Part shown: positions 1-64,000 of the stretch, in pieces
Layout of the letters: each line of letters begins with the position of its first letter
How positions within the stretch are numbered: the stretch's first letter is position 1
DNA from: Clostridia bacterium
GTDB taxonomy: Bacteria; Bacillota; Clostridia; Oscillospirales; Acutalibacteraceae
DNA: 64,000 nt
NCBI GenBank assembly: GCA_017439545.1
Contig: JAFSIW010000048.1
Coordinates: 33,244-97,243 of the forward strand
Reading direction: 5' to 3'
Notes under the pieces: model-generated
What the model saw: the letters and a program-made list of their open reading frames with translations, nothing else
Told to the model about the DNA's origin: nothing
The model's database searches: none
Position numbers and translations under genes: made by a program

Positions 1-233
1 TCCATAATCACCCGTACCCAGCAGGTTACGTTACCGGTGTTCTTTACCGACAACTGATTGGGCAAAACGTGGTTTTCAAACTGTACCACCTCGGCGCTGA
101 CCACCGCGCCCTGCAGGGTGGTTTGATCGCCCCCGTTAGGATTGTGCACCAAATACGCCATGGATCCGTTCATGGGGATCATCATAGCCACAATACAAAC
201 CATACAGACCAAAATTTTCAGTTTTGTTTTCAT
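1..233 (-). CDS. Secreted TasA/camelysin-like protein with SipW-type signal peptide (5' part only; the gene continues left of the window)
   Basis: Not in the ORF track because it is open at the window edge. My translation from ATG 233 reads MKTKLKILVCMVCIVAMMIPMNGSMAYLVHNPNGGDQTTLQGAVVSAEVVQFENHVLPNQLSVKNTGNVTCWVRVIM... An AAAGGA RBS lies upstream. It has the same AYL[VI]H ... N-x-GN ... [WY]VRV layout as the 252-aa ORF at 13193-13951. Confidence 0.6.
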   Translation of the reverse strand, partial: MKTKLKILVCMVCIVAMMIPMNGSMAYLVHNPNGGDQTTLQGAVVSAEVVQFENHVLPNQLSVKNTGNVTCWVRVIM

Positions 234-269
234 ACTGTCACATCCTTTGGTCAAGGTAATGGAGAAAGC

Positions 270-1442
270 CTAAGGTGTATAAGTAAACCGACGGGTAGAA
301 CTGAGATATTTTGTATTGGTACGGTTAAACGTTCCCCCGTACGCACCGCCGGTGCCATCTACGGCATCGGTAATGTTGTAGGTACCGGTAAAACGCCACG
401 GCCAGAAGCCAAGTGATTTGAGATCAAAGGTTCCATATCGCAAATACACAATAAAGGTTGAACGGGAATCTTTATAATAGGGCCACCGAAGCTTGTTGTA
501 GGCGTTGTAAGCGTTTTTGCCGGTATATTGGTACATAATCGCCTGTTGTCCGTCAAGACCGTTGTTATTGATGGCACCGCCCACCTGAATGTTATCGCTG
601 GGGTTATACATCATAAACTTACCCAAAATGATAGCGGGAGATGAGGTATTTTGCACCGAACCACTGGTACCCAATGAATTAAAGCGAATTACCATCTTCT
701 TTACACTTTTTAAAGTGCCGAACTTACCTTCGGCAGCAGACACGGGAAAGGTGTAATAATGGGCGGTATTGATCTTCCCATCTGCATCCGGGTCCAGATT
801 CTTCAGATCTACCGGCCAGTTCCAACCGTCCACCGAGTAATCAGAATCATCCCCGATCAGATTAAACCACAATCTGCCGCGGTTGTTTGCGATGGCAGCA
901 TCAGAAGAGTATTGAGAGGTTGTCCCGGAGTCGGTGATCCAAAACTGCAGATAAATGTGGGACATAGTGGACAGATCCATAGCTGTAGGCCAGGTGATGT
1001 AAGTGTCATAGCCCCAGCCGTTAGCGTGAACTTCACTGGTAATTTTAAAAGCTTGTTCAATATGGGCGCCACGGTTGTTACCCCAAACGTCTAACAGCGC
1101 TTTTTCGGCAGCAGTGGCTGAGGAATAATTAATCAGGGTTAAGTAACCGCCACCCACTTCAATATTCGCTGTACAGTTATGGAGCTGACCACCGTAGGTC
1201 AGTCCGGGACCGGCCTCAAAGCCGGAGCTGGCATTGTTGCTGACAGCGGGGAATACCGCCGTTTGCGCCAAGGGTTGGGTAATCAAAATTTTATCATGGC
1301 AGGTACGGGTAAAGTTGATATGGCCCGAATCGCTATAAAGGGCTGATGCTGTGAGAATCTGATCATCGGCAGGCAGGTAAACACACGCCGTTACCGTTAG
1401 TACCAGACACATAAAAAATATAAAACCGCGTTTTAAAGCCAT
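270..1442 (-). CDS. Secreted protein of unknown function with a CBM-like domain (paralogue of 13964-15343)
   Basis: ORF track 270-1457. I prefer ATG 1442 (MALKRGFIFFMCLVLTVTACVY...), which has a GGGAGG RBS about 7 nt upstream; the track start is TTG. It has a hydrophobic signal peptide. It shares the blocks DL..[ST]H[IL]Y[IL].FW[IL], D.D.DGKINT and a later [VI]..[IM].[IF]R[FY] block with the 459-aa ORF. Confidence 0.7.
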   Translation of the reverse strand: MALKRGFIFFMCLVLTVTACVYLPADDQILTASALYSDSGHINFTRTCHDKILITQPLAQTAVFPAVSNNASSGFEAGPGLTYGGQLHNCTANIEVGGGYLTLINYSSATAAEKALLDVWGNNRGAHIEQAFKITSEVHANGWGYDTYITWPTAMDLSTMSHIYLQFWITDSGTTSQYSSDAAIANNRGRLWFNLIGDDSDYSVDGWNWPVDLKNLDPDADGKINTAHYYTFPVSAAEGKFGTLKSVKKMVIRFNSLGTSGSVQNTSSPAIILGKFMMYNPSDNIQVGGAINNNGLDGQQAIMYQYTGKNAYNAYNKLRWPYYKDSRSTFIVYLRYGTFDLKSLGFWPWRFTGTYNITDAVDGTGGAYGGTFNRTNTKYLSSTRRFTYTP

Positions 1443-1559
1443 ACTAATACCTCCCAACGGATAATATAATCTATCTTATTTTAACATATCATAATGCAAT
1501 ATGCAACCCCCAAAAACAAAAAATCCCTGTCAGAAAATTCTGACAGGGATTAAAACGGT

Positions 1560-4220
1560 TTATTTACGGTTGGCTTCGCATTTTTCAATCAGCGAAGCAA
1601 CGTATTCAGGCTCAAAGCTTTGTACACCCATGGCTTTGGATACCGCCGCTTTGGCGTCTACGGTATTGGCTTCTTGCCAGGCTTTGCCTTCGGGCGTATT
1701 CAGGGCTTCTTGCAGTTTTTGATAGAAGAACTTCATTTCTTTTTGCTGTACAGTGGTTACGTAACCGTCGCACAGATAGTCTTCCCACAATACGCCGGGA
1801 ATACCGCCGTTTTCATAGGTGGCTTTGAACCAGCCAAACAGGGAGATCACCGTGCTGATGTAAGCGCCGCGATTGGCTTTGTCGCCCAGATTGTACCGCA
1901 TGGAGTAGTCCTGTCCGTAGTGGGGGTTGATGGCCACGTCACGCATACGGTCGGCTTGGATCATATGCATAGGCATAATGCCCATTTCCATAGAACGACG
2001 GGTCAGATCGGCTACCTCTTCGGGAGAATAAGGCAGGGTGCAGTAGTCGGAATGAACCGAAATCAAGCCGGTTTCGGCCATGGGACGAGGCATTGCGGCC
2101 ACACGACGTTGGGAATAGTACACGTGACGATACCGTTGGTTGCCCGAATTGTAGGGAACCTCGGCGGTCCAGTTGCCACCCTCGGTACGCATACCTACCG
2201 TGCCATCAAACAGGTCTTTATTCATATCACGAATGGTGAAGTAGTTGTGCATACGGGAAGCGGTACGGAATACGTCCAGATCCTCCAACGCACGGCACCA
2301 TTCGGTGAATACCGCATCTTCGGTGGTGTAAGAGGGTTGACCGTGGTCAATAAAGGTGCCTTCTTCGGGATCGATGGCTTCAAAACTATCGTAATCGGTG
2401 CCCCAAACCGCATTCACATCTTCAATGGTACCGTATTTTTCTTTCACGAAATCACGGAACTGTTCTTTGGTTTGCGCATCCATATGATGGCGGTTTTGAA
2501 TGTCAATACGGTGCCAACCACGGGTATCTTCGGCTACCACAAGCACTTTACCGTCGCCCATTACGTAGTAGTTGTCGCCCCAGCGCTTGAACTGATAGCC
2601 GGTCTTGACACCGTTGGCTTCGGCAAGCAGAGGATCGTCTACGCTGGTGATCTTTTTGGGATCGAATTTTTCATCACCGGTGATCCAGCGGGCCTTGGCT
2701 ACGTTGGCAGCGGAATCATAGGGATAGGTGATCCAACCTTCCAGCTTCATGCCCATTTGCTTAATGGCTTCACACATAAACCAGTGAGCATCGGTATTGT
2801 GGTTGGAGACGGGCGGCGTATCGCGGGTGATGAACTCATCGTCAGCAGGGGTCATCACGGTTTCGAAAGCGGCAGTGGTAGAGATCAGGTTGACACCGCA
2901 ATCCCGCATATCCATCAATTCGTTCAGCAAGGTCTGATCGGCTTCGGGTCCCAAAGCAACGTGCACACGCATGTCACACATAGATTGGGCAATGATGGCA
3001 GGTTGACGCTTGCCGTCTTTGTCAATAATATAGTTCTTGTGTTCGGTATCCAGCTTGATCTTAATGGAATCGGTTTCTACCTTAACAGGAATGGTGATCG
3101 CAACCTGATTCATGGCGTTGCCGCTCATCAGTTTCAAGGTAATGCAGTTGGTCCAGGGAGCGCATTGGAGATACATCACCTGTTTGCCGGTGCGAATGGG
3201 ATCAATTTCAAAAGGATTCAGCCAGCTGTCGAACGAAGTAAGGAACTCTTCATAGGTATGCAACCAAGTGTTCCGTTGGGTTTCTGCTTTGTAGGTATAA
3301 GTGATTGCATTGGGATCAACCTGACGGAAGGTATCTTCAATATCAAATTCAAAATAGGCAGTTTCGTAAGTGCGACCGCCCCAAATATTGGTAACAAAGT
3401 TTTCGGGGTTGGCGGTTTCGTTACGCACCAGGCAGTTGATGATCACACGGTATTTGCCCACACCGATGTTTTCGGCATGGTCAAAGCTGACGTACATATC
3501 CCCTTCTTCACCGGGATACAAATCGTCCAGCAAGCGAATGAACAGGTTGTTTTGGGCACGATGATGTACCCAATTGCCGTTTTCATCCAATTTTTGCAGG
3601 ATGGGCTCAAAGCAGAAGGTACCGTTGCCGTTCACACTCAAAATGGTGTCACCGGTGTTTTTGTAATGGAATTTCAGCCAGAAATAATCCGAATTGGGCA
3701 AAACACCGCTGTTTATCAGTTCAGAAGCATCAAAATGAGGATACTTGGTAGCCTTACGGTCGTTTACAAAGTTGCCGTGATGCAAAGCACGACGCTCGGT
3801 GTGATTTTCGGCAGTCACGTAGCCCAAATAGTCAAAATCCACCTTGATGGTGCCGGGCAAAATGTTGCTGTAAAACTCTTTGCCTTGTTTGCGGTTCATA
3901 TCTTCCAGACCGGTGGCCAAGAAATGCAGTGTGTCGTAAGTGACACGGCTTTCCCGTCCCACGCAGCTGGGGTTATAGAACGAATACTCAATGGGCACCA
4001 TATCGTATGCGGTAAACTCGGTAGGCAAATTGAAATATACAATGCTACCGCTGGGAATTTCCAATTTCCCTTCATATTTCGGGGCATTGGCATAGGATTT
4101 ATATTCGGTCTTCAGTCGATCACGGGACAGGGGGTTATAGATCATCCCACGGTCATTGTGAATCTGATACGCATCCGAAACATCGGTGCGGGGGGTGTCG
4201 GTAAGACGCTTGGTTGACAT
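1560..4220 (-). CDS. Large cytoplasmic protein of unknown function, possibly glycoside-hydrolase-like
   Basis: ORF track 1560-4301. ATG 4220 (MSTKRLTD...) follows a GGAGGAG RBS, and the residues upstream look like read-in. No signal peptide. The segment AVWGTDYDSFEAIDPEEG weakly resembles GH42-type enzymes, but I cannot assign a family. Confidence 0.55.
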   Translation of the reverse strand: MSTKRLTDTPRTDVSDAYQIHNDRGMIYNPLSRDRLKTEYKSYANAPKYEGKLEIPSGSIVYFNLPTEFTAYDMVPIEYSFYNPSCVGRESRVTYDTLHFLATGLEDMNRKQGKEFYSNILPGTIKVDFDYLGYVTAENHTERRALHHGNFVNDRKATKYPHFDASELINSGVLPNSDYFWLKFHYKNTGDTILSVNGNGTFCFEPILQKLDENGNWVHHRAQNNLFIRLLDDLYPGEEGDMYVSFDHAENIGVGKYRVIINCLVRNETANPENFVTNIWGGRTYETAYFEFDIEDTFRQVDPNAITYTYKAETQRNTWLHTYEEFLTSFDSWLNPFEIDPIRTGKQVMYLQCAPWTNCITLKLMSGNAMNQVAITIPVKVETDSIKIKLDTEHKNYIIDKDGKRQPAIIAQSMCDMRVHVALGPEADQTLLNELMDMRDCGVNLISTTAAFETVMTPADDEFITRDTPPVSNHNTDAHWFMCEAIKQMGMKLEGWITYPYDSAANVAKARWITGDEKFDPKKITSVDDPLLAEANGVKTGYQFKRWGDNYYVMGDGKVLVVAEDTRGWHRIDIQNRHHMDAQTKEQFRDFVKEKYGTIEDVNAVWGTDYDSFEAIDPEEGTFIDHGQPSYTTEDAVFTEWCRALEDLDVFRTASRMHNYFTIRDMNKDLFDGTVGMRTEGGNWTAEVPYNSGNQRYRHVYYSQRRVAAMPRPMAETGLISVHSDYCTLPYSPEEVADLTRRSMEMGIMPMHMIQADRMRDVAINPHYGQDYSMRYNLGDKANRGAYISTVISLFGWFKATYENGGIPGVLWEDYLCDGYVTTVQQKEMKFFYQKLQEALNTPEGKAWQEANTVDAKAAVSKAMGVQSFEPEYVASLIEKCEANRK

Positions 4221-4293
4221 AAGGATCTCCTCCTCTAATTCACACAATATAGTGTGTATTTCATTTGCAATGTACCATACTATGGTAAAAAAG

Positions 4294-5145
4294 TCAATCA
4301 AAATTCGGTAATTCTGACGGATTTTTTATTGTAATTCGCTTTTTTGTCAAGGGATGCACAAATCCCAACTCAAAACAGGTCAAACGGAAGATTTTGCCCG
4401 CTCGCTCCTGCCCGTATAAAAAGTCATCGGTTAACGGACAACCAATAGACGCCATATGCACACGGATCTGATGGGTACGGCCGGTGACCGGTTTGGCTTT
4501 CACAAGAGCTTGTCCGTTTTTCACTGCCACCGTTTCATATAACGTCAGGGCAGGTCTGCCGTCCTCCCGCACCCTACGGGTAATGACACTCCCCTCTGCC
4601 CTGCCGATGGGTCGGTCCACCGAGCCTACGGGGGGATGGGGGATACCGCTTGTGATGGCGTAATAGGTTTTTTCGATTTGCCCCTCTTTTGCCTGACGGC
4701 AAAGGTCTGCCGCCGCCACGGGGTTTTTGGCAAACAGGGTCAAGCCTCCCGTATAGCGATCCAATCGGGTAATGGGATGGGCGGTGTAAGGGGTGTTTTG
4801 CAAATAATAGGTGAGCCCGTTTATCAGCGTATCTTCACGGTGTCCTGCCGACGGATGGGTGGGCATCCCCGACGGCTTATTGACCACCAGCAGCCAATCG
4901 TCTTCACAAACAATTTCCAAATCCATAGCCACGGGGCGCACGTTTGAAGGGGGTTCGGGCAAGGTGAGGGTAACCATCTGCCCTGCTGTCAGCCGATGCC
5001 GCACCGTAACCGAGTGACCGTCGATGCAAATCCCATCGGAATGCTTCAAACGGCGGATCATGGTGGCAGAAAGCCCTAAGTGTCGCAACAGACACAGCAG
5101 TTCCTTGCCATCAAATTCCGCCGACACGGGATAGGTCAGTTGCAC
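4294..5145 (-). CDS. RluA-family 23S rRNA/tRNA pseudouridine synthase (RluD-like, with N-terminal S4-like domain)
   Basis: Motifs HPITRLDRYTGGLTLFAKN, KTYYAI and GRTHQIRVHMASIGCPL are typical of the RluA family. The GTG start at 5145 follows an AAAGGGGGA RBS. Confidence 0.85.
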   Translation of the reverse strand: MQLTYPVSAEFDGKELLCLLRHLGLSATMIRRLKHSDGICIDGHSVTVRHRLTAGQMVTLTLPEPPSNVRPVAMDLEIVCEDDWLLVVNKPSGMPTHPSAGHREDTLINGLTYYLQNTPYTAHPITRLDRYTGGLTLFAKNPVAAADLCRQAKEGQIEKTYYAITSGIPHPPVGSVDRPIGRAEGSVITRRVREDGRPALTLYETVAVKNGQALVKAKPVTGRTHQIRVHMASIGCPLTDDFLYGQERAGKIFRLTCFELGFVHPLTKKRITIKNPSELPNFD

Positions 5146-5290
5146 GAGAATCCCCCTTTCTTACAGAATGGTTTCAGTATAACGGGAAAAGCGCAGACTT
5201 GTCAACCCATCAAAAGTCTCCTCTTGTAATTTCCTTTCTTTTTTGATATGATAAGTGTGTATTTCCATACGCAGTAAAAAGGAGCCGCTT

Positions 5291-5908
5291 ATGAATATTG
5301 TTTTAGCATCTGCTTCCCCCCGCAGAAAAGAGATCTTACAAAACTTAGGATTAGACTTTACCTGTCTGAGTCCCGATACAGATGAACAGACCGATCTGAT
5401 CACCGCCGACCGCGTGGTAAAGGAGCTGTCGCTTCGCAAGGCGCAGGCCGCCGAAAAGCTGTTGCAGGCCGAAGGGGCGGATCTGACCGACACCCTGATT
5501 ATTGCCGCCGATACCGCGGTGGTGTGCGATCTTGCCATATTGGGCAAGCCCAGATCCGTTAAGCAAGCCACCGAGATGCTGCAACGTCTGAGCGGACGCA
5601 CCCATTTTGTTACCACAGGCGTCACCCTGCTGTATCACGGGCAGACGGTGACCGAAAATGAACTGACCAAGCTACGGTTTGCCACGCTGACCAAGGAGCA
5701 GATCGACGAGTACGTTGCCACCAAAGAGCCTATGGACAAAGCAGGCTCGTACGGAATCCAAGGGATGGCCTCCTCCTTTATCGAAGGTATTGAGGGGGAC
5801 TATTTTAACGTGGTGGGATTCCCCGTTTTTCGTTTTTGTCAGATGCTTCTTCCCTTAGGTCTGCATTACGTGGCAGGCAAAGGAATACTACCGCTTGCAT
5901 CCCAATAA
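5291..5908 (+). CDS. maf: Maf-like nucleoside triphosphate pyrophosphatase / septum formation protein
   Basis: MNIVLASASPRRKEILQNLGLDF... and KAGSYGIQG are Maf signatures. ATG 5291 follows a GGAG RBS. The track start at 5255 adds an unlikely 12 aa. Confidence 0.88.
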   Translation: MNIVLASASPRRKEILQNLGLDFTCLSPDTDEQTDLITADRVVKELSLRKAQAAEKLLQAEGADLTDTLIIAADTAVVCDLAILGKPRSVKQATEMLQRLSGRTHFVTTGVTLLYHGQTVTENELTKLRFATLTKEQIDEYVATKEPMDKAGSYGIQGMASSFIEGIEGDYFNVVGFPVFRFCQMLLPLGLHYVAGKGILPLASQ

Positions 5909-5950
5909 CACAAACAGCAAAGCCGAACCGCAACAGCAGTTCGGCTTTTT

Positions 5951-6847
5951 TTATATCAGTTTGGTCATAATCAGCCCATCATCAGGCGGGTCACGGTAAA
6001 AGCCTTTGCGGCGCCCGCACACCTGATATCCGTTTTTGTAATACAGCCGCTGTGCCGTCAGGTTTTTGCTTCGCACCTCCAGCGTAATGCTTTCAACGCG
6101 GTGCGCACGGCAATGCTCCTCTAACTGAGCCAGTACCCGCTCGCCCAAGCCCTGCTTGCGATACCGAGGATCCACTGCAATATTATTGATGGTCGCCTGC
6201 CCCAGCACGTGCCACAAGGAGCCGTATGCCAGCAATCTTTCTTGATAAAACAAGCCGTAAAAGCAAGCGTCCTCTTTAGCCAACTCCTCAGCAATAGACT
6301 GCTCAGTCCACGGGTGAGAAAAGCAAAGTTCCTCCAGCCGCCGCACCTGCGGTACGTCTTTTTCGGTTACAAGTCGAGCCACAATGGCTTCTTGCAATTT
6401 CCGTTCTTCCCGTTGCATGGTCATCATTTTTCGCAGCAGCCGTCGGCAGTAGTCCAGCACCTCATCTCGGGCGAGGCGATATTCCTCCACCGAAGGTCGG
6501 TAAGCATGATTCAATTTCATTTGCTTGCCCACGTTGGTCAGATCGCGATCTACGTATTGCCGCAAGCCGCGGAACACCATTTCGTTTTGGGGAATGAGCC
6601 AATCTGCCCACTGCACCAGTTCCTCCGACACAAGGGTTGCCCGATGAGCAGACAGGTCAATGCCCATCTCTCCTGCCACGGTTTGCAGCTGGGGCGAGCA
6701 AACCTGTCCCTCCACCGCAAAAAAGCCGCAGGAACGCACCTCAATATCGTCCCATCCCTTTTGGCGGAACAAGCAACGCAACACCCCCACGCAAAGGGGC
6801 AGATACACCAGATCCTCCGTACCTACCAACAAAATCCGTTTTTTCAT
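5951..6847 (-). CDS. rimI: Ribosomal-protein-alanine N-acetyltransferase (RimI, GNAT) fused to an N-terminal degenerate LMW-phosphatase-like domain
   Basis: The C-terminal half is GNAT/RimI-like: NIAVDPRYRKQGLGERVL, ITLEVRSKNLTAQRLYYKNGYQ. The N-terminal ~140 aa look like an LMW-PTP/ArsC fold (MKKRILLVGTEDLVYLP..., GIDLSAHRATLV) but lack the C-x5-R loop. Confidence 0.75.
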   Translation of the reverse strand: MKKRILLVGTEDLVYLPLCVGVLRCLFRQKGWDDIEVRSCGFFAVEGQVCSPQLQTVAGEMGIDLSAHRATLVSEELVQWADWLIPQNEMVFRGLRQYVDRDLTNVGKQMKLNHAYRPSVEEYRLARDEVLDYCRRLLRKMMTMQREERKLQEAIVARLVTEKDVPQVRRLEELCFSHPWTEQSIAEELAKEDACFYGLFYQERLLAYGSLWHVLGQATINNIAVDPRYRKQGLGERVLAQLEEHCRAHRVESITLEVRSKNLTAQRLYYKNGYQVCGRRKGFYRDPPDDGLIMTKLI

Positions 6848-6855
6848 AGATTCCC

Positions 6856-9402
6856 TTACCCTTTCGCATCAAACCAGGTCTTGCCGATGTGGGCATCCAC
6901 CTGCATGGCCACCTTCAACGAAACCGCCTGCTCCATTTCTTCGGTCAGAATGCGCTTTACACGGTCGGCTTCGGCCTCGGGGGCTTCTACGATCAGTTCG
7001 TCGTGCACCTGCAGAATCAACTTGGCTTGCAGGTTTTCTTGTTGCAGGCGATCGGCCACCCGAATCATGGCCACCTTAATAATATCGGCAGACGTACCCT
7101 GAACCGGCATATTCCGTGCCACCCGCTCGCCAAAGGAACGGGTAACGGCATTGGATGCTTTCAGTTCGGGCAACCACCGACGACGCCCCATAAGAGTAGC
7201 AACGTAGCCGTCTTCTTTGGCGGTCTCCACCACCTGCTTCATATAGTCTGCCACCCCGTGATAGGTGGTCATATAACTGTTAATATACTGTTTGGCTTCC
7301 CCAAAGGAAATATTCAGATCCTGAGATAAGGAGTACGGTCCGATGCCGTACACGATGCCGAAGTTCACCGCCTTGGCGCGGGAGCGCAGCAAGGGGGTAA
7401 CCAATTCGGGCGGCAAACCCGAAATTTTGGCGGCGGTGGCGGTATGAATGTCTCCCCCGCTTGCAAAGGTTTGAATCATGGCCTCGTCGTTTGCCATATG
7501 AGCCAGCACCCGCAGTTCGATTTGGGAATAGTCGGCATCGATCAGTACCTTGCCCTCCCCTGCGGTGAAAAAGCGGCGCAGTTCTCTTCCGTTTTCTCGC
7601 CGTACGGGAATGTTTTGCAAATTGGGCTCGGAGGAGCTGATGCGTCCCGTGCGGGTTTCGGTCTGGTTAAAGGTAGTGTGCACCCGATCGTCGTCGGTAC
7701 GCACCGCCAAAAGACCGTCCACATAGGTAGATTTCAGTTTGGCGAGCTGACGGTATTCCAACAGCTGTGCCACCGCAGGATGCTGATATTTCAATTCTTC
7801 CAACACTTCGGCATTGGTGGAATAGCCGCTTTTGGTCTTCTTTTTGGCAGGCAGACCCAATTTTACAAACAAAGCCTCTCCCAACTGTTTGGGAGAATTG
7901 AGGTTGAATTCATAGCCAACCGAATCGTAAATGCTTTGCATAAGAGTGGCAATTTGTTCATCTAAAACCTTACCGTAGGCGGTCAAAGCATCCCAATCCA
8001 CCAAAAAGCCTTCAGTTTCCATATCGTTTAACACGCGAGACAGAGGGATTTCTACCTGAGTGAGCAACTCCGCTTGTCCTTCGGCTTGCAGTTTTTCCTG
8101 CAAAATGCGACACAAGGCGGGGAAAGCCACCACGTTTGCCACCAATTCGGCAACCTCTTGTGGGGTAGCCTCTACACTTCCTACGGCACCGTATTCGGTA
8201 ATCAGACGAGCAACCCCGTAATCAGAAGCAGAGGGATTGCACAAATAAGCCGCAAGGGCGGTATCAAAAACAGGATTGGCAATTCCAAAGCCTCGGTGAT
8301 ACCAGGCTTTTAAATCGTGGGTATAAACGGGGGCGCCGCTGTCGAGCAGGCTCTTGGTTGCGGCATCATCCGACCAAATATAAACGGCGTTTTCTACCAC
8401 GGCGGCCACTGCACTGTCCCCTGCCAGCAGGTACACCGCCTCATCGGCTTTCGGCGTGGGTACACTGCCAAAGGGTTGACAAGTAAGCGCAGGCGTTGCC
8501 TTATGTTGTTCCGGCTCTGCCGCCACAGGTTGGGCTTGCAGATTGAACCGTTCTATGATCTTAAACAATTCCAACCGTGCCAATTTGCCGGCCAGCGCGG
8601 CATCATCGGTGGGTGCGTTCAGCAATTGCTCCACCGTTACGTTCAAGGGCATATCGCAACAGATCTTGCCCAACTCGTAACTAAGCAGGGCGTTATCTTT
8701 ATCGGCAATCAGTTTATTTCGCAGGGTATCCCGAATTTCGGGAGAATCAATATTTTCATACAGATTTTGCACACTTCCGAATTGGGCGATCAAAGAAAGG
8801 GCGGTTTTCTCCCCTACCCCTGCTACACCGGGGATGTTATCGGAGGGATCTCCCTGCAAGGCTTTTACGTCGATGAGCTGAGACGGCGTAACCCCCTTAT
8901 CTTCCCGTATCAATTCGGGCGTATATTCGGTCAGATGGGGTTGCCCTGCCTTGGTAGCAGCGAGCAACACGTGAGTGTGTTCGCTCACCAGTTGCAGGCT
9001 GTCACGGTCTCCCGTAGCCAGCACGCAATCCACGCCTGCGACCACACAGTTAGCGGCAAGCGTACCTAAAATATCGTCAGCTTCATAACCTTCCTGCTCC
9101 AACACGGTGACACCCATCAAAGGCAACAGTTCCTTGAGCAGGGGCATTTGCATAGCAAGTTCATCAGGCATTCCCTTGCGGCCCGCTTTATACCCATCAT
9201 ACATTTTATGGCGAAAGGTGGGGGCTTTTAGGTCAAACGCGGCGGCAATGCCGTCGGGATGCACCTGCTCCTTTAATTTCAGCAGAATATTCAAAAAACC
9301 GTAAATGCCGTTGGTAAACACCCCGTCCTTGGTGGTCAGGGCACGAATCCCGTAAAAGGCACGGTTGATAATGCTATTTCCGTCTAAAACCAAGAGTTTC
9401 AT
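6856..9402 (-). CDS. polA: DNA polymerase I
   Basis: 848 aa. It has a 5'-nuclease N-terminus (MKLLVLDGNSIINRAFYG). Polymerase motifs are DYSQIELRVLAH, RSRAKAVNFGIVYG and QVHDELIVE. Confidence 0.95.
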   Translation of the reverse strand: MKLLVLDGNSIINRAFYGIRALTTKDGVFTNGIYGFLNILLKLKEQVHPDGIAAAFDLKAPTFRHKMYDGYKAGRKGMPDELAMQMPLLKELLPLMGVTVLEQEGYEADDILGTLAANCVVAGVDCVLATGDRDSLQLVSEHTHVLLAATKAGQPHLTEYTPELIREDKGVTPSQLIDVKALQGDPSDNIPGVAGVGEKTALSLIAQFGSVQNLYENIDSPEIRDTLRNKLIADKDNALLSYELGKICCDMPLNVTVEQLLNAPTDDAALAGKLARLELFKIIERFNLQAQPVAAEPEQHKATPALTCQPFGSVPTPKADEAVYLLAGDSAVAAVVENAVYIWSDDAATKSLLDSGAPVYTHDLKAWYHRGFGIANPVFDTALAAYLCNPSASDYGVARLITEYGAVGSVEATPQEVAELVANVVAFPALCRILQEKLQAEGQAELLTQVEIPLSRVLNDMETEGFLVDWDALTAYGKVLDEQIATLMQSIYDSVGYEFNLNSPKQLGEALFVKLGLPAKKKTKSGYSTNAEVLEELKYQHPAVAQLLEYRQLAKLKSTYVDGLLAVRTDDDRVHTTFNQTETRTGRISSSEPNLQNIPVRRENGRELRRFFTAGEGKVLIDADYSQIELRVLAHMANDEAMIQTFASGGDIHTATAAKISGLPPELVTPLLRSRAKAVNFGIVYGIGPYSLSQDLNISFGEAKQYINSYMTTYHGVADYMKQVVETAKEDGYVATLMGRRRWLPELKASNAVTRSFGERVARNMPVQGTSADIIKVAMIRVADRLQQENLQAKLILQVHDELIVEAPEAEADRVKRILTEEMEQAVSLKVAMQVDAHIGKTWFDAKG

Positions 9403-9526
9403 AACTCACACTCCTCTATCAAGAGTAGTATACCACACAATCCCTTTGATTGCTATCTTTTTTTATAATTGATTTTCCAACCGTTTCGTGCTATACTGTT
9501 AAAAAATCAGAAATCGAGTTTAACGT

Positions 9527-10519
9527 ATGAAAATAGGTAATTTACAAATCGACGGCATTGCCGCGCTTGCTCCTATGGCGGGGGTTGCCGACCGTGCTTT
9601 TCGGGAACTGTGTATGGGCTACGGCGCCGCCTTTTGCGTAGGAGAACTCACCTCCGCCAAAGGCATTGTGCTGGGCAGTTACAAATCTCGTGAGTTGCTG
9701 GCGGTGGAACAAGCCGAGCGACCCATGGCTTCTCAATTATTCGGATGCGATCCCGACATCATGGCGAAGGCCGCGCGGGTGGCGATGGAATATCATCCCG
9801 ATTTTATTGACATCAATATGGGTTGCCCCGCCCCCAAAGTAATTGCCAGTGGTGGCGGTAGTGCTTTATTGAAAGATATCCCTTTAGCGGCAAGCATTGC
9901 AAAAGAAGTAAAACGGGCGGTAGACGTTCCCGTAACCGCCAAGATTCGGCTGGGATACGACCAAGACCATATTGTGGCGGTAGAGCTTGCCAAGACGTTG
10001 GAGCAGGCGGGTGTGGACGCCATTACGGTACACGCACGCACGCGAGAGCAAATGTATGCCCCCTCTGCCGATTGGCAACGCATTAAAGAGGTAAAGGATG
10101 CCGTCAGCATTCCCGTAATCGGCAACGGCGACGTGTACACCGCCGTGGATGCTGCCAAAATGCTGGAACAAACCGGCTGTGATATGGTTATGGTGGGCAG
10201 AGGCGCTATGGGCGCTCCTTGGATCTTTCAGCAGATCAACGCCTATTATAATGAGGGCGTTTTGCTCCCTGATCCCCCCCTTGCACAAAAAATGCTGGTG
10301 CTTATTAAACAATGCGAAATGATGTGCAAGTACAAAGACCCCTATCTTGCCATGCTGCAGATCCGCAAGCACGCCGCCTGGTACATTAAGGGGCTTCCCG
10401 GTGCGGCAAGATTCCGCAAAGCCTGCGGACAAATTGAAAGTATGGACGACCTGCAACGGCTTGCCGCTCAGGTGGTTATGGAATACGAAAATCACGCCAA
10501 GGAGGAAAACAAAATATGA
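9527..10519 (+). CDS. dusB: tRNA-dihydrouridine synthase
   Basis: LAPMAGVADRAFRELC, DINMGCPAPKV and TVHARTREQMY are Dus-family FMN-barrel motifs. Confidence 0.88.
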   Translation: MKIGNLQIDGIAALAPMAGVADRAFRELCMGYGAAFCVGELTSAKGIVLGSYKSRELLAVEQAERPMASQLFGCDPDIMAKAARVAMEYHPDFIDINMGCPAPKVIASGGGSALLKDIPLAASIAKEVKRAVDVPVTAKIRLGYDQDHIVAVELAKTLEQAGVDAITVHARTREQMYAPSADWQRIKEVKDAVSIPVIGNGDVYTAVDAAKMLEQTGCDMVMVGRGAMGAPWIFQQINAYYNEGVLLPDPPLAQKMLVLIKQCEMMCKYKDPYLAMLQIRKHAAWYIKGLPGAARFRKACGQIESMDDLQRLAAQVVMEYENHAKEENKI

Positions 10520-10974
10520 AAAAACTGATTTGCGTGGGGCTGATTCTGACCCTGCTGTTTACGTTGATGGGGTGCTCGTCCGACACCTTTACCCCCAATA
10601 GCACCTCATCCAAATTCAAGTTAAAAAAGGTATCCGGCATTACCCTGCACGGACCGGACGCTTCGGGGCAAAACGCAGAGGGGGTTGAAATCGCCATTGA
10701 GCAAAACAAAGGCACCGACTTCAACCGTCTGGTTACCATCATCGGCGGCAAAAAGCTGGACTCCTGCGACACAAAAAGTTTTGGGCTTTGCTACATTACT
10801 TTCACCTTTACTGAGGGAGACCCCACTAAGGTCTACCCCGCCAACGACGGTTCAAACTTCGTTTGCCTTTACTCGCTTAATCCTGCGGTGGGCAAATATC
10901 TGGAATTGCCCGAAGAGGATATGAAAGAACTGGTTCAGATCATTGAAAAGTATAAAATTCAGGTAGTTTATTAA
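10516..10974 (+). CDS. Lipoprotein of unknown function
   Basis: MKKLICVGLILTLLFTLMGCSSD has a lipobox (LMGC). Its ATG overlaps the dusB stop (ATGA), suggesting translational coupling. Confidence 0.7.
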   Translation: MKKLICVGLILTLLFTLMGCSSDTFTPNSTSSKFKLKKVSGITLHGPDASGQNAEGVEIAIEQNKGTDFNRLVTIIGGKKLDSCDTKSFGLCYITFTFTEGDPTKVYPANDGSNFVCLYSLNPAVGKYLELPEEDMKELVQIIEKYKIQVVY

Positions 10975-10984
10975 AAAAATGATG

Positions 10985-11021
10985 AAGAGTTGCATAAATC
11001 AATGCAACTCTTTGCTTTTTT
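10985..11021 (+). terminator. Rho-independent terminator after the dusB-lipoprotein unit
   Basis: Stem AAGAGTTGCAT / ATGCAACTCTT with a 6-nt loop, followed by TGCTTTTTT. Confidence 0.7.
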
Positions 11022-11096
11022 GCGGGAATAGTTGCAGGGGCAAGACCCATACTAATAAGGGAATGGAAAAATTTTCTCTTTTTTCCGTTTTTCCCC

Positions 11097-11124
11097 TTGA
11101 TTTTTTCCCGCACCCTGCTATAAT
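11097..11124 (+). promoter_or_regulatory. SigA-type promoter of groESL
   Basis: TTGATT (11097-11102), 16-nt spacer, TATAAT (11119-11124), immediately upstream of the CIRCE element. Confidence 0.7.
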
Positions 11125-11128
11125 GGTT

Positions 11129-11478
<350 letters not shown>

Positions 11479-11490
11479 TTGGAGGACTGA

Positions 11491-13122
<1,632 letters not shown>

Positions 13123-13140
13123 TTCCAAAGCAAAGGAAAA

Positions 13141-13173
13141 TCCGTAAGACCGATCGGTCTTACGGATTTTTTT
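13141..13173. terminator. Bidirectional rho-independent terminator (groEL / 252-aa gene)
   Basis: Perfect 26-nt palindrome TCCGTAAGACCGATCGGTCTTACGGA, flanked by an A-run on the left and TTTTTTT on the right. It lies between convergent genes. Confidence 0.85.
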
Positions 13174-13192
13174 AATACGACGAATGGATTCA

Positions 13193-13951
13193 CTATGACA
13201 ACGAAGGAATGGCATCGGTGGTAGGACCTGCCGTAATATCGCCACCCACCCCGCTGAGGGTTACATTCCATTCTTGTACCACAGCGGTTTGTGCCGTGGT
13301 GCCCGCAAAGCGAGATGCGGTTTCACATTGAATGGCATCCACCAAAAAGTCGGTTGTTAGGTTAAAGGTGCGATTAGTACTTTGCACATTGTATATTTTA
13401 GTCGTTCCGTTCCAAACATCGAAGGCACTGAACATGGTAGTGGTTTTGGCACCTGCCGCCAAGGGTTTACGATAATACAGCACCGTATAGGAAACCGAAC
13501 CGCTTCCTACTGTTTCGGTAATGGTGGTTTCCAGCCAATCTGCCGAGCGGACGGTATAGTTATAGTCCGCCTTGGAAGTAGTGCCGTCATCATTGGCATA
13601 GGTGGCATTTTGGGCGCCTTTTACCGGCGCTCTCGCCAGCACTTGGCGAGTCGTTCCTAAGGCACCGCCCGTTGCGATCCAGTTGTTCGCCTCTTGGTTG
13701 ACCCAGTTAACTGCCACAACCACCCGCACGTAGGCGGGCATGTTGCCGTTGTTTTGTACGTAGGCATTGACAGCACTGCCGCTGCCGCCCACCACAACGT
13801 CGATATTATTACTTTGTAACGTGGTAAGATCAGTACCGACAGAATGAATGAGATAAGCACTGGTTTCTCCCACAAAAGAGAAGGACAACACCCCGCAAAG
13901 CAAGGAGACGATCAAGATCCGTTTGATCAGAGAAAAAATCTTATTGTTCAT
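13193..13951 (-). CDS. Secreted TasA/camelysin-like protein with SipW-type signal peptide
   Basis: MNNKIFSLIKRILIVSLLCGVLSFSFVGETSAYLIHSV... A hydrophobic core is followed by the T-x-AY[LF]-type junction typical of SipW-dependent signal peptides, then VQNNGNMPAYVRVVV. It starts 12 nt downstream of the 459-aa gene, so the two are probably an operon. Confidence 0.65.
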   Translation of the reverse strand: MNNKIFSLIKRILIVSLLCGVLSFSFVGETSAYLIHSVGTDLTTLQSNNIDVVVGGSGSAVNAYVQNNGNMPAYVRVVVAVNWVNQEANNWIATGGALGTTRQVLARAPVKGAQNATYANDDGTTSKADYNYTVRSADWLETTITETVGSGSVSYTVLYYRKPLAAGAKTTTMFSAFDVWNGTTKIYNVQSTNRTFNLTTDFLVDAIQCETASRFAGTTAQTAVVQEWNVTLSGVGGDITAGPTTDAIPSLS

Positions 13952-13963
13952 GATTTCTTCCCC

Positions 13964-15343
13964 CTAACCAACAAAACTACCATGGGTAGTATCGCTTAAC
14001 CATTGAGTTTGCTGACGGCGAATATCCGTGGACTTGTTACCACCGCCACCGGCCGCCACCGGGCTTGACGGGAAGGAAATACTACCGGTATGAGACGCGT
14101 TGCTCGCCTCGTATCGTTTCCATCGCCACATGTAACGGTCCAAACAGCCGTAAGAATAATCGTTTGTGGACGTGCTCCTGTCGCCCCAATCCAATCCTAT
14201 TACACGATAGCCGTCAAAATCTGCCCACGCAGGAAACACAACCTTCGTGGTCTGGTTCCACCGGTTTTCTCCCACCATCGCCATCAGAGTCGCCTGTTGC
14301 GATTCCGGATTATTATTATTGGCTCCTTCGGTGTAACTGACACCGGCAGAATTCCTCCACGAAAAACCGGGATGAAAGTTGTCTTTTTCGGTATAAGCCA
14401 CGATCTTACCAAACCAAATCTTGGGCGTTTTGCCGGAATTATACTGGGTTTTGTCAGAAGTAGGGGTCATATAACGGAACGTAATCGTATCAATGTGGTT
14501 AATGTTCAAATTGGCAAAACCACTGCCACCGGTAGATAAATTCCTTAGATCCCAACGGATTCTATGGCTGGTATTGATCTTTCCGTCCGAATCCGGTTTC
14601 AGTTTACTAAAATCCAAATTATATTCAAATCCGTCGTTTTTACTGATGGCAGAATCACACAGTACTATATTCAGTTGCCCCGGTGTGCGAATCGTATAGT
14701 CGGAAGAAAGCCAAAAGTCGATATACAAATGGGTGTATTTTGTCAAATCAACATATTTCTTCAAATTGATTTGTAGGTTGTAGTAATAATCATATGCCGC
14801 GTCGCCGCCCACTCCGGGAAAATTATCATCTCCGGGGGTAGGATCCACCATTTGAACACCAATCATACGGGTCACTCCCCAGTGATCCAGCACCAGTTGT
14901 TCACTATCAGAGGCTACGGTTCCGTTGGTGGAAAAGTCTCCTTCTTTATACCGAACATACACATCCAAATCGTTATAATCGATTGTATTGTTTTGTGCCT
15001 TGAAATCAAAAGACCCGGGTGTACCACCGGTAACAGAATCAGCCGAGCAGCGATTCCCGCTATAGTTCCAATAATCGTAGGTGCCATCATTGTTTGTGTC
15101 CTGTGGCAACCAGTCTTTAACGAGCGATGAGGAAAACAGGATCATTGACTGAGGATCAGTTTCGTCATAAGTCATAAAAGGCGGATCTTCTATATAAGTA
15201 TAACTGGAACCATCAGGCAAGGTCGTTGTAACCTGATCGCCCACAGCCGCCTGTACAGTCTGCTGCAACGGTGTTCGGGGAGCGACCACCGCTACAAATA
15301 CCATTATTAAACAAAGGAGCAAAGAAAGAAGTTGTTTTTTCAT
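13964..15343 (-). CDS. Secreted protein of unknown function with a CBM-like domain (paralogue of 270-1442)
   Basis: Signal peptide MKKQLLSLLLCLIMVFVAVVAP... and a GGAGGGAA RBS. It shares DLTKYTHLYIDFWL, KPDSDGKINTSH and ITFRYMT blocks with the 395-aa ORF and with the repeat modules at 50568-52649. Confidence 0.7.
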   Translation of the reverse strand: MKKQLLSLLLCLIMVFVAVVAPRTPLQQTVQAAVGDQVTTTLPDGSSYTYIEDPPFMTYDETDPQSMILFSSSLVKDWLPQDTNNDGTYDYWNYSGNRCSADSVTGGTPGSFDFKAQNNTIDYNDLDVYVRYKEGDFSTNGTVASDSEQLVLDHWGVTRMIGVQMVDPTPGDDNFPGVGGDAAYDYYYNLQINLKKYVDLTKYTHLYIDFWLSSDYTIRTPGQLNIVLCDSAISKNDGFEYNLDFSKLKPDSDGKINTSHRIRWDLRNLSTGGSGFANLNINHIDTITFRYMTPTSDKTQYNSGKTPKIWFGKIVAYTEKDNFHPGFSWRNSAGVSYTEGANNNNPESQQATLMAMVGENRWNQTTKVVFPAWADFDGYRVIGLDWGDRSTSTNDYSYGCLDRYMWRWKRYEASNASHTGSISFPSSPVAAGGGGNKSTDIRRQQTQWLSDTTHGSFVG

Positions 15344-15548
15344 TCTATTTCATTCCCTCCACTAAGTCTTACACATATTTTATTATAGCAAAAACCGCCA
15401 AAAAATCAAGCGGTTTGATCGAAAAAATCGAAATTATGAACCACTTTTTTCAAAACATTTTTTTGTTGAACCGACTTTGGCTTCTTTTACAAAAATAACC
15501 ACCGCAAGAGAACGATATCTTGCGATGGTTATTTTTAATTATCACAGT

Positions 15549-16868
15549 TTAATGATACTTCGGCAGATAATCGCCGTGGGCTTCGATCAGATCGTCCACC
15601 ATTTTTACAATGGTGTCAATATCCAACTCGCTACCGGTATGAGGATCCAGCATAGCCGCTTGATAAATGTGCTCCTTTTTGCGGGTGCGGGCAGCCTCAA
15701 TGGTAAGCAACTGCACGTTTACGTTGGTCATATTCATCGCGGCGCACTGCACGGGCAAAGCCCCCACGTGGCAGGGGTGCACCCCGTAGCCGTTCACAAG
15801 ACAAGGTACTTCTACGCAAGCGTCTTCGGGCAAGTTGGTAATAAGATGTCCTTTATTCAGCACGTTACCGCCGATCTGCATGGGACGACCGGTCACCACC
15901 GACTCCATAATATGAGAGGCGTATTCGTGGGTACGGTGATGCTCTTTTACGCCGTCTTTCAGCAGTTGTTCATATTCGTTTTTCCAGCCCTCGATCTGGG
16001 CAATGCACCGACGGGGGTATTCGTCCAGCGGGATATTGAATTTTTCAATGAGTTCGGGGTATTTGCTCTTGATATAGAACATATTATACTCGGCATTATG
16101 CTCGCTGGATTCGGTGCAATAATAGCCGAACCGACGAACGTAATCAAATCGCACCTTGTTATCGCAATTGGGATCGGCGATTTTTTCGTCCATTTTGGCT
16201 TTAATAGCAGGATACAGGTCGTTGCCGTCTTTATCCTTCAGTTCCAACAGCCAAGCCATATGGTTGATACCGGCAATCAGTTCTTTGCGACCTTCAATTT
16301 TATCTTCCATTCCCAACTGACGGAGCAGATCTTCGGAGCAAACCTGCACGCTGTGGCACAAGCCTACCGTTTGAATGGCGGTATACCGTTGCATATATCC
16401 GCTGAGAATTGCCATAGGATTGGTGTAGTTTAAAAACAGCGCATCGGGGCAGACCTCTTCCATATCGGCGGCAAAATCCGCCATCACGGGAATGGTGCGC
16501 AGTCCCCGCATAATGCCCCCAATGCCAAGGGTGTCGGCAATGGTTTGGCGCAGACCGTATTTTTTAGGAACCTCAAAGTCAATGATGGTGCAAGGATCAT
16601 AAAGCCCAACCTGAATGGCGTTGACCACAAAGTTTGCGCCCCGCAAGGCTTCTTTGCGGTTTTCCACCCCCAGATAGCACTCAATTTTGCCGTAGCCACC
16701 CATGGTCTGACGCATAGCCTCTAAAATGGTGCGGCTTTCTTCCAGACGCTGACCGTCAATATCATACAAAGCAAACACGCTGTCACGCAAAGCTTCACTG
16801 CACAAGCAGTCGCCGATTACGTTGCGGGCGAATACGGTACTGCCCGCTCCCATAAAGGTAATTTTCAT
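15549..16868 (-). CDS. GH4-family NAD(+)/Mn-dependent alpha-glycosidase (alpha-galactosidase / alpha-glucosidase / alpha-galacturonidase type)
   Basis: MKITFMGAGSTVFARNVIGDC (Rossmann-type N-terminus), PKKYGLRQTIADTLGIGG, LNYTNPMA and VGLCHSVQ are classical GH4 (MelA/AglA/LplD) blocks. Confidence 0.88.
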   Translation of the reverse strand: MKITFMGAGSTVFARNVIGDCLCSEALRDSVFALYDIDGQRLEESRTILEAMRQTMGGYGKIECYLGVENRKEALRGANFVVNAIQVGLYDPCTIIDFEVPKKYGLRQTIADTLGIGGIMRGLRTIPVMADFAADMEEVCPDALFLNYTNPMAILSGYMQRYTAIQTVGLCHSVQVCSEDLLRQLGMEDKIEGRKELIAGINHMAWLLELKDKDGNDLYPAIKAKMDEKIADPNCDNKVRFDYVRRFGYYCTESSEHNAEYNMFYIKSKYPELIEKFNIPLDEYPRRCIAQIEGWKNEYEQLLKDGVKEHHRTHEYASHIMESVVTGRPMQIGGNVLNKGHLITNLPEDACVEVPCLVNGYGVHPCHVGALPVQCAAMNMTNVNVQLLTIEAARTRKKEHIYQAAMLDPHTGSELDIDTIVKMVDDLIEAHGDYLPKYH

Positions 16869-16977
16869 TTGTCACCACTCCTTTTTTGTCATTATAACAA
16901 ACAAATCCCTGCAAAACAATGGTTTTTTGTTTGCAAAACTTGTCATAATGTTGTATAATGAGCAAGAGGTGACAGAG

Positions 16978-17745
16978 ATGATACACACAGAACTGATTCC
17001 CAACAAGGGATATTTAGGACTAAACCCCGTAGATTTTGGGTTTGAAACCTGCCAACCGGAACACAGTTTCGGTCCTGCGGTGCGCACCTATTGGCTGTTG
17101 CATTTTGTGGTACGGGGTCGGGGCATTTTTGAACGGGACGGCGTGACCCATCACCTGCAGGCGGGAGATTTGTTTGTGATTCCGCCTTTTCGCAAAACCT
17201 TTTACAAGGCGGATAAGGATGACCCGTGGGAGTACACCTGGATCTCCTTTACCTCTTGTGAGGATCTGCCCGAATTATTAGGTCAATCGGTCATTCATTT
17301 GCCTGCGGCGGGACGCATCTTTCACGAAATGAAGCGCTGTCAGCAGTTGGGGAACGGAAAAACTGCTTTTATTTGCGGCAAATTATGGGAACTGTTCAGT
17401 CTGTTTTGGGAGCAAGAAACACCTGCCACCGATTACGTGGAAAATGCGTTGCATCTGATCCACACCGAATATATGTACGACCTGTCGGTGGAAAGCATTG
17501 CCCATCGTCTGGGATTGGACCGCAGTTATTTTTATTCTCTGTTCAAAAACAAATTGGGAGTATCGCCCCAGCAGTATCTGATACGGTATCGGATGGAGCA
17601 GGCAGCGGTATTGATGACCGCAGGCGGCCGTTCCCCTACCCTTGCCGCCAACAGCGTGGGCTACAAGGATATTTACACCTTCTCGAAAATGTTCAAAAGG
17701 GTGTATGGAGTATCCCCCAGAGAGTATATTCAAATTAACCGATAA
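16978..17745 (+). CDS. AraC-family transcriptional regulator, divergent from the GH4 gene
   Basis: It has a cupin-like N-terminus (YWLLHFVVRGRGIF) and a C-terminal AraC HTH (SVESIAHRLGLDRSYFYSLFK...GYKDIYTFSKMFKRVYGVSPREY). ATG 16978 follows an AGAGGTG RBS. The track start at 16822 runs into the neighbouring gene. Confidence 0.85.
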   Translation: MIHTELIPNKGYLGLNPVDFGFETCQPEHSFGPAVRTYWLLHFVVRGRGIFERDGVTHHLQAGDLFVIPPFRKTFYKADKDDPWEYTWISFTSCEDLPELLGQSVIHLPAAGRIFHEMKRCQQLGNGKTAFICGKLWELFSLFWEQETPATDYVENALHLIHTEYMYDLSVESIAHRLGLDRSYFYSLFKNKLGVSPQQYLIRYRMEQAAVLMTAGGRSPTLAANSVGYKDIYTFSKMFKRVYGVSPREYIQINR

Positions 17746-17761
17746 ACAAAGCCTATCGCTT

Positions 17762-17797
17762 TGCCCAAGTGTTCTAAAGGACACTTGGGCAGTTTTA
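17762..17797 (+). terminator. Rho-independent terminator after the AraC gene
   Basis: Stem TGCCCAAGTG / CACTTGGGCA with a 10-nt loop, followed by GTTTTATT. Confidence 0.65.
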
Positions 17798-17848
17798 TTC
17801 GCCTTTTCACCCCACAAAAGCCACGGTTTTGTGGGGACCCCGAAGGCG

Positions 17849-18035
17849 AGTGATATTGCTTTGCAGTGATATTTGAACTAAAGTTCAAGTGATATTGCCT
17901 TCGGCAGTTTTTGGCGAATAAAATATCACTGAAATCGTAAGATTTCAATATCACTTTCTTTTGAAAATATCTCGCCACAGGCGAGGTTTTTTCAAAAGAA
18001 AATATCACTCTGTGCGTTTAGCACAGAATATCACT
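17849..18035. repeat. Convergent array of the 9-mer AGTGATATT with hairpin-forming spacers
   Basis: AGTGATATT occurs at 17849, 17865 and 17888 on the + strand. Its complement AATATCACT occurs at 17922, 17947, 18001 and 18027, with a 7/9 copy at 17966. The spacers are themselves palindromes: TGAAC-TAAA-GTTCA, GAAATC-GTAA-GATTTC, CTGTGC-GTTTA-GCACAG, and TTCTTTTGAAAA...CTCGCC-ACA-GGCGAG...TTTTCAAAAGAA. Confidence 0.8.
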
Positions 18036-18191
18036 ATATAAAAATTACCACCCGAAAAAGAGTTTAATTTTCTCTTCTTCGGGTAGTTTTGTCTTATACT
18101 GTTGCAAGCAGGAAATTTGTGTGCCAAATTTCATTTTTATTAAAGAAGACTTTCCTTAGCAACCCCGCTCATTTGCGATAGGCTTTTTGCG

Positions 18192-18890
18192 TTATTCTTC
18201 AATCAGTTCCTCCACCACGGCGGCGGCCATCATCAGCCCTGCGGCGGCAGGAACGAAAATCATGCTGGCAGGCGGGGTTCTTCCCTGCTCATCGGTGATG
18301 GGCTTGCGGGGGATTTCGGGGGAATACACCACCTTGCATTTGGTGATTCCCCGTGCTTTCAGTTCCCGTCGCATCACCCGACAAAGGGGGCAGGTGTCGG
18401 TTTTATACAGGTCGGTCACCTTTAAGCGAGAGGGGTCTAATTTATTGCCGCACCCCATAGCGGCGATAAAAGGAATCCCCTTTTCTTTGGCAATCTGCGC
18501 CAAGCGGATCTTGGCAGACACATTGTCAATGGCGTCTACGATATAATCGCAGTCGTCAAACAGATGTTCGTCGGTATCGGCGGTGAGAAAGATGGTTTTA
18601 GCTTCTACCTGAACCGCAGGGTCAATATCGGCAATGCGGGACTGCATCACCTTGGTTTTTTCCTGCCCCACGGTGGAACGAAGAGCAAGAATCTGCCGAT
18701 TGCAGTTGGAGATGGATATGGTATCGCTGTCAATGAGAAGCAAACTGCCTACCCCCGAGCGTGCCAAGGCCTCGGCAGTATAAGAGCCTACTCCCCCAAT
18801 GCCGCAAATGGCTACGCGGCTGTTTTGAAGTTTTTGCAGCGCCGCTTCGCCAATGAGCATGGCGGTACGCTCGTGGATGGTATTTTGCAT
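18192..18890 (-). CDS. tcdA: tRNA threonylcarbamoyladenosine (t6A) dehydratase, ThiF/E1-like
   Basis: VAICGIGGVGSYTAEALARSGVGSLLLIDSDTISISNCNRQ and YIVDAIDNVSAK closely parallel E. coli TcdA (CsdL/YgdL). Confidence 0.85.
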   Translation of the reverse strand: MQNTIHERTAMLIGEAALQKLQNSRVAICGIGGVGSYTAEALARSGVGSLLLIDSDTISISNCNRQILALRSTVGQEKTKVMQSRIADIDPAVQVEAKTIFLTADTDEHLFDDCDYIVDAIDNVSAKIRLAQIAKEKGIPFIAAMGCGNKLDPSRLKVTDLYKTDTCPLCRVMRRELKARGITKCKVVYSPEIPRKPITDEQGRTPPASMIFVPAAAGLMMAAAVVEELIEE

Positions 18891-18973
18891 CGATCATCGC
18901 TCCTTTCACCGCTTTGCAGTATAACACATTCTAAGAAGGGTTGCAACCAACCGAACACAGATTACGATGGATT

Positions 18974-19774
18974 TTATTTTGTTTTTCGTTGGTTGACGTA
19001 TTCTTTGGGCGTAACACCAAAGGCTTGGGTGAACTTTTTTATAAAATAACTTTCATCTCCATAACCGCAAGCTCGTGCTACACTTTTCACATTCTGGCCC
19101 TGCTCCAACATGGTCTTCGCATTGTTAATACGAATAAGCAACCGATATTCCCCCACTGTCATACCGGTATACCGTTTGAAATCAGCCACCAATTTGGCTC
19201 GGCTGATAAAATACTGCTCGGCCAGTTCCTCCAGGGTGATATTTAGGTGAAACTGTTGGGCCAATTGTTGCATCACTTTATGAATATAGGTGTTTTTGGA
19301 CGGGAAATACTCTTGGGACGGCGTATACCAACAAGACAATTCATATAAGATCCATTGCGTCAAATACTTTCTTGCTTTTGGTTGTGTGTGATAATGCAAC
19401 CGTTCAAAATAACCAAGCAAAACCGCTTTTTGATCACTGTTCAAAGGAATGACCGTTAAATGGTCCTGCTTAAAAAAAGAAATCGCTTGTGAAAAAAAGA
19501 TATCCTCTGTTTCAAAATCCTCAAAAAACAGTTTATAGCGATCGTAAATCTCATGATCCAGCGAGCCACCGCTATGAATACTGTAACTGCCAAAAATAAC
19601 TACTGCCGGTCCTTGCACTTCCACCGTTTCGGTGTTGCAACGCGCCGTCATAATGCCGTCCACCAGAAAAAACAACTCATTTTTGTTATGAAGATGCCCA
19701 TCATTCATGGGTGTAATGTAGGAGATGGTGCGATGCACTCCCTCTGCCGGTTGAAAAATATCCGTTTGTTTCAC
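18974..19774 (-). CDS. AraC-family transcriptional regulator
   Basis: C-terminal HTH: ITLEELAEQYFISRAKLVADFKRYTGMTVGEYRLLIRINNAKTML...CGYGDESYFIKKFTQAFGVTPKEY. It is divergent from the URO-D-like gene. Confidence 0.85.
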   Translation of the reverse strand: MKQTDIFQPAEGVHRTISYITPMNDGHLHNKNELFFLVDGIMTARCNTETVEVQGPAVVIFGSYSIHSGGSLDHEIYDRYKLFFEDFETEDIFFSQAISFFKQDHLTVIPLNSDQKAVLLGYFERLHYHTQPKARKYLTQWILYELSCWYTPSQEYFPSKNTYIHKVMQQLAQQFHLNITLEELAEQYFISRAKLVADFKRYTGMTVGEYRLLIRINNAKTMLEQGQNVKSVARACGYGDESYFIKKFTQAFGVTPKEYVNQRKTK

Positions 19775-19893
19775 AAAATCGCCATCCTTTTTTCAGATTT
19801 TAGCAATTCCTCGTATTATTGTCAAGGAAAAATAGTCCACCGTCTTATAGAATTATGATAAAATTTTTTCAAAAGACTGCGAGGTGTTCTCCC

Positions 19894-21042
19894 GTGAAAT
19901 TATCCTTAGATATAGAACAATTCTGGAAAGACGAAGAAACTGCCCACAAGGACAACTGTTTTTCTAAAGAGTCCACCCAGGTAGCCCTGGGTATTCGCAT
20001 GAGTGACGAGTGTGTATTTGCCGAATTGGGCGAGGAAGGACAGCCCTGGGGCTACACACCCCCTGAACGCCGATACGACCTGAACTGCCGATATAATGAA
20101 AAGGCGATTCAAATTGTGGGGCGGCCGTTGCTGGCCGAAAACAGACCCCTCCCAAAAGGAGCGTCTACACCCCCTACCATTCCCAATTTTAAACAGATTG
20201 GCGAAGTGTTTGGCGGCGAGTATTGTTTTGACGGCAACACAACCTGGCTACGGGGCAAAATGGATGACGAAGACGACCTGGTCAAGCAATTGGATAAAGT
20301 GGATCAGCTCACCCGAGACGCCGAAGCTTTCCGAACTTTTATTTTGCCTGCCGATTGGGACGAGCGGTGCAAAGCGGTATATGAGACCACCGGTAAACGG
20401 CCGGGCATATTCGGCGGTATCCGAGGGCCGGTCACACTGGCGACCTCGGTGTTCGGAGTGGAAAATCTGATCTATTTGTATTATGACAATGAACCGTTGT
20501 TCACCCGATTCGCCGATACCATCGGGGACGTGGTACTGGCTTACGTGGATCTGTTTTTAAAGGAATCGGGCCATTCCCCCGATTACCACCATGGCTTTTC
20601 CTTTTGCGATGACGATTCCCAGTTGATGACCCCCGAAATGTACAAAGCTTTTGGGTACAGGGTGCTCAAGCGTGTGTTTGAAAAAACTGCCCCCGACCCA
20701 CAGGATTACCGGTATCAACATTCCGATTCCGCCATGGGCCATTTATTGCCGTTGCTGGCAGATTTTAACCTGACCGGCTGTAATTTCGGTCCTACGGTAA
20801 CGGTGGAGGAAATTCGTAAATATATGCCAACCACCCGCATTGACGGTCAGTTGGCTCCCTTCACCTTCATGAACAACGATGAGGACGCCATCATTGACGA
20901 AGTCAAACGGGATTGCTTGGCTGCCAAGAAAAATGATTTGCGTGGATTAAACCTTACCACCGCCGGTTCCATCAACAACGGCTCTCTGCTCTCCAGTATG
21001 CGGGTGGTCATGGCGGCCATTCAAAATTATGGACGGTATTAA
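19894..21042 (+). CDS. Uroporphyrinogen-decarboxylase-like (URO-D/MtaA-like) family protein
   Basis: Overall resemblance to URO-D-like proteins found in Clostridial sugar loci. I prefer GTG 19894 (VKLSLDIEQFWKDE...), which has a GAGGTG RBS 7 nt upstream, over the track start at 19819. The family call is by recall only. Confidence 0.55.
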   Translation: MKLSLDIEQFWKDEETAHKDNCFSKESTQVALGIRMSDECVFAELGEEGQPWGYTPPERRYDLNCRYNEKAIQIVGRPLLAENRPLPKGASTPPTIPNFKQIGEVFGGEYCFDGNTTWLRGKMDDEDDLVKQLDKVDQLTRDAEAFRTFILPADWDERCKAVYETTGKRPGIFGGIRGPVTLATSVFGVENLIYLYYDNEPLFTRFADTIGDVVLAYVDLFLKESGHSPDYHHGFSFCDDDSQLMTPEMYKAFGYRVLKRVFEKTAPDPQDYRYQHSDSAMGHLLPLLADFNLTGCNFGPTVTVEEIRKYMPTTRIDGQLAPFTFMNNDEDAIIDEVKRDCLAAKKNDLRGLNLTTAGSINNGSLLSSMRVVMAAIQNYGRY

Positions 21043-21054
21043 AAAATAATGATG

Positions 21055-21092
21055 GCCGACCCAATCTACTGTTTGGGTCGGCTGATTTTTTT
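21055..21092 (+). terminator. Rho-independent terminator
   Basis: Stem GCCGACCCAA / TTGGGTCGGC with an 8-nt loop, followed by TGATTTTTTT. Confidence 0.8.
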
Positions 21093-21105
21093 GTAAAAAC
21101 CGTTC

Positions 21106-21134
21106 TTGACAATCCCCCAAAGATGTGTTATTCT
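21106..21134 (+). promoter_or_regulatory. SigA-type promoter of dinB
   Basis: TTGACA (21106-21111), 17-nt spacer, TATTCT (21129-21134) with an upstream TG. Confidence 0.6.
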
Positions 21135-21136
21135 TT

Positions 21137-21156
21137 AAAAGAACAGATGTTCTTTT
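21137..21156 (+). promoter_or_regulatory. LexA operator (Firmicute SOS / Cheo box)
   Basis: AAAAGAACAGATGTTCTTTT contains GAAC-N4-GTTC (consensus CGAACRNRYGTTYG). It lies directly downstream of the -10 element and 13 nt before the dinB ATG. Confidence 0.8.
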
Positions 21157-21168
21157 AAGAGGGGTATT

Positions 21169-22395
21169 ATGGACGAGCGGGTTATTTTGCATTGTGATTT
21201 AAACAACTTTTTTGCATCGGTGGCATCCATCGGGCACCCCGAGCTGCGGGAAGTTCCCATGGCGGTGTGCGGCAGCATTGAGGAGCGGCACGGTATTGTG
21301 CTGGCAAACAATTATCCCGCCAAGGCGGCAGGCATCAAGACCGCTATGACGGTGGTGGAAGCCCTGCGGCTGTGTCCCCGTCTCATTTGCGTCAAGCCCG
21401 ATTATCGGGCATATATGGAATACTCCCGCAAGGTGCAGGAAATTTATGCCTGTTACACCGATCAGATCGAGCCATTTGGCATTGATGAATGCTGGTTGGA
21501 CGTTACCGGCAGTGAACGGTTGTTTGGCGACGGGCAAGAAATCGCCCACCGTTTGCGGGGCGAGGTGAAACGGAATTTTGATCTGACCATTTCGGTGGGA
21601 GTCAGTTTTTGCAAGGTAATGGCAAAGCTGGGGTCGGATATGAAAAAGCCGGACGCAGTCACCGCCATTGAAAAAGCCGATCTCCCCACCAAAGTGTGGC
21701 CGTTGCCGGTGGGAGATCTGTTCGGCATTGGGCGGCACACACGAGAAAAACTGTGTGATTTAGGCATTTACACCATTGGGCAATTGGCCAATACCGACCC
21801 CAACGTATTAAAAACAAAGTTTGGCAAAATCGGACTTCAGATGTGGCAATTTGCCAACGGCAAAGAAGTTTCTCCCGTTCGCAAATGGGGAGAATGCGAT
21901 CCGCCCAAAAGTGTCAGCCGCTCCACTACCTGCAAAGAAGATCTGACCAACGCTCGTCAGGTGCGGCAGGTGTTGGTGGGACTCACAGAACAGGTGTCGG
22001 CCGATTTGCGGCGGCACGGCTTTTATGCAGGTAAAATCTCGCTGTATTTTCGGGATAAAAATCTTGCCTGGTGCAGTCGGCAAAGCACCCTTGACCTGCC
22101 CACCCGTTTGGTCAAGCCCATGGTGGACACCGCCATGGCATTGTTGGAAGAAAACTGGTCGGGGATTCCGTTGCGGTCGGTGGGCATGGGAGCAAGTAAT
22201 CTGATTCCCCAAACCTCCCCCATACAAACGGGGCTGTTTTTTGATTTTGCCGATTTAGAACGCAAAGAGCGGTTAGAAGCCAAGGTAGACGAACTGCGGG
22301 ACAAAATGGGGCGGGACACGATCACCCGCGCTTCTCAACTGTTAGATCCCTTGCACGTAAAATTGGGATCCTCCTTTGGACATATACAATTTTAG
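21169..22395 (+). CDS. dinB: Y-family DNA polymerase IV
   Basis: ILHCDLNNFFASVA, GIDECWLDVTG and SVGVSFCKVMAKLGSDMKKPD are DinB/UmuC-family motifs. Confidence 0.92.
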   Translation: MDERVILHCDLNNFFASVASIGHPELREVPMAVCGSIEERHGIVLANNYPAKAAGIKTAMTVVEALRLCPRLICVKPDYRAYMEYSRKVQEIYACYTDQIEPFGIDECWLDVTGSERLFGDGQEIAHRLRGEVKRNFDLTISVGVSFCKVMAKLGSDMKKPDAVTAIEKADLPTKVWPLPVGDLFGIGRHTREKLCDLGIYTIGQLANTDPNVLKTKFGKIGLQMWQFANGKEVSPVRKWGECDPPKSVSRSTTCKEDLTNARQVRQVLVGLTEQVSADLRRHGFYAGKISLYFRDKNLAWCSRQSTLDLPTRLVKPMVDTAMALLEENWSGIPLRSVGMGASNLIPQTSPIQTGLFFDFADLERKERLEAKVDELRDKMGRDTITRASQLLDPLHVKLGSSFGHIQF

Positions 22396-22458
22396 GTTGA
22401 TTTCAAAGCCAAAACTTGGTATAGTAGGGTTAAGAACCCTTCAAAGGAGCAAACCGAT

Positions 22459-22947
22459 ATGAAACAACCCACCATTCACCCCACCGCTTGGGTGGCAGAC
22501 GGCGCCATCGTTAAGGGAGACGTGACCCTGCAAGAAAATGCCAACGTATGGTATAACGCCGTGATTCGGGCGGATGCCGCTCCCATTGTCATTGGCAAAA
22601 ACAGCAACGTGCAGGACTGTGCCGTATTGCACGTAGACAAAGAGTGTCCGTTAACCATCGGAGAAAACGTTACCGTAGGGCACGGCGCCATTTTGCACGG
22701 ATGCACGGTAGAAGAGGAAGTCCTGATCGGTATGGGTGCCATTGTGTTAAACGGTGCGGTCATTGGAGCAGGCTCCATTGTGGGCGCAGGCGCATTGGTC
22801 ACCGCAAATACCGTGTTGCCCGAAAATTCGCTGGCAGTGGGCAGTCCTGCTAAGGTGATTCGGCAGGTTTCCCCCGAACAACGAGCCGCTTCGGTAGAAA
22901 ATGCTTTGCAATACGTCAAAGAAGCGAAGGAGTACGCCAATCAATAA
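22459..22947 (+). CDS. Gamma-carbonic-anhydrase-like / hexapeptide-repeat (LbH) protein
   Basis: VKGDVTLQENANVWYNAVIRAD...VIGKNSNVQDCAVLHVD...GHGAILHGC matches the YrdA/PaaY-type left-handed beta-helix family. Confidence 0.85.
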   Translation: MKQPTIHPTAWVADGAIVKGDVTLQENANVWYNAVIRADAAPIVIGKNSNVQDCAVLHVDKECPLTIGENVTVGHGAILHGCTVEEEVLIGMGAIVLNGAVIGAGSIVGAGALVTANTVLPENSLAVGSPAKVIRQVSPEQRAASVENALQYVKEAKEYANQ

Positions 22948-22953
22948 ACCCAC

Positions 22954-22993
22954 AAAAAAGCTCTGTCGGTCAAAGGATCGACAGAGCTTTTTT
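22954..22993. terminator. Bidirectional rho-independent terminator
   Basis: Stem AGCTCTGTCG / CGACAGAGCT flanked by AAAAAA and TTTTT, between convergent genes. Confidence 0.8.
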
Positions 22994-22997
22994 ATGC

Positions 22998-24068
22998 TTA
23001 ATTGAGTTTTCCCAGAATGGATTGCATTTGCTCCCATTTTTCTTCTATATCCTGCACCAGTTTAAACTGGGTACGGCAACGGTCCAGATTTTGCCCGTCA
23101 TAATGCACGGCAAAATAACGGTCGCCGTCTAAATAGTCGGTCAAAAACCGCATTCCCAATTCCAGCGCAATGGTCTTAATGCTCAAGGGCATCAGCTCCC
23201 GTTCCAAATCGGTCAGATCGGGACAAGCCTCCAAATAGCCTTTGGTAAAGCTTTCATACATAGCAAGATCCAAAGCAACCTTGGTCAGGTCTTTTTCGTC
23301 TTCCGCGCCGGTGGAAGCTCCGCCGCGCACCGCATCGCCGTAATCAAACAGACTGAGTCCCGGCATAACGGTATCCAGATCCACCACGCACAAGGCGGTA
23401 CGGGTTTTGGCATCCAGCATCACGTTGTTGATCTTGGTATCGTTATGGGTTACCCGCAAGGGCAATTTTCCTTGACCCAGCAGGTTCATCAACGTGCCTG
23501 CCTCTTCTTCACGGGCAAGAACAAAATCGATCTCTGCCTGCACCTGTGACGCTCTGCCCAAAGGGTCGGCAGACAGCATCTCACGGAACAGCCGAATGCG
23601 ATTGGGGGTATTATGGAAGTCGGGAATGACCTCATATAAACTGTCGGCAGGGAAATCGTTGAGCATTTGGGCAAACCGACCGAACGCCACTGCGCATTGA
23701 TAAAAATCTTCGGGAGATTCGGGGCGTTGCAGGCAAATAGCGTCTTCCACAAAAGAGATCATCCGCCAGCAGGTGCCGTCCTCCCATTCACAGTAGGCCT
23801 GACCGTCCACCGTGGTGATCAAGCCCATTACGGTACGGGGATCCTCGGCTTTGTTTGCCAAAAAGGCGGTTACCGCCTGAATGTTCGCCATCAATTGGTC
23901 AATATTCTGAAACACGTGGCGATTCATTTGTTGCAGAATATACCGTTTACCGCAGTCGGTCAGCACAAGATAGGTCTGATTGATATGCCCTTCGCCGTAG
24001 GGCTCACAAGAGATTACAGTCCCCTCCACCGTAAAGCGGGACAGCAGAGTACACAAGGAATCGGTCAT
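22998..24068 (-). CDS. nahK: N-acetylhexosamine 1-kinase (NahK/LnpB-like, APH-fold kinase)
   Basis: The alignment with Bifidobacterium NahK is close along the whole length: EPYGEGHINQTYLV, RYILQQMN, LRVTHNDTKINNVMLD, DLDTVMPG, GMRFLTDYLDGD.YF, QFKLVQ. I prefer ATG 24068 (MTDSL...), which has a GGAG RBS. Confidence 0.85.
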   Translation of the reverse strand: MTDSLCTLLSRFTVEGTVISCEPYGEGHINQTYLVLTDCGKRYILQQMNRHVFQNIDQLMANIQAVTAFLANKAEDPRTVMGLITTVDGQAYCEWEDGTCWRMISFVEDAICLQRPESPEDFYQCAVAFGRFAQMLNDFPADSLYEVIPDFHNTPNRIRLFREMLSADPLGRASQVQAEIDFVLAREEEAGTLMNLLGQGKLPLRVTHNDTKINNVMLDAKTRTALCVVDLDTVMPGLSLFDYGDAVRGGASTGAEDEKDLTKVALDLAMYESFTKGYLEACPDLTDLERELMPLSIKTIALELGMRFLTDYLDGDRYFAVHYDGQNLDRCRTQFKLVQDIEEKWEQMQSILGKLN

Positions 24069-24203
24069 AATAAACTCCATTTCAAACAAAATACAGCATC
24101 ATTATAATTCTTGTGACGAAATTTGTCAACACCGTTGCTGTTTTTGTCTGCTCTTGCAATCAAGGCGGGGGTGTGTTATACTAAACCAAAGGCGGTGAGA
24201 GCA

Positions 24204-24980
24204 ATGCGCATTACCTGTTTAGCAGAAAACACGTCCCACAAAGAAGGCATACAAGCGGAGCACGGGCTTTCGCTATACATTGAGACCCAAACCCACGCCA
24301 TCTTATTTGATATGGGGCAAAGTGATTTGTTTATTCAAAACGCCGAAGCCTTGGACATTGACCTGCGGGGCGTGGATCTGGCGGTGCTCTCTCACGGGCA
24401 TTACGATCACGGCGGCGGGCTGTCTGCCTTTTTGTCGGTCAATCAAACCGCGCCCGTTTACGTGAGTCCCTATGCCTTTGAGCCCCACTACAACGCCGAG
24501 GGCAAGTACATCGGGCTGGACCCTTCTCTGTCACAGCACCCTCGCTTGATACAAACCGATGAGGAATTGGTCATCGACTCAACCCTGACGCTATACCATT
24601 GCAACCAAAAGCCCCTCCCCTACCAAGCGGATTGCGGCGGAATGACGGTGGAAAGAGCAGGAGAACGGTGTTCGGACGATTTTCGTCACGAGCAATATCT
24701 GCTGATTCAGGAGGAGGGCAAAACCGTCCTCATCAGCGGGTGCTCTCACAAGGGGATTCTCAACATAGCAACCTGGTTTACACCGCAGGTATTGGTAGGC
24801 GGCTTTCATTGGATGAAGCACCCATTGGACGAAGCGCTCACCGAAACCGCAGCCCGACTCAACCAATACGATACGGTATTTTATACCGGTCATTGCACCG
24901 GCACGGCACAGTTTGAGTGGGTGCAAGACAAGATGGAACGGCTGTTTTATTTATCCGCCGGCGAGACCGTGGAATTATAA
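24204..24980 (+). CDS. MBL-fold metallo-hydrolase
   Basis: It carries the HxHxDH-type motif LSHGHYDHGGGL. MRITCLAENTSHKEG...HGLSLYIE is typical of a conserved MBL subfamily. ATG is at 24204. Confidence 0.8.
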   Translation: MRITCLAENTSHKEGIQAEHGLSLYIETQTHAILFDMGQSDLFIQNAEALDIDLRGVDLAVLSHGHYDHGGGLSAFLSVNQTAPVYVSPYAFEPHYNAEGKYIGLDPSLSQHPRLIQTDEELVIDSTLTLYHCNQKPLPYQADCGGMTVERAGERCSDDFRHEQYLLIQEEGKTVLISGCSHKGILNIATWFTPQVLVGGFHWMKHPLDEALTETAARLNQYDTVFYTGHCTGTAQFEWVQDKMERLFYLSAGETVEL

Positions 24981-24994
24981 GGAGGAAGCATGCA

Positions 24995-25477
24995 ATGAAA
25001 AAAGGACATATTGTTTTGATCGTTGTGATCTCGGTTTGTACCGCCCTCACGATTACGGCGATTGCGCCCATCGTTCTGTTTTTTGGCGGTAGTCTTTGGG
25101 ACGTCTGGTACGGCTATGACGGCAGTAAGGCGGAAATTGAAATCGACAGTTATCGCTTGTGTGAAAGTGTGAACGGCGACGATATCATCATTGTAAAGTA
25201 TTGGCTGAAAAACGACGGCAAAGAGCCTACCGCTCTGTATTATGAGGGTGATTTCAGCGTGTATCAAAACGGAATCGGTCTGAATGAATACGTAGATGAG
25301 TTGCCTGCGGAATGTGATTATGATACCGAAGATCAATACCGCAATATCAAAGGCGGCGCTGCATATTATGCCGAAATCGCCTACAAGCTGGAGTTCCCCG
25401 ACTGTGACGTGGAGGTTGAGGTTATAGACTACGACTTTTTTAACAAAACCAAGGTGAAAACCTTTACCATTCAGTAG
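24995..25477 (+). CDS. Membrane-anchored extracytoplasmic protein (DUF4352/DUF5067-like)
   Basis: MKKGHIVLIVVISVCTALTITAIAPIVLFF is an N-terminal TM anchor. ATG 24995 follows an AAGGAGGAA RBS. The domain call is by pattern only. Confidence 0.6.
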   Translation: MKKGHIVLIVVISVCTALTITAIAPIVLFFGGSLWDVWYGYDGSKAEIEIDSYRLCESVNGDDIIIVKYWLKNDGKEPTALYYEGDFSVYQNGIGLNEYVDELPAECDYDTEDQYRNIKGGAAYYAEIAYKLEFPDCDVEVEVIDYDFFNKTKVKTFTIQ

Positions 25478-25497
25478 CATTTATGAAAGAGGAAACC

Positions 25498-25527
25498 AAA
25501 AAAGCACTGCTCACGCAGTGCTTTTTT
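25498..25527. terminator. Bidirectional terminator (membrane protein gene / tRNA-Leu)
   Basis: AAAAAA-GCACTGC-TCAC-GCAGTGC-TTTTTT. Confidence 0.75.
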
Positions 25528-25529
25528 GG

Positions 25530-25616
25530 TGGTGCTGGTGACCGGGGTCGAACCGGTACGATGTTGCCATCACGGGATTTTAAGTCCCGGGCGTCTGCCT
25601 ATTCCGCCACACCAGC
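25530..25616 (-). tRNA. tRNA-Leu (anticodon UAA), class II with long variable arm, CCA encoded
   Basis: Minus strand reads GCTGGTG-TG-GCG..CGC-C-CGGGA-CTTAAAA-TCCCG-(variable arm)-ACCGG-TTCGACC-CCGGT-CACCAGC-ACCA. I folded the cloverleaf by hand. The anticodon loop is CU-UAA-AA. Confidence 0.92.
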
Positions 25617-25847
25617 ATATTTAGTTTTATTAGGGTTGTTTCAGTTTAGAGCGTCTACCCTTTTTCTCCGACGCCCCGGGCGAGACTCTTGCGGTGCCCG
25701 AAAAAACCTGCGGGTGCTTCGCACTTTTCCTTGGTTTTTTCGACCGCGGCGCCAACACAATTCTCGCTGCATCCGCCACCGGCGGCGCTCGATTGTGTTG
25801 CTGCCTATTCCGCCACACCAGCATATTTAGTTTTATTAGGGTTGTTT
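25595..25847 (-). repeat. 47-bp direct repeat (tRNA-Leu nt 1-22 plus 25 nt of its leader) bracketing a 159-bp GC-rich structured insert
   Basis: CTGCCTATTCCGCCACACCAGCATATTTAGTTTTATTAGGGTTGTTT is identical at 25595-25641 and 25801-25847. The insert (25642-25800) contains long stems, for example CGAAAAAACC/GGTTTTTTCG and CAACACAAT/ATTGTGTTG. Confidence 0.85.
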
Positions 25848-26016
25848 TTCCTCTTTCCAAAAAGCTGACGGCTTTTCGGGAGTCCTATCTTATCAACCAC
25901 TGATAAATGCTCCCATGAATCAGAGCACCTATCTATGGTCACAACAACCGAACGGGACTATTATATCCCATTCGGTTGTTTGTGTCAAGGGATTTCTTGG
26001 GGAAATTTTCTCTCAC

Positions 26017-27069
26017 CTATCCGTCAACCACGGCCAGAAAATACAAGCCGCTCAGGTTGGCATAATCCTCATACGTAACGCCGGTAATGGCAGGCAAGGT
26101 GAGTTTCACCTGCATTGATGCAGGATCGGCGGCATTGATCTTGGCAAAATCCACCGTTCCGTCCAACGTGATCTCTGAGATGCTGCCAATCACGCTTTGA
26201 GCACCCTTCACGGTCACGGTATTCACCGCTTTTTGATTCTGGGCATCTCCGTCGGTCACCGCATACAAGGTCACTTTCGGCATTCTGGCAGGCGCATTGG
26301 CATATTGCATCTTCAGCGGCACTTCCTTGCACAGATTAACCGCCGCCACAACCTCTGTCTTATCATAGGAGAAGGTGGTGTATTGTAACGAGGAGACCCC
26401 GGTGTTAGCATCATACAGTGCGAGTCCCGTAGGATCGTATGCCACCAAGCCTGCCGAATAGGTTTCGGATTGGGTCAGTTCTTTCTCCACCTCGGCAATA
26501 GCAACCACGTAAGAAATACGACGCACCTCGCTTTCAGGACCGGTAACAGTTACCACCTTATTGGCGGAATCGACAAAGGTCGGCTCTAACACCAGAGATT
26601 CTTTACTGTTTTTCGTTTCAGGCACGGTAGCACCCAGACAATCGATCGCCACATTATATTCCAGTTGCTTTTCCACGTCGATCATCACGTTAATGGTAGA
26701 GGGAGAAACCGAAACCACCGTATAGTCACCGCCCACGGTCTTCTTACGGGCTTTCAATTCCAGAGTATAAATACCGCTTCCCTTGACCGAATCGGTCACG
26801 GCGCTGACCACGACCGAATCGGCGCTCAGCTGCTCAACCACATATTTTTTACCGCTTACATCAACGTTAGCCATCAATTCGGTCTTGCTGTATGCCTTAT
26901 ATCCCATACTTTCATCCGAAAAAGAGATCTCAATGGGAATTTGAGACAAGGTACGACCGGTCTGAGGGCTGTAAACAATGGACACCACAAACCAGATGAT
27001 GATCGACAGCACCAAAGAAAAGACCATAATAAAGCGGTTATTATTAAACAGTTTGGTTAACTTATTCAT
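26017..27069 (-). CDS. cdaR: CdaR (YbbR-domain regulator of diadenylate cyclase)
   Basis: It has an N-terminal TM segment (FIMVFSLVLSIIIWFVV) followed by repeated beta-rich YbbR-like segments. ATG 27069 overlaps the cdaA stop (ATGA). The position after cdaA is canonical. Confidence 0.8.
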   Translation of the reverse strand: MNKLTKLFNNNRFIMVFSLVLSIIIWFVVSIVYSPQTGRTLSQIPIEISFSDESMGYKAYSKTELMANVDVSGKKYVVEQLSADSVVVSAVTDSVKGSGIYTLELKARKKTVGGDYTVVSVSPSTINVMIDVEKQLEYNVAIDCLGATVPETKNSKESLVLEPTFVDSANKVVTVTGPESEVRRISYVVAIAEVEKELTQSETYSAGLVAYDPTGLALYDANTGVSSLQYTTFSYDKTEVVAAVNLCKEVPLKMQYANAPARMPKVTLYAVTDGDAQNQKAVNTVTVKGAQSVIGSISEITLDGTVDFAKINAADPASMQVKLTLPAITGVTYEDYANLSGLYFLAVVDG

Positions 27070-27938
27070 TTTGACCACCTTTTCCACACTTTGATCTTGC
27101 TTTCGGTCTTCTTTTCAAAACGATCCCCGATCCACAAAGCTTCCAGCTCGGTCTTTAAGGTGATGGAATCAAAGCCCCGTTTAAGATTGCCCTTATAAGC
27201 CAACGAGATGGTGCCGGTTTCTTCGGACACCACCAACACGATAGCATCGGACATTTCGCTCATACCGATCGCCGCCCGATGGCGTGTACCCAATTCTCTG
27301 GAAAGTTCGGTATTTTGGGTGAGGGGCAAAATGCAGGAGGCGGCATACAACCGATTGTTACGGATGACAGCAGCACCATCATGCAAGGGAGATTTGGGAT
27401 AAAACACGTTACAAAGCAATTCTTTGGATACGGTAGCATCCACCAAACTGCCGGAATTCACCGCATCGTTTAATATGGTGGTCTGCTCCAACACAATGAG
27501 TGCGCCGGTTTTGGTTTCAGACATTGCGGTACAGGCTTTCACCAAACTATCTAACGTGTGGCGATATTGGTTTTCTTCCTCTTCCATAGCAATGGTTCGC
27601 CCCAACATACCCAGCTTACTCTTACCCAATTTTTCAAGCATCATACGAAGTTCAGGCTGGAACAATACGATCAAAGCGATCAGGCCGATCTCCCACACGA
27701 CCTCCAGTATCATCTTCATCATGGTCATTTCTAAAAAACTGACCCCGATGTAAGCAACCAACAAATAAATAACGCCCTTCATCAGCTGACCTGCGTGGGT
27801 CTCACGTACCAATTGAATGGCCTTATACAGCAAAAAGCTCAGCACGATAATATCCAGAATATCCCCAATAGAGATTCCGGTAATCACGCCAAGAAAGCTG
27901 TCCCATCCCTGCTCAAGCAGCGAAAGCACTCGATCCAT
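27066..27938 (-). CDS. cdaA: Diadenylate cyclase CdaA (c-di-AMP synthase)
   Basis: Three N-terminal TM helices are followed by a DAC domain: GALIVLE, LHDGAAVIRNNRLYAASCILPLT, GTRHRAAIGMSE. Confidence 0.92.
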   Translation of the reverse strand: MDRVLSLLEQGWDSFLGVITGISIGDILDIIVLSFLLYKAIQLVRETHAGQLMKGVIYLLVAYIGVSFLEMTMMKMILEVVWEIGLIALIVLFQPELRMMLEKLGKSKLGMLGRTIAMEEEENQYRHTLDSLVKACTAMSETKTGALIVLEQTTILNDAVNSGSLVDATVSKELLCNVFYPKSPLHDGAAVIRNNRLYAASCILPLTQNTELSRELGTRHRAAIGMSEMSDAIVLVVSEETGTISLAYKGNLKRGFDSITLKTELEALWIGDRFEKKTESKIKVWKRWSK

Positions 27939-28437
27939 TCCATCACCTGCTTCGTTTAATCTGTTACAATCTTATTTTACCATAAAATTCGGTAGAATCA
28001 ATAGATTTACGGTAAATTTTTTCCATGATTTTTGATTCTTTGCCGATTTTCAAAAAATGCACGATTCTTGATAAAAATTTATCGAATGGTTAACGATATT
28101 TTACTTAACATAAAAATTACATATTTTATGCATATACAAGAAGTAATCAACACTTTCAACATAGTTTTCAACACCCCGAATTTCATTGGTGTACAAGGCT
28201 TTTTCGAACTTTTCGACAAAAATTGTCGAATTGCGCGAATCAAATCACGGTTGAAAGAGTATAACGGTTACAAGTTTACATAATAGCAATTTTGGGAGAA
28301 TTGCCGAAAAATAATATTACAGAGAGTATACCCTCGATTTTCCTTGATTTTACCCCATTTTCTTGGTAAAAACGGATGGTTTTTCACATTCGGGCATGTC
28401 AACGGGGAATGTATGGTCGGTGTATAATATGCAAGAC

Positions 28438-28474
28438 AAAAAATCGTCCGTTCTTTGTTTCGCGAACGGGCGAT
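28438..28474 (-). terminator. Rho-independent terminator of mnmG
   Basis: Minus strand: ATCGCCCGTTC-(10 nt)-GAACGGACGAT followed by TTTTTT. Confidence 0.75.
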
Positions 28475-28479
28475 TTTCG

Positions 28480-30348
28480 TTATTGTTTATTCTTTTCCAA
28501 CCAAATGAGCAGTACCGACACGTCGGCAGGGGTGACCCCCGAAATACGGGCGGCTTGCCCAATACTTAAGGGGCGCACGTTAGACAGTTTTTCCACCGCC
28601 TCTAACCGCAGACCGGTAATGGATTTATAATCCGCATTTTCCGGTAAACGACGATGCTCCAGACGGGTCTGCTCGTCGATCTGGGCCTGTTGCCGTTTGA
28701 TGTAGCCTGCATATTTCAGTTCTACCTCAGCTTGTTCCAATACTTCGGGTGGCAGTTCGGGACGGGTCACGTCCACATCCGTCAGCAAAGCGTAATTGAG
28801 TTGGGGGCGGCGGATAAGTTCCGCCAATCGCACCCCCGAGCGAACGGGAGCGGTCTCGGCTTGTTCCAAAATGGCATTCAGCTCGGCCGAAGGCGGCAAA
28901 ACCGTATTCTCTGCCCGCTCCATTTCCGCTTCTTTCATAGCCTTGCGGGCGAGAAAGTTCTGATACCGTTCTTCACTCACCAATCCCAACCGATAGCCCG
29001 TGGGAAGCAACCGTTCTTCGGCATTATCCTGCCGCAAAACAAGGCGGTATTCCGACCGAGAGGTCATCATACGGTAGGGGTCGGAGCAACCCTTGGTAAC
29101 CAGATCGTCAATGAGAGTGCCGATATAGGATTCCGACCGCAGGGGAACGTAGGGGTCTTTGCCCTGCACTTTATGGGCGGCATTCACCCCTGCCACCAGC
29201 CCTTGAGCGGCGGCTTCTTCATACCCCGACGAGCCGTTAAACTGACCTGCGCCATATAGCCCGTCAAATCCCTTGATCTCCAAAGTAGGTTTCAATCCTA
29301 AGGGGTCGATACAATCGTATTCAATGGCGTAGGCAGGACGCATGATTTCTACCTTTTCTAACCCCTTAATAGAGCGGTACAGTTGAATCTGCACGTCCTC
29401 AGGCAAAGAAGTAGAAAGCCCTTGCAAATACATTTCTTCGGTATTCAGACCGCAAGGCTCAATAAAGGTTTGGTGCCGTTGTTTATCAGGGAAACGGACG
29501 ATTTTATCTTCAATGCTGGGGCAATAGCGAGGACCCACCCCTTCAATGCGATGGCCATACATGGCGGAACGTTCCAGATTCTCTAAAATGATCCGCTTGG
29601 TTTCATCGTTGGTCCATGTAATATAACAATCGCATTTATTTTCGGGCAAGGTTTCGGTTTGATAAGAGAAGGGCACGATCTCCTCATCCCCCGGTTGCCG
29701 TTCCAACTGAGAAAAGTCAATACTGCTTCTCAGCACACGGGCAGGCGTTCCTGTTTTAAAGCGACGGATGGGCAATCCCAATTCTTTCACCGATTGTGCC
29801 AAAGAACAGGCCGCCGCCATACCGTCGGGTCCGCTGGCGTAGCTTGTCTCACCCACGTGGATCTTCGCATCCAAAAACGTGCCGGTGGCAAGAATGGCGG
29901 TTTGGCAGTGATACTGCCCGCCCAGCTTACAGGTAAGGATCCACGCCTTCCCCGCTCGCTCAATGGCGGTGATCTCCGCTTGCTTGGTGGTCAGGTTTTC
30001 TTGTTGTTCCAAGCGATGCTTCATCATCCCGCTGTAATCCCGTCGATCAATTTGGGCACGCAGAGAGTGGACCGCAGGACCTTTGCCCCGATTGAGCATA
30101 CGGCTTTGGAGGGTGTTCAGGTCGGCCACTACCCCCATCTCGCCACCCAGTGCGTCAATCTCTCGCACCAAGTGACCTTTGGCGGTGCCACCGATGGACG
30201 GATTGCACGGCATATTGCCCACCCAATCCAATGACACGGTAAAGATCACCGTACGGCAACCAAGCCGTGCCGCAGCCAAGGCCGCTTCAATGCCTGCATG
30301 ACCGGCACCGATGACCGCCACGTCAAACTCTCCTGCAAAATAACCCAC
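28480..30348 (-). CDS. mnmG: tRNA uridine 5-carboxymethylaminomethyl modification enzyme MnmG (GidA)
   Basis: FDVAVIGAGHAGIEAALAAARLG (FAD fold), PCNPSIGG.AKGHLVREIDALGG and GQ.NG..GYEEAAAQGL are GidA signatures. Confidence 0.95.
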   Translation of the reverse strand: MGYFAGEFDVAVIGAGHAGIEAALAAARLGCRTVIFTVSLDWVGNMPCNPSIGGTAKGHLVREIDALGGEMGVVADLNTLQSRMLNRGKGPAVHSLRAQIDRRDYSGMMKHRLEQQENLTTKQAEITAIERAGKAWILTCKLGGQYHCQTAILATGTFLDAKIHVGETSYASGPDGMAAACSLAQSVKELGLPIRRFKTGTPARVLRSSIDFSQLERQPGDEEIVPFSYQTETLPENKCDCYITWTNDETKRIILENLERSAMYGHRIEGVGPRYCPSIEDKIVRFPDKQRHQTFIEPCGLNTEEMYLQGLSTSLPEDVQIQLYRSIKGLEKVEIMRPAYAIEYDCIDPLGLKPTLEIKGFDGLYGAGQFNGSSGYEEAAAQGLVAGVNAAHKVQGKDPYVPLRSESYIGTLIDDLVTKGCSDPYRMMTSRSEYRLVLRQDNAEERLLPTGYRLGLVSEERYQNFLARKAMKEAEMERAENTVLPPSAELNAILEQAETAPVRSGVRLAELIRRPQLNYALLTDVDVTRPELPPEVLEQAEVELKYAGYIKRQQAQIDEQTRLEHRRLPENADYKSITGLRLEAVEKLSNVRPLSIGQAARISGVTPADVSVLLIWLEKNKQ

Positions 30349-30441
30349 GGGAACGTCCCTCCAAAAGAAATTTACAGTTTATCTTACCATATTTATCACC
30401 GAGTTGCAACTGCAAAATACAATAGAATGGAGGTGACTGTT

Positions 30442-31797
30442 ATGCAAAAGGTACATATGTTAGGCATTGGCGGCGCAGGAATGGCGGGGCTCGCTCAGCT
30501 ACTACATCAAAAAGGGGTTAGAATCAGCGGATCGGATCGGGAAAAATCCACCACCGCACAACGATTAACGGAGCAAGGGATTCCCGTGTTTTTCGATGAC
30601 GATCCCACTCCGTTGTGGGAAGCCGACCAATGCATTTATTCCGCTGCCATTGAAAAAAGTCATCCCTTGCGGCGAAAAGCAGAGGCAAGAATGCCCACCC
30701 TCAGCCGCGGTGAAGCCATGGGGCTTCTCTCTCGCTCCTATTCTACGGTGGCGGCTGTGGCGGGCACCCACGGCAAAACTACGGTCACCGGTATGCTGAC
30801 CCAAATTGTACAACAAAGCGGGAACGATCCTTCGGTACTCATCGGCGGACATCTGCCATCCATTGATGGCAACGGACATCACGGTCGGACCGATCTGCTG
30901 ATTTGTGAAGCCTGCGAGTTTGCAGGCAGTTTTTTGCATTTAAAACGGAATCTTGGCATCTTGCTCAACGTTGACAACGATCATTTAGAATGCTACGGCT
31001 CTATGGAAGGGCTGAAAAACGCCTTTCAGCAATTCACCGACGGGTGTGACCGTATTTTGGTATACAGCGAAAACGAGGCGGCTATGGAGGTCACAGCCCA
31101 TCATCCCCATCGGTTTACGTACGGACAACAGCCAACCGACCACTTTCGTCTGCTTTCTGCCGACGGGCAAAACGGATTCTACACCGTTACGTTGCAGTGT
31201 CAAGGGCAGTCTTTCTCTCCGATACGGTTGTGTGTGCCCGGCTTTCATAACGCTCTCAATGCTTTGGCGGCGGCAGGAGCGGCCTTGCTGTTGGGTTGCA
31301 AACCGGAATCCGTATCATCTGCCTTGGCGTCTTTTTCCGGCGTAAAACGGCGCTTTGAGATTCGGTATCGGGATGAGCAGGTGGTCTGGGCAGACGATTA
31401 CGCCCACCACCCCCAAGAAATTGCCGCCGTGCTCACCGCCGCAAAACAGATGGGATTCTCTCGTGTTACAGCGTTGTTTCAACCCTTCACCTATTCCCGT
31501 ACCAAGCTGCTTGCCAAAGAGTTCGCTCATGCCTTACGCTTTGCCGATCAGGTGATTCTGACCCCTGTTATGGGTGGCAGAGAGCCCTACGACCCTGACG
31601 TAACTGCCCAAACCATTTCTCGTTATTTGCCCAATGCACAGGTGGGTAAGGACTTTTCGCAATGCGCCGAACTTGCGGCTACCGCCGTACAGAAGGGCGA
31701 GTTAATTTTGACCATGGGGTGTGGCAACGTATACCGTTGCGGCGAGATGATCGAATTGTTGCTGAAAGACAGGTATGATTTTCATAAAATCACATAG
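30442..31797 (+). CDS. murC: UDP-N-acetylmuramate--L-alanine ligase
   Basis: MQKVHMLGIGGAGMAGLAQLL, AVAGTHGKTTVTGM and the Mur ligase middle and C-terminal domains are present. ATG 30442 follows a GGAGGTG RBS. The track start at 30298 overlaps mnmG. Confidence 0.9.
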   Translation: MQKVHMLGIGGAGMAGLAQLLHQKGVRISGSDREKSTTAQRLTEQGIPVFFDDDPTPLWEADQCIYSAAIEKSHPLRRKAEARMPTLSRGEAMGLLSRSYSTVAAVAGTHGKTTVTGMLTQIVQQSGNDPSVLIGGHLPSIDGNGHHGRTDLLICEACEFAGSFLHLKRNLGILLNVDNDHLECYGSMEGLKNAFQQFTDGCDRILVYSENEAAMEVTAHHPHRFTYGQQPTDHFRLLSADGQNGFYTVTLQCQGQSFSPIRLCVPGFHNALNALAAAGAALLLGCKPESVSSALASFSGVKRRFEIRYRDEQVVWADDYAHHPQEIAAVLTAAKQMGFSRVTALFQPFTYSRTKLLAKEFAHALRFADQVILTPVMGGREPYDPDVTAQTISRYLPNAQVGKDFSQCAELAATAVQKGELILTMGCGNVYRCGEMIELLLKDRYDFHKIT

Positions 31798-31936
31798 AAA
31801 TATACAGGGATTTTTTGATAGGAACGTAAAAATCGGCGAACTTTTTGATTTTTTGTCATTTTTTGATTGACAAATCAACAAATCTACCCTATTATTGATA
31901 CAAGCAATAGATTTTACTGAGAAAGGATTTTCGTAT

Positions 31937-32164
31937 ATGGTATATGAAAAAATCGTCGCAATTCTTTGCGAACAACTGATGTTAGAAGCGGATCAACTTT
32001 CTATGGAAACCGCCATCACCGATGATCTCGGAGCTGACAGTCTGGACCTGGTGGAAGTGCTTATGTCTTGTGAAGATGAATTTGACGTAGAAATCCCCGA
32101 TGAGGAAGCTGAAAAATTCAAAACCGTGGGCGATTTGGTTCGCTACATCGAGAACAATCAATAA
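31937..32164 (+). CDS. acpP: Acyl carrier protein (stand-alone)
   Basis: 75 aa, acidic, with the phosphopantetheine-attachment motif LGADSLDLVE. ATG is at 31937. There are no fab/pls genes nearby. Confidence 0.8.
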   Translation: MVYEKIVAILCEQLMLEADQLSMETAITDDLGADSLDLVEVLMSCEDEFDVEIPDEEAEKFKTVGDLVRYIENNQ

Positions 32165-32177
32165 TTCTGTAAAAACA

Positions 32178-32214
32178 AATGCTATGCAGCCCTTTGGGAT
32201 GCATAGCATTTTTT
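32178..32214. terminator. Bidirectional terminator (acpP / tspO)
   Basis: Stem AATGCTATGCA / TGCATAGCATT followed by TTTT, with AAAAA on the left flank. Confidence 0.75.
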
Positions 32215-32689
32215 AGTTGAGCAGCGCAATAGCGGTATTCAGGTATCCTGCAAAAGTTACCCATATCAAATAGGGAATCAGCAAACAGCCAGCCGGTTTG
32301 GACAACCGATAAAACAGCACCATATTCAGCCAAATCAGCCCCCACAAGGCAATCAGCCAAATCAAAGCGACCCAATACAGTTGCCAGTTAAAAAACAAAA
32401 TCGACCACAGGAAATTGAAGGCCAATTGCACGCCGTACACCGTCAACGCCGTTTTGCTTCGGGCGGGATGTCCCGATATAATCACCAGATAGGATGCAAT
32501 ACCCATCAAAATGAATAACACCGTCCACACAACGGGGAACAGCCATCCCGGGGGCGAAAGAGGCGGCTGACGAAGGGAGGAAAACTGTTCCATACTGTTA
32601 CGGGTAAGCAAGGCGGATACCACACCCACTCCCAAAGGAATAGCAAGGCATCCAATGAGTTTTTTCCATTGAATTTTCACGCATATCAC
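32213..32689 (-). CDS. tspO: TspO/MBR family tryptophan-rich sensory protein
   Basis: Five TM segments. LRQPPLSPPGWLFPVVWTVLFILMG and WSILFF are TspO hallmarks. Confidence 0.85.
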   Translation of the reverse strand: MICVKIQWKKLIGCLAIPLGVGVVSALLTRNSMEQFSSLRQPPLSPPGWLFPVVWTVLFILMGIASYLVIISGHPARSKTALTVYGVQLAFNFLWSILFFNWQLYWVALIWLIALWGLIWLNMVLFYRLSKPAGCLLIPYLIWVTFAGYLNTAIALLN

Positions 32690-32771
32690 CTCGGCTTAGT
32701 ATATGCGTGAAAAAAAGAAAATATTTATAAAGACAGCTCCGCAATCAAAAAATCGACTGCGAAGCTTGTTG

Positions 32772-33407
32772 TTACCCAGCAAGTTTGGTACGCAATAAGT
32801 TGAGTCCCAAAACAAGGTAGACCGCGCCGGACAATTTGGTCATCACCCGTTGTACGCGGGGCGTTCTGACCAGCCACTGATGCAATAGACCTGCGGTAAA
32901 CGAAATGACCAAACACCACAAGGTGCTGGTGGCAAAAAAGGTGCACCCCAGTAGTAAAAAGGGCAATGGACCGTAAGAATGGTCCGCCTGCACAAATTGG
33001 GGCAACAATGCCAAAAAGAACAACGCCACTTTGGGATTCAGAACATTGGTCAGTACCCCTTGTACAAACACCCGCAGGGTGGATACCGCCTGATCTTCCT
33101 TTTTGTCTTGCAAAAGAGCGGAGCGGGTCATCAAGGTGCGAATGCCCATCACAATAAGGTAGGCCGCTCCCAGATATTTGACAATACGAAACGCCAAGGG
33201 AGAACTCGCCAGCAACGCAGACAACCCCAAGGATACGAACAGCGTGTGAATCAAAATCCCCGCCGAGATTCCCAAGGCGGAAGCGATTCCTTGCCGTTTC
33301 CCACCCGCCAATGTGCGGCTGAGGATATAAACGGTATCAGCGCCGGGGGTAATATTCAGAACCACCGACGACAGAATAAACCCGCCGTAATTGATAATTC
33401 CAAACAT
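32772..33407 (-). CDS. LysE/RhtB-family amino-acid exporter
   Basis: ITPGADTVYILSRTLAGGKRQGIASALGISAGILIH is the LysE-family N-terminal motif. I prefer ATG 33407 (MFGIINYGG...), which avoids overlap with the upstream ABC ATPase gene. Confidence 0.8.
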   Translation of the reverse strand: MFGIINYGGFILSSVVLNITPGADTVYILSRTLAGGKRQGIASALGISAGILIHTLFVSLGLSALLASSPLAFRIVKYLGAAYLIVMGIRTLMTRSALLQDKKEDQAVSTLRVFVQGVLTNVLNPKVALFFLALLPQFVQADHSYGPLPFLLLGCTFFATSTLWCLVISFTAGLLHQWLVRTPRVQRVMTKLSGAVYLVLGLNLLRTKLAG

Positions 33408-33411
33408 ATCC

Positions 33412-34194
33412 TTATTTTTGAAAACTTCCCAAAAACTCTTGCAACCGTTGATTCTGAGGGGAATCAAAGACCTGTTCCGGTGTTCCCTGCTCGCAGATCA
33501 CACCATCATCCATAAAGATAACCTGATCGGAAACCTCTTTGGCAAAGGTCATCTCATGGGTTACAATAATCATGGTCATATTGCGGGTGGCCAGCTCCTT
33601 GATAACCGCCAGCACCTCGTGGGTCAGCTCCGGATCAAGGGCAGAGGTAGGCTCGTCAAAGCACAGGATCTTAGGATTGAGCGCCAAGGCACGGGCAATC
33701 GCCACCCGTTGTTGCTGTCCGCCTGACAGCTCACAAGGATAGTTTTGCAGTTTGTCGCTCAGTCCCACGCTGTCGATAATCTGACGGGAGTGTTCCTCAA
33801 TTTCTGCCAAAATCTCCTGTTTCTTGGCTTTATAATCGAGGCGGTCTTTGGCGGCCAACTGCTGTGCCAGCATTACGTTATCCAGCACGTTGTATTGGGG
33901 GAACAAATTGAAGGACTGGAACACAAGACCCATCTTCAATTGGTTTTCTCGTTTTTCCTGTCTGGTCAGCTTGACAGTGGATTCGGAATCAAATACCACC
34001 TTACCGTCAATTTCCACACAACCCGTATCGGCAGTTTCTAACGAGGTCAGACAGCGAAGCAGGGTAGTTTTACCGCTACCGGAAGAACCGATGATAGAAA
34101 GTACCTTGCCTTGTTCCAACGAAAAATCAATGCCTTTCAGCACGTTCACCGCGCCAAAGCTTTTTTGAATGTTTTTAACCTGCAAGATCGGCAT
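33412..34194 (-). CDS. Amino-acid ABC transporter, ATP-binding protein (GlnQ/ArtP type)
   Basis: Walker [10 protein letters not shown], signature [15 protein letters not shown], Walker [16 protein letters not shown] 34194 follows a GGGGGAG RBS. Confidence 0.92.
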
Positions 34195-34207
34195 ACTGTC
34201 TCCCCCT

Positions 34208-34930
34208 TTATGATTTAAAATAATCCAATTTCTTTTCAAAATAGCCCAACGCCAAGGTCAGCAAACCGTTAAACACCAGATAGAACACGGCGGTATAGAA
34301 CAGTGGCCACATCATACCCTTTTTGATAAAGGATTCACCCATCCAGATAATTTCATACACCGAAATTACCCGTACCAGCGCGGTATCCTTTACCAAGGTA
34401 ATAAACTCGTTGCCCATGGGCGGAACGATTCGTTTGATTAGCTGTAACAGCACCACTTTAGAGAACACCTGCCACTTGGTCATACCAAGCACCTGACCTG
34501 CCTCGTATTGTCCGCGGGGGATGGACTGGATGCCGCCCCGATAGATCTCGGAAAAATAGCAGGCATAGTTTATAACAAAGGTGACCAAAGCCGCCGTAAA
34601 ACGGGGCAACAGATCCCATCCGAACAACAGACCCGGTCCGTAATACACCACCAGAATCTGCAACATAAGGGGTGAACCCCGCACGATCCAAACAATGGTC
34701 TTGACCACGTATCGCAAAGGGGTGAATTTGCAACGGGAGCCAAAGCAGATGATCAACCCCAAAGGCAGCGAGAACAGAAGGGTCAATACAAACAACTCTA
34801 CGGTTGTAAATAACCCTTCAAACAAACGCAGGGTAACCTCAAAAAAAGATGAGTTTGCTATGGCATTCCACATATTGGCAAGGGTATCGCTCAACGAGGC
34901 ACCCATTACCATACCGTTGGTCAATTCCAT
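34208..34930 (-). CDS. Amino-acid ABC transporter permease (His/Glu/Gln/Arg/opine family)
   Basis: Multi-TM protein with the EAA-like loop ([28 protein letters not shown]). Confidence 0.9.
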
Positions 34931-35048
34931 ACACTACACTCCGTTCATACATTGAAAACAATGAAAAAATTTCGTTTTAGCAACCGAGAGCCGTTCCTTC
35001 AAAACGAAGAAACGGCTGACGGCGATTATTACACGTTAAAAGGATTTC

Positions 35049-35855
35049 TTACTTAATGATGTTCTTGGCGATGTTGTATTTTTGAGCGGTGGTTTCTACC
35101 GAGCCGTCTGCCAAAGAAGCGGTCCAGAATTTGTTGAATTCATCGATCAGGTCGCTGTTCTTGCGGAAACCAACACCATATTCTTCTTCCTCGTCGGTTA
35201 CGGCAATACCGGCGGCAAGGTCAGCATAAGAGGTGCCTTCACCGGTCATGGCGCCGGCCATCAACAGGTCGATCACGCAAGCGTCTACGCTACCGCTTTT
35301 TACTTCCATCAAAGCCTTGGCTTGGGTATCAACCGCAGTGTATTTGATGGACAAAGCATCCAAAGCGGCGGCACCGGCAGAACCGTTTTCAACGGCAAAA
35401 TCCAGATCTTTCAGGCTGTCAATGGTTTTGTAGTCGTTGACCTTGTCGGCTTTCATAACCACAACCTGCATATTTTTGCAATAAGCAGTACCAACGCCCA
35501 TCAGACCTTTTACTTCGTCGGTGATGGTCATACCGTTCCAAACCACGTCAATGGCTTTGGTTTCCAGTTCCATGGCTTTGTTATCCCAGTTGATTTCTAC
35601 GAATTCAGCTTCCACACCCAGATATTTGGCGAAAGCTTTTGCCATATCGGCGTCAAAACCGATCCAGTTACCGTCGGCATCTTTGTAGTCCATAGGAGCA
35701 AAGTCGGTAATACCAACGATCAATTTGCCGTTGCCTTTTACGTAATCAACGTCAGCAACCTTGTCGGTACCGGTTACGTTGTTACCAGTGGTGCAACCCA
35801 TAAAGCAAACAGATACTGCCAACAGCAGAGCCAAAAGTAAAGCGATTTTTTTCAT
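35049..35855 (-). CDS. Amino-acid ABC transporter substrate-binding lipoprotein
   Basis: MKKIALLLALLLAVSVCFMGCTTG has a lipobox. It has the family-3 SBP pattern (GFDADMAKAFAKYLGV, DVVWNGMTIT). Confidence 0.9.
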   Translation of the reverse strand: MKKIALLLALLLAVSVCFMGCTTGNNVTGTDKVADVDYVKGNGKLIVGITDFAPMDYKDADGNWIGFDADMAKAFAKYLGVEAEFVEINWDNKAMELETKAIDVVWNGMTITDEVKGLMGVGTAYCKNMQVVVMKADKVNDYKTIDSLKDLDFAVENGSAGAAALDALSIKYTAVDTQAKALMEVKSGSVDACVIDLLMAGAMTGEGTSYADLAAGIAVTDEEEEYGVGFRKNSDLIDEFNKFWTASLADGSVETTAQKYNIAKNIIK

Positions 35856-35908
35856 AATAATTTCCTCTTTTCACGTTTTAATGTTGTAATACTTTACTAC
35901 GCTAAAGC

Positions 35909-35937
35909 ATTATAGCATAGCCCATAGGGTTTGTCAA
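35909..35937 (-). promoter_or_regulatory. Consensus SigA promoter of the ABC transporter operon
   Basis: Minus strand: TTGACA (35937-35932), 17-nt spacer, TATAAT (35914-35909). Confidence 0.7.
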
Positions 35938-36019
35938 CCCATTTTTTGTAAAAACAAGGATTGATTTTGTATTTAGGATGATTTATAATAAACCCATACA
36001 ATAGAAAGAAGGCATTCAT

Positions 36020-36574
36020 ATGGATTATAAAATGAACATTGCGGGATTAGACCGCGCTCTGCCCCTTTGCAAGGTGAACGACGAGCTGTACATTGGCGCA
36101 TTCGTTATTTTCGGCGATCAGGAACTTACAGTAGCCTGTGCCGCTGAGTTGCTGAAAAAAGCGCCCGAATACGATCTGCTCATCACCGCCGAAGCCAAGG
36201 GAATCCCTTTGATCCACGAAATGGCACGGCAACACGGCGACCAAAAATACATCCTTGCCCGCAAAGGCACCAAGCTGTATATGAAAGAGGTATTCGACGT
36301 GGAGGTGCGTTCCATTTCCACCGATCGGGTGCAACATTTGTATCTGGACAAAGCCGATGCCGATTTGATGAAAGGCAAGCGAATCTTGATTGTTGATGAT
36401 GTAATCTCTACCGGCGAATCTTTGAACGCCATTGAGGCCTTAGTGGAAAAAGCAGGCGGCAACATTGTTGGGCGCATGGCCATTCTGGCTGAGGGAGATG
36501 CCATTGGCAGAGAGGACATTATTTATCTCAATCCCCTGCCCTTGTTTCATCCCGACGGCAGCATAAAGGAGTAG
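36020..36574 (+). CDS. Phosphoribosyltransferase family protein (adenine/purine PRT-like)
   Basis: PRPP-binding motif RILIVDDVISTGESL. A TTGATT-17-TATAAT promoter lies at 35961-35989. Confidence 0.8.
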   Translation: MDYKMNIAGLDRALPLCKVNDELYIGAFVIFGDQELTVACAAELLKKAPEYDLLITAEAKGIPLIHEMARQHGDQKYILARKGTKLYMKEVFDVEVRSISTDRVQHLYLDKADADLMKGKRILIVDDVISTGESLNAIEALVEKAGGNIVGRMAILAEGDAIGREDIIYLNPLPLFHPDGSIKE

Positions 36575-36579
36575 CTCAT

Positions 36580-36831
36580 ATGGAACAACAAATCACCGCC
36601 ACGCTGTTGGACGAAAGCGGCAACGAAATGGAGCAGACCTTTACGGTGGAGCGTAAATTTGTCGTAGCAGAAAAGGAATATCTCGCTTTGATTCCCGCAG
36701 GGGATGAAGAAAACGTATATTTGTTTGCTTTTACCGAGACCGACGGCGACGTCACGCTTTTGGAGATCGAAAGTGACGAAGAGTACGATCGGGTTGCCGA
36801 CGCCTATGAAAAAGCAATGGAGGAATCATGA
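36580..36831 (+). CDS. DUF1292-family small acidic protein
   Basis: 83 aa with the pattern ...FTVERKFVVAEKEYLALIP...EENVYLFAF...LLEIESDEEYDRVADAYE, typical of DUF1292. Confidence 0.7.
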   Translation: MEQQITATLLDESGNEMEQTFTVERKFVVAEKEYLALIPAGDEENVYLFAFTETDGDVTLLEIESDEEYDRVADAYEKAMEES

Positions 36832-37085
36832 TGGACAATTACATTACCCTGCAACTGTTGGCTGACGATGGCTCACCCATTGAACAGGAATGTATGATCA
36901 TCGGCGTGTTTGACGTGGACGGGCAGGATTACATCGCCCTTGCTCCCACCGATGATACCGAAACGGTGCTGATTTACGGATACCGCCCTGCGGGAGAAGA
37001 ACAGTTTGAACTGTTTGAGATCGAAGAGGAAGACACCTATATCAAGGTGGTTGCTGAATTCAACCAGATTATTTCGGAAGAATAA
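36828..37085 (+). CDS. DUF1292-family small acidic protein (second tandem copy)
   Basis: 85 aa with the same architecture (IGVFDVDGQDYIALAP...VLIYGY...FELFEIEEEDTYIKVVAEF). ATGA overlap with the previous gene. Confidence 0.7.
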   Translation: MMDNYITLQLLADDGSPIEQECMIIGVFDVDGQDYIALAPTDDTETVLIYGYRPAGEEQFELFEIEEEDTYIKVVAEFNQIISEE

Positions 37086-37088
37086 ACA

Positions 37089-37122
37089 AAGACCGAAGGC
37101 TGTCAAACACCTTCGGTCTTTT
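37089..37122. terminator. Bidirectional terminator (DUF1292 pair / mgsA)
   Basis: Stem AAGACCGAAGG / CCTTCGGTCTT with a 10-nt loop, flanked by A-rich and T-rich runs. Confidence 0.75.
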
Positions 37123-37125
37123 CCT

Positions 37126-37530
37126 TTATTTAATAGGATTCACAATGGTACGCCAATCCATATCGCCGCGCTCCAGTCCGTGGATGAGCACCTCGGCAGT
37201 AGCAATATTGGTGGCTACCGGGATGTTATGCACATCACACAAGCGAAGCAGGTCGGCTTCGTTGCTGGTTTGGAAACCCCGATTCAACGGATCGCGGAAC
37301 CAAAGCAACAGGTCGATCTCATCGCAACCAATACGGGCCGCGATCTGCTGATCACCGCCTTGATTGCCGCTGAGGTATTTTTGAATCTTCAATCCCGTGG
37401 CCTCAGAAATCAACTTGCCGGTGGTGGCGGTGGCGCACAGGTCGTGGTGACTCAGTATCCCGCAATATGCAATGCAGAACTGAATCATCAATTCTTTTTT
37501 GGAGTCGTGTGCGATCAATGCGATATGCAT
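37126..37530 (-). CDS. mgsA: Methylglyoxal synthase
   Basis: MHIALIAHDSKKELM..., ATATTGKLI, SGNQGGDQQIAARI and LLWFRDPL are MgsA motifs. ATG is at 37530; the track start is TTG at 37536. Confidence 0.9.
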   Translation of the reverse strand: MHIALIAHDSKKELMIQFCIAYCGILSHHDLCATATTGKLISEATGLKIQKYLSGNQGGDQQIAARIGCDEIDLLLWFRDPLNRGFQTSNEADLLRLCDVHNIPVATNIATAEVLIHGLERGDMDWRTIVNPIK

Positions 37531-37548
37531 CTTCAATCATCCCTTTCA

Positions 37549-38289
37549 TTATGATTTTAACAGTTTTTTCAAATTGGGAAGCGGTACCGATTCTCCCGTC
37601 AGCCGACGGGCAATACGGGCAATCGCTTTTTGGTAGGGAGCGGTGAGGTGTCCCTTGCCCTGCAAGGCATCGGTGGCGGCGCGGTCGTCTAACGGGATGA
37701 TTCCCACGAGACCGATCCCCACCTCGTCACACAAGGCTTCTAAATTGGCCGCCATCTTTTTTTGCACCAGCGAGGGTACAAACCGATTGACCACCAAGCG
37801 ACCCTGTGGACATTGCGCTGATGTGAGTGCCTCCACCATAGCGTGGGCGCCGCGCATCGACATAGGATCGGGCGTGCACACCACCAGCGGAAGAACCTTG
37901 CCTAGGGCTTGTTCCAATGAAACGTCCAGCCCTGCGGGACGGTCCAGCACAATATAGTCATAATCCTCAGCCGCCCGTTTCAGCAACTCTGTAAACAACA
38001 CCAACTCCTGCGATACCACAGGCGCATTGGCGGTTGCCAAAAAATCGGGACATCCTTTTTCTTGCACAATTGCCTCAAAGAAGGATACCCGCTGCGACAA
38101 AACGTCCTGCAAGGTATACACGGCATTGCGGCCACTTTCCAGCAGGTAGCCTGCGGAGCACATACCCCAATCGGTATCCACCAGCAAGGTTGGGTGACCC
38201 ATAGCGGTCAAGTGGCAAGCCAACGCCACCGACAGGGTGGTTTTACCCACGCCGCCTTTGCCGGATACCACTGAAATGATTTGCCCCAC
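37549..38289 (-). CDS. MinD/ParA-type P-loop ATPase (divergent MinD-like)
   Basis: Deviant Walker A SGKGGVGKTT, then LLVDTD and IVLDRPAG. I prefer GTG 38289 (a GGAGGGA RBS lies 5 nt upstream), giving MGQIISVVSGKGG... It occupies the minD slot after pbp2. Confidence 0.7.
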   Translation of the reverse strand: MGQIISVVSGKGGVGKTTLSVALACHLTAMGHPTLLVDTDWGMCSAGYLLESGRNAVYTLQDVLSQRVSFFEAIVQEKGCPDFLATANAPVVSQELVLFTELLKRAAEDYDYIVLDRPAGLDVSLEQALGKVLPLVVCTPDPMSMRGAHAMVEALTSAQCPQGRLVVNRFVPSLVQKKMAANLEALCDEVGIGLVGIIPLDDRAATDALQGKGHLTAPYQKAIARIARRLTGESVPLPNLKKLLKS

Positions 38290-38388
38290 GCCGATCCCTC
38301 CGATTGCAAAGCGCAAGAATATTGTCTATTATAACACAATTATGCGGTTCTTGTCAACTTTCTTACTGCAAACTGTGCAAAAAACCTG

Positions 38389-40416
38389 TTATTTCAACAA
38401 TACACCGGTTTGCCGTCCGCTATATGCCTCTCCCTGATAAAAGAAGTAGGCATCAAAAATATCGCGGGTAGGTTGGGCGCAGCCGGAGCCGTAACCACCT
38501 TTTTCTACCACGGTTACCACGGCGATTTCAGGATTCTCATAGGGCGCAAACGCCACGAAAATGCCGTTGTTGTATTCCACGCCGTTATCATACACGGTGG
38601 CGGTACCTGTTTTGCCTCCCACCTGAATGGGATAGTCGGTAAACAATCCCGAAACCGAGCCTTCGGTGGTAACCGACAGCATCCCTTTTTTGACCACGTC
38701 GGTCACCTCGGGAGAAATGCCGGTGGTGTCCATTACCTCAATTTCGGTTTTGAATTTCACCTCGGTTAAGTCGTAGTTCCGCACCTCATCGATCATATGG
38801 GCTTTATACCGCGTGCCGCCGTTGGCGAGGGTAGAAATGTACACCGCCAGTTGCAAGGGAGTAAAAGCATTATCCGACTGACCGATGGCGGCTTGCAGAG
38901 TGTCGCCGTCGCTCCAATAGGAGTTGATGGATTCTCGATAGGCACGTCCCGCCAGAATCCCGGTGGCTTCGTTCAGTTCAATACCGGTCTCTACTCCCAA
39001 ACCGTATTTTTTACAATACTCGTTCAACTTAGTGATACCGATACGACGACCCGCCTCATAGAAAAAGTAGTTGCAAGAAACCTGCAATGCTCCTACCACA
39101 TCCAACGAGCCGTGATAATGCATACACGAGGGTTGATAGTCTTCATAATACTTATACACCTCAGAGCAGAAGATCGACTCCCTGTCGGTGATGTTGGCGG
39201 TTTGCAGACCCACGCTGGCTGTAGCAGGTTTAAAGGTGGAGCCGGGGGCATAAATACCGCTGAGTGCCCGATTAAACAAGGGGCGGGCAGGATCCTTTAA
39301 CAGGGAATCGTAGTCCTTTTGATAGGTATTCACGTCATACGACGGATAGGTGACCGCCGCCAATACGGCGCCTGTGTTCACGTTCATTACCACAATACTG
39401 CCGGCATTGGCTGAGCGGGTATTGCGATCGTTGGTACCGCCCAGCTTATAGATCAGGTCTCTGAGAGAATCCTGTGCCACCTGCTGAATATTCCGATCCA
39501 GCGTCAGCATAACCGAGCTACCCGCTTCAGGCTCTACGGTCACGTCGGAGGACAGCACCTTGCCCGAGGAATCACGGATGGTTTTCAATTCCCCCGCTTT
39601 GCCCCGCAGATGGCTTTCGGCATATTTTTCGATGCCCGATTTTCCTACCATATCGTTATAGGAATAGCCTTGATCTTTCAGTTCTTCCCATTCTTCGGCA
39701 TAGATCGGACCGATATTGCCAATCAAATGAGAAGCGATGGTGCCGGTTACATAATCGCGAGAGGTGACCACCGAAGTCTCCACCCCCGGCAATTTGGCAG
39801 AGGACTCTTCTACCCGCGCTACCGTATTCAGGCTGACGCCTTTGGCAAAGGTATAGGGAATGGTGTCAGCGTAGTCTGCCACCAGCATAGTAAGCCGCAC
39901 CCCCATAATCGTGCGTTGCTGTGCCTGTGTATACCCTTCCAGCTCGAAATCCTCTACCATAGCATGCCAGCAGTTTTCAGCAGTGGCATAATGGGCCAGT
40001 CCAAGTTCACGGATCATGGTAGCAGGAGAAATATTGGCATTCTCATCAAACACATAGGGAGCGGTTTTGGTCAAAGGAGCATCATCCACCCACGCTTCTC
40101 CCGTTTTGGTCAGCAGATCGGTCAGCACCAGAATGGTATCGTTCAGCCGATCAGCAGGCAAATAGATCTTGTTAAACACCAGATCGTAGGCTTCTTTGTT
40201 GGTAGCAAAAGCACGGCCGTAGCAATCCAAAATCTCCCCTCTTGCCGCCTGCAAGGAGGTATAGGTTGCCGTTGCCGCCAAAGACTCGGTCACATATTTT
40301 TCCCGATTGACGATCTGCCAATTCACCAGCCGCAGGCAATAGGATGCCAGCACTACGGCCAGAATCAGACACAAGGCCACAATACGGGGGTCCTTCTTCT
40401 TTTTACGAAATCCCAT
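38389..40416 (-). CDS. mrdA: Penicillin-binding protein 2 (elongation-specific class B transpeptidase)
   Basis: It has an N-terminal TM anchor and the PBP dimerisation domain. Active-site motifs are STFKP, SCN (SxN) and KTGTA. It lies directly after mreD. Confidence 0.9.
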   Translation of the reverse strand: MGFRKKKKDPRIVALCLILAVVLASYCLRLVNWQIVNREKYVTESLAATATYTSLQAARGEILDCYGRAFATNKEAYDLVFNKIYLPADRLNDTILVLTDLLTKTGEAWVDDAPLTKTAPYVFDENANISPATMIRELGLAHYATAENCWHAMVEDFELEGYTQAQQRTIMGVRLTMLVADYADTIPYTFAKGVSLNTVARVEESSAKLPGVETSVVTSRDYVTGTIASHLIGNIGPIYAEEWEELKDQGYSYNDMVGKSGIEKYAESHLRGKAGELKTIRDSSGKVLSSDVTVEPEAGSSVMLTLDRNIQQVAQDSLRDLIYKLGGTNDRNTRSANAGSIVVMNVNTGAVLAAVTYPSYDVNTYQKDYDSLLKDPARPLFNRALSGIYAPGSTFKPATASVGLQTANITDRESIFCSEVYKYYEDYQPSCMHYHGSLDVVGALQVSCNYFFYEAGRRIGITKLNEYCKKYGLGVETGIELNEATGILAGRAYRESINSYWSDGDTLQAAIGQSDNAFTPLQLAVYISTLANGGTRYKAHMIDEVRNYDLTEVKFKTEIEVMDTTGISPEVTDVVKKGMLSVTTEGSVSGLFTDYPIQVGGKTGTATVYDNGVEYNNGIFVAFAPYENPEIAVVTVVEKGGYGSGCAQPTRDIFDAYFFYQGEAYSGRQTGVLLK

Positions 40417-40429
40417 ATTCGTTCCTCAT

Positions 40430-40945
40430 TTACCAATAGCGGTGTAGCCATTTGAGCAACGGATAAAACAATCCGCCGAACACCGCGGAATACACGGCGC
40501 CGCTCAAGGAAAAGCGGTACAAATACACCCAACCGCCGCCACCGCCCAATATCACCTTGAACAGCAGCCAATACAAAACAAAATAAACCAGACACACCCC
40601 TAAAATCAATGTAAAAGAGGCGAGCAAATTATTCATAAATAAATGACGGATAATCAGTCCGCACCCTATTCCCACGGCGGTAAGCACGACAATGTGAAAC
40701 CCCACGCAGGGCGTGGTATAAACGTCCATCAGCAAACCTGCCGCCAAGCCAAATACGCCGCCGATCATTTCACCATAGATCATACCGATGCAAGCAATCA
40801 GCGATACCAACAGCACGGGGGATATGCCCCATACCGTTAAGATTCCGTCGGGCGCACTTTGCACGCTCCAAGCGGTCAACAACAGCACCGCAAGCAAACT
40901 ATAATGAAGCCATGGCTTCAGCTTGGGAAGATCGCGGTTATTCAT
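40430..40945 (-). CDS. mreD: Rod shape-determining protein MreD
   Basis: 171-aa polytopic membrane protein immediately after mreC, overlapping it by 8 nt. Confidence 0.8.
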   Translation of the reverse strand: MNNRDLPKLKPWLHYSLLAVLLLTAWSVQSAPDGILTVWGISPVLLVSLIACIGMIYGEMIGGVFGLAAGLLMDVYTTPCVGFHIVVLTAVGIGCGLIIRHLFMNNLLASFTLILGVCLVYFVLYWLLFKVILGGGGGWVYLYRFSLSGAVYSAVFGGLFYPLLKWLHRYW

Positions 40946-41792
40946 TCACGATCCCACCTTGTCCTTCAAAGTCGGTAATGACCATAACCTGTGTCAGCTG
41001 TTGCACGTCCACCACAGGCTTAACCACCGCATACAGCGACACGTTGGATTGCTCTTTTTTAATGTCGGTTACCGTGCCGATGATCAGACCCGAGGGGAAC
41101 ATACCACCGTCTCCCGAGGTAATCACGTAATCCCCCACCGTAACAGCGGAATTGCTGGTCAAATAGGAAAGCTGACATACGCCTTGGCTGAGCAAGGAAG
41201 CGTCGCCTCCGATCACGCCCGATTCACGAGTACGGCTGACCAACGCCCCCACCCGCAGGCCCGGGTCGATGACCGTAACCACGGTAGACACCGAAGTACC
41301 CACCTGGGATATGTATCCCACCAGACCGTCTTTGGTAATCACCGGATCGTGCAAGGCGATCCCATCACGACTGCCTGCATCAATCGAAAAGGAGGCGCTG
41401 GCATCGGCAGCATCCCGCGCGGTGACCGTTGCCGGCTGAAAGGTATAGTCGCTGTGTTGCTCCTTCATTTCAAGGAACTGCTTATAAAATTCATTTTCCC
41501 GTTTATACCGGTCATATTCCACCAATTGCTCCCGATAGCCGCGGATTTCTTCTCGCAGACGGTTGTTTTCTTCTTCTATGGTATCCAATCGACCTACGGC
41601 GGTAAATGCACGGTCAATAGAACGGGTCACCGAGTTACCGATGGTCTGAAAGGGCGACAGCACCATACCCAGCAAATCGGATTGGGGCGCAAGCATATGG
41701 CCGAACAAGGAAAAGCCAATGCTCACCGCCACCAGCACGCACACCGTAATAGCCAATATTTTAAAGCCTCTTGAGGCAAAAAACTTTCTCAC
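40938..41792 (-). CDS. mreC: Rod shape-determining protein MreC
   Basis: It has an N-terminal TM segment, a coiled coil (ENNRLREEIRGYREQLVEYDRYKRENE) and a beta-barrel domain with SGDGGMFPSGLIIG. Confidence 0.88.
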   Translation of the reverse strand: MRKFFASRGFKILAITVCVLVAVSIGFSLFGHMLAPQSDLLGMVLSPFQTIGNSVTRSIDRAFTAVGRLDTIEEENNRLREEIRGYREQLVEYDRYKRENEFYKQFLEMKEQHSDYTFQPATVTARDAADASASFSIDAGSRDGIALHDPVITKDGLVGYISQVGTSVSTVVTVIDPGLRVGALVSRTRESGVIGGDASLLSQGVCQLSYLTSNSAVTVGDYVITSGDGGMFPSGLIIGTVTDIKKEQSNVSLYAVVKPVVDVQQLTQVMVITDFEGQGGIVNE

Positions 41793-41804
41793 AACTAACT
41801 CCTC

Positions 41805-42824
41805 TTATTGATTGGCGTACTTTCTTCTTCTCTCAAAGAAGTCCATATCAATATCCATTTCAAGACGCTTCAGCGTGCCTTGCACCACACAATCCAAGGG
41901 ATTCTCCGCCACTCGCACGGGAATATCGGTCTCTCGTGCGATCAAGCGGTCCAGCCCCCGCAGCATGGCACCGCCGCCGGTGAGTACAATGCCCCGATCC
42001 ACAATGTCGCTGGCCAATTCCGGCGGTGTTTTTTCCAGCGTGGAGCGCACCGTATCCACAATGCTTGCCACCACGTCCGACAAGGCCTCCCGCACCTCAG
42101 CCGAAGAAATGTCGATGTTTTTGGGCAGACCGTCCATCAGATTGCGACCGCGAACTTCTAAAATCTGTTCTTCTTCGGTCTCACAAGCCGAGCCGATGGT
42201 CATTTTAATTTGTTCGGCGGTACGTTCCCCAATCAGCAGATTGTATTTTTTACGCACGTAAGTAATAATAGCGTCATCCATATCGTCGCCGCCTACCCGT
42301 ACCGATTGTGCGGTAACAATGTCGCCCAGCGACAGAACCGCCACCTCGGAGGTACCGCCGCCGATATCCACCACCATACTGCCCACCGCTTCAAACACCG
42401 GCAGACCTGCGCCGATAGCCGCTGCCATAGGCTCTTCGATCAAGTCCACCTCGCGAGCGCCTGCTTGTACGGCGGCATCGTGCACCGCACGCACCTCTAC
42501 CTCAGTTACCCCTGAGGGAATACAAATCATAACCTTAATACGGGAAAACACCGACCCTTTAATGGCCTGCCGCATAAACCGCTTGAGCATAGCGGCGGTT
42601 ACGTCAAAGTCAGCAATAACCCCATCTTTTAAAGGGCGAACCGCCACAATGGAGCCGGGGGTACGACCGATCATTGCTTTAGCTTCACTGCCTACGGCAC
42701 GAACGGTTTCATTGCGCACGTCCACCGCCACCACCGACGGTTCACGCATAACGATTCCTTTGCCTTTAATACAAACCAAGGTATTGGCAGTACCCAAATC
42801 AATACCGATTTCTCTGGTAAACAT
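41805..42824 (-). CDS. mreB: Rod shape-determining actin homologue MreB
   Basis: [24 protein letters not shown] and [15 protein letters not shown] are actin-fold motifs. ATG 42824 follows an AAAGGAGAA RBS. Confidence 0.95.
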
Positions 42825-42944
42825 CTTACATTCTCCTTTAAGCTGTCCTTCTCTATCTGACAAAAATCAACAATACTCTATTATCTAATCTTTTTTATTA
42901 TAACCGCAAATGCCATATTACACAATAGGTTTGAGAAAACTTTC

Positions 42945-42984
42945 TTGAAAAAATTTAAGCACCGCAGTTTCCTGCGGTGCTTAA
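42945..42984 (-). terminator. Rho-independent terminator of paralogue P1
   Basis: Perfect 13-bp stem TTAAGCACCGCAG / CTGCGGTGCTTAA with a 4-nt loop. On the minus strand it is followed by ATTTTTTC. Confidence 0.8.
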
Positions 42985-43069
42985 GGTGAGCATTGAAACT
43001 TGAACCCGCCGCAAAGCGGGATATTTCGGTGCTTTTCAGCGGGTTCGGATTTGTCACTCTACCCTATGA

Positions 43070-45505
43070 TTAGTTAATGATATACCCTTTACCCGACTGT
43101 GCGGCAAAGTCCAAGAAAGAATATAGTTCAAGGTACTGCATTTTGTGTCCCTTTTCATTGCCATACTCAGTAAAGTTATTCACGATTTGTTCCGTTTGGG
43201 AAGGCGAGATGCAAACCGTTCGGTAAGCGGCAAAGTTATAGCCGTTCATCCGTTCAAACGCGTGTTCGTACAAAGCACTCATAGGAGTATCGGCCCCGAT
43301 TCCGTTGTTGCAATACACGTAAGGAATGCCTTTGTATTGCGCCATCTTCGCGGCGCCGCAATTATGCAGACTGCCCATGGTTGAAAACGTGCTGAAGGTG
43401 CGCATTACGTCGGTGGTCATGGGGTTGCTTCCGTTGATAATAAAGCCGGTAGCCTTAATATCAAACCGATCGTAGAAGGTTTTGCAATAGGTCGCCCACA
43501 TGGTATCCCCGTTGGCGTACTGGGCCGGACGGGGCTTGCCGGTATAGGCAAGGTTATCGCCGCCGAACAGACCGGCAGGAATCACGTAACCTGCGCCGCT
43601 GTCCCCTGCGGCAATGAATTCGTGATCATATTTATTGGCGTAAATATAATCAAAGACCATTGGCACCCGTTGAGATAAGTTGGGGTTGAAGCACCAAGTA
43701 AGAGGGATGCGGGAACGAGCCTTATCGCCGCCGCGGTTGACCCAATAGTTATACACGAAGGTTTTCAGCCATGCCGAGGAATCGTAGTCCCCTAAATAAA
43801 TGGTAAAGTAGGTGGTCTCGTCATCATAAGTCAGACCGTGATCGTATTCCTCCCACTTATTGTCATAGGTAGATGACAGAGGAACATACTTATAATACGC
43901 TGAGCCATTGGTCATATTGGCAGGTTGTGCCGCGTCAGCTTCTTTTGCCAGATTGTAGCAAGAAATATACTCACAGTACAGCCATTCGATCCAAGTGGCG
44001 GCGGCTGTTCCCTGCTCCACATCAATACAGTATTTGACCCACCAGGGAGGAAAGCCCATTAACTGACCCATAGCACCCTTGGCACGTTCATAGCGGCGAG
44101 CGTAGATCATCAGCATCGTTTCTTGGTCGGTGCCAAGTTCCGCTAAGGTACCGATCAAATTATTCTCGTAGGTATAGACCCAGTCCACAGCAACATACTC
44201 GCCGCAACCATCGCATAAAGGATCTTCATACCCGGTCAATTCATCCACATAGTAATACCGTTCATGACCACACGCCAGGCACGTATAATGCACCCGTGTT
44301 TGCTGCGCAACGTCGTCACAAATTTCCTCTTTATTGGGCGAAAGGTCAAAAAAGAAGCAACGACGGGCAATCAGATAATCGTGATTGGAAAGGCAGGTAA
44401 TATAGGAATTCCACAACAAAGCGGTAGGATTGTCGGGATAGGCTTCGTATCCCTTGATGCAGGGTGCGCCATCCAAAATATAAGCAAGGTAATTGGCAGA
44501 GCAACGGTCGAAATATTTTTCCAACGCCCAGCGGTACGCATCGTTTTTGGCGCTACCGGTGCTGATCACGTTGGTATCGGCGATTTTTTCGCCTTTGTGC
44601 CCATCTTCGAACAAACCAACCAAGGATTGTTTCACCGCAATGCCTTTGTCCAAAAGTTCTTGGTGGAGAGGGCTTTTTGCCAGCACGGGCAAATATCCGT
44701 CCAGACCGCAAATGGTGCCTGCTACGTTGGCGGTAGCAGGTACGTAGCCATCCCACAAAATCACACCGCAATAGGCGATCTGATTTTTAAAAGCGTTGTA
44801 AAATTCATCCCAAGAGGCAATACGGATCTCTTCATAGCCTTCGTACACCGAGCCTTCAGCTTTCATATATTCCAGCCAGCCCACGTCCATATCCGCTTCG
44901 GTCATATAGATAATGGAGGTGTGATCGGCATCCCGTCCGAAGTCCCGATTCACAAGCCCCTGCAGGCTGTACGCCAAACGACGCACGTCGTTATTCACCA
45001 GCGCATTATTGCCAATCCTGTAAATGGTTTTAGCTTGCAGACCGGTGTTATCCATTACAAAACTGCAATCGGCAGTGGTATCGGTGGCATAAGCGCCGTT
45101 CACCGACAGAGAGGTATTATATTCAAAGTCGCTTTCCTTATATGCCTGATAGGTGGCGAAAGGGTCAACGTATTGATAGTCGGACAAACTGCCCGCATCG
45201 TGGGCATCCCCTGCCGCAAAGCGGTCAAGCTTGCCTACCACCCGCTTTAGTACGCACAATGCATCCGACGCATTCACGCCGCCGTCTACATCTACGTCAC
45301 CCAACGTCATCTGTAGGTTAGAAAAACTCACCTTACCTACGGTATATTGCAACATCAGCAAAGCATCGTTGGCATTGGTCACGTTGTCATCGTTTACGTC
45401 ACCGAAGCGGTAGGCATTTCCCCGCAAGGTCACGTCCGAAGAGGCAGATACCGTAACGGTAAACAGCGTAGCAACAGCCAGCATCAGACAAATCCATCGT
45501 TTCAT
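43070..45505 (-). CDS. P1: secreted dockerin-bearing protein with an uncharacterised enzyme-like core (GxGYxYP-like, putative glycan-active)
   Basis: Signal peptide MKRWICLMLAVATLFTVTVSASS. The dockerin is a duplicated segment: GDVNDDNVTNANDALLMLQYTVGK ... GDVDVDGGVNASDALCVLKRVVGK. The core has the blocks NHDYLIARRCFFFDL, GFPPWWVKY, GDYDSSAWLK, NPNLSQRVP and GAGYVIP. ATG 45505 lies 9 nt after an AAGGAG RBS. Confidence 0.8.
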   Translation of the reverse strand: MKRWICLMLAVATLFTVTVSASSDVTLRGNAYRFGDVNDDNVTNANDALLMLQYTVGKVSFSNLQMTLGDVDVDGGVNASDALCVLKRVVGKLDRFAAGDAHDAGSLSDYQYVDPFATYQAYKESDFEYNTSLSVNGAYATDTTADCSFVMDNTGLQAKTIYRIGNNALVNNDVRRLAYSLQGLVNRDFGRDADHTSIIYMTEADMDVGWLEYMKAEGSVYEGYEEIRIASWDEFYNAFKNQIAYCGVILWDGYVPATANVAGTICGLDGYLPVLAKSPLHQELLDKGIAVKQSLVGLFEDGHKGEKIADTNVISTGSAKNDAYRWALEKYFDRCSANYLAYILDGAPCIKGYEAYPDNPTALLWNSYITCLSNHDYLIARRCFFFDLSPNKEEICDDVAQQTRVHYTCLACGHERYYYVDELTGYEDPLCDGCGEYVAVDWVYTYENNLIGTLAELGTDQETMLMIYARRYERAKGAMGQLMGFPPWWVKYCIDVEQGTAAATWIEWLYCEYISCYNLAKEADAAQPANMTNGSAYYKYVPLSSTYDNKWEEYDHGLTYDDETTYFTIYLGDYDSSAWLKTFVYNYWVNRGGDKARSRIPLTWCFNPNLSQRVPMVFDYIYANKYDHEFIAAGDSGAGYVIPAGLFGGDNLAYTGKPRPAQYANGDTMWATYCKTFYDRFDIKATGFIINGSNPMTTDVMRTFSTFSTMGSLHNCGAAKMAQYKGIPYVYCNNGIGADTPMSALYEHAFERMNGYNFAAYRTVCISPSQTEQIVNNFTEYGNEKGHKMQYLELYSFLDFAAQSGKGYIIN

Positions 45506-45523
45506 GTCATTCAACTCCTTGGA

Positions 45524-45561
45524 ATAGAAAGAGAGGCGAGCGATGGAAGACCGCTCGCCTC
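45524..45561 (-). terminator. Rho-independent terminator of paralogue P2
   Basis: Stem GAGGCGAGCG / CGCTCGCCTC with a 9-nt loop, followed by a T-rich tail on the minus strand. Confidence 0.7.
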
Positions 45562-45570
45562 GAACTAACT

Positions 45571-47880
45571 CTATTGAATTGTAGCGCCTTGACCGGATTG
45601 TTTCAACACTTTCGCATAGGTATAAGGATCAACGTATGCTACCTTCAAGCCTTTGTCGGAAGCATAGGTTTTGAATCCGGACACCATGCCGTTAATTTCG
45701 GTAGGCGTCTTGCAGACCGTGCGGTAGGCACTGAAGTTGTATCCGGCGTTCAAGGTAGTCTGAGCATGTGAGTACATAGTACTTTCACTGCCGGGACCGA
45801 TGCCGTTTTGGCAATAAATAAAGTACGTTCCGTTATATTTACCAACGCGGGTATTGAAGCAGTTGGTAAAGTTGATGACCGGTGAATACTTGGTAACACA
45901 AGCTGCAATGTTCTTGGTCACGGTATGCTGTGCACCGTTGATGATAAAGCCGGTCACATCCATATCAAACCGATCGTAATAGGTTTTAGAGAATCTGGCG
46001 AAGGCATCGCCGCCTGCCGCATTGCCTGCGGGACGTTTTTCGCCCATATACGCCAGCCGATTGTCGTGGAACAGGGCTTCGGGAATGATGTATCCTGCGC
46101 CGCCGTCACCGCCGGCCATATAGTCCAGATCGCTCTTGTTGTTATACATATATTCGAAGATCATGGGAACACGATCACTCAGATTGGGGTTGATGGACCA
46201 CATCAGCGGCAAAGTGCCACGTTTCTTGTCGCCGCCCCGTTGTGCCCACATGGTATAGATGTGTTGTTTGAGCCAAGCGGAGGAGTCATAGTCCCCTACG
46301 TAAATGGTGTAATAGTAGGTATCTTTATCAAAGGTGGTATCGGTGGATGCTTTGTTATTGGTGTACTTTTTGGTACCGGGAATATATTTATAATAAGCCG
46401 AACCGTTGGTCATTTGGGCAGGATGTGCCGCATCGGCTTCTTTTGCCAAGTTGTAGCAAGTGATATATTCGCAGTACAGCCATTCGATCCAGGTGGCTAC
46501 CTGACCGCCCTGACCGTGGTGGGAGGTGTATTTGAGCCACCAGGGGGGGAAGCCCATCAAGAAGCCGAATTCACCATTGGCGCGGTCGTAACGGGCTTGA
46601 TAGATCTTCAGCATGGTAGCATTGTCTACGCCCCAATCCGCTTGATCGTTTTGTTGGGCAGGGTCATCACAGGCAGCTTCCAGCGAATAGGGAGCCAAGT
46701 CGAAGAAGAAGCAACGACGGGCAATCAGATAGTCGTGGTTGGACAGGCAGTTGGTGCCGGCATCCGACAGCAAGGCTGTGGGATGATCTTCATATGCCTC
46801 GTAGCCCTTAATGCAGGGGGCGCCGTCCAAGGTGTAAGCCAAGTATTTGGAGGAACAGCGGGGGAAGTATTTTTCCAATGCCCACAGATAAGCGTCATTT
46901 TTGGCGCTACCGGTGCTGGCAATATTGGTGCCGGTGATCTTTTGGCCTTTTTGGCCGTTTTTAAACATTCCCACCAGACTCATTTTTACTTCCACGCCGG
47001 CTTCCACCAATTCTTTGTGCAAGGGGGATTCGGCGAGCACGGGCAGATAACCGTCCAAGCCGCAGATGGTGGCGGCTACGTTGGCAGTAGCAGGTACGTT
47101 ACCGTCCCACAGAATAATACCGCAGGATTTGATTACTCCCATGAATTTTTCTATAAATAAATCCCAAGTATTTACCCGAATTTCGGACATTCCGTCTTGC
47201 GCGCCTGCTTCTGAAGCATCTTGCAGAATTGAACCGTCAGCGGTAATGGTGTTAAGCCAATGGGCATCGGAGGTTTCTTTGGTGAGATACAACATCGAGG
47301 TGTGCTTATCATCCAATCCGAAGTCACGGTTAATCAGTCCTTGCAAGCTATAGAACAAACGGGCAGAATCGGTACTGCTACCAACAGCAGCAGAAGTAGC
47401 ACGGTAAAGGGTGAAGGGTTGCAAGGTACTGGTGTCCAACCTAAAACTGGTATCGGCAGTGGTATCTGCTACATATGCGCCGTTGACCGAATTGGATTTA
47501 TCATAATCCAAAATATAGTTGCCGGTAGGCTCGGGTTTTACGGAGGTGTCATTGATCACGTAATAAACACCGGGAGCAAAGGCGGTAACCTTACCCACCA
47601 CATATTGCAAGATGATCAACGCATCAGCGGCAGAGACCGTGTTGTTGTCGTCTACGTCTAAAACATTTTCTTGATCTTCATTCAGCAAGGTTTTACCAAC
47701 CACGCTTTGCAAAGCCAGCAATGCATCAGCCGCGCTGACAGTTTGGTCCAAATTCCCGTCACCGTACTTTATGTAATCGGTGCCGTAAGTCCCTTCGGGC
47801 ACTTCCTCAGCCAATACGGGCACAGAAACCACACTGACAAGCATAAGCAAGGTCAGCAAAAGGGCAATACTTTTCTTCAT
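45571..47880 (-). CDS. P2: secreted dockerin-bearing paralogue of the same core
   Basis: ATG 47880 (MKKSIALLLTLLMLVSVVSVPVLAEE) follows a GAGGAAG RBS; the track start is 81 nt upstream. Dockerin: GDGNLDQTVSAADALLALQSVVGK ... DVDDNNTVSAADALIILQYVVGK. Same core blocks, with GAGYIIP. Confidence 0.82.
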   Translation of the reverse strand: MKKSIALLLTLLMLVSVVSVPVLAEEVPEGTYGTDYIKYGDGNLDQTVSAADALLALQSVVGKTLLNEDQENVLDVDDNNTVSAADALIILQYVVGKVTAFAPGVYYVINDTSVKPEPTGNYILDYDKSNSVNGAYVADTTADTSFRLDTSTLQPFTLYRATSAAVGSSTDSARLFYSLQGLINRDFGLDDKHTSMLYLTKETSDAHWLNTITADGSILQDASEAGAQDGMSEIRVNTWDLFIEKFMGVIKSCGIILWDGNVPATANVAATICGLDGYLPVLAESPLHKELVEAGVEVKMSLVGMFKNGQKGQKITGTNIASTGSAKNDAYLWALEKYFPRCSSKYLAYTLDGAPCIKGYEAYEDHPTALLSDAGTNCLSNHDYLIARRCFFFDLAPYSLEAACDDPAQQNDQADWGVDNATMLKIYQARYDRANGEFGFLMGFPPWWLKYTSHHGQGGQVATWIEWLYCEYITCYNLAKEADAAHPAQMTNGSAYYKYIPGTKKYTNNKASTDTTFDKDTYYYTIYVGDYDSSAWLKQHIYTMWAQRGGDKKRGTLPLMWSINPNLSDRVPMIFEYMYNNKSDLDYMAGGDGGAGYIIPEALFHDNRLAYMGEKRPAGNAAGGDAFARFSKTYYDRFDMDVTGFIINGAQHTVTKNIAACVTKYSPVINFTNCFNTRVGKYNGTYFIYCQNGIGPGSESTMYSHAQTTLNAGYNFSAYRTVCKTPTEINGMVSGFKTYASDKGLKVAYVDPYTYAKVLKQSGQGATIQ

Positions 47881-48051
47881 AACATTCACTTCCTCAACTG
47901 TTTTTCGGATCCGATATATAAGGTGATCCAACATAATGATTATACACGAATCCGACCGCAAAACTCAATACACATTTATCACAAAAAACCACATTCCACT
48001 TTGGTGGTTTTACACAAAAAAACCTGTGGTAAAATATTCAAAATCACCAAA

Positions 48052-48084
48052 GAAAAACGCTGTAAGGAGAACCCTTACAGCGTT
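48052..48084 (-). terminator. Rho-independent terminator of paralogue P3
   Basis: Stem AACGCTGTAAGG / CCTTACAGCGTT, followed by TTTTTC on the minus strand. Confidence 0.75.
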
Positions 48085-48091
48085 TTATCAA

Positions 48092-50416
48092 TTAGAGATT
48101 AGAGCCTTGATTGGATTGTTTGATCAGATCAAAGTAAACATAGGGATCGCAGTATTTTACTGACATACCCTTGCCTGCAGCATAGGTTTGGAAAGAAGAA
48201 ACTGCGGAATTGATCTCGGTGGGAGTCCAGCAAACGGTGCGGTACGCGCCGAAGTTAAGGCCCTTATTTTTTGCACCGTTGGCAAAGTTGTACATTTCGT
48301 TAGAAGAACTGGTGGTATTGCCCTTGGTAATACCGGTCAAGCATCCTACAAAGCGGCTGTTGCCCGATTTATAAACGCCGGCTTTGTTGTCGTTAAAGAA
48401 GCCGCCCACGGGCGAATACTTAGCAACCGTCGCTGCCATCTTGGTGGTAATGTTGCCGTTACCGCCGTTGATCAAAAAGCCGGTAATATCCATATCAAAC
48501 CGATCGTAATAGGGCTTGGAGTACTTGGCAAACACGTCACCTGCTTCGGCATTGCCTGCGGGACGTTTTTCGCCGGTATAGGCTAACGCCTTGTCGTGGA
48601 ACAAGCCGGAGGGAATGATGTAGCCTGCGCCGCCGTCACCGCCGGCAAAGTAGTCCAGATCGCTCTTGTTCTTGTACAGATATTCAAAAATCACCGGTAC
48701 ACGGTCAGAAAGATTGGGGTTGATAGACCACATCAAAGGCAGAGTACCCCGCTTTTTGTCGCCGCCCCGTTGCACCCACATGGAATAAATATGTTGCTTG
48801 AGCCAAGCGGAAGAGTCATAGTCACCCACATAAATGGTGTAGTAATAGGTGTTGCTGTTATAGGTGAGTTTTTCGGAAGCAACGTTGTTGGTATAGGTGG
48901 TGGTTTGGGGAATATACTTATAGAATACCGAACCGTTGGTCATAGCAGCAGGATGGGCTGCGTCGGCTTCTTTTGCCATATTGTAGCAGGTAATGTATTC
49001 GCAGTACAGCCATTCGATCCAAACGTCTGCCTTAGAGCCTTGGTCGTGGTGGGTGCAATATTTAGCCCACCAGGGAGGGAAGCCCATCAAAGCGCCGAAA
49101 GCGCCGTTGGCACGGTCGTAGCGGGCTTGGAAAAGCATCAGCATGGTTTCATTGTCCACACCCTCGGCGGCCTGACCGTTCTTTTGGGCAGGGTCGTCGC
49201 AAGCGGGTTCGTACTTATAAGGAGCCAAGTCGAAGAAGAAGCAACGACGGGCAATCAGGTAGTCGTGATTCTTCAGACAGGATTCACCGCCCAGAACAGC
49301 GGTGGGGTGATCTTCATAACCGTAATCCGAATAACCGCTCAGGGTAATAGCACCGTCCAAGGTGTACGCCATATAGCGGGAAGAGCAACGGGGGAAATAT
49401 TTTTCCAAAGCCCAACGGTAAGCGTCGTTTTTGGCAGAACCGGTGGAGATGGCATTGGAATCAGCAATCTTTTGACCCTTTTGGCCGTTTTTGAACAGTC
49501 CCACCAAGGATTGCTTAACAGGTACGCCCTTTTCTACCAAAATGGTATGCAAAGGAGAGTTGGCAAGGACCGGCAGATAACCGTCCAGACCGCAAATGGT
49601 AGCGGCTACGTTGGCGGTAGCGGGAACGTTACCATCCCACAAAACAATACCGCAGGATTTGATAACGGGCAGGAAAGTTTCCAGGAAAGCGTCCCAAGAG
49701 TTAATGCGAACTTCTTTCAAACCACGGTCGCTGTATTCCAAAATAGAACCTTCGCCATTCATTTGACTAAGCCAGCCGGAGTCGGCAGTTTCGGTCACGC
49801 AAATGATCATAGAGGTATGATCCTTATCCATACCGAAATCACGGTTTACAAGACCTTGCAAGCTGTAGATCAGACGGGCAAAGTCGTTGCTGCCGGCAAT
49901 GCCGGTGGGCTTCATGGGAGAAGCAGACAAACGGTACATGGTATTGGATTCAATGCCGCTCAGATCGATCACAAAACTGGTATCGGCAGTCGTATCTTTC
50001 ACATAAGCGTTATTGACGGCTTTCGAGGTGTCATAATCTGCAATGTAGTTGCCGGTGGGAGGGGCAGGAGGAGTTACAATCGCCTCTTCGATTACATAGT
50101 AAACACCTGCTTTAAACGCCGATACCTTGCCTACCACATATTGCAGGATCATCAAAGCATCGGCGGCGGCAACAGCATCATCGTCGTTCACGTCCCCGAC
50201 CTGACTTTTATGCTCATCCAAGGTGGCCTTGCCCACCACGGATTGCAATACGATCAAAGCGTCGGCGGCGGCAATTGATCCGTCATAATCCAGATCGCCG
50301 TATTTTACATAATTTGTACCGTATTCCCCTGCCGGAACGTCTTCGGCAGCGGCGGGTACTACCATTACGCCTACCGTCATTATCAAGGTAAGCAAAACGG
50401 CAAGTACTCTTTTCAT
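48092..50416 (-). CDS. P3: secreted dockerin-bearing paralogue of the same core
   Basis: ATG 50416 (MKRVLAVLLTLIMTVGVMVVPAAAED) follows an AAGGAG RBS. Dockerin: GDLDYDGSIAAADALIVLQSVVGK ... GDVNDDDAVAAADALMILQYVVGK. The core is very close to P2 and P4, with long identical DNA tracts. Confidence 0.82.
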   Translation of the reverse strand: MKRVLAVLLTLIMTVGVMVVPAAAEDVPAGEYGTNYVKYGDLDYDGSIAAADALIVLQSVVGKATLDEHKSQVGDVNDDDAVAAADALMILQYVVGKVSAFKAGVYYVIEEAIVTPPAPPTGNYIADYDTSKAVNNAYVKDTTADTSFVIDLSGIESNTMYRLSASPMKPTGIAGSNDFARLIYSLQGLVNRDFGMDKDHTSMIICVTETADSGWLSQMNGEGSILEYSDRGLKEVRINSWDAFLETFLPVIKSCGIVLWDGNVPATANVAATICGLDGYLPVLANSPLHTILVEKGVPVKQSLVGLFKNGQKGQKIADSNAISTGSAKNDAYRWALEKYFPRCSSRYMAYTLDGAITLSGYSDYGYEDHPTAVLGGESCLKNHDYLIARRCFFFDLAPYKYEPACDDPAQKNGQAAEGVDNETMLMLFQARYDRANGAFGALMGFPPWWAKYCTHHDQGSKADVWIEWLYCEYITCYNMAKEADAAHPAAMTNGSVFYKYIPQTTTYTNNVASEKLTYNSNTYYYTIYVGDYDSSAWLKQHIYSMWVQRGGDKKRGTLPLMWSINPNLSDRVPVIFEYLYKNKSDLDYFAGGDGGAGYIIPSGLFHDKALAYTGEKRPAGNAEAGDVFAKYSKPYYDRFDMDITGFLINGGNGNITTKMAATVAKYSPVGGFFNDNKAGVYKSGNSRFVGCLTGITKGNTTSSSNEMYNFANGAKNKGLNFGAYRTVCWTPTEINSAVSSFQTYAAGKGMSVKYCDPYVYFDLIKQSNQGSNL

Positions 50417-50564
50417 ACAATTCACTCCTTCAGTTTATTGGGTGAATTCATTATACAACAAAGTTATCACAAAAACAAGAGTTTTTTTATTCAAATCTAC
50501 GTGTGAATTATGCCAAGAAAATAGGCACCCGCGCAAAAGCACGAGTGCCTGAATACAAATTGCG

Positions 50565-53500
50565 TTAACCGCCGATCTTTACCAGATTATCAAACAACAT
50601 ATAGGTGGGAGTTGCGCTGTTTGCATAATTGAAATAGGTAATACGAATGGCGCGAATAGATGCCCAGTTGGGGGTATTGGCGGTAGCACCGGGTTTGGAT
50701 TTATCGATGTTGATGGTATGCCAACCGGCAGTGGAATTGTTGATGGCTTGCATAAAGTTGTAGCCATCGTCCTGACCGTTGGTAACGAAGTTCACCTGAA
50801 TCCCTGCCGAGGCAGGAGCCGCTTCGGGCAGCCAGTAATCCAAGGTGAAGGAAGTAGCGGAAGACAAATCCACAGGAGTAGTAAATACATAATAGGCCAT
50901 ACCGCCGATTTGTGTGTTGGCCGACTGAGCGGTGGGTGCCGTAAAGTCCAGACGCAGAGCGCCGGTTCCCTCTTTCTTGGTGGTGGTATCAATGGATGCG
51001 GTGGTAGCAAAGGCCGTGGTGGTGTTGGCGGTAGCATCAAAGTTCAACAGCACGCTGGATTGCACCGGATCAGGAATCGTAACTGCGGCATCTACCGTCA
51101 GGTTATCAATCAGCATATAGTTGGGGGTTGCATTATTATTCAGATTGAAATAGGTAATGCGGATGGCGCGGATCGAAGCCCAGTTGGGAGTTTGAGCGGT
51201 AGCGCTGGGTTTGGCCTTTTCAATGGTCAGCGTATGCCAGCCTGCGGGAGTCTCGTCGATACCCACGGTGAAGTTGTAACCGTCGTCTTTGCCGTTGGTG
51301 ACAAAGTTCACCTGCAAAGCAGTAGAGCCTACCGCTTTTTCGGGCAGCCAATAGTCAAGAGTAAAGGTGGTAGCCGCCGACAGGTCAACGGGAGCGGAGA
51401 ATTCGTAATATGCCATACCGCCGATCTTGGTGGATGCCGATTGACCGGTGGGATCGTTAAAGCCCATGCGCAACGAACCGTTACCTTCAGACTTATTGGT
51501 AGCTTCAATGGCGGTGGTAGTAGCAAAGGCATTGGACACACCTGCCAACGAATCAAAGTTAATCAACACGTTAGACACATCACTTGATACGGTTACGTCG
51601 GCATCGAGGGTCAGATTGTCAAGCAACATATAATTGGGCTCTGCATTATTATCATAATTGAAATAGGTAATGCGGATCACCTTGATATCCGACCAATTGG
51701 GGGTATTGGCAGTGGCGTTAGGTTTAGATTTGTCAAAGGTCAAGGTGTGCCAACCTGCGGTGGCATTATCAAGACCCGCCATAAAGTTATAGCCATCATC
51801 TCTGCCGTTGGTAATAAAGTTAATCTGCAACCCTGCAAGGCCTGTAATGGATTTGGGAATCCAATAGTCCAAGGTAAATTTGGTGCCCTTAGACAAATCA
51901 GCCGACCCGTTAAAGGCATAGGTCACCATACCGCCGATTTTGGTGGTGCTCGCCTGACCGGTGGGAGCACCAAGTCCTAAACGCAATGAGCCATTGCCTT
52001 CGCTCTTATTGGTAGTTTCAACAGAAAGAGTGGTTTCAAAGTCGCCGATAAAGCCTGTGGTTTGGTCAAAGTTGAGGAACACCTTTTGACTCGAAGGCGT
52101 TACCGGAGGATCGGGGGTGACAGGAGGATCGGGATTCACGGGAGGTGTTACCGTACCGTCGGTTACTTTACGCAGATTATCCACCATCATAAAGGTGGGC
52201 TTGGCATTGTTCGCGTAATTGAAATAGGTAATACGAATGGCGCGAATGGATGCCCAGTTGGGATTTTTGTCGGTTGCCACAGCGCTGGGCTTTGATTTGT
52301 CAAAGGTCAAGGTGTGCCAACCGGGGGTAGCATTATCCAAACCGGCCATAAAGTTATAGCCATCGTCTTTGCCGCTGGAAACAAAGTTCACCTGCAAGCC
52401 TGCCGAGCCAACAATGGCATCGGTCAACCAGTAATCCAAGGTAAACTGCGTCACGTTGGACAGGTCTACAGGATTGGGGAATTCATAGTAAGCCATACCG
52501 CCGATCTTGGTGGCATTGGCTTCTGCCGTAGGATTGCCGAATGCCATATGCAAAGCACCCGAACCTTCGGTCTTGTTGGCAGTTTCAATGGCAACCGTGG
52601 TACTGAATTCAGCGGTAATACCACTCAAACTGTCAAAGGGAACGATCACGTTAGGATCGGGAGGAACGAATTCATCGGGAGTAGGCGTTACCAAAGTAGA
52701 GGGAGTGCTGGCAGTACCGAGATTTGCCCCTTGACCCGAAGCCTTCAACAGATTGTAGTAGGTGTAGGGGTCAACGTATTTCACCTTCATACCCTTGCCG
52801 GAAGCATAGGTATCAAAGCTGGTTACAATACCGCTGATCTGGGTGGGAGTCAAACAAACCGTACGGTATGCGCTGAAGTTATAGCCTGCGTTTTTGGTAG
52901 TAACAGCATGATCATACATAGCAGCTTGACTGGTCGTGCCCACGCCGTTGTGGCAATAGACAAAATAAGTAGAGCCGTATTTACCAACGCGAGTATTAAA
53001 GCAGTTGGAGAAGTTCAGCTTGGGAGAATAACGGCTGACGCAATCGGCGATATTAGCCGAAATGGTAGGCTGACCGCCGTTGATGATAAAGCCGGTCATT
53101 TCCATACCAAAGCGATCATAATACTTCTTGCTGTAAGCAGCAAAGATACCGCCGCCCGCTCCATAAGGACGTTTGGTTCCGGTATAAGCCAGGTTTCTGT
53201 CTTGGAACAGACCTTCGGGGATGATGTAGCCTGCGCCGCCGTCACCGCCGGCAAAGTAGTCCAGATCGCTCTGATTCTTGTACAGATAATCAAAGATAAC
53301 CGGTACACGGTCGGACAGGTTGGGGTTGATGGACCACATCAAGGGCAGAGTACCACGCTTTTTGTCGCCGCCCCGTTGTACCCACATGGAGTACATCTTT
53401 TCTTTCAACCAAGCAGAAGAGTCATAGTCCCCTACGTAGATGGTGTAATAGAAGGTGTTTTTATCAAAGCTCAGGTTTTCGCTGGGGGTGGTGTTGTTTT

Positions 53501-55067
53501 TGTATTCGTCCAATTGAGGAACGTATTTATAGAACACCGAACCGTTGGTCATAGAAGCGGGCGCTTGGGCGTCGGCTTCCTTAGCCAGGTTGTAGCAAGT
53601 GATATATTCACAATACAGCCATTCGATCCAAGTATCTTCTTTACTGCCCTGTCCCTTTTCCGTAGTATATTTGCACCACCAGGGAGGGAAGCCCATCAAA
53701 GCACCGAAGGCGCCGTTGGCACGGTCGTAACGGGCTTGGAAGATTTTCAGCATGGTAGCATTGTCAGTACCCGCGGCGGCCTGACCGTTCTTTTGAGCGG
53801 GGTCATCGCAAGCAGCTTCACCGGCATAGGGCGCCAGATCAAAGAAGAAGCAACGACGGGCAATGAGATAGTCGTGGTTGGACAGGCAGTTGTTACCGCC
53901 GATGACTGCGGTGGGATGGTCGGCATAACCGTAAGCCGAATAGCCGCTCAAGGTGATAGCACCGTCCAGGGTATAAGCCAAGAATTTGGAAGAACAACGA
54001 TGGAAGTATTTATCCAAAGCCCAAAGATAGGCGTCGTTTTTCGCAGAACCTGTGCTGGCAATGGAGGTGCCGGTAATGGCAGTTCCTTTTTGACCGTCTT
54101 TGAACAGCCCCACCAAAGATTGCTTAACAGGTACACCGTAATCCACCAAAATTTTGTGCAAAGGAGAGTTTGCCAAAACCGGTAAATAACCGTCAACACC
54201 GCAAATGGTAGCGGCTACGTTGGCGGTGGCAGGTACGTTACCGTCCCACAGAACAATCCCGCAGGATTTCATCACGTTGCCAAAGGTTTTGAGAAAATCA
54301 TCCCACGTGCCCACACGCACTTCGGTCATACCGTTCATACCGTTTTCTTCGGTAGCATATTGCATAATGGTGCCGTCGGCGGTCATTTCGCCCATCCAGC
54401 CGATATCGGCAGTTTCAACCACCACAGCCATCATAGAGGTGTGATCTTTGTCCATACCGAAATCGCGGTTAATAAGCCCTTGCAAGCTGTAAACAAGACG
54501 GGCAAAATCATTATGGCCGTCAATTCCGCTGGGACGCAAGGGGGCGGAGGACAACCGATACATGGTATTGGGAGCAAGGGTGCTCACGTCGGTTACAAAG
54601 CTGCAATCGGCAGTTTTGTCAATTTCCTAAGCCCCGTTGGTGGAAGCCGATTTATCATAATTGGCAATATAATCCTCAATGGGTGCGGGAGGATCGGGAT
54701 CCACGGGCGTATCACTTCCGCCGTCATCCACCGGTTGAATCATATAATACTGGCCGGCTTTGAACGCCGCAATTTTGCCAACGACCATTTGCAGAATCTG
54801 CAAAGCATCAGCAGCACTGACCAAGGTGTCAGCGTTTACGTCGCCCACTTTTTGTTTGTGTTCATCAAACTGTGTTTTGCCAACTACCGATTGTAAAATC
54901 AGCAGGGCATCGGCAGCCGAAACCGCCTCATCATAGTTCACGTCGCCGTATTTCACATAGTTGACACCGTATTCCCCTGCGGGAACATCTTCGGCTACGG
55001 CAAAAGGTACTGCAACAACACTGAGCAAAGTAACAACTGCCAGCAAAGCGCATAGTACTTTTTTCAT
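50565..55067 (-). pseudogene. P4: largest paralogue (signal peptide, dockerin, core, four CBM-like modules), interrupted by one in-frame TAG at 54627-54629
   Basis: Track ORFs 54627-55106 (signal peptide plus dockerin, ending ...YDKSASTNGA*) and 50565-54587 are in the same frame. Read-through gives NGA*EIDKTADCSF, where the paralogues have NGAY..DTTADTSF. There is no other lesion in about 1,500 codons. ATG 55067 follows an AGAGGAG RBS. Confidence 0.6.
50568..52649 (-). repeat. Four tandem ~162-aa (about 485-nt) CBM-like coding repeats at the C-terminus of P4
   Basis: Units lie at about 52649-52164, 52085-51603, 51572-51090 and 51056-50568. Each has NFD...T.[AS][IV][ED]T.NK.EG.G[AS]L..., KIGGM.YY.F, DLS..T.FTLDYW[LI], GLQ[VI]NF[VI], DDGYNF, GWHT[LI], NW[AS][DS]I[RK][AV]IRITYFN and DNL. 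A Pro/Thr linker (TPPVNPDPPVTPDPPVTP) follows unit 1. Confidence 0.85.
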
Positions 55068-55194
55068 ATCCTTCACTCCTCTTTTATTGCTCTGTTTGAG
55101 AAACAATAGTTACCATATTATTGTACACGAAAACACATACAAACACAAGTTGGCTTTTGTAACAAAAAAATTTAATATCTTTGTGAAAGTTACA

Positions 55195-55232
55195 CAAAAG
55201 ACAAACCGACGAAATATACATTCCGTCGGTTT
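55195..55232 (-). terminator. Rho-independent terminator of paralogue P5
   Basis: Stem AAACCGACG / CGTCGGTTT with a 12-nt loop, followed by a T-rich tail on the minus strand. Confidence 0.65.
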
Positions 55233-55239
55233 TGGTTGG

Positions 55240-57534
55240 TTAACAAATGACAGTACCTTGTTCAGACTGTCGGATCAGATCAAAAAAGGTATAGGGGTCT
55301 ACGTATTGGGTGGTCACACCTTTTTCTGCCGCATAGGCGTCAAAACTGCTGACTATTTGCTTTATGTTGGTGGGAGTGGCCAACACCGTACGATAGGCAG
55401 CAAAATTATAACCGCGCATCCGATCGGTCAAGTGGCTGTACAGCACCGACGGAGAGGTATTCACGTCCACACCATTTTGGCAATATACGTAAGGCGTACC
55501 CTCATACACACCCAGCATTGTCTGTGTCATATTGGTGAGACTGCCAACGGGTGAAAACCGATTATAGCAACGGGCAACCTGCGGCTCAACGGTTAACACC
55601 GAGCTGTTGATGATAAAGCCCGTAATATCCAGATCAAACCGTTTGTAAAAGGCCTTGCAATAGTCAGCCCAAGCATCCGTAGCATCCCCATTGCCCGTGG
55701 GACGGGCTTTTCCGATCAAAGGCATTTGGTAGTCCGCCACCAAGGCAGAGGGCATCACATAACCCGCTCCGCTGTTGCCGCACACAAAAAAGTCTAAATC
55801 GGTCTTGTTTTCATACACGTAATCAAACACCATGGGAATCCGATGAGACAGATTGGGGTTATATCCCCACATCAGGGGCAGTTGTCCCCGATTTTTGTCA
55901 CCGCCCCGTTGCATCCACATACTGTAAACGTAATCCTTGACCCAGGCAGAAGAATCGTAATCTCCCAAATAAAGGGTATAATACGAAACGTCGGGATCAA
56001 AAACGGTTTTGGTCTTGGGTGCGTTGTTCTTATAGGTTTTGTGGCGGGGCACGTATTTATAATACACCGAGTGATTGGCGGTATTGGCAACATCGGCATC
56101 TTTGGCTAAATTGTAACAAGAGACGGTTTCCGCCAATAGCCATTCCACCCAAGTGGGGGCAATTGACCCTTGACCGCCGTGGGTGGTATATTTGGACCAC
56201 CAGGGAACAAATCCCAAAAACTGACCGAAGGCGCCCTTGGCCCGATCATAGCGCGCTTGCAGGATTTTACACATGGTATCGTTATCCAACCCAATATCCG
56301 CCTGCCCGTTCTTCTGAGCAGGGTCATCGCAAGCTGCCTCATTGGGGTTGACTGCCAAATCAAAAAAGAAGCAACGGCGGGCAATATAATAATCGTGATT
56401 GGCCAGATGATTACTCCCCCCGAGCAAAGCGGTGGGATGATCGGGATAGGCTTCGTATCCCTTTATGGCAACCGCTCCGTCTTGCACGTAGGCAATATGC
56501 GTGGTGGTGCAACGGGGAAAGTAGTTTTCCAGCATCCACAAATAGGTGTCGTTTTTGGCCGAGCCGGTGCTGATTAAGGTAGAATCCGCCAACGGTTGTC
56601 CTCGTTTGCCGTTTTCAAACCTGCCCAGCAAGGTCTGTTTCACAGGAATACCAAGGCTCGCAAGCTTAGTATGCAAAGGACTTTGAGCAAGCACCGGCAG
56701 ATAACCATCCAATCCGCAAATGGTGGCGGCAGCGTTGGCGGTGGCAGGCACGTTACCGTCCCACAAAATCAACCCGCAAGAAGCAATCACCTGCTCAAAG
56801 TGTTGTAAAAATGCTTCCCAGGTATTGATGCGCACCGCAGTCAACCCCAACTGCTCTTTTTCAGGGTCTGCCATTTGCATAATGGTACCGTCGGCAGTGA
56901 TCTCGGTCAGCCAACCTACATCCGAGGTGTCTTTGGTCACGTACACCAGCACGGAATGATGCTCATCCATTCCAAAGTCCCGATTGATCAGTCCCTGCAA
57001 GCTGTAAATCAAACGAGCACGATCGGTGTCATTGACCACAGCGGAGGCAACGCGATAAATCGTGCCTGCTGTAAGCGAACTGACGTCTACCGAGCAGGAG
57101 GTGTCGGCGGTGACATCTTTTTCATAAGCGCCGTTGAGAGAATGGGAGGTATCGTAGCGGGTAATATACTCCTGTACCGTAGTAGGGGGCAGTTGGGTAA
57201 CGATCCTATAGTACTCCCCTACCGAAAACCCTGTCAGCTTGCCCACCACAAACTGCAAAATCAGCAGGGCGTCTGCCGCACCTACCGTACCGTCTCCGTT
57301 TACGTCCCCCACAGTGGGATACGGGTCTTGCAGTTGCACCTTGCCCACGGTAGCCTGCAACACCGCAAGGGCATCAGCAGCGGTAATACTTTCGTCCGTA
57401 TTCAGGTCGCCGTATTTCACGTAATGGATGCCGTATTCTCCTGCAGGTTCAACATCCGACGGGGTTGCCGCCGCAAAAGGAACCGAGCCCAGCAACAGAA
57501 AAACAGCCAAGCCAAAAGAAAGCCAACGTTTCAT
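55240..57534 (-). CDS. P5: secreted dockerin-bearing paralogue (more divergent)
   Basis: ATG 57534 (MKRWLSFGLAVFLLLGSVPFAAA) follows an AAGGAGAA RBS. Dockerin: GDLNTDESITAADALAVLQATVGK ... GDVNGDGTVGAADALLILQFVVGK. Core blocks are NHDYYIARRCFFFDL, GFVPWWSKY and GAGYVMP. Confidence 0.82.
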   Translation of the reverse strand: MKRWLSFGLAVFLLLGSVPFAAATPSDVEPAGEYGIHYVKYGDLNTDESITAADALAVLQATVGKVQLQDPYPTVGDVNGDGTVGAADALLILQFVVGKLTGFSVGEYYRIVTQLPPTTVQEYITRYDTSHSLNGAYEKDVTADTSCSVDVSSLTAGTIYRVASAVVNDTDRARLIYSLQGLINRDFGMDEHHSVLVYVTKDTSDVGWLTEITADGTIMQMADPEKEQLGLTAVRINTWEAFLQHFEQVIASCGLILWDGNVPATANAAATICGLDGYLPVLAQSPLHTKLASLGIPVKQTLLGRFENGKRGQPLADSTLISTGSAKNDTYLWMLENYFPRCTTTHIAYVQDGAVAIKGYEAYPDHPTALLGGSNHLANHDYYIARRCFFFDLAVNPNEAACDDPAQKNGQADIGLDNDTMCKILQARYDRAKGAFGQFLGFVPWWSKYTTHGGQGSIAPTWVEWLLAETVSCYNLAKDADVANTANHSVYYKYVPRHKTYKNNAPKTKTVFDPDVSYYTLYLGDYDSSAWVKDYVYSMWMQRGGDKNRGQLPLMWGYNPNLSHRIPMVFDYVYENKTDLDFFVCGNSGAGYVMPSALVADYQMPLIGKARPTGNGDATDAWADYCKAFYKRFDLDITGFIINSSVLTVEPQVARCYNRFSPVGSLTNMTQTMLGVYEGTPYVYCQNGVDVNTSPSVLYSHLTDRMRGYNFAAYRTVLATPTNIKQIVSSFDAYAAEKGVTTQYVDPYTFFDLIRQSEQGTVIC

Positions 57535-57588
57535 AAACTTCTCCTTACAAAAGGAAGCCAAGGGAAATCCTCGGCTTCGCTTGTTTGA

Positions 57589-59448
57589 TTATAATCCTTG
57601 CTCACATTGACCCGATTGGCGCACCAGATCAAAGAAGGTATAGGTATCCACGTACTCGTAGTCATACTCGGGATTCTGCTCTTTAGCGTATGCCAAGAAG
57701 CGGTCTACCAGACGCTTTACGTCGCTGGGGCTGTCGCACACGTAGCGAAAGCCGGCAAAATTATAGTCCTTCATTCGGCCGAAGATGTGGTTATACATGG
57801 CCTTGGCAGAATTCTCATAGGCGTGAGGCTTCCCGCTCACCCCGTTATGCAGGTAGATAAAGGGCACGCCGTTGTAGCTTGCCATGGTGGTGTTGGCGCA
57901 GTTGTGGAAGTTGCCCACGGGCGAAAATTGGGCAAAGGTCTTCATGATCTCGGTGGTCATGGGATAATGCCCGTTGATGATGAAACCGGTATTATCCAGA
58001 TCAAACTTATCATAATAATAAGCACAATGCTCCGCCCATTTTTGCGAACCGTCGGGCAGTTCACGCAGGGAACAGCTCTCATACAACGCTGCAGGGATCA
58101 CGTAGCCTGCGCCCGTATCCCCCGCCGAGAAAAAGTCGTTGTCGGTCATTTCTTCGTGGATGTAGTCAAACACCATAGGCGCCCGCTCGGACAAATTGGG
58201 GTTAAAAGCCCAGTTGATGGGCAAGGTGCCCCGCACAGGGTCGTTCCAGAAGTTTTTCACGTGTTGTTTCAGCCAAGCCGCCGAGTCATAGTCACCGCCG
58301 TAGAAGGTAAAGTACTTGGTTTTGTTGTTAAATACCTTTTTTTCTTTGGGACGGGGATTTTGATACCGTTCAAAGTTGCTTTGATATTGACAATAGAAGG
58401 AAGCGTTACTCATGGTGCAGGGGTGAGCCGCATCCGCTTCTTTTGCCAGATTATAGGCGGTAACCAATGCCACGTAGGTCCATTCCACCGTGGTGGCTAC
58501 CAAAGAGCCCATCCCGCGGGAGGCGGTATATTTTACCCACCAAGGGGGGAAGCCCAAGATCTGACCGAAAGCACCTTCGGCACGGTCGTACCGACCTTTG
58601 AAGATCATTTTCAAGGTTTCCAGATCGCAACCCAGGGGCTGGTCGGGATCGTCACAAGGACGCTCAACATCCACACAGGTCAAATCAAAGAAGAAGCAAC
58701 GGCGGGTAAGATAATAGTCGTGGTTATATAAGCAGTTGTAGGCGGAATCGGGCGCGTTCTTTTCAAACACCGTACCGGGAACACAGCCTGCGCCGTCTAA
58801 GATATAGGCGATATAGCGGGAGGAGCACCGATGAAAATAGTTGTCATACGCCCAGCGATAGGCATCGTTTTTGGCACTGCCGCAAGACACAAAGCCGTTT
58901 TGATACACACTGCCGTCTTTGCCGAACATTCCCACAAGGGATTGCTTGACCGCTACCCCTTTTTGTTGCAGATAAGCGGCAAAGCTGTCGGCTTCATCGG
59001 TATACCGCACGGGCAAAGGACCTTCCAATCCGCAAACGGTTGCCGCCACGTTGGCGGTGGCAGGAACAGACTGATCCCACCAAATGATGCCGCATTGGGC
59101 AATTTGAGGAGCAAACAGTTCCGTAAATTCATCGATATTTTTCACGGGAAGCAATGCCATTCCGTGGAAGGACTTGTTCTCGCTCATGGTGTAGTCCAGC
59201 CAAAACTTGTCCGACTCGGTCACGTCAAGATAGATCAAGGATTGATGGGTTTTGCCGTAATCCCGATTCACAAGCCCTTGCAGGCTGACCACAAAACGGG
59301 TCACGTCCTTATTATAAATAGGAGCCATTCCCTCAAAAAAGGTTTGATCAATATAATAAATGGTATTGGGTTGCAGACCATCGGTCACGATCTGAAAGGA
59401 TTCATCCGCCGAATGATCGGGCTGAATGGTATACTTCAATTTTTCCAT
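57589..59448 (-). CDS. P6: cytoplasmic paralogue consisting of the core only (no signal peptide, no dockerin)
   Basis: MEKLKYTIQPDHSADESFQIVTDGLQPNTIYY... starts directly at the core. It has an AGGAGGAA RBS and retains NHDYYLTRRCFFFDL, GFPPWWVKY, GDYDSAAWLK, NPNLSERAP and GAGYVIP. Confidence 0.8.
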   Translation of the reverse strand: MEKLKYTIQPDHSADESFQIVTDGLQPNTIYYIDQTFFEGMAPIYNKDVTRFVVSLQGLVNRDYGKTHQSLIYLDVTESDKFWLDYTMSENKSFHGMALLPVKNIDEFTELFAPQIAQCGIIWWDQSVPATANVAATVCGLEGPLPVRYTDEADSFAAYLQQKGVAVKQSLVGMFGKDGSVYQNGFVSCGSAKNDAYRWAYDNYFHRCSSRYIAYILDGAGCVPGTVFEKNAPDSAYNCLYNHDYYLTRRCFFFDLTCVDVERPCDDPDQPLGCDLETLKMIFKGRYDRAEGAFGQILGFPPWWVKYTASRGMGSLVATTVEWTYVALVTAYNLAKEADAAHPCTMSNASFYCQYQSNFERYQNPRPKEKKVFNNKTKYFTFYGGDYDSAAWLKQHVKNFWNDPVRGTLPINWAFNPNLSERAPMVFDYIHEEMTDNDFFSAGDTGAGYVIPAALYESCSLRELPDGSQKWAEHCAYYYDKFDLDNTGFIINGHYPMTTEIMKTFAQFSPVGNFHNCANTTMASYNGVPFIYLHNGVSGKPHAYENSAKAMYNHIFGRMKDYNFAGFRYVCDSPSDVKRLVDRFLAYAKEQNPEYDYEYVDTYTFFDLVRQSGQCEQGL

Positions 59449-59479
59449 ACAAGTTCCTCCTACCTGTCAAAAGGCTAAA

Positions 59480-59545
59480 TTGACCGGTTTGAGTCCGGTC
59501 AACTTACTCTATTTTCAATTATACCGACAGAAAAAAACAAGTCAA
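59480..59545 (-). promoter_or_regulatory. Promoter of P6 plus a leader palindrome
   Basis: Minus strand: TTGACT (59545-59540), 16-nt spacer, TATAAT (59523-59518). Downstream lies the perfect inverted repeat TTGACCGG-N7-CCGGTCAA (59480-59502), between the promoter and the RBS. Confidence 0.6.
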
Positions 59546-59576
59546 TAAAATTTTTCAAAAATTTGTAAAAAACCTC

Positions 59577-59609
59577 TTGACGGTCACGTGACCGTGTGAT
59601 ATAATCACA
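59577..59609 (+). promoter_or_regulatory. Near-consensus promoter of the DUF1836-nfeD-flotillin operon with two embedded palindromes
   Basis: TTGACG (59577-59582), 17-nt spacer, TATAAT (59600-59605) with an extended -10 TG. The spacer contains the perfect palindrome GGTCACGTGACC (59582-59593). TGTGAT-ATA-ATCACA (59595-59609) straddles the -10 element. Confidence 0.7.
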
Positions 59610-59631
59610 GTGACGATGAGAGGTGAATGCA

Positions 59632-60183
59632 ATGAAAGACTATCTTCCCGGCACCACCCTGGAGACCGATTGGAGCAGTCCCGATCCGTTGAGCGTACTG
59701 GACGCAGTATTCTCGGCAGGCGGTCTGGTTTTATCGCAGGTCTCCCGCTTGACAGGGCTGGAGCCACATACGGTGCAAAATTGGGTCAAACGCGGATTTT
59801 GCTCATCCCCTGTGGCCAAACAGTATTCCATTCGGCAGTTTTGCCGTTTGGTTACCATTAATCTGCTCAAAGACAGTCTTTCGCTGCCTCAAATTACCGA
59901 TATGCTGTCCTACATCAACAATTCGCTGGCCGACGAGTCGGACGATGCCATTGGTGATGATCAGTTGTATCGGTATTTCGTCACAATTTTACAGCAGTTG
60001 GAGCATACGGCTCTGTCAGATGACCAATTGACCGCCACGGTGCAATCGGTCATCAAGGACTACCGAGAGCCTTATACCGGTGCCGCCAAACGGTTGGAGC
60101 GTGTTCTCATCGTCATGGTTACCGCTTACTTTGCCACCCGTTTGCAGACCCGTGCGCAACGGCTGCTGCAGAATTTAGATTAG
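59632..60183 (+). CDS. DUF1836-family protein (putative HTH-containing)
   Basis: LSQVSRLTGLEPHTVQNWVKRGFCSSPVAKQYSIRQFCRLVTINLLKDSLSLPQI fits the DUF1836 pattern (T...NYVK.G..P.P..K.Y....L..L..I..LK..LS...I). ATG 59632 lies 6 nt after a GAGAGGTG RBS. Confidence 0.6.
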   Translation: MKDYLPGTTLETDWSSPDPLSVLDAVFSAGGLVLSQVSRLTGLEPHTVQNWVKRGFCSSPVAKQYSIRQFCRLVTINLLKDSLSLPQITDMLSYINNSLADESDDAIGDDQLYRYFVTILQQLEHTALSDDQLTATVQSVIKDYREPYTGAAKRLERVLIVMVTAYFATRLQTRAQRLLQNLD

Positions 60184-60194
60184 GAGTGATACTT

Positions 60195-60851
60195 ATGGTC
60201 CAATGGTGGCAATCCCTTACCCTCGCCCAAGAGATTTTTGCGTACGTTGCCATACCCGCCACCCTACTGCTGATCATACAAACCGTTTTGCTGTTGTTGG
60301 GACTGGGCGATCACGACATGGACACCGACGCCTCAACGCCCGATCACGATTTCTCGTTTGATCACGACGCCCACATAGAGCTGTCTGACGGTCACGACGG
60401 CGTTTTCGGAGAGGATCATCCCGATGATGTGTTTCACGGCGACAGCGGTCTGCGGCTGTTTACCCTACGGGGATTGGTTGCCTTTTTTGCGGTGCTGGGT
60501 TGGACCGGTCTGACCCTGTTGCGGCAAAACGTATCGTTACCCCTTTCGGTGGGCATCGCCGTTGCGGCAGGTCTCATTGCTTTGGTATTGGTGGCACTGG
60601 TAATGCGCTGGTTTTACAAAAGTCAAAACAGCGGCAATATGGAACTGCGCAACGCCTTGGGGGTATCGGGCACAGTATACATTACCATTCCCCCTGCCCG
60701 ACAAGGTCAGGGTAAGATCAATCTGGTACTGCAAAATCAGTACTCCGAACTGTCGGCGGTTACCGACAATGAAACACCTATTTTATCAGGCACCGAGGTG
60801 ACGGTGGTGGGAATCTCCGGCATCAACACCTTGGTTGTGAAACCCAAATAA
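60195..60851 (+). CDS. NfeD-like membrane protein (YuaF/YqiJ type)
   Basis: It has TM segments, an acidic His/Asp-rich loop and a C-terminal OB-like NfeD domain (GTVYITIPPARQGQGKINLVLQNQYSELSAVT...GTEVTVVGISG). It lies immediately upstream of flotillin, as in yuaF-floT. ATG is at 60195. Confidence 0.75.
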   Translation: MVQWWQSLTLAQEIFAYVAIPATLLLIIQTVLLLLGLGDHDMDTDASTPDHDFSFDHDAHIELSDGHDGVFGEDHPDDVFHGDSGLRLFTLRGLVAFFAVLGWTGLTLLRQNVSLPLSVGIAVAAGLIALVLVALVMRWFYKSQNSGNMELRNALGVSGTVYITIPPARQGQGKINLVLQNQYSELSAVTDNETPILSGTEVTVVGISGINTLVVKPK

Positions 60852-60875
60852 ATTTTGTATGGAGGAAAATGAAGT

Positions 60876-62303
60876 ATGGAACCGATTATTTTGGTATGTG
60901 TTATTGTTTTGATTTTGTTTTCTCTGTTGTTATTACTGCTCACCCGATACAAAAAATGTCCGTCGGATAAAATCATGGTCATTTACGGTCAGGTCGGGCA
61001 AAATAAAGACGGCACCAATCGTTCCGCCAAATGTATTCACGGTGGCGCCGCTTTCGTTCTGCCGGTCATTCAGGCCTATGAGTTTTTGGATCTGACCCCT
61101 ATTTCTATTTCGGTGGATCTGAAAAACGCGCTGTCCCGTCAGAACATCCGCATTGACGTTCCTTCCCGTTTTACGGTTGGGATCTCCACCGAGCCGGGCA
61201 TTATGCAAAATGCCGCCGAACGGTTGTTGGGATTGAAACTTACCGAAATTCAAGAACTGTCCCGCGATATTATTTTCGGTCAGTTGCGTTTGATCATTGC
61301 CACCATGGACATTGAAGAGATCAATGCCGACCGTGACAAATTCTTGGAAGCGGTCAGCCGCAACGTAGAAAGCGAATTGAAAAAGATCGGTCTGCGGCTG
61401 ATCAACGTAAACGTTACCGACATTACCGACGAATCGGGCTACATTGCCTCGCTTGGTAAAGAAGCCGCCGCCAAAGCCATCAACGATGCCAAAAAGAGCG
61501 TGGCTGAGCAAGACCGTGACGGTTCTATCGGTGAAGCCAATGCCAATATGACCGAGCGTGTGCAGGTGTCAGAAGCCAACTCCAGAGCCATCGAGGGCGA
61601 AAACGCCGCCAAAATGGCCATTGCTATGTCCAACGCCTCTCTGCGGGAAAAAGAAGCAGAAGCCTTGCGCATTGCCACCACCGCAGAAAAAATTCAAGCG
61701 GCCAAAGCCTTGGAAGAAGCCTATGCCGCCGAGCAAGAAGCCGAAACCGCCCGTAGCGCCAGAGAAAAAGCCACGTTGGAAGCCGACGTAATTATCGGTG
61801 CGGAAATTGAAAAGCGGAAGATCGAATTGGCCGCCGAAGCCGAAGCGGAGCAGATCCGCCGCAAGGCAAAGGGTGACGCCGACGCCATCTACGCCAAAAT
61901 GGCCGCCGAAGCCAAGGGTATGGAAGAGATCCTCACCCGTCAGGCCGCCGGTTTTGAAAAGATCGTAGCCGCCGCAGGCGGGGATGCCAACGCCGCTTTG
62001 AAACTGATGATCGCCGACAAATTGGAAGATCTGATGCGGGTACAAGTGGATGCCATTAAGAACATCAAGATCGACAAGGTCACCGTATGGGACGGCGGCA
62101 ACGGCAAAGACGGTAAAAGTTCTACCGCCAACTTTTTGTCGGGATTGATGCAATCGGTGCCTCCCTTACAAGAGGTATTTGATATGGCAGGCATGGAACT
62201 GCCCGAAATTTTAGGCAAGAAAAAAGAAGAACTGACCGCACCCGTGCAAGAAGAAATCCCCGACGAAGTGCAAGAGCCCGTAGCCCCCGAAGCCGAAGAA
62301 TAA
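60876..62303 (+). CDS. floT: Flotillin (SPFH/Band-7 domain, FloT/YuaG-like)
   Basis: It has an N-terminal hairpin anchor, an SPFH domain, and a long Ala/Glu-rich flotillin coiled coil (EAEALRIATTAEKIQAAKALEEAYAAEQEAE...). Confidence 0.88.
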   Translation: MEPIILVCVIVLILFSLLLLLLTRYKKCPSDKIMVIYGQVGQNKDGTNRSAKCIHGGAAFVLPVIQAYEFLDLTPISISVDLKNALSRQNIRIDVPSRFTVGISTEPGIMQNAAERLLGLKLTEIQELSRDIIFGQLRLIIATMDIEEINADRDKFLEAVSRNVESELKKIGLRLINVNVTDITDESGYIASLGKEAAAKAINDAKKSVAEQDRDGSIGEANANMTERVQVSEANSRAIEGENAAKMAIAMSNASLREKEAEALRIATTAEKIQAAKALEEAYAAEQEAETARSAREKATLEADVIIGAEIEKRKIELAAEAEAEQIRRKAKGDADAIYAKMAAEAKGMEEILTRQAAGFEKIVAAAGGDANAALKLMIADKLEDLMRVQVDAIKNIKIDKVTVWDGGNGKDGKSSTANFLSGLMQSVPPLQEVFDMAGMELPEILGKKKEELTAPVQEEIPDEVQEPVAPEAEE

Positions 62304-62307
62304 ACCA

Positions 62308-62341
62308 AAAGCGGGTGGCGTAAAACACCCCACCCGCTTTT
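62308..62341 (+). terminator. Rho-independent terminator after flotillin
   Basis: Stem AAAGCGGGTGG / CCACCCGCTTT followed by T. It lies immediately before the RBS of the next gene, so termination may be partial. Confidence 0.65.
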
Positions 62342-62352
62342 CAGGAGTGCCT

Positions 62353-63174
62353 ATGAAACTATTTATCAACAAACTTTGGTGGTTGATCTTGACCGCCATC
62401 GGCTATGGGATTCTCTGCTTTATTCTGGAACTTCCCCTTGCCACGGTGGTATACGCCATCATAGACAAAGAGGATCCCTCGCTGTTATCCTTGGTCACCC
62501 TTTGCGTCAGCGCCGTGCTGATGATAATCCTCATCTACCAAAAGCGTTTGCGCAACGACCCCAAGCGGCGGGAATATCTGACCGACGTGCATCGGCAATA
62601 CGGCAGTTTGAAAAAGGATTGCCTGTATATCCTCCGCTCCCGTGAGTTTCAAGCCGAAGCCATTGTTTTGTCCCTTCCCGTCATCGCCTTTATCGTCTAT
62701 TGCTGCACCGTTCCTTTCATCGTCGACGTGGATTACGCTCTGTGGATCAAGATTCTATGGATATTGCTTTGCATCACAGGCGGCGGTCTGGCCGTTTCTC
62801 TGCTTTGGGCAGGGCGACTGTTGATGCACAATCGGGCCCATCGGGTATGGATCGACGATCTGATCGTTCCCGATCAAACCGAGGAAGCCATGGAGCTTGC
62901 CCGTAAAAAGGCATCTATGAAACGGAACATTGCCTTTCAATTCGGCTTTTCGGCGCTGTTCTTTGTGCTGTACGCCCTCAACACCTACGCCGTCACCTTT
63001 GCGGTGGTAGTCACCCCGCCCATTTTTGTGTATACCCAAGTGCAGGGCATTATGGGAATCATTCATCTGCGAAACATTGATCAGCCCTACAAAAAATTCG
63101 TCCGTTTGCAGATCATTGCCTTTGCGGTATACGTGGGGTCTCTGCTGTTCGGTGCCTTTTCTCCCAAAATATAG
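62353..63174 (+). CDS. Polytopic membrane protein of unknown function
   Basis: It has at least six predicted TM segments. ATG 62353 lies 6 nt after an AGGAG RBS. I recognise no motif. Confidence 0.6.
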   Translation: MKLFINKLWWLILTAIGYGILCFILELPLATVVYAIIDKEDPSLLSLVTLCVSAVLMIILIYQKRLRNDPKRREYLTDVHRQYGSLKKDCLYILRSREFQAEAIVLSLPVIAFIVYCCTVPFIVDVDYALWIKILWILLCITGGGLAVSLLWAGRLLMHNRAHRVWIDDLIVPDQTEEAMELARKKASMKRNIAFQFGFSALFFVLYALNTYAVTFAVVVTPPIFVYTQVQGIMGIIHLRNIDQPYKKFVRLQIIAFAVYVGSLLFGAFSPKI

Positions 63175-63213
63175 AAAAAGAGTTGTGAGTTTCTTTGGCT
63201 CACAACTCTTTTT
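63175..63213. terminator. Bidirectional terminator
   Basis: Perfect 15-bp stem AAAAAGAGTTGTGAG / CTCACAACTCTTTTT between convergent genes. Confidence 0.8.
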
Positions 63214-63214
63214 A

Positions 63215-64000
63215 TTAAAACCGAATACGGTCGATCTTAAACACCGCAAAGGTGTTTTCAAATTCCTGCGCTACCATGCTTTCCACCTCTCGACGCAGTT
63301 GGCTTTCGGATTTTTTGGATTCCACCGGCATTTCTAAATCAAAAATATAATTGGTATGAGTGGGACCCACCACCATGCGAAAATCGTGAATAGAAACCGT
63401 TTCGTCTACGTTTTTCAGGCAACTGATCAGTTTCTTTTTGGCGGCATCCACCTTTTGGTTGTTGACCTCTACCGGATCCATGTGGATGGTGGTCTCGCAA
63501 TGAAACCGCTCCATAATTTCCATTTCAATGTGGTCAATGGCGTCGTGCAATTCAAAAATATTGCCATCCCCCGGCACCTCGGCGTGAAGAGAGATCATCC
63601 GCCGCCCGGGACCGTAATCGTGAAGAAGCAGGTCGTGAATGCCCACCACCGCATCGTGGGATAATACCACCTCTTTGATCTGACGGATCAATTCAGGGTC
63701 GGGAGATTTGCCAAGCAGTTCCCCCAAGGTATCCTTCACCGACGAAAAGCCTGCATATAAAATCAGCAATGCCACCAGCGCGCCGCACCAACCGTCCAAC
63801 GGCCAATGGGTCACGTAAGATACCACCGTAGAAATAAACACCACCGTAGTGGCAATAGCGTCACTCAAACTGTCGGTGGCGGTGGCAAGCATAGCCGAGG
63901 ACTCGATTTTTTTGCCGATTCCACGGTTATACACCGCCATATAGCATTTAATAACCACCGATGCCGCCAAAATGCCTGCGGTCAGCCACGAAAAGGTCAC
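63215..64000 (-). CDS. Cation diffusion facilitator (CDF) family transporter, C-terminal ~260 aa (N-terminus lies right of the window)
   Basis: The TM region has SDAIATTVVFIS and a PLDGW..ALVALLILYAGF.S segment. The cytoplasmic CTD has VVGIHDLLLHDYGPGRRMISLHAEV. These are typical of the CzcD/FieF family. Confidence 0.85.
   Translation of the reverse strand: MTFSWLTAGILAASVVIKCYMAVYNRGIGKKIESSAMLATATDSLSDAIATTVVFISTVVSYVTHWPLDGWCGALVALLILYAGFSSVKDTLGELLGKSPDPELIRQIKEVVLSHDAVVGIHDLLLHDYGPGRRMISLHAEVPGDGNIFELHDAIDHIEMEIMERFHCETTIHMDPVEVNNQKVDAAKKKLISCLKNVDETVSIHDFRMVVGPTHTNYIFDLEMPVESKKSESQLRREVESMVAQEFENTFAVFKIDRIRF

Follow-up and report, generated by a model that had tools for sequence, protein, structure and literature searches.

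Six paralogous genes in a row, five of them encoding dockerin-bearing proteins, raise the question of which family their common core of about 620 aa belongs to, where and on what the products would act, and how old the array is. The genes occupy positions 43070-59448, on the minus strand, of the window, as the whole 64,000-nucleotide stretch of DNA analysed here is called. Its source is an uncultured gut bacterium, probably from a ruminant, of the Acutalibacteraceae (Oscillospirales), a family in which GTDB also places Ruminococcus bromii.

Gene organisation and dockerin modules

All six genes start with ATG, and the eight motif blocks quoted in a first-pass annotation of this DNA each occur exactly once per protein in 6/6 proteins; the consecutive paralogues and the coordinates it proposed stand. 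In order of transcription, P6 (57589-59448) encodes a 619-aa GxGYxYP-family protein with neither signal peptide nor dockerin. A signal peptide, a dockerin and a GxGYxYP core make up P5 (55240-57534; dockerin at about 57223-57408), P3 (48092-50416; about 50111-50296) and P2 (45571-47880; about 47575-47760). The same arrangement is extended by four CBM-like repeats in P4 (50565-55067; dockerin at about 54759-54944), which also contains an in-frame TAG, and by a 49-aa insert in P1 (43070-45505; about 45215-45400). An AGGAG/GGAGG ribosome-binding site lies 6-9 nt upstream of every ATG, and every gene is followed by a terminator-like hairpin of 10-15 bp with a T-run, located at 57554-57578 (minus strand) after P6, 55203-55232 after P5, 50523-50550 after P4, 48054-48086 after P3, 45533-45561 after P2 and 42955-42984 after P1. 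The ribosome-binding sites and hairpins annotated earlier are thus seen for all six genes. TATAAT promoters had been annotated for several copies; promoter-like -10 boxes occur upstream of P6, P2, P3 and P4. The best promoter-like site (59518-59545, minus strand; 11/12 matches) precedes P6 and faces a divergent site, likewise with 11/12 matches, of a DUF1836 gene. With a ribosome-binding site and a terminator-like hairpin for each copy, and promoter-like sites for several, individual expression of the copies is probable. The array lies among housekeeping genes (mreBCD, PBP2, SPFH), and the earlier statement that no obvious regulator is present overlooked the MerR-like DUF1836 gene itself (59623-60183), which is divergently transcribed and syntenic with the array.

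P1-P5 open with a hydrophobic signal peptide followed by the dockerin. Their Dockerin_1 (PF00404) scores of 35.5, 24.0, 27.2, 37.3 and 36.1 bits, from P1 to P5, clear the gathering score of 22.9, and no Dockerin_1 match was found in P6. Each dockerin contains two D-x-[ND]-x-[DN]-x6-D-A-L loop-helix segments, 34 residues apart, and resembles the solved dockerins 4UYP, 2CCL, 1OHZ and 2Y3N, in agreement with the earlier reading of the duplicated segment. These features mark P1-P5 as predicted exported proteins with a type-I dockerin at the start. P6 has no signal peptide, and the frame upstream of its ATG leaves no space for one or for a dockerin; its orthologues measure 612-632 aa. Since it lacks both elements, P6 is probably cytoplasmic. 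In the window, no cohesin was found among ORFs of at least 200 aa, no dockerin beyond those of P1-P5, and no sugar transporter or other CAZyme adjoining the array, as the first-pass annotation had noted for cohesins and transporters.

The combination of signal peptide, two-repeat type-I dockerin and carbohydrate-active module is common to P1-P5 and the enzymes of cellulosomes, R. bromii amylosomes and the Limousia mucinolysome, the last of which also comes from an Acutalibacteraceae host (PMC12997984). Cellulosome-type systems mount several paralogous enzymes on one attachment system, and the same is predicted for P1-P5. Unlike the enzymes compared, P1-P5 carry the dockerin N-terminally, directly behind the signal peptide, their catalytic module falls in no characterised CAZy family found, and the window holds no cohesin partner that could be found.

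Core family and candidate active site

All six proteins clear the gathering score of 27 bits for GxGYxYP_C (PF14323), with 39.9 (P1), 67.7 (P2), 78.4 (P3), 64.6 (P4), 71.6 (P5) and 88.9 bits (P6). Among the N-terminal repeat domains of the family (PF16216 and PF20957), the first passes its cutoff (23.9) in P1 and P6 and is weak or undetected in P2-P5, while N_2nd exceeds its cutoff (24.5) in P2-P6 and falls just short of it in P1 (22.9). In a Foldseek search, the AlphaFold (AF2) model of P6 (pLDDT 93.7, pTM 0.92) gave as its top PDB match 3SGG, the structure of BT2193 from Bacteroides thetaiotaomicron (E 2.6e-22; TM 0.64 query-normalised and 0.76 target-normalised), with the match spanning the whole protein and every other PDB entry no better than E 9e-4. 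The two-part fold of the family, modelled for P6 and ascribed to each of the six proteins, consists of three alpha/beta repeats and a seven-stranded beta/alpha barrel. The core is therefore, as had been suspected, a member of the known, named and structurally solved putative glycoside hydrolase family GxGYxYP. The earlier term "uncharacterised" holds in the biochemical sense, as no biochemical characterisation of any family member was found in the literature; it does not hold otherwise, for a family name, Pfam models and a crystal structure at 1.25 A exist (Rigden et al., 2014; PMC4071793). The "glycoside hydrolase" label is itself putative and goes back to the structural prediction of 2014. 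The array thus represents a good target for characterisation and not a new kind of system.

In BT2193, cleft residues that include an Asp-x-Asp pair and the GxGY tyrosine have been proposed as the catalytic site (Rigden et al., 2014; PMC4071793). HMMER alignment places D331/D333 of BT2193 (SDGDN) on D386/D388 of P6 (GDYDS), and 391-GSSYIFP on 446-GAGYVIP, in which the GxGY tyrosine is Y449. The equivalents of D386, D388 and Y449 are invariant among 39 diverse homologues and in all six copies. Around Glu272, the third proposed catalytic residue of BT2193, P6 was unaligned to 3SGG in HMMER. Its counterpart may be E322, which belongs to an invariant "EW" motif, lies 64 residues before the DxD (59 for Glu272 in BT2193) and aligns in hhalign to the glutamate of "TEWE" in a neighbouring clade.

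The array proteins thus share with BT2193, at about 15% identity, its Pfam domains, two-domain fold, Asp-x-Asp pair and GxGY tyrosine. Association with carbohydrate-binding modules is also common to both, as is, in Bacteroidota, association with PULs that contain GH92. In contrast, the array belongs to a Gram-positive Clostridia host, stands as six genes among housekeeping genes instead of in a PUL, reads GAGY[VI][IM]P where BT2193 has GSSYIFP, and has dockerins at the N-termini, an arrangement that the 2014 paper (PMC4071793) does not list. The next structural neighbours of the P6 model were CE4-type polysaccharide deacetylases (3RXZ, 3S6O), followed by GH57, NDST and GH38. Members of the GH38/GH57/CE4 (beta/alpha)7 superfamily have the barrel topology of the C-terminal domain (Foldseek E 1e-3 to 1e-1), but identity is 10% or lower, their catalytic residues are absent from the array core, and they have no counterpart of the N-terminal repeat domain with which the modelled active site of the array appears to be built.

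Age, function and display of the array

The first-pass annotation saw in the family either a recent expansion or homogenisation through gene conversion, citing 38 identical nucleotides in P2 and P3 (46691-46728 = 49221-49258). The identity is exact, but the interpretation was not borne out and is now very improbable. The tract coincides with the best-conserved peptide motif, and its length does not exceed that in codon-permutation controls (P=0.05). A 52-nt tract in P3 and P4 does exceed codon-shuffled controls (P=0.006, uncorrected for five pairs tested), and four of the five pairs had no unusual tract, so that evidence for gene conversion is marginal. Paralogue pairs share only 44-71% of amino acids, 53-72% of nucleotides and 39-57% of third codon positions, whereas in the tree each of the six copies pairs with a separate, closer orthologue (67-88% identity) from the related Acutalibacteraceae MAG JAZRFL01. 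In addition, several genomes have the array in synteny, between DUF1836-NfeD-SPFH and mreBCD-PBP2. Because of this synteny and orthology, the array is placed before the species split, and these comparisons show it to be old and vertically inherited. The P6 lineage is basal and the most widely conserved of the array.

The relatives of the array point to a carbohydrate role, as do the CBM-like repeats of P4. Long relatives carry CBM9, CBM32/F5_F8, CBM4_9, RicinB, SLH or dockerin modules, and a P6-like orthologue in human-gut MAGs adjoins ABC permeases. The Sphingobacteriia members of this clade lie in SusC/SusD/DUF3823 loci, next to GH92 and another GxGYxYP gene; the gene context of distant relatives is heterogeneous. 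Since GH92 alpha-mannosidases and SusC/SusD loci form the sole recurring cross-phylum association, mannose-containing glycans are, weakly, the leading substrate guess.

Altogether, the explanation we favour, with moderate confidence, is an old array of GxGYxYP proteins in which P1-P5 are docked putative glycoside hydrolases and P6 is cytoplasmic. P1-P5 would be bound through cohesin-dockerin pairing to a scaffold or surface anchor whose gene lies elsewhere in the genome and would hydrolyse a single complex glycan outside the cell, their specificities having diverged, while P6 would finish the imported oligosaccharides in the cytoplasm. Against this explanation weigh the window's lack of a cohesin and, beside the array, of a sugar transporter or further CAZyme, the housekeeping character of the neighbouring genes, the varied gene context of distant relatives and the stop codon that truncates P4. 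The attachment could be simpler than a multi-enzyme scaffold, each enzyme sitting singly on a one-cohesin surface anchor or another partner. This variant is a minority view of some substance: no scaffoldin was seen in the window, systems with one cohesin have been described, C. perfringens providing an example (summarised in PMC12997984), and relatives in other lineages anchor simply by SLH domains. Against it stands, indirectly, the occurrence of multi-cohesin scaffoldins in Acutalibacteraceae such as Limousia (PMC12997984).

The chemistry could also differ, in that the proteins might act on carbohydrates as deacetylases or esterases, lyases, phosphorylases or transglycosylases, or bind glycans alone. 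We regard this as rather unlikely, although CE4-type deacetylases, GH57, NDST and GH38 share the (beta/alpha)7 fold with a core for whose family no measured activity was found in the literature. Across the 39 homologues, the barrel has no invariant histidines, and for this reason the Asp-His-His metal site of CE4 is judged absent, as was concluded for BT2193 (Rigden et al., 2014; PMC4071793). Furthermore, three invariant acidic residues and a cleft rich in aromatics suit a glycosidase, and the invariance of the candidate catalytic residues across six copies argues against pure binding. Less probable still is a role in remodelling the cell's own envelope (secondary cell-wall polysaccharide or capsule), with the dockerins tethering the enzymes to their own surface. 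The array does adjoin mreB-mreC-mreD-PBP2 here, in L016 and in L020, and P0046, a dockerin-tagged homologue from a more distant genome, lies between mreD and PBP2, yet this neighbourhood may reflect synteny inherited in one bacterial family. A terminator-like hairpin also follows every gene, with a strong one between P1 and mreB, the clade in other phyla resides in nutrient-acquisition (SusC/SusD) loci with GH92 or beside ABC permeases, and the accessory modules of relatives are typical CBMs.

Modules particular to P4 and P1

The first-pass annotation made no mention of the P4 repeats, the P1 insert or the divergence of the paralogues. The extra length of P4 is due to four tandem C-terminal repeats of about 160 aa each (50574-52649, minus strand), located at 52164-52649, 51603-52082, 51087-51566 and 50574-51053; repeats 2-4 align to the first with 59-62% identity. 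An AF2 model of the repeat, of medium confidence (pLDDT 70), matched CBM11, CBM30, CBM28, CBM4 and a mannanase CBM in Foldseek (E about 1e-5, TM 0.5-0.6), and no Pfam or NCBIfam match was found. The repeats are thus predicted to be beta-jelly-roll modules outside the named CBM families, and are called only CBM-like because the likeness is at the level of fold, in a medium-confidence model, with no Pfam or NCBIfam match.

The coordinates given earlier for P4 are correct, but the gene is interrupted at codon 147 by the in-frame TAG (54627-54629, minus strand), which replaces the TAT of a tyrosine conserved in all paralogues and orthologues and splits P4 into a 146-aa fragment with signal peptide and dockerin and a 1353-codon remainder. 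A public contig with 99.99% identity reads TAT (Tyr) at this codon, which is the sole difference over 7650 aligned bases, and an intact P4 of 1500 aa is present in L080. For P5, an identical protein is found in two ENA contigs. In P1, alignment places the specific 49-aa insert, with a CxxC...CxxC pattern (44144-44290, minus strand), directly behind the CDD motif. A Cys4 or Cys/His pattern is kept in L016, L018, L020, L030, L006 and L021, and the zinc-ribbon-like insert is thus conserved in P1-type orthologues.

Layout of the array and its dockerins

The first-pass annotation described six consecutive minus-strand genes sharing a core of about 620 aa, and ORF listing and translation recovered all of them: P1 (43070–45505), P2 (45571–47880), P3 (48092–50416), P4 (50565–55067), P5 (55240–57534) and P6 (57589–59448), each with an ATG start and each encoding every one of the eight quoted motif blocks exactly once. 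Individual ribosome-binding sites and hairpin terminators had also been claimed for most copies, and both were found throughout the array. An AGGAG/GGAGG site precedes each gene, and a strong, terminator-like hairpin with a T-run lies 3' of each on the minus strand, at 57554–57578 (P6), 55203–55232 (P5), 50523–50550 (P4), 48054–48086 (P3), 45533–45561 (P2) and 42955–42984 (P1). The best promoter-like site, with 11/12 matches, is located upstream of P6 at 59518–59545 (−). It is faced by another 11/12 promoter-like site at 59577–59605 (+), which belongs to a divergent DUF1836/MerR-like HTH gene (59623–60183, +). This gene is a candidate regulator of the array and may control just its own operon; an NfeD gene and then an SPFH/flotillin gene follow at its 3' side, and these three genes accompany the array, in synteny, in two further loci (L003 and L006).

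In P1–P5, the proposed arrangement of a signal peptide and a duplicated calcium-loop segment was observed as a hydrophobic signal and, after it, a pair of D-x-[ND]-x-[DN]-x6-DAL segments spaced by 34 residues. Their reading as dockerins holds, with Dockerin_1 above the gathering score in all five proteins. Furthermore, the P5 segment matches solved dockerins from Acetivibrio cellulolyticus ScaB (4UYP) and Clostridium thermocellum Xyn10B (2CCL/1OHZ). P6 starts at the earliest possible start codon past the upstream stop and carries neither signal peptide nor dockerin. An HMM built from the five array dockerins picked up no additional copy when the window was searched in six-frame translation. 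Among the remaining large ORFs, Pfam found no cohesin, in line with the earlier remark that none is visible in the window. Within Acutalibacteraceae, cohesin-dockerin systems are known from the literature, one example being the Limousia mucinolysome (PMC12997984); the supplements to that paper covered here make no mention of the GxGYxYP family.

Core family, fold and putative active site

The assignment of the core to the GxGYxYP family, initially a guess from one motif, was substantiated with Pfam: GxGYxYP_C scored 39.9–88.9 bits against a cutoff of 27 in all six proteins, and the N-terminal domains scored at or near their thresholds. NCBIfam returned no match for any core, for the P4 repeat or for the neighbouring proteins lacking an assigned family. 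The sole PDB sequence match of the core is 3SGG, the structure of the Bacteroides thetaiotaomicron protein BT2193. An AF2 model of P6, computed from 39 homologues, reached a pLDDT of 93.7 and a pTM of 0.92, and Foldseek against the PDB matched it to 3SGG at E 2.6e-22 (TM 0.64/0.76). The subsequent matches were weak and comprised CE4 deacetylases, GH57, NDST and GH38, with a (beta/alpha)7 barrel in common.

For BT2193, a catalytic triad of Glu272/Asp331/Asp333 has been proposed, in a cleft that also holds Tyr394 of the GxGY motif (Rigden et al., 2014; PMC4071793). By HMMER alignment, GDYDS of P6 (D386, D388) lies opposite SDGDN of BT2193 and GAGYVIP (Y449) opposite GSSYIFP; D386, D388 and Y449 are invariant in all 39 sequences. 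The alignment to 3SGG spans just the DxD-to-GxGY stretch, and the Glu272 region falls outside it. Judging from spacing and from an hhalign match to 'TEWE' of a neighbouring clade, E322 of the invariant 'EW' is the likely candidate for the Glu272 equivalent in P6. No histidine of the barrel is invariant among the 39 homologues, which speaks against a CE4-type metal site. A large, motif-rich third repeat was considered as a clade-specific feature and rejected: neighbouring GxGYxYP genes of about 585 aa in Sphingobacteriia share its motifs and align over their full length (hhalign E 7e-48). Literature searches on the GxGYxYP family, its Pfam entries, 3SGG, B. thetaiotaomicron locus tags and DUF5696 turned up no study of function.

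Age of the array and variation among its members

The closest genomes belong to uncultured Acutalibacteraceae/Clostridia and are MAGs obtained from buffalo caecum, rumen, rabbit and other gut sources. By tblastn, the array occurs in the same setting, flanked by DUF1836-NfeD-SPFH and mreB-mreC-PBP2, in four loci (L003, L006, L016, L020). In a neighbour-joining tree, each window paralogue pairs with its own orthologue in the related Acutalibacteraceae MAG JAZRFL01, with identities of 87–88% for P6 (on a partial contig, L005), 81% for P5, 80% for P4, 81% for P3, 79% for P2 and 66–67% for P1. Identity among the window paralogues is just 44–71%, and 39–57% at third codon positions. The duplications are therefore older than the species split, and the array is an ancient, syntenic one. 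Recent expansion or homogenisation by gene conversion had been suggested on the strength of identical tracts such as one of 38 nt shared by P2 and P3. That tract is indeed exact, yet the suggestion is not supported: when codon pairs were permuted among columns of the same amino acid in five gene pairs, this tract was not unusual (P=0.05), and the paralogues pair with their own orthologues. A 52-nt P3/P4 tract was nominally unusual (permutation P=0.006), and the remaining three pairs yielded nothing.

P4 had been taken as one intact gene; in the window, however, its codon 147 is TAG (54627–54629, context ...TNGA*EIDKTAD), at a position that reads NGAY in paralogues and orthologues. An ENA contig (L080) that also encodes an exact copy of the P5 protein matches the window at 99.987% identity across 7650 bases, and the sole difference is T versus G at this codon, TAT (Tyr) against TAG; its P4 comprises 1500 aa (L080 2583–7085). 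Given this single mismatch, there are two explanations for the stop: a nonsense mutation of very recent origin, or a fault of sequencing or assembly that affects one of the two sequences. Contigs in ENA ERZ28654157 and ERZ28653841 reach 99.97–99.99% identity with the window. A metagenome scan permitting TAN found no match to the DNA around the stop. Exact-sequence look-ups with P6 and with the truncated N-terminal fragment of P4 were likewise negative, and a look-up with the protein query P0001 returned just a 2.2-kb contig.

The extra 2.1 kb of P4 encodes four repeats of about 160 aa, 59–62% identical to repeat 1, which match nothing in Pfam or NCBIfam. The AF2 model of the repeat is a beta-jelly roll of medium confidence (pLDDT 70), built on a five-sequence alignment because a profile search of a 5.8-billion-protein set gave one homologue only. 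Against the PDB it scores best with carbohydrate-binding modules, namely a mannanase CBM, CBM11, CBM30, CBM28, CBM4 and CBM8 (E about 1e-5, TM 0.5–0.6). In a sheep caecum MAG (JAFVID01, L031), a second tandem array contains at least four dockerin-GxGYxYP genes, each ending in a single module resembling the P4 repeat, and the CBM-like module thus recurs as an accessory of the clade. P1 is distinguished by a 49-aa, zinc-ribbon-like CxxC...CxxC insert (44144–44290, −), located after the CDD motif within the third N-terminal repeat of the secreted enzyme. Its Cys4 or Cys/His pattern is kept in P1-type orthologues of six contigs (L016, L018, L020, L030, L006, L021).

Gene context, substrate and interpretation

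A profile of the 39 homologues retrieved 2287, 1188 and 502 cluster representatives at E up to 1e-3, 1e-10 and 1e-30, respectively, among 1.84 billion. Close homologues almost all lack a name or go by 'hypothetical protein', and Dockerin_1 is present in many of them. Long relatives bear N_BRCA1_IG, CBM9, SLH, dockerin, F5/8 type C, Big_2, CBM_4_9 and RicinB domains, which is consistent with extracellular carbohydrate-active enzymes. In human-gut MAGs, a P6-like gene adjoins ABC permeases and a DUF5696 protein. In 24 distant loci, the 86 neighbour proteins were heterogeneous (GFO/IDH/MocA, DeoC, MFS, GH95, SusC/D and GDSL, each in 2–4 loci), and this tally did not indicate a clear substrate. 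In PUL-like loci of Pedobacter, Parapedobacter and Anditalea (L048, L049, L057, L051), the clade gene lies directly beside a second GxGYxYP gene of about 585 aa, on either side, and the two may work jointly; SusC-SusD-DUF3823 is present in L048, L049 and L057. The second gene is followed by GH92 in Parapedobacter (L049), and by a DeoC aldolase and a GFO oxidoreductase in Pedobacter (L048). Rigden et al. likewise reported GH92 and GH38 among gene neighbours, as well as a PUL for alpha-mannan (PMC4071793). Taken together with the GH92 context found here, mannose-rich glycans are the sole recurring substrate lead, and a weak one.

The array is a dockerin-bearing, tandem member of a known family, structurally solved and biochemically uncharacterised, and not a new kind of system. 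The cores would act as glycosidases, with the dockerin-bearing copies displayed through cohesins, P6 working in the cytoplasm and the others at the surface, and the copies diverged in specificity towards one complex glycan. In rival readings, the cores carry out a chemistry other than hydrolysis or only bind glycans, or simple tethering to single cohesins takes the place of the scaffold. Another has the enzymes remodel envelope polymers of the cell itself, as the mre/PBP2 neighbourhood of the array suggests. By Pfam, the array lies in a housekeeping setting (PolA, GroEL, GidA, MurC, CdaA, MinD, PBP2, MreBCD and SPFH/NfeD) that also includes an amino-acid ABC transporter, a GH4 and, 24 kb away, an AraC regulator. 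Returning to the glycosidase reading, its most far-reaching form is a dedicated, cohesin-docked set drawn wholly from a GH family not yet defined in CAZy, in which five surface enzymes and one cytoplasmic enzyme dismantle a glycan without a known Firmicutes degradation system, such as mannan from fungi or yeast, or some other polymer rich in mannose, in the ruminant gut. We regard this form as rather unlikely; if it were true, work on these enzymes would establish a new GH family and bring to light a '-some' complex of a new type.

Gut metagenomes are strongly enriched in GxGYxYP proteins, and a crystal structure has been available since 2011. Dockerin fusion is not listed for the family by Rigden et al. 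(2014; PMC4071793), whereas P1–P5 have it, as do many database proteins already. The array would also add an enzyme family that CAZy does not currently cover to those displayed through cohesins and dockerins in Acutalibacteraceae; since mucinolysome-type pipelines score CAZyme and peptidase domains only, they would miss it. With diverged copies bearing dockerins or CBM-like modules, plus a probably cytoplasmic sibling, the six genes form a natural panel for substrate finding and for examining the proposed Asp/Asp/Glu site. The locus merely supplies good candidates; it is a worthwhile experimental target and gives no answer on function by itself.

In another Eubacteriales MAG, a dockerin-tagged GxGYxYP homologue (P0046; L077 10001–12211) lies between mreD and PBP2, and association with the cell-elongation operon is thus seen more than once; a dockerin-tagged GDSL esterase is directly upstream of mreB in the same locus. 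In the window, a 415-aa ORF (11998–13245, −) was rejected as a gene, being a shadow of groEL (11491–13122, +). Two secreted proteins of 395 aa (270–1457, −) and 459 aa (13964–15343, −), with no Pfam or NCBIfam match, are mutual paralogues (27% identity, E 2e-17). They are also the window's best non-self matches to the P4 repeat (E 0.003 and 0.017), share 'DFWL...DG[FW].[YW]N', and may be glycan-binding surface proteins. Immediately downstream of the 459-aa protein, 13193–13951 (−) encodes a secreted protein of 252 aa without a family match. A 913-aa protein without a signal peptide (1560–4301, −) has no NCBIfam match and stays below the Glyco_hydro_14 threshold (23 bits, cutoff 27); it may be an intracellular glycosidase outside the present classification.
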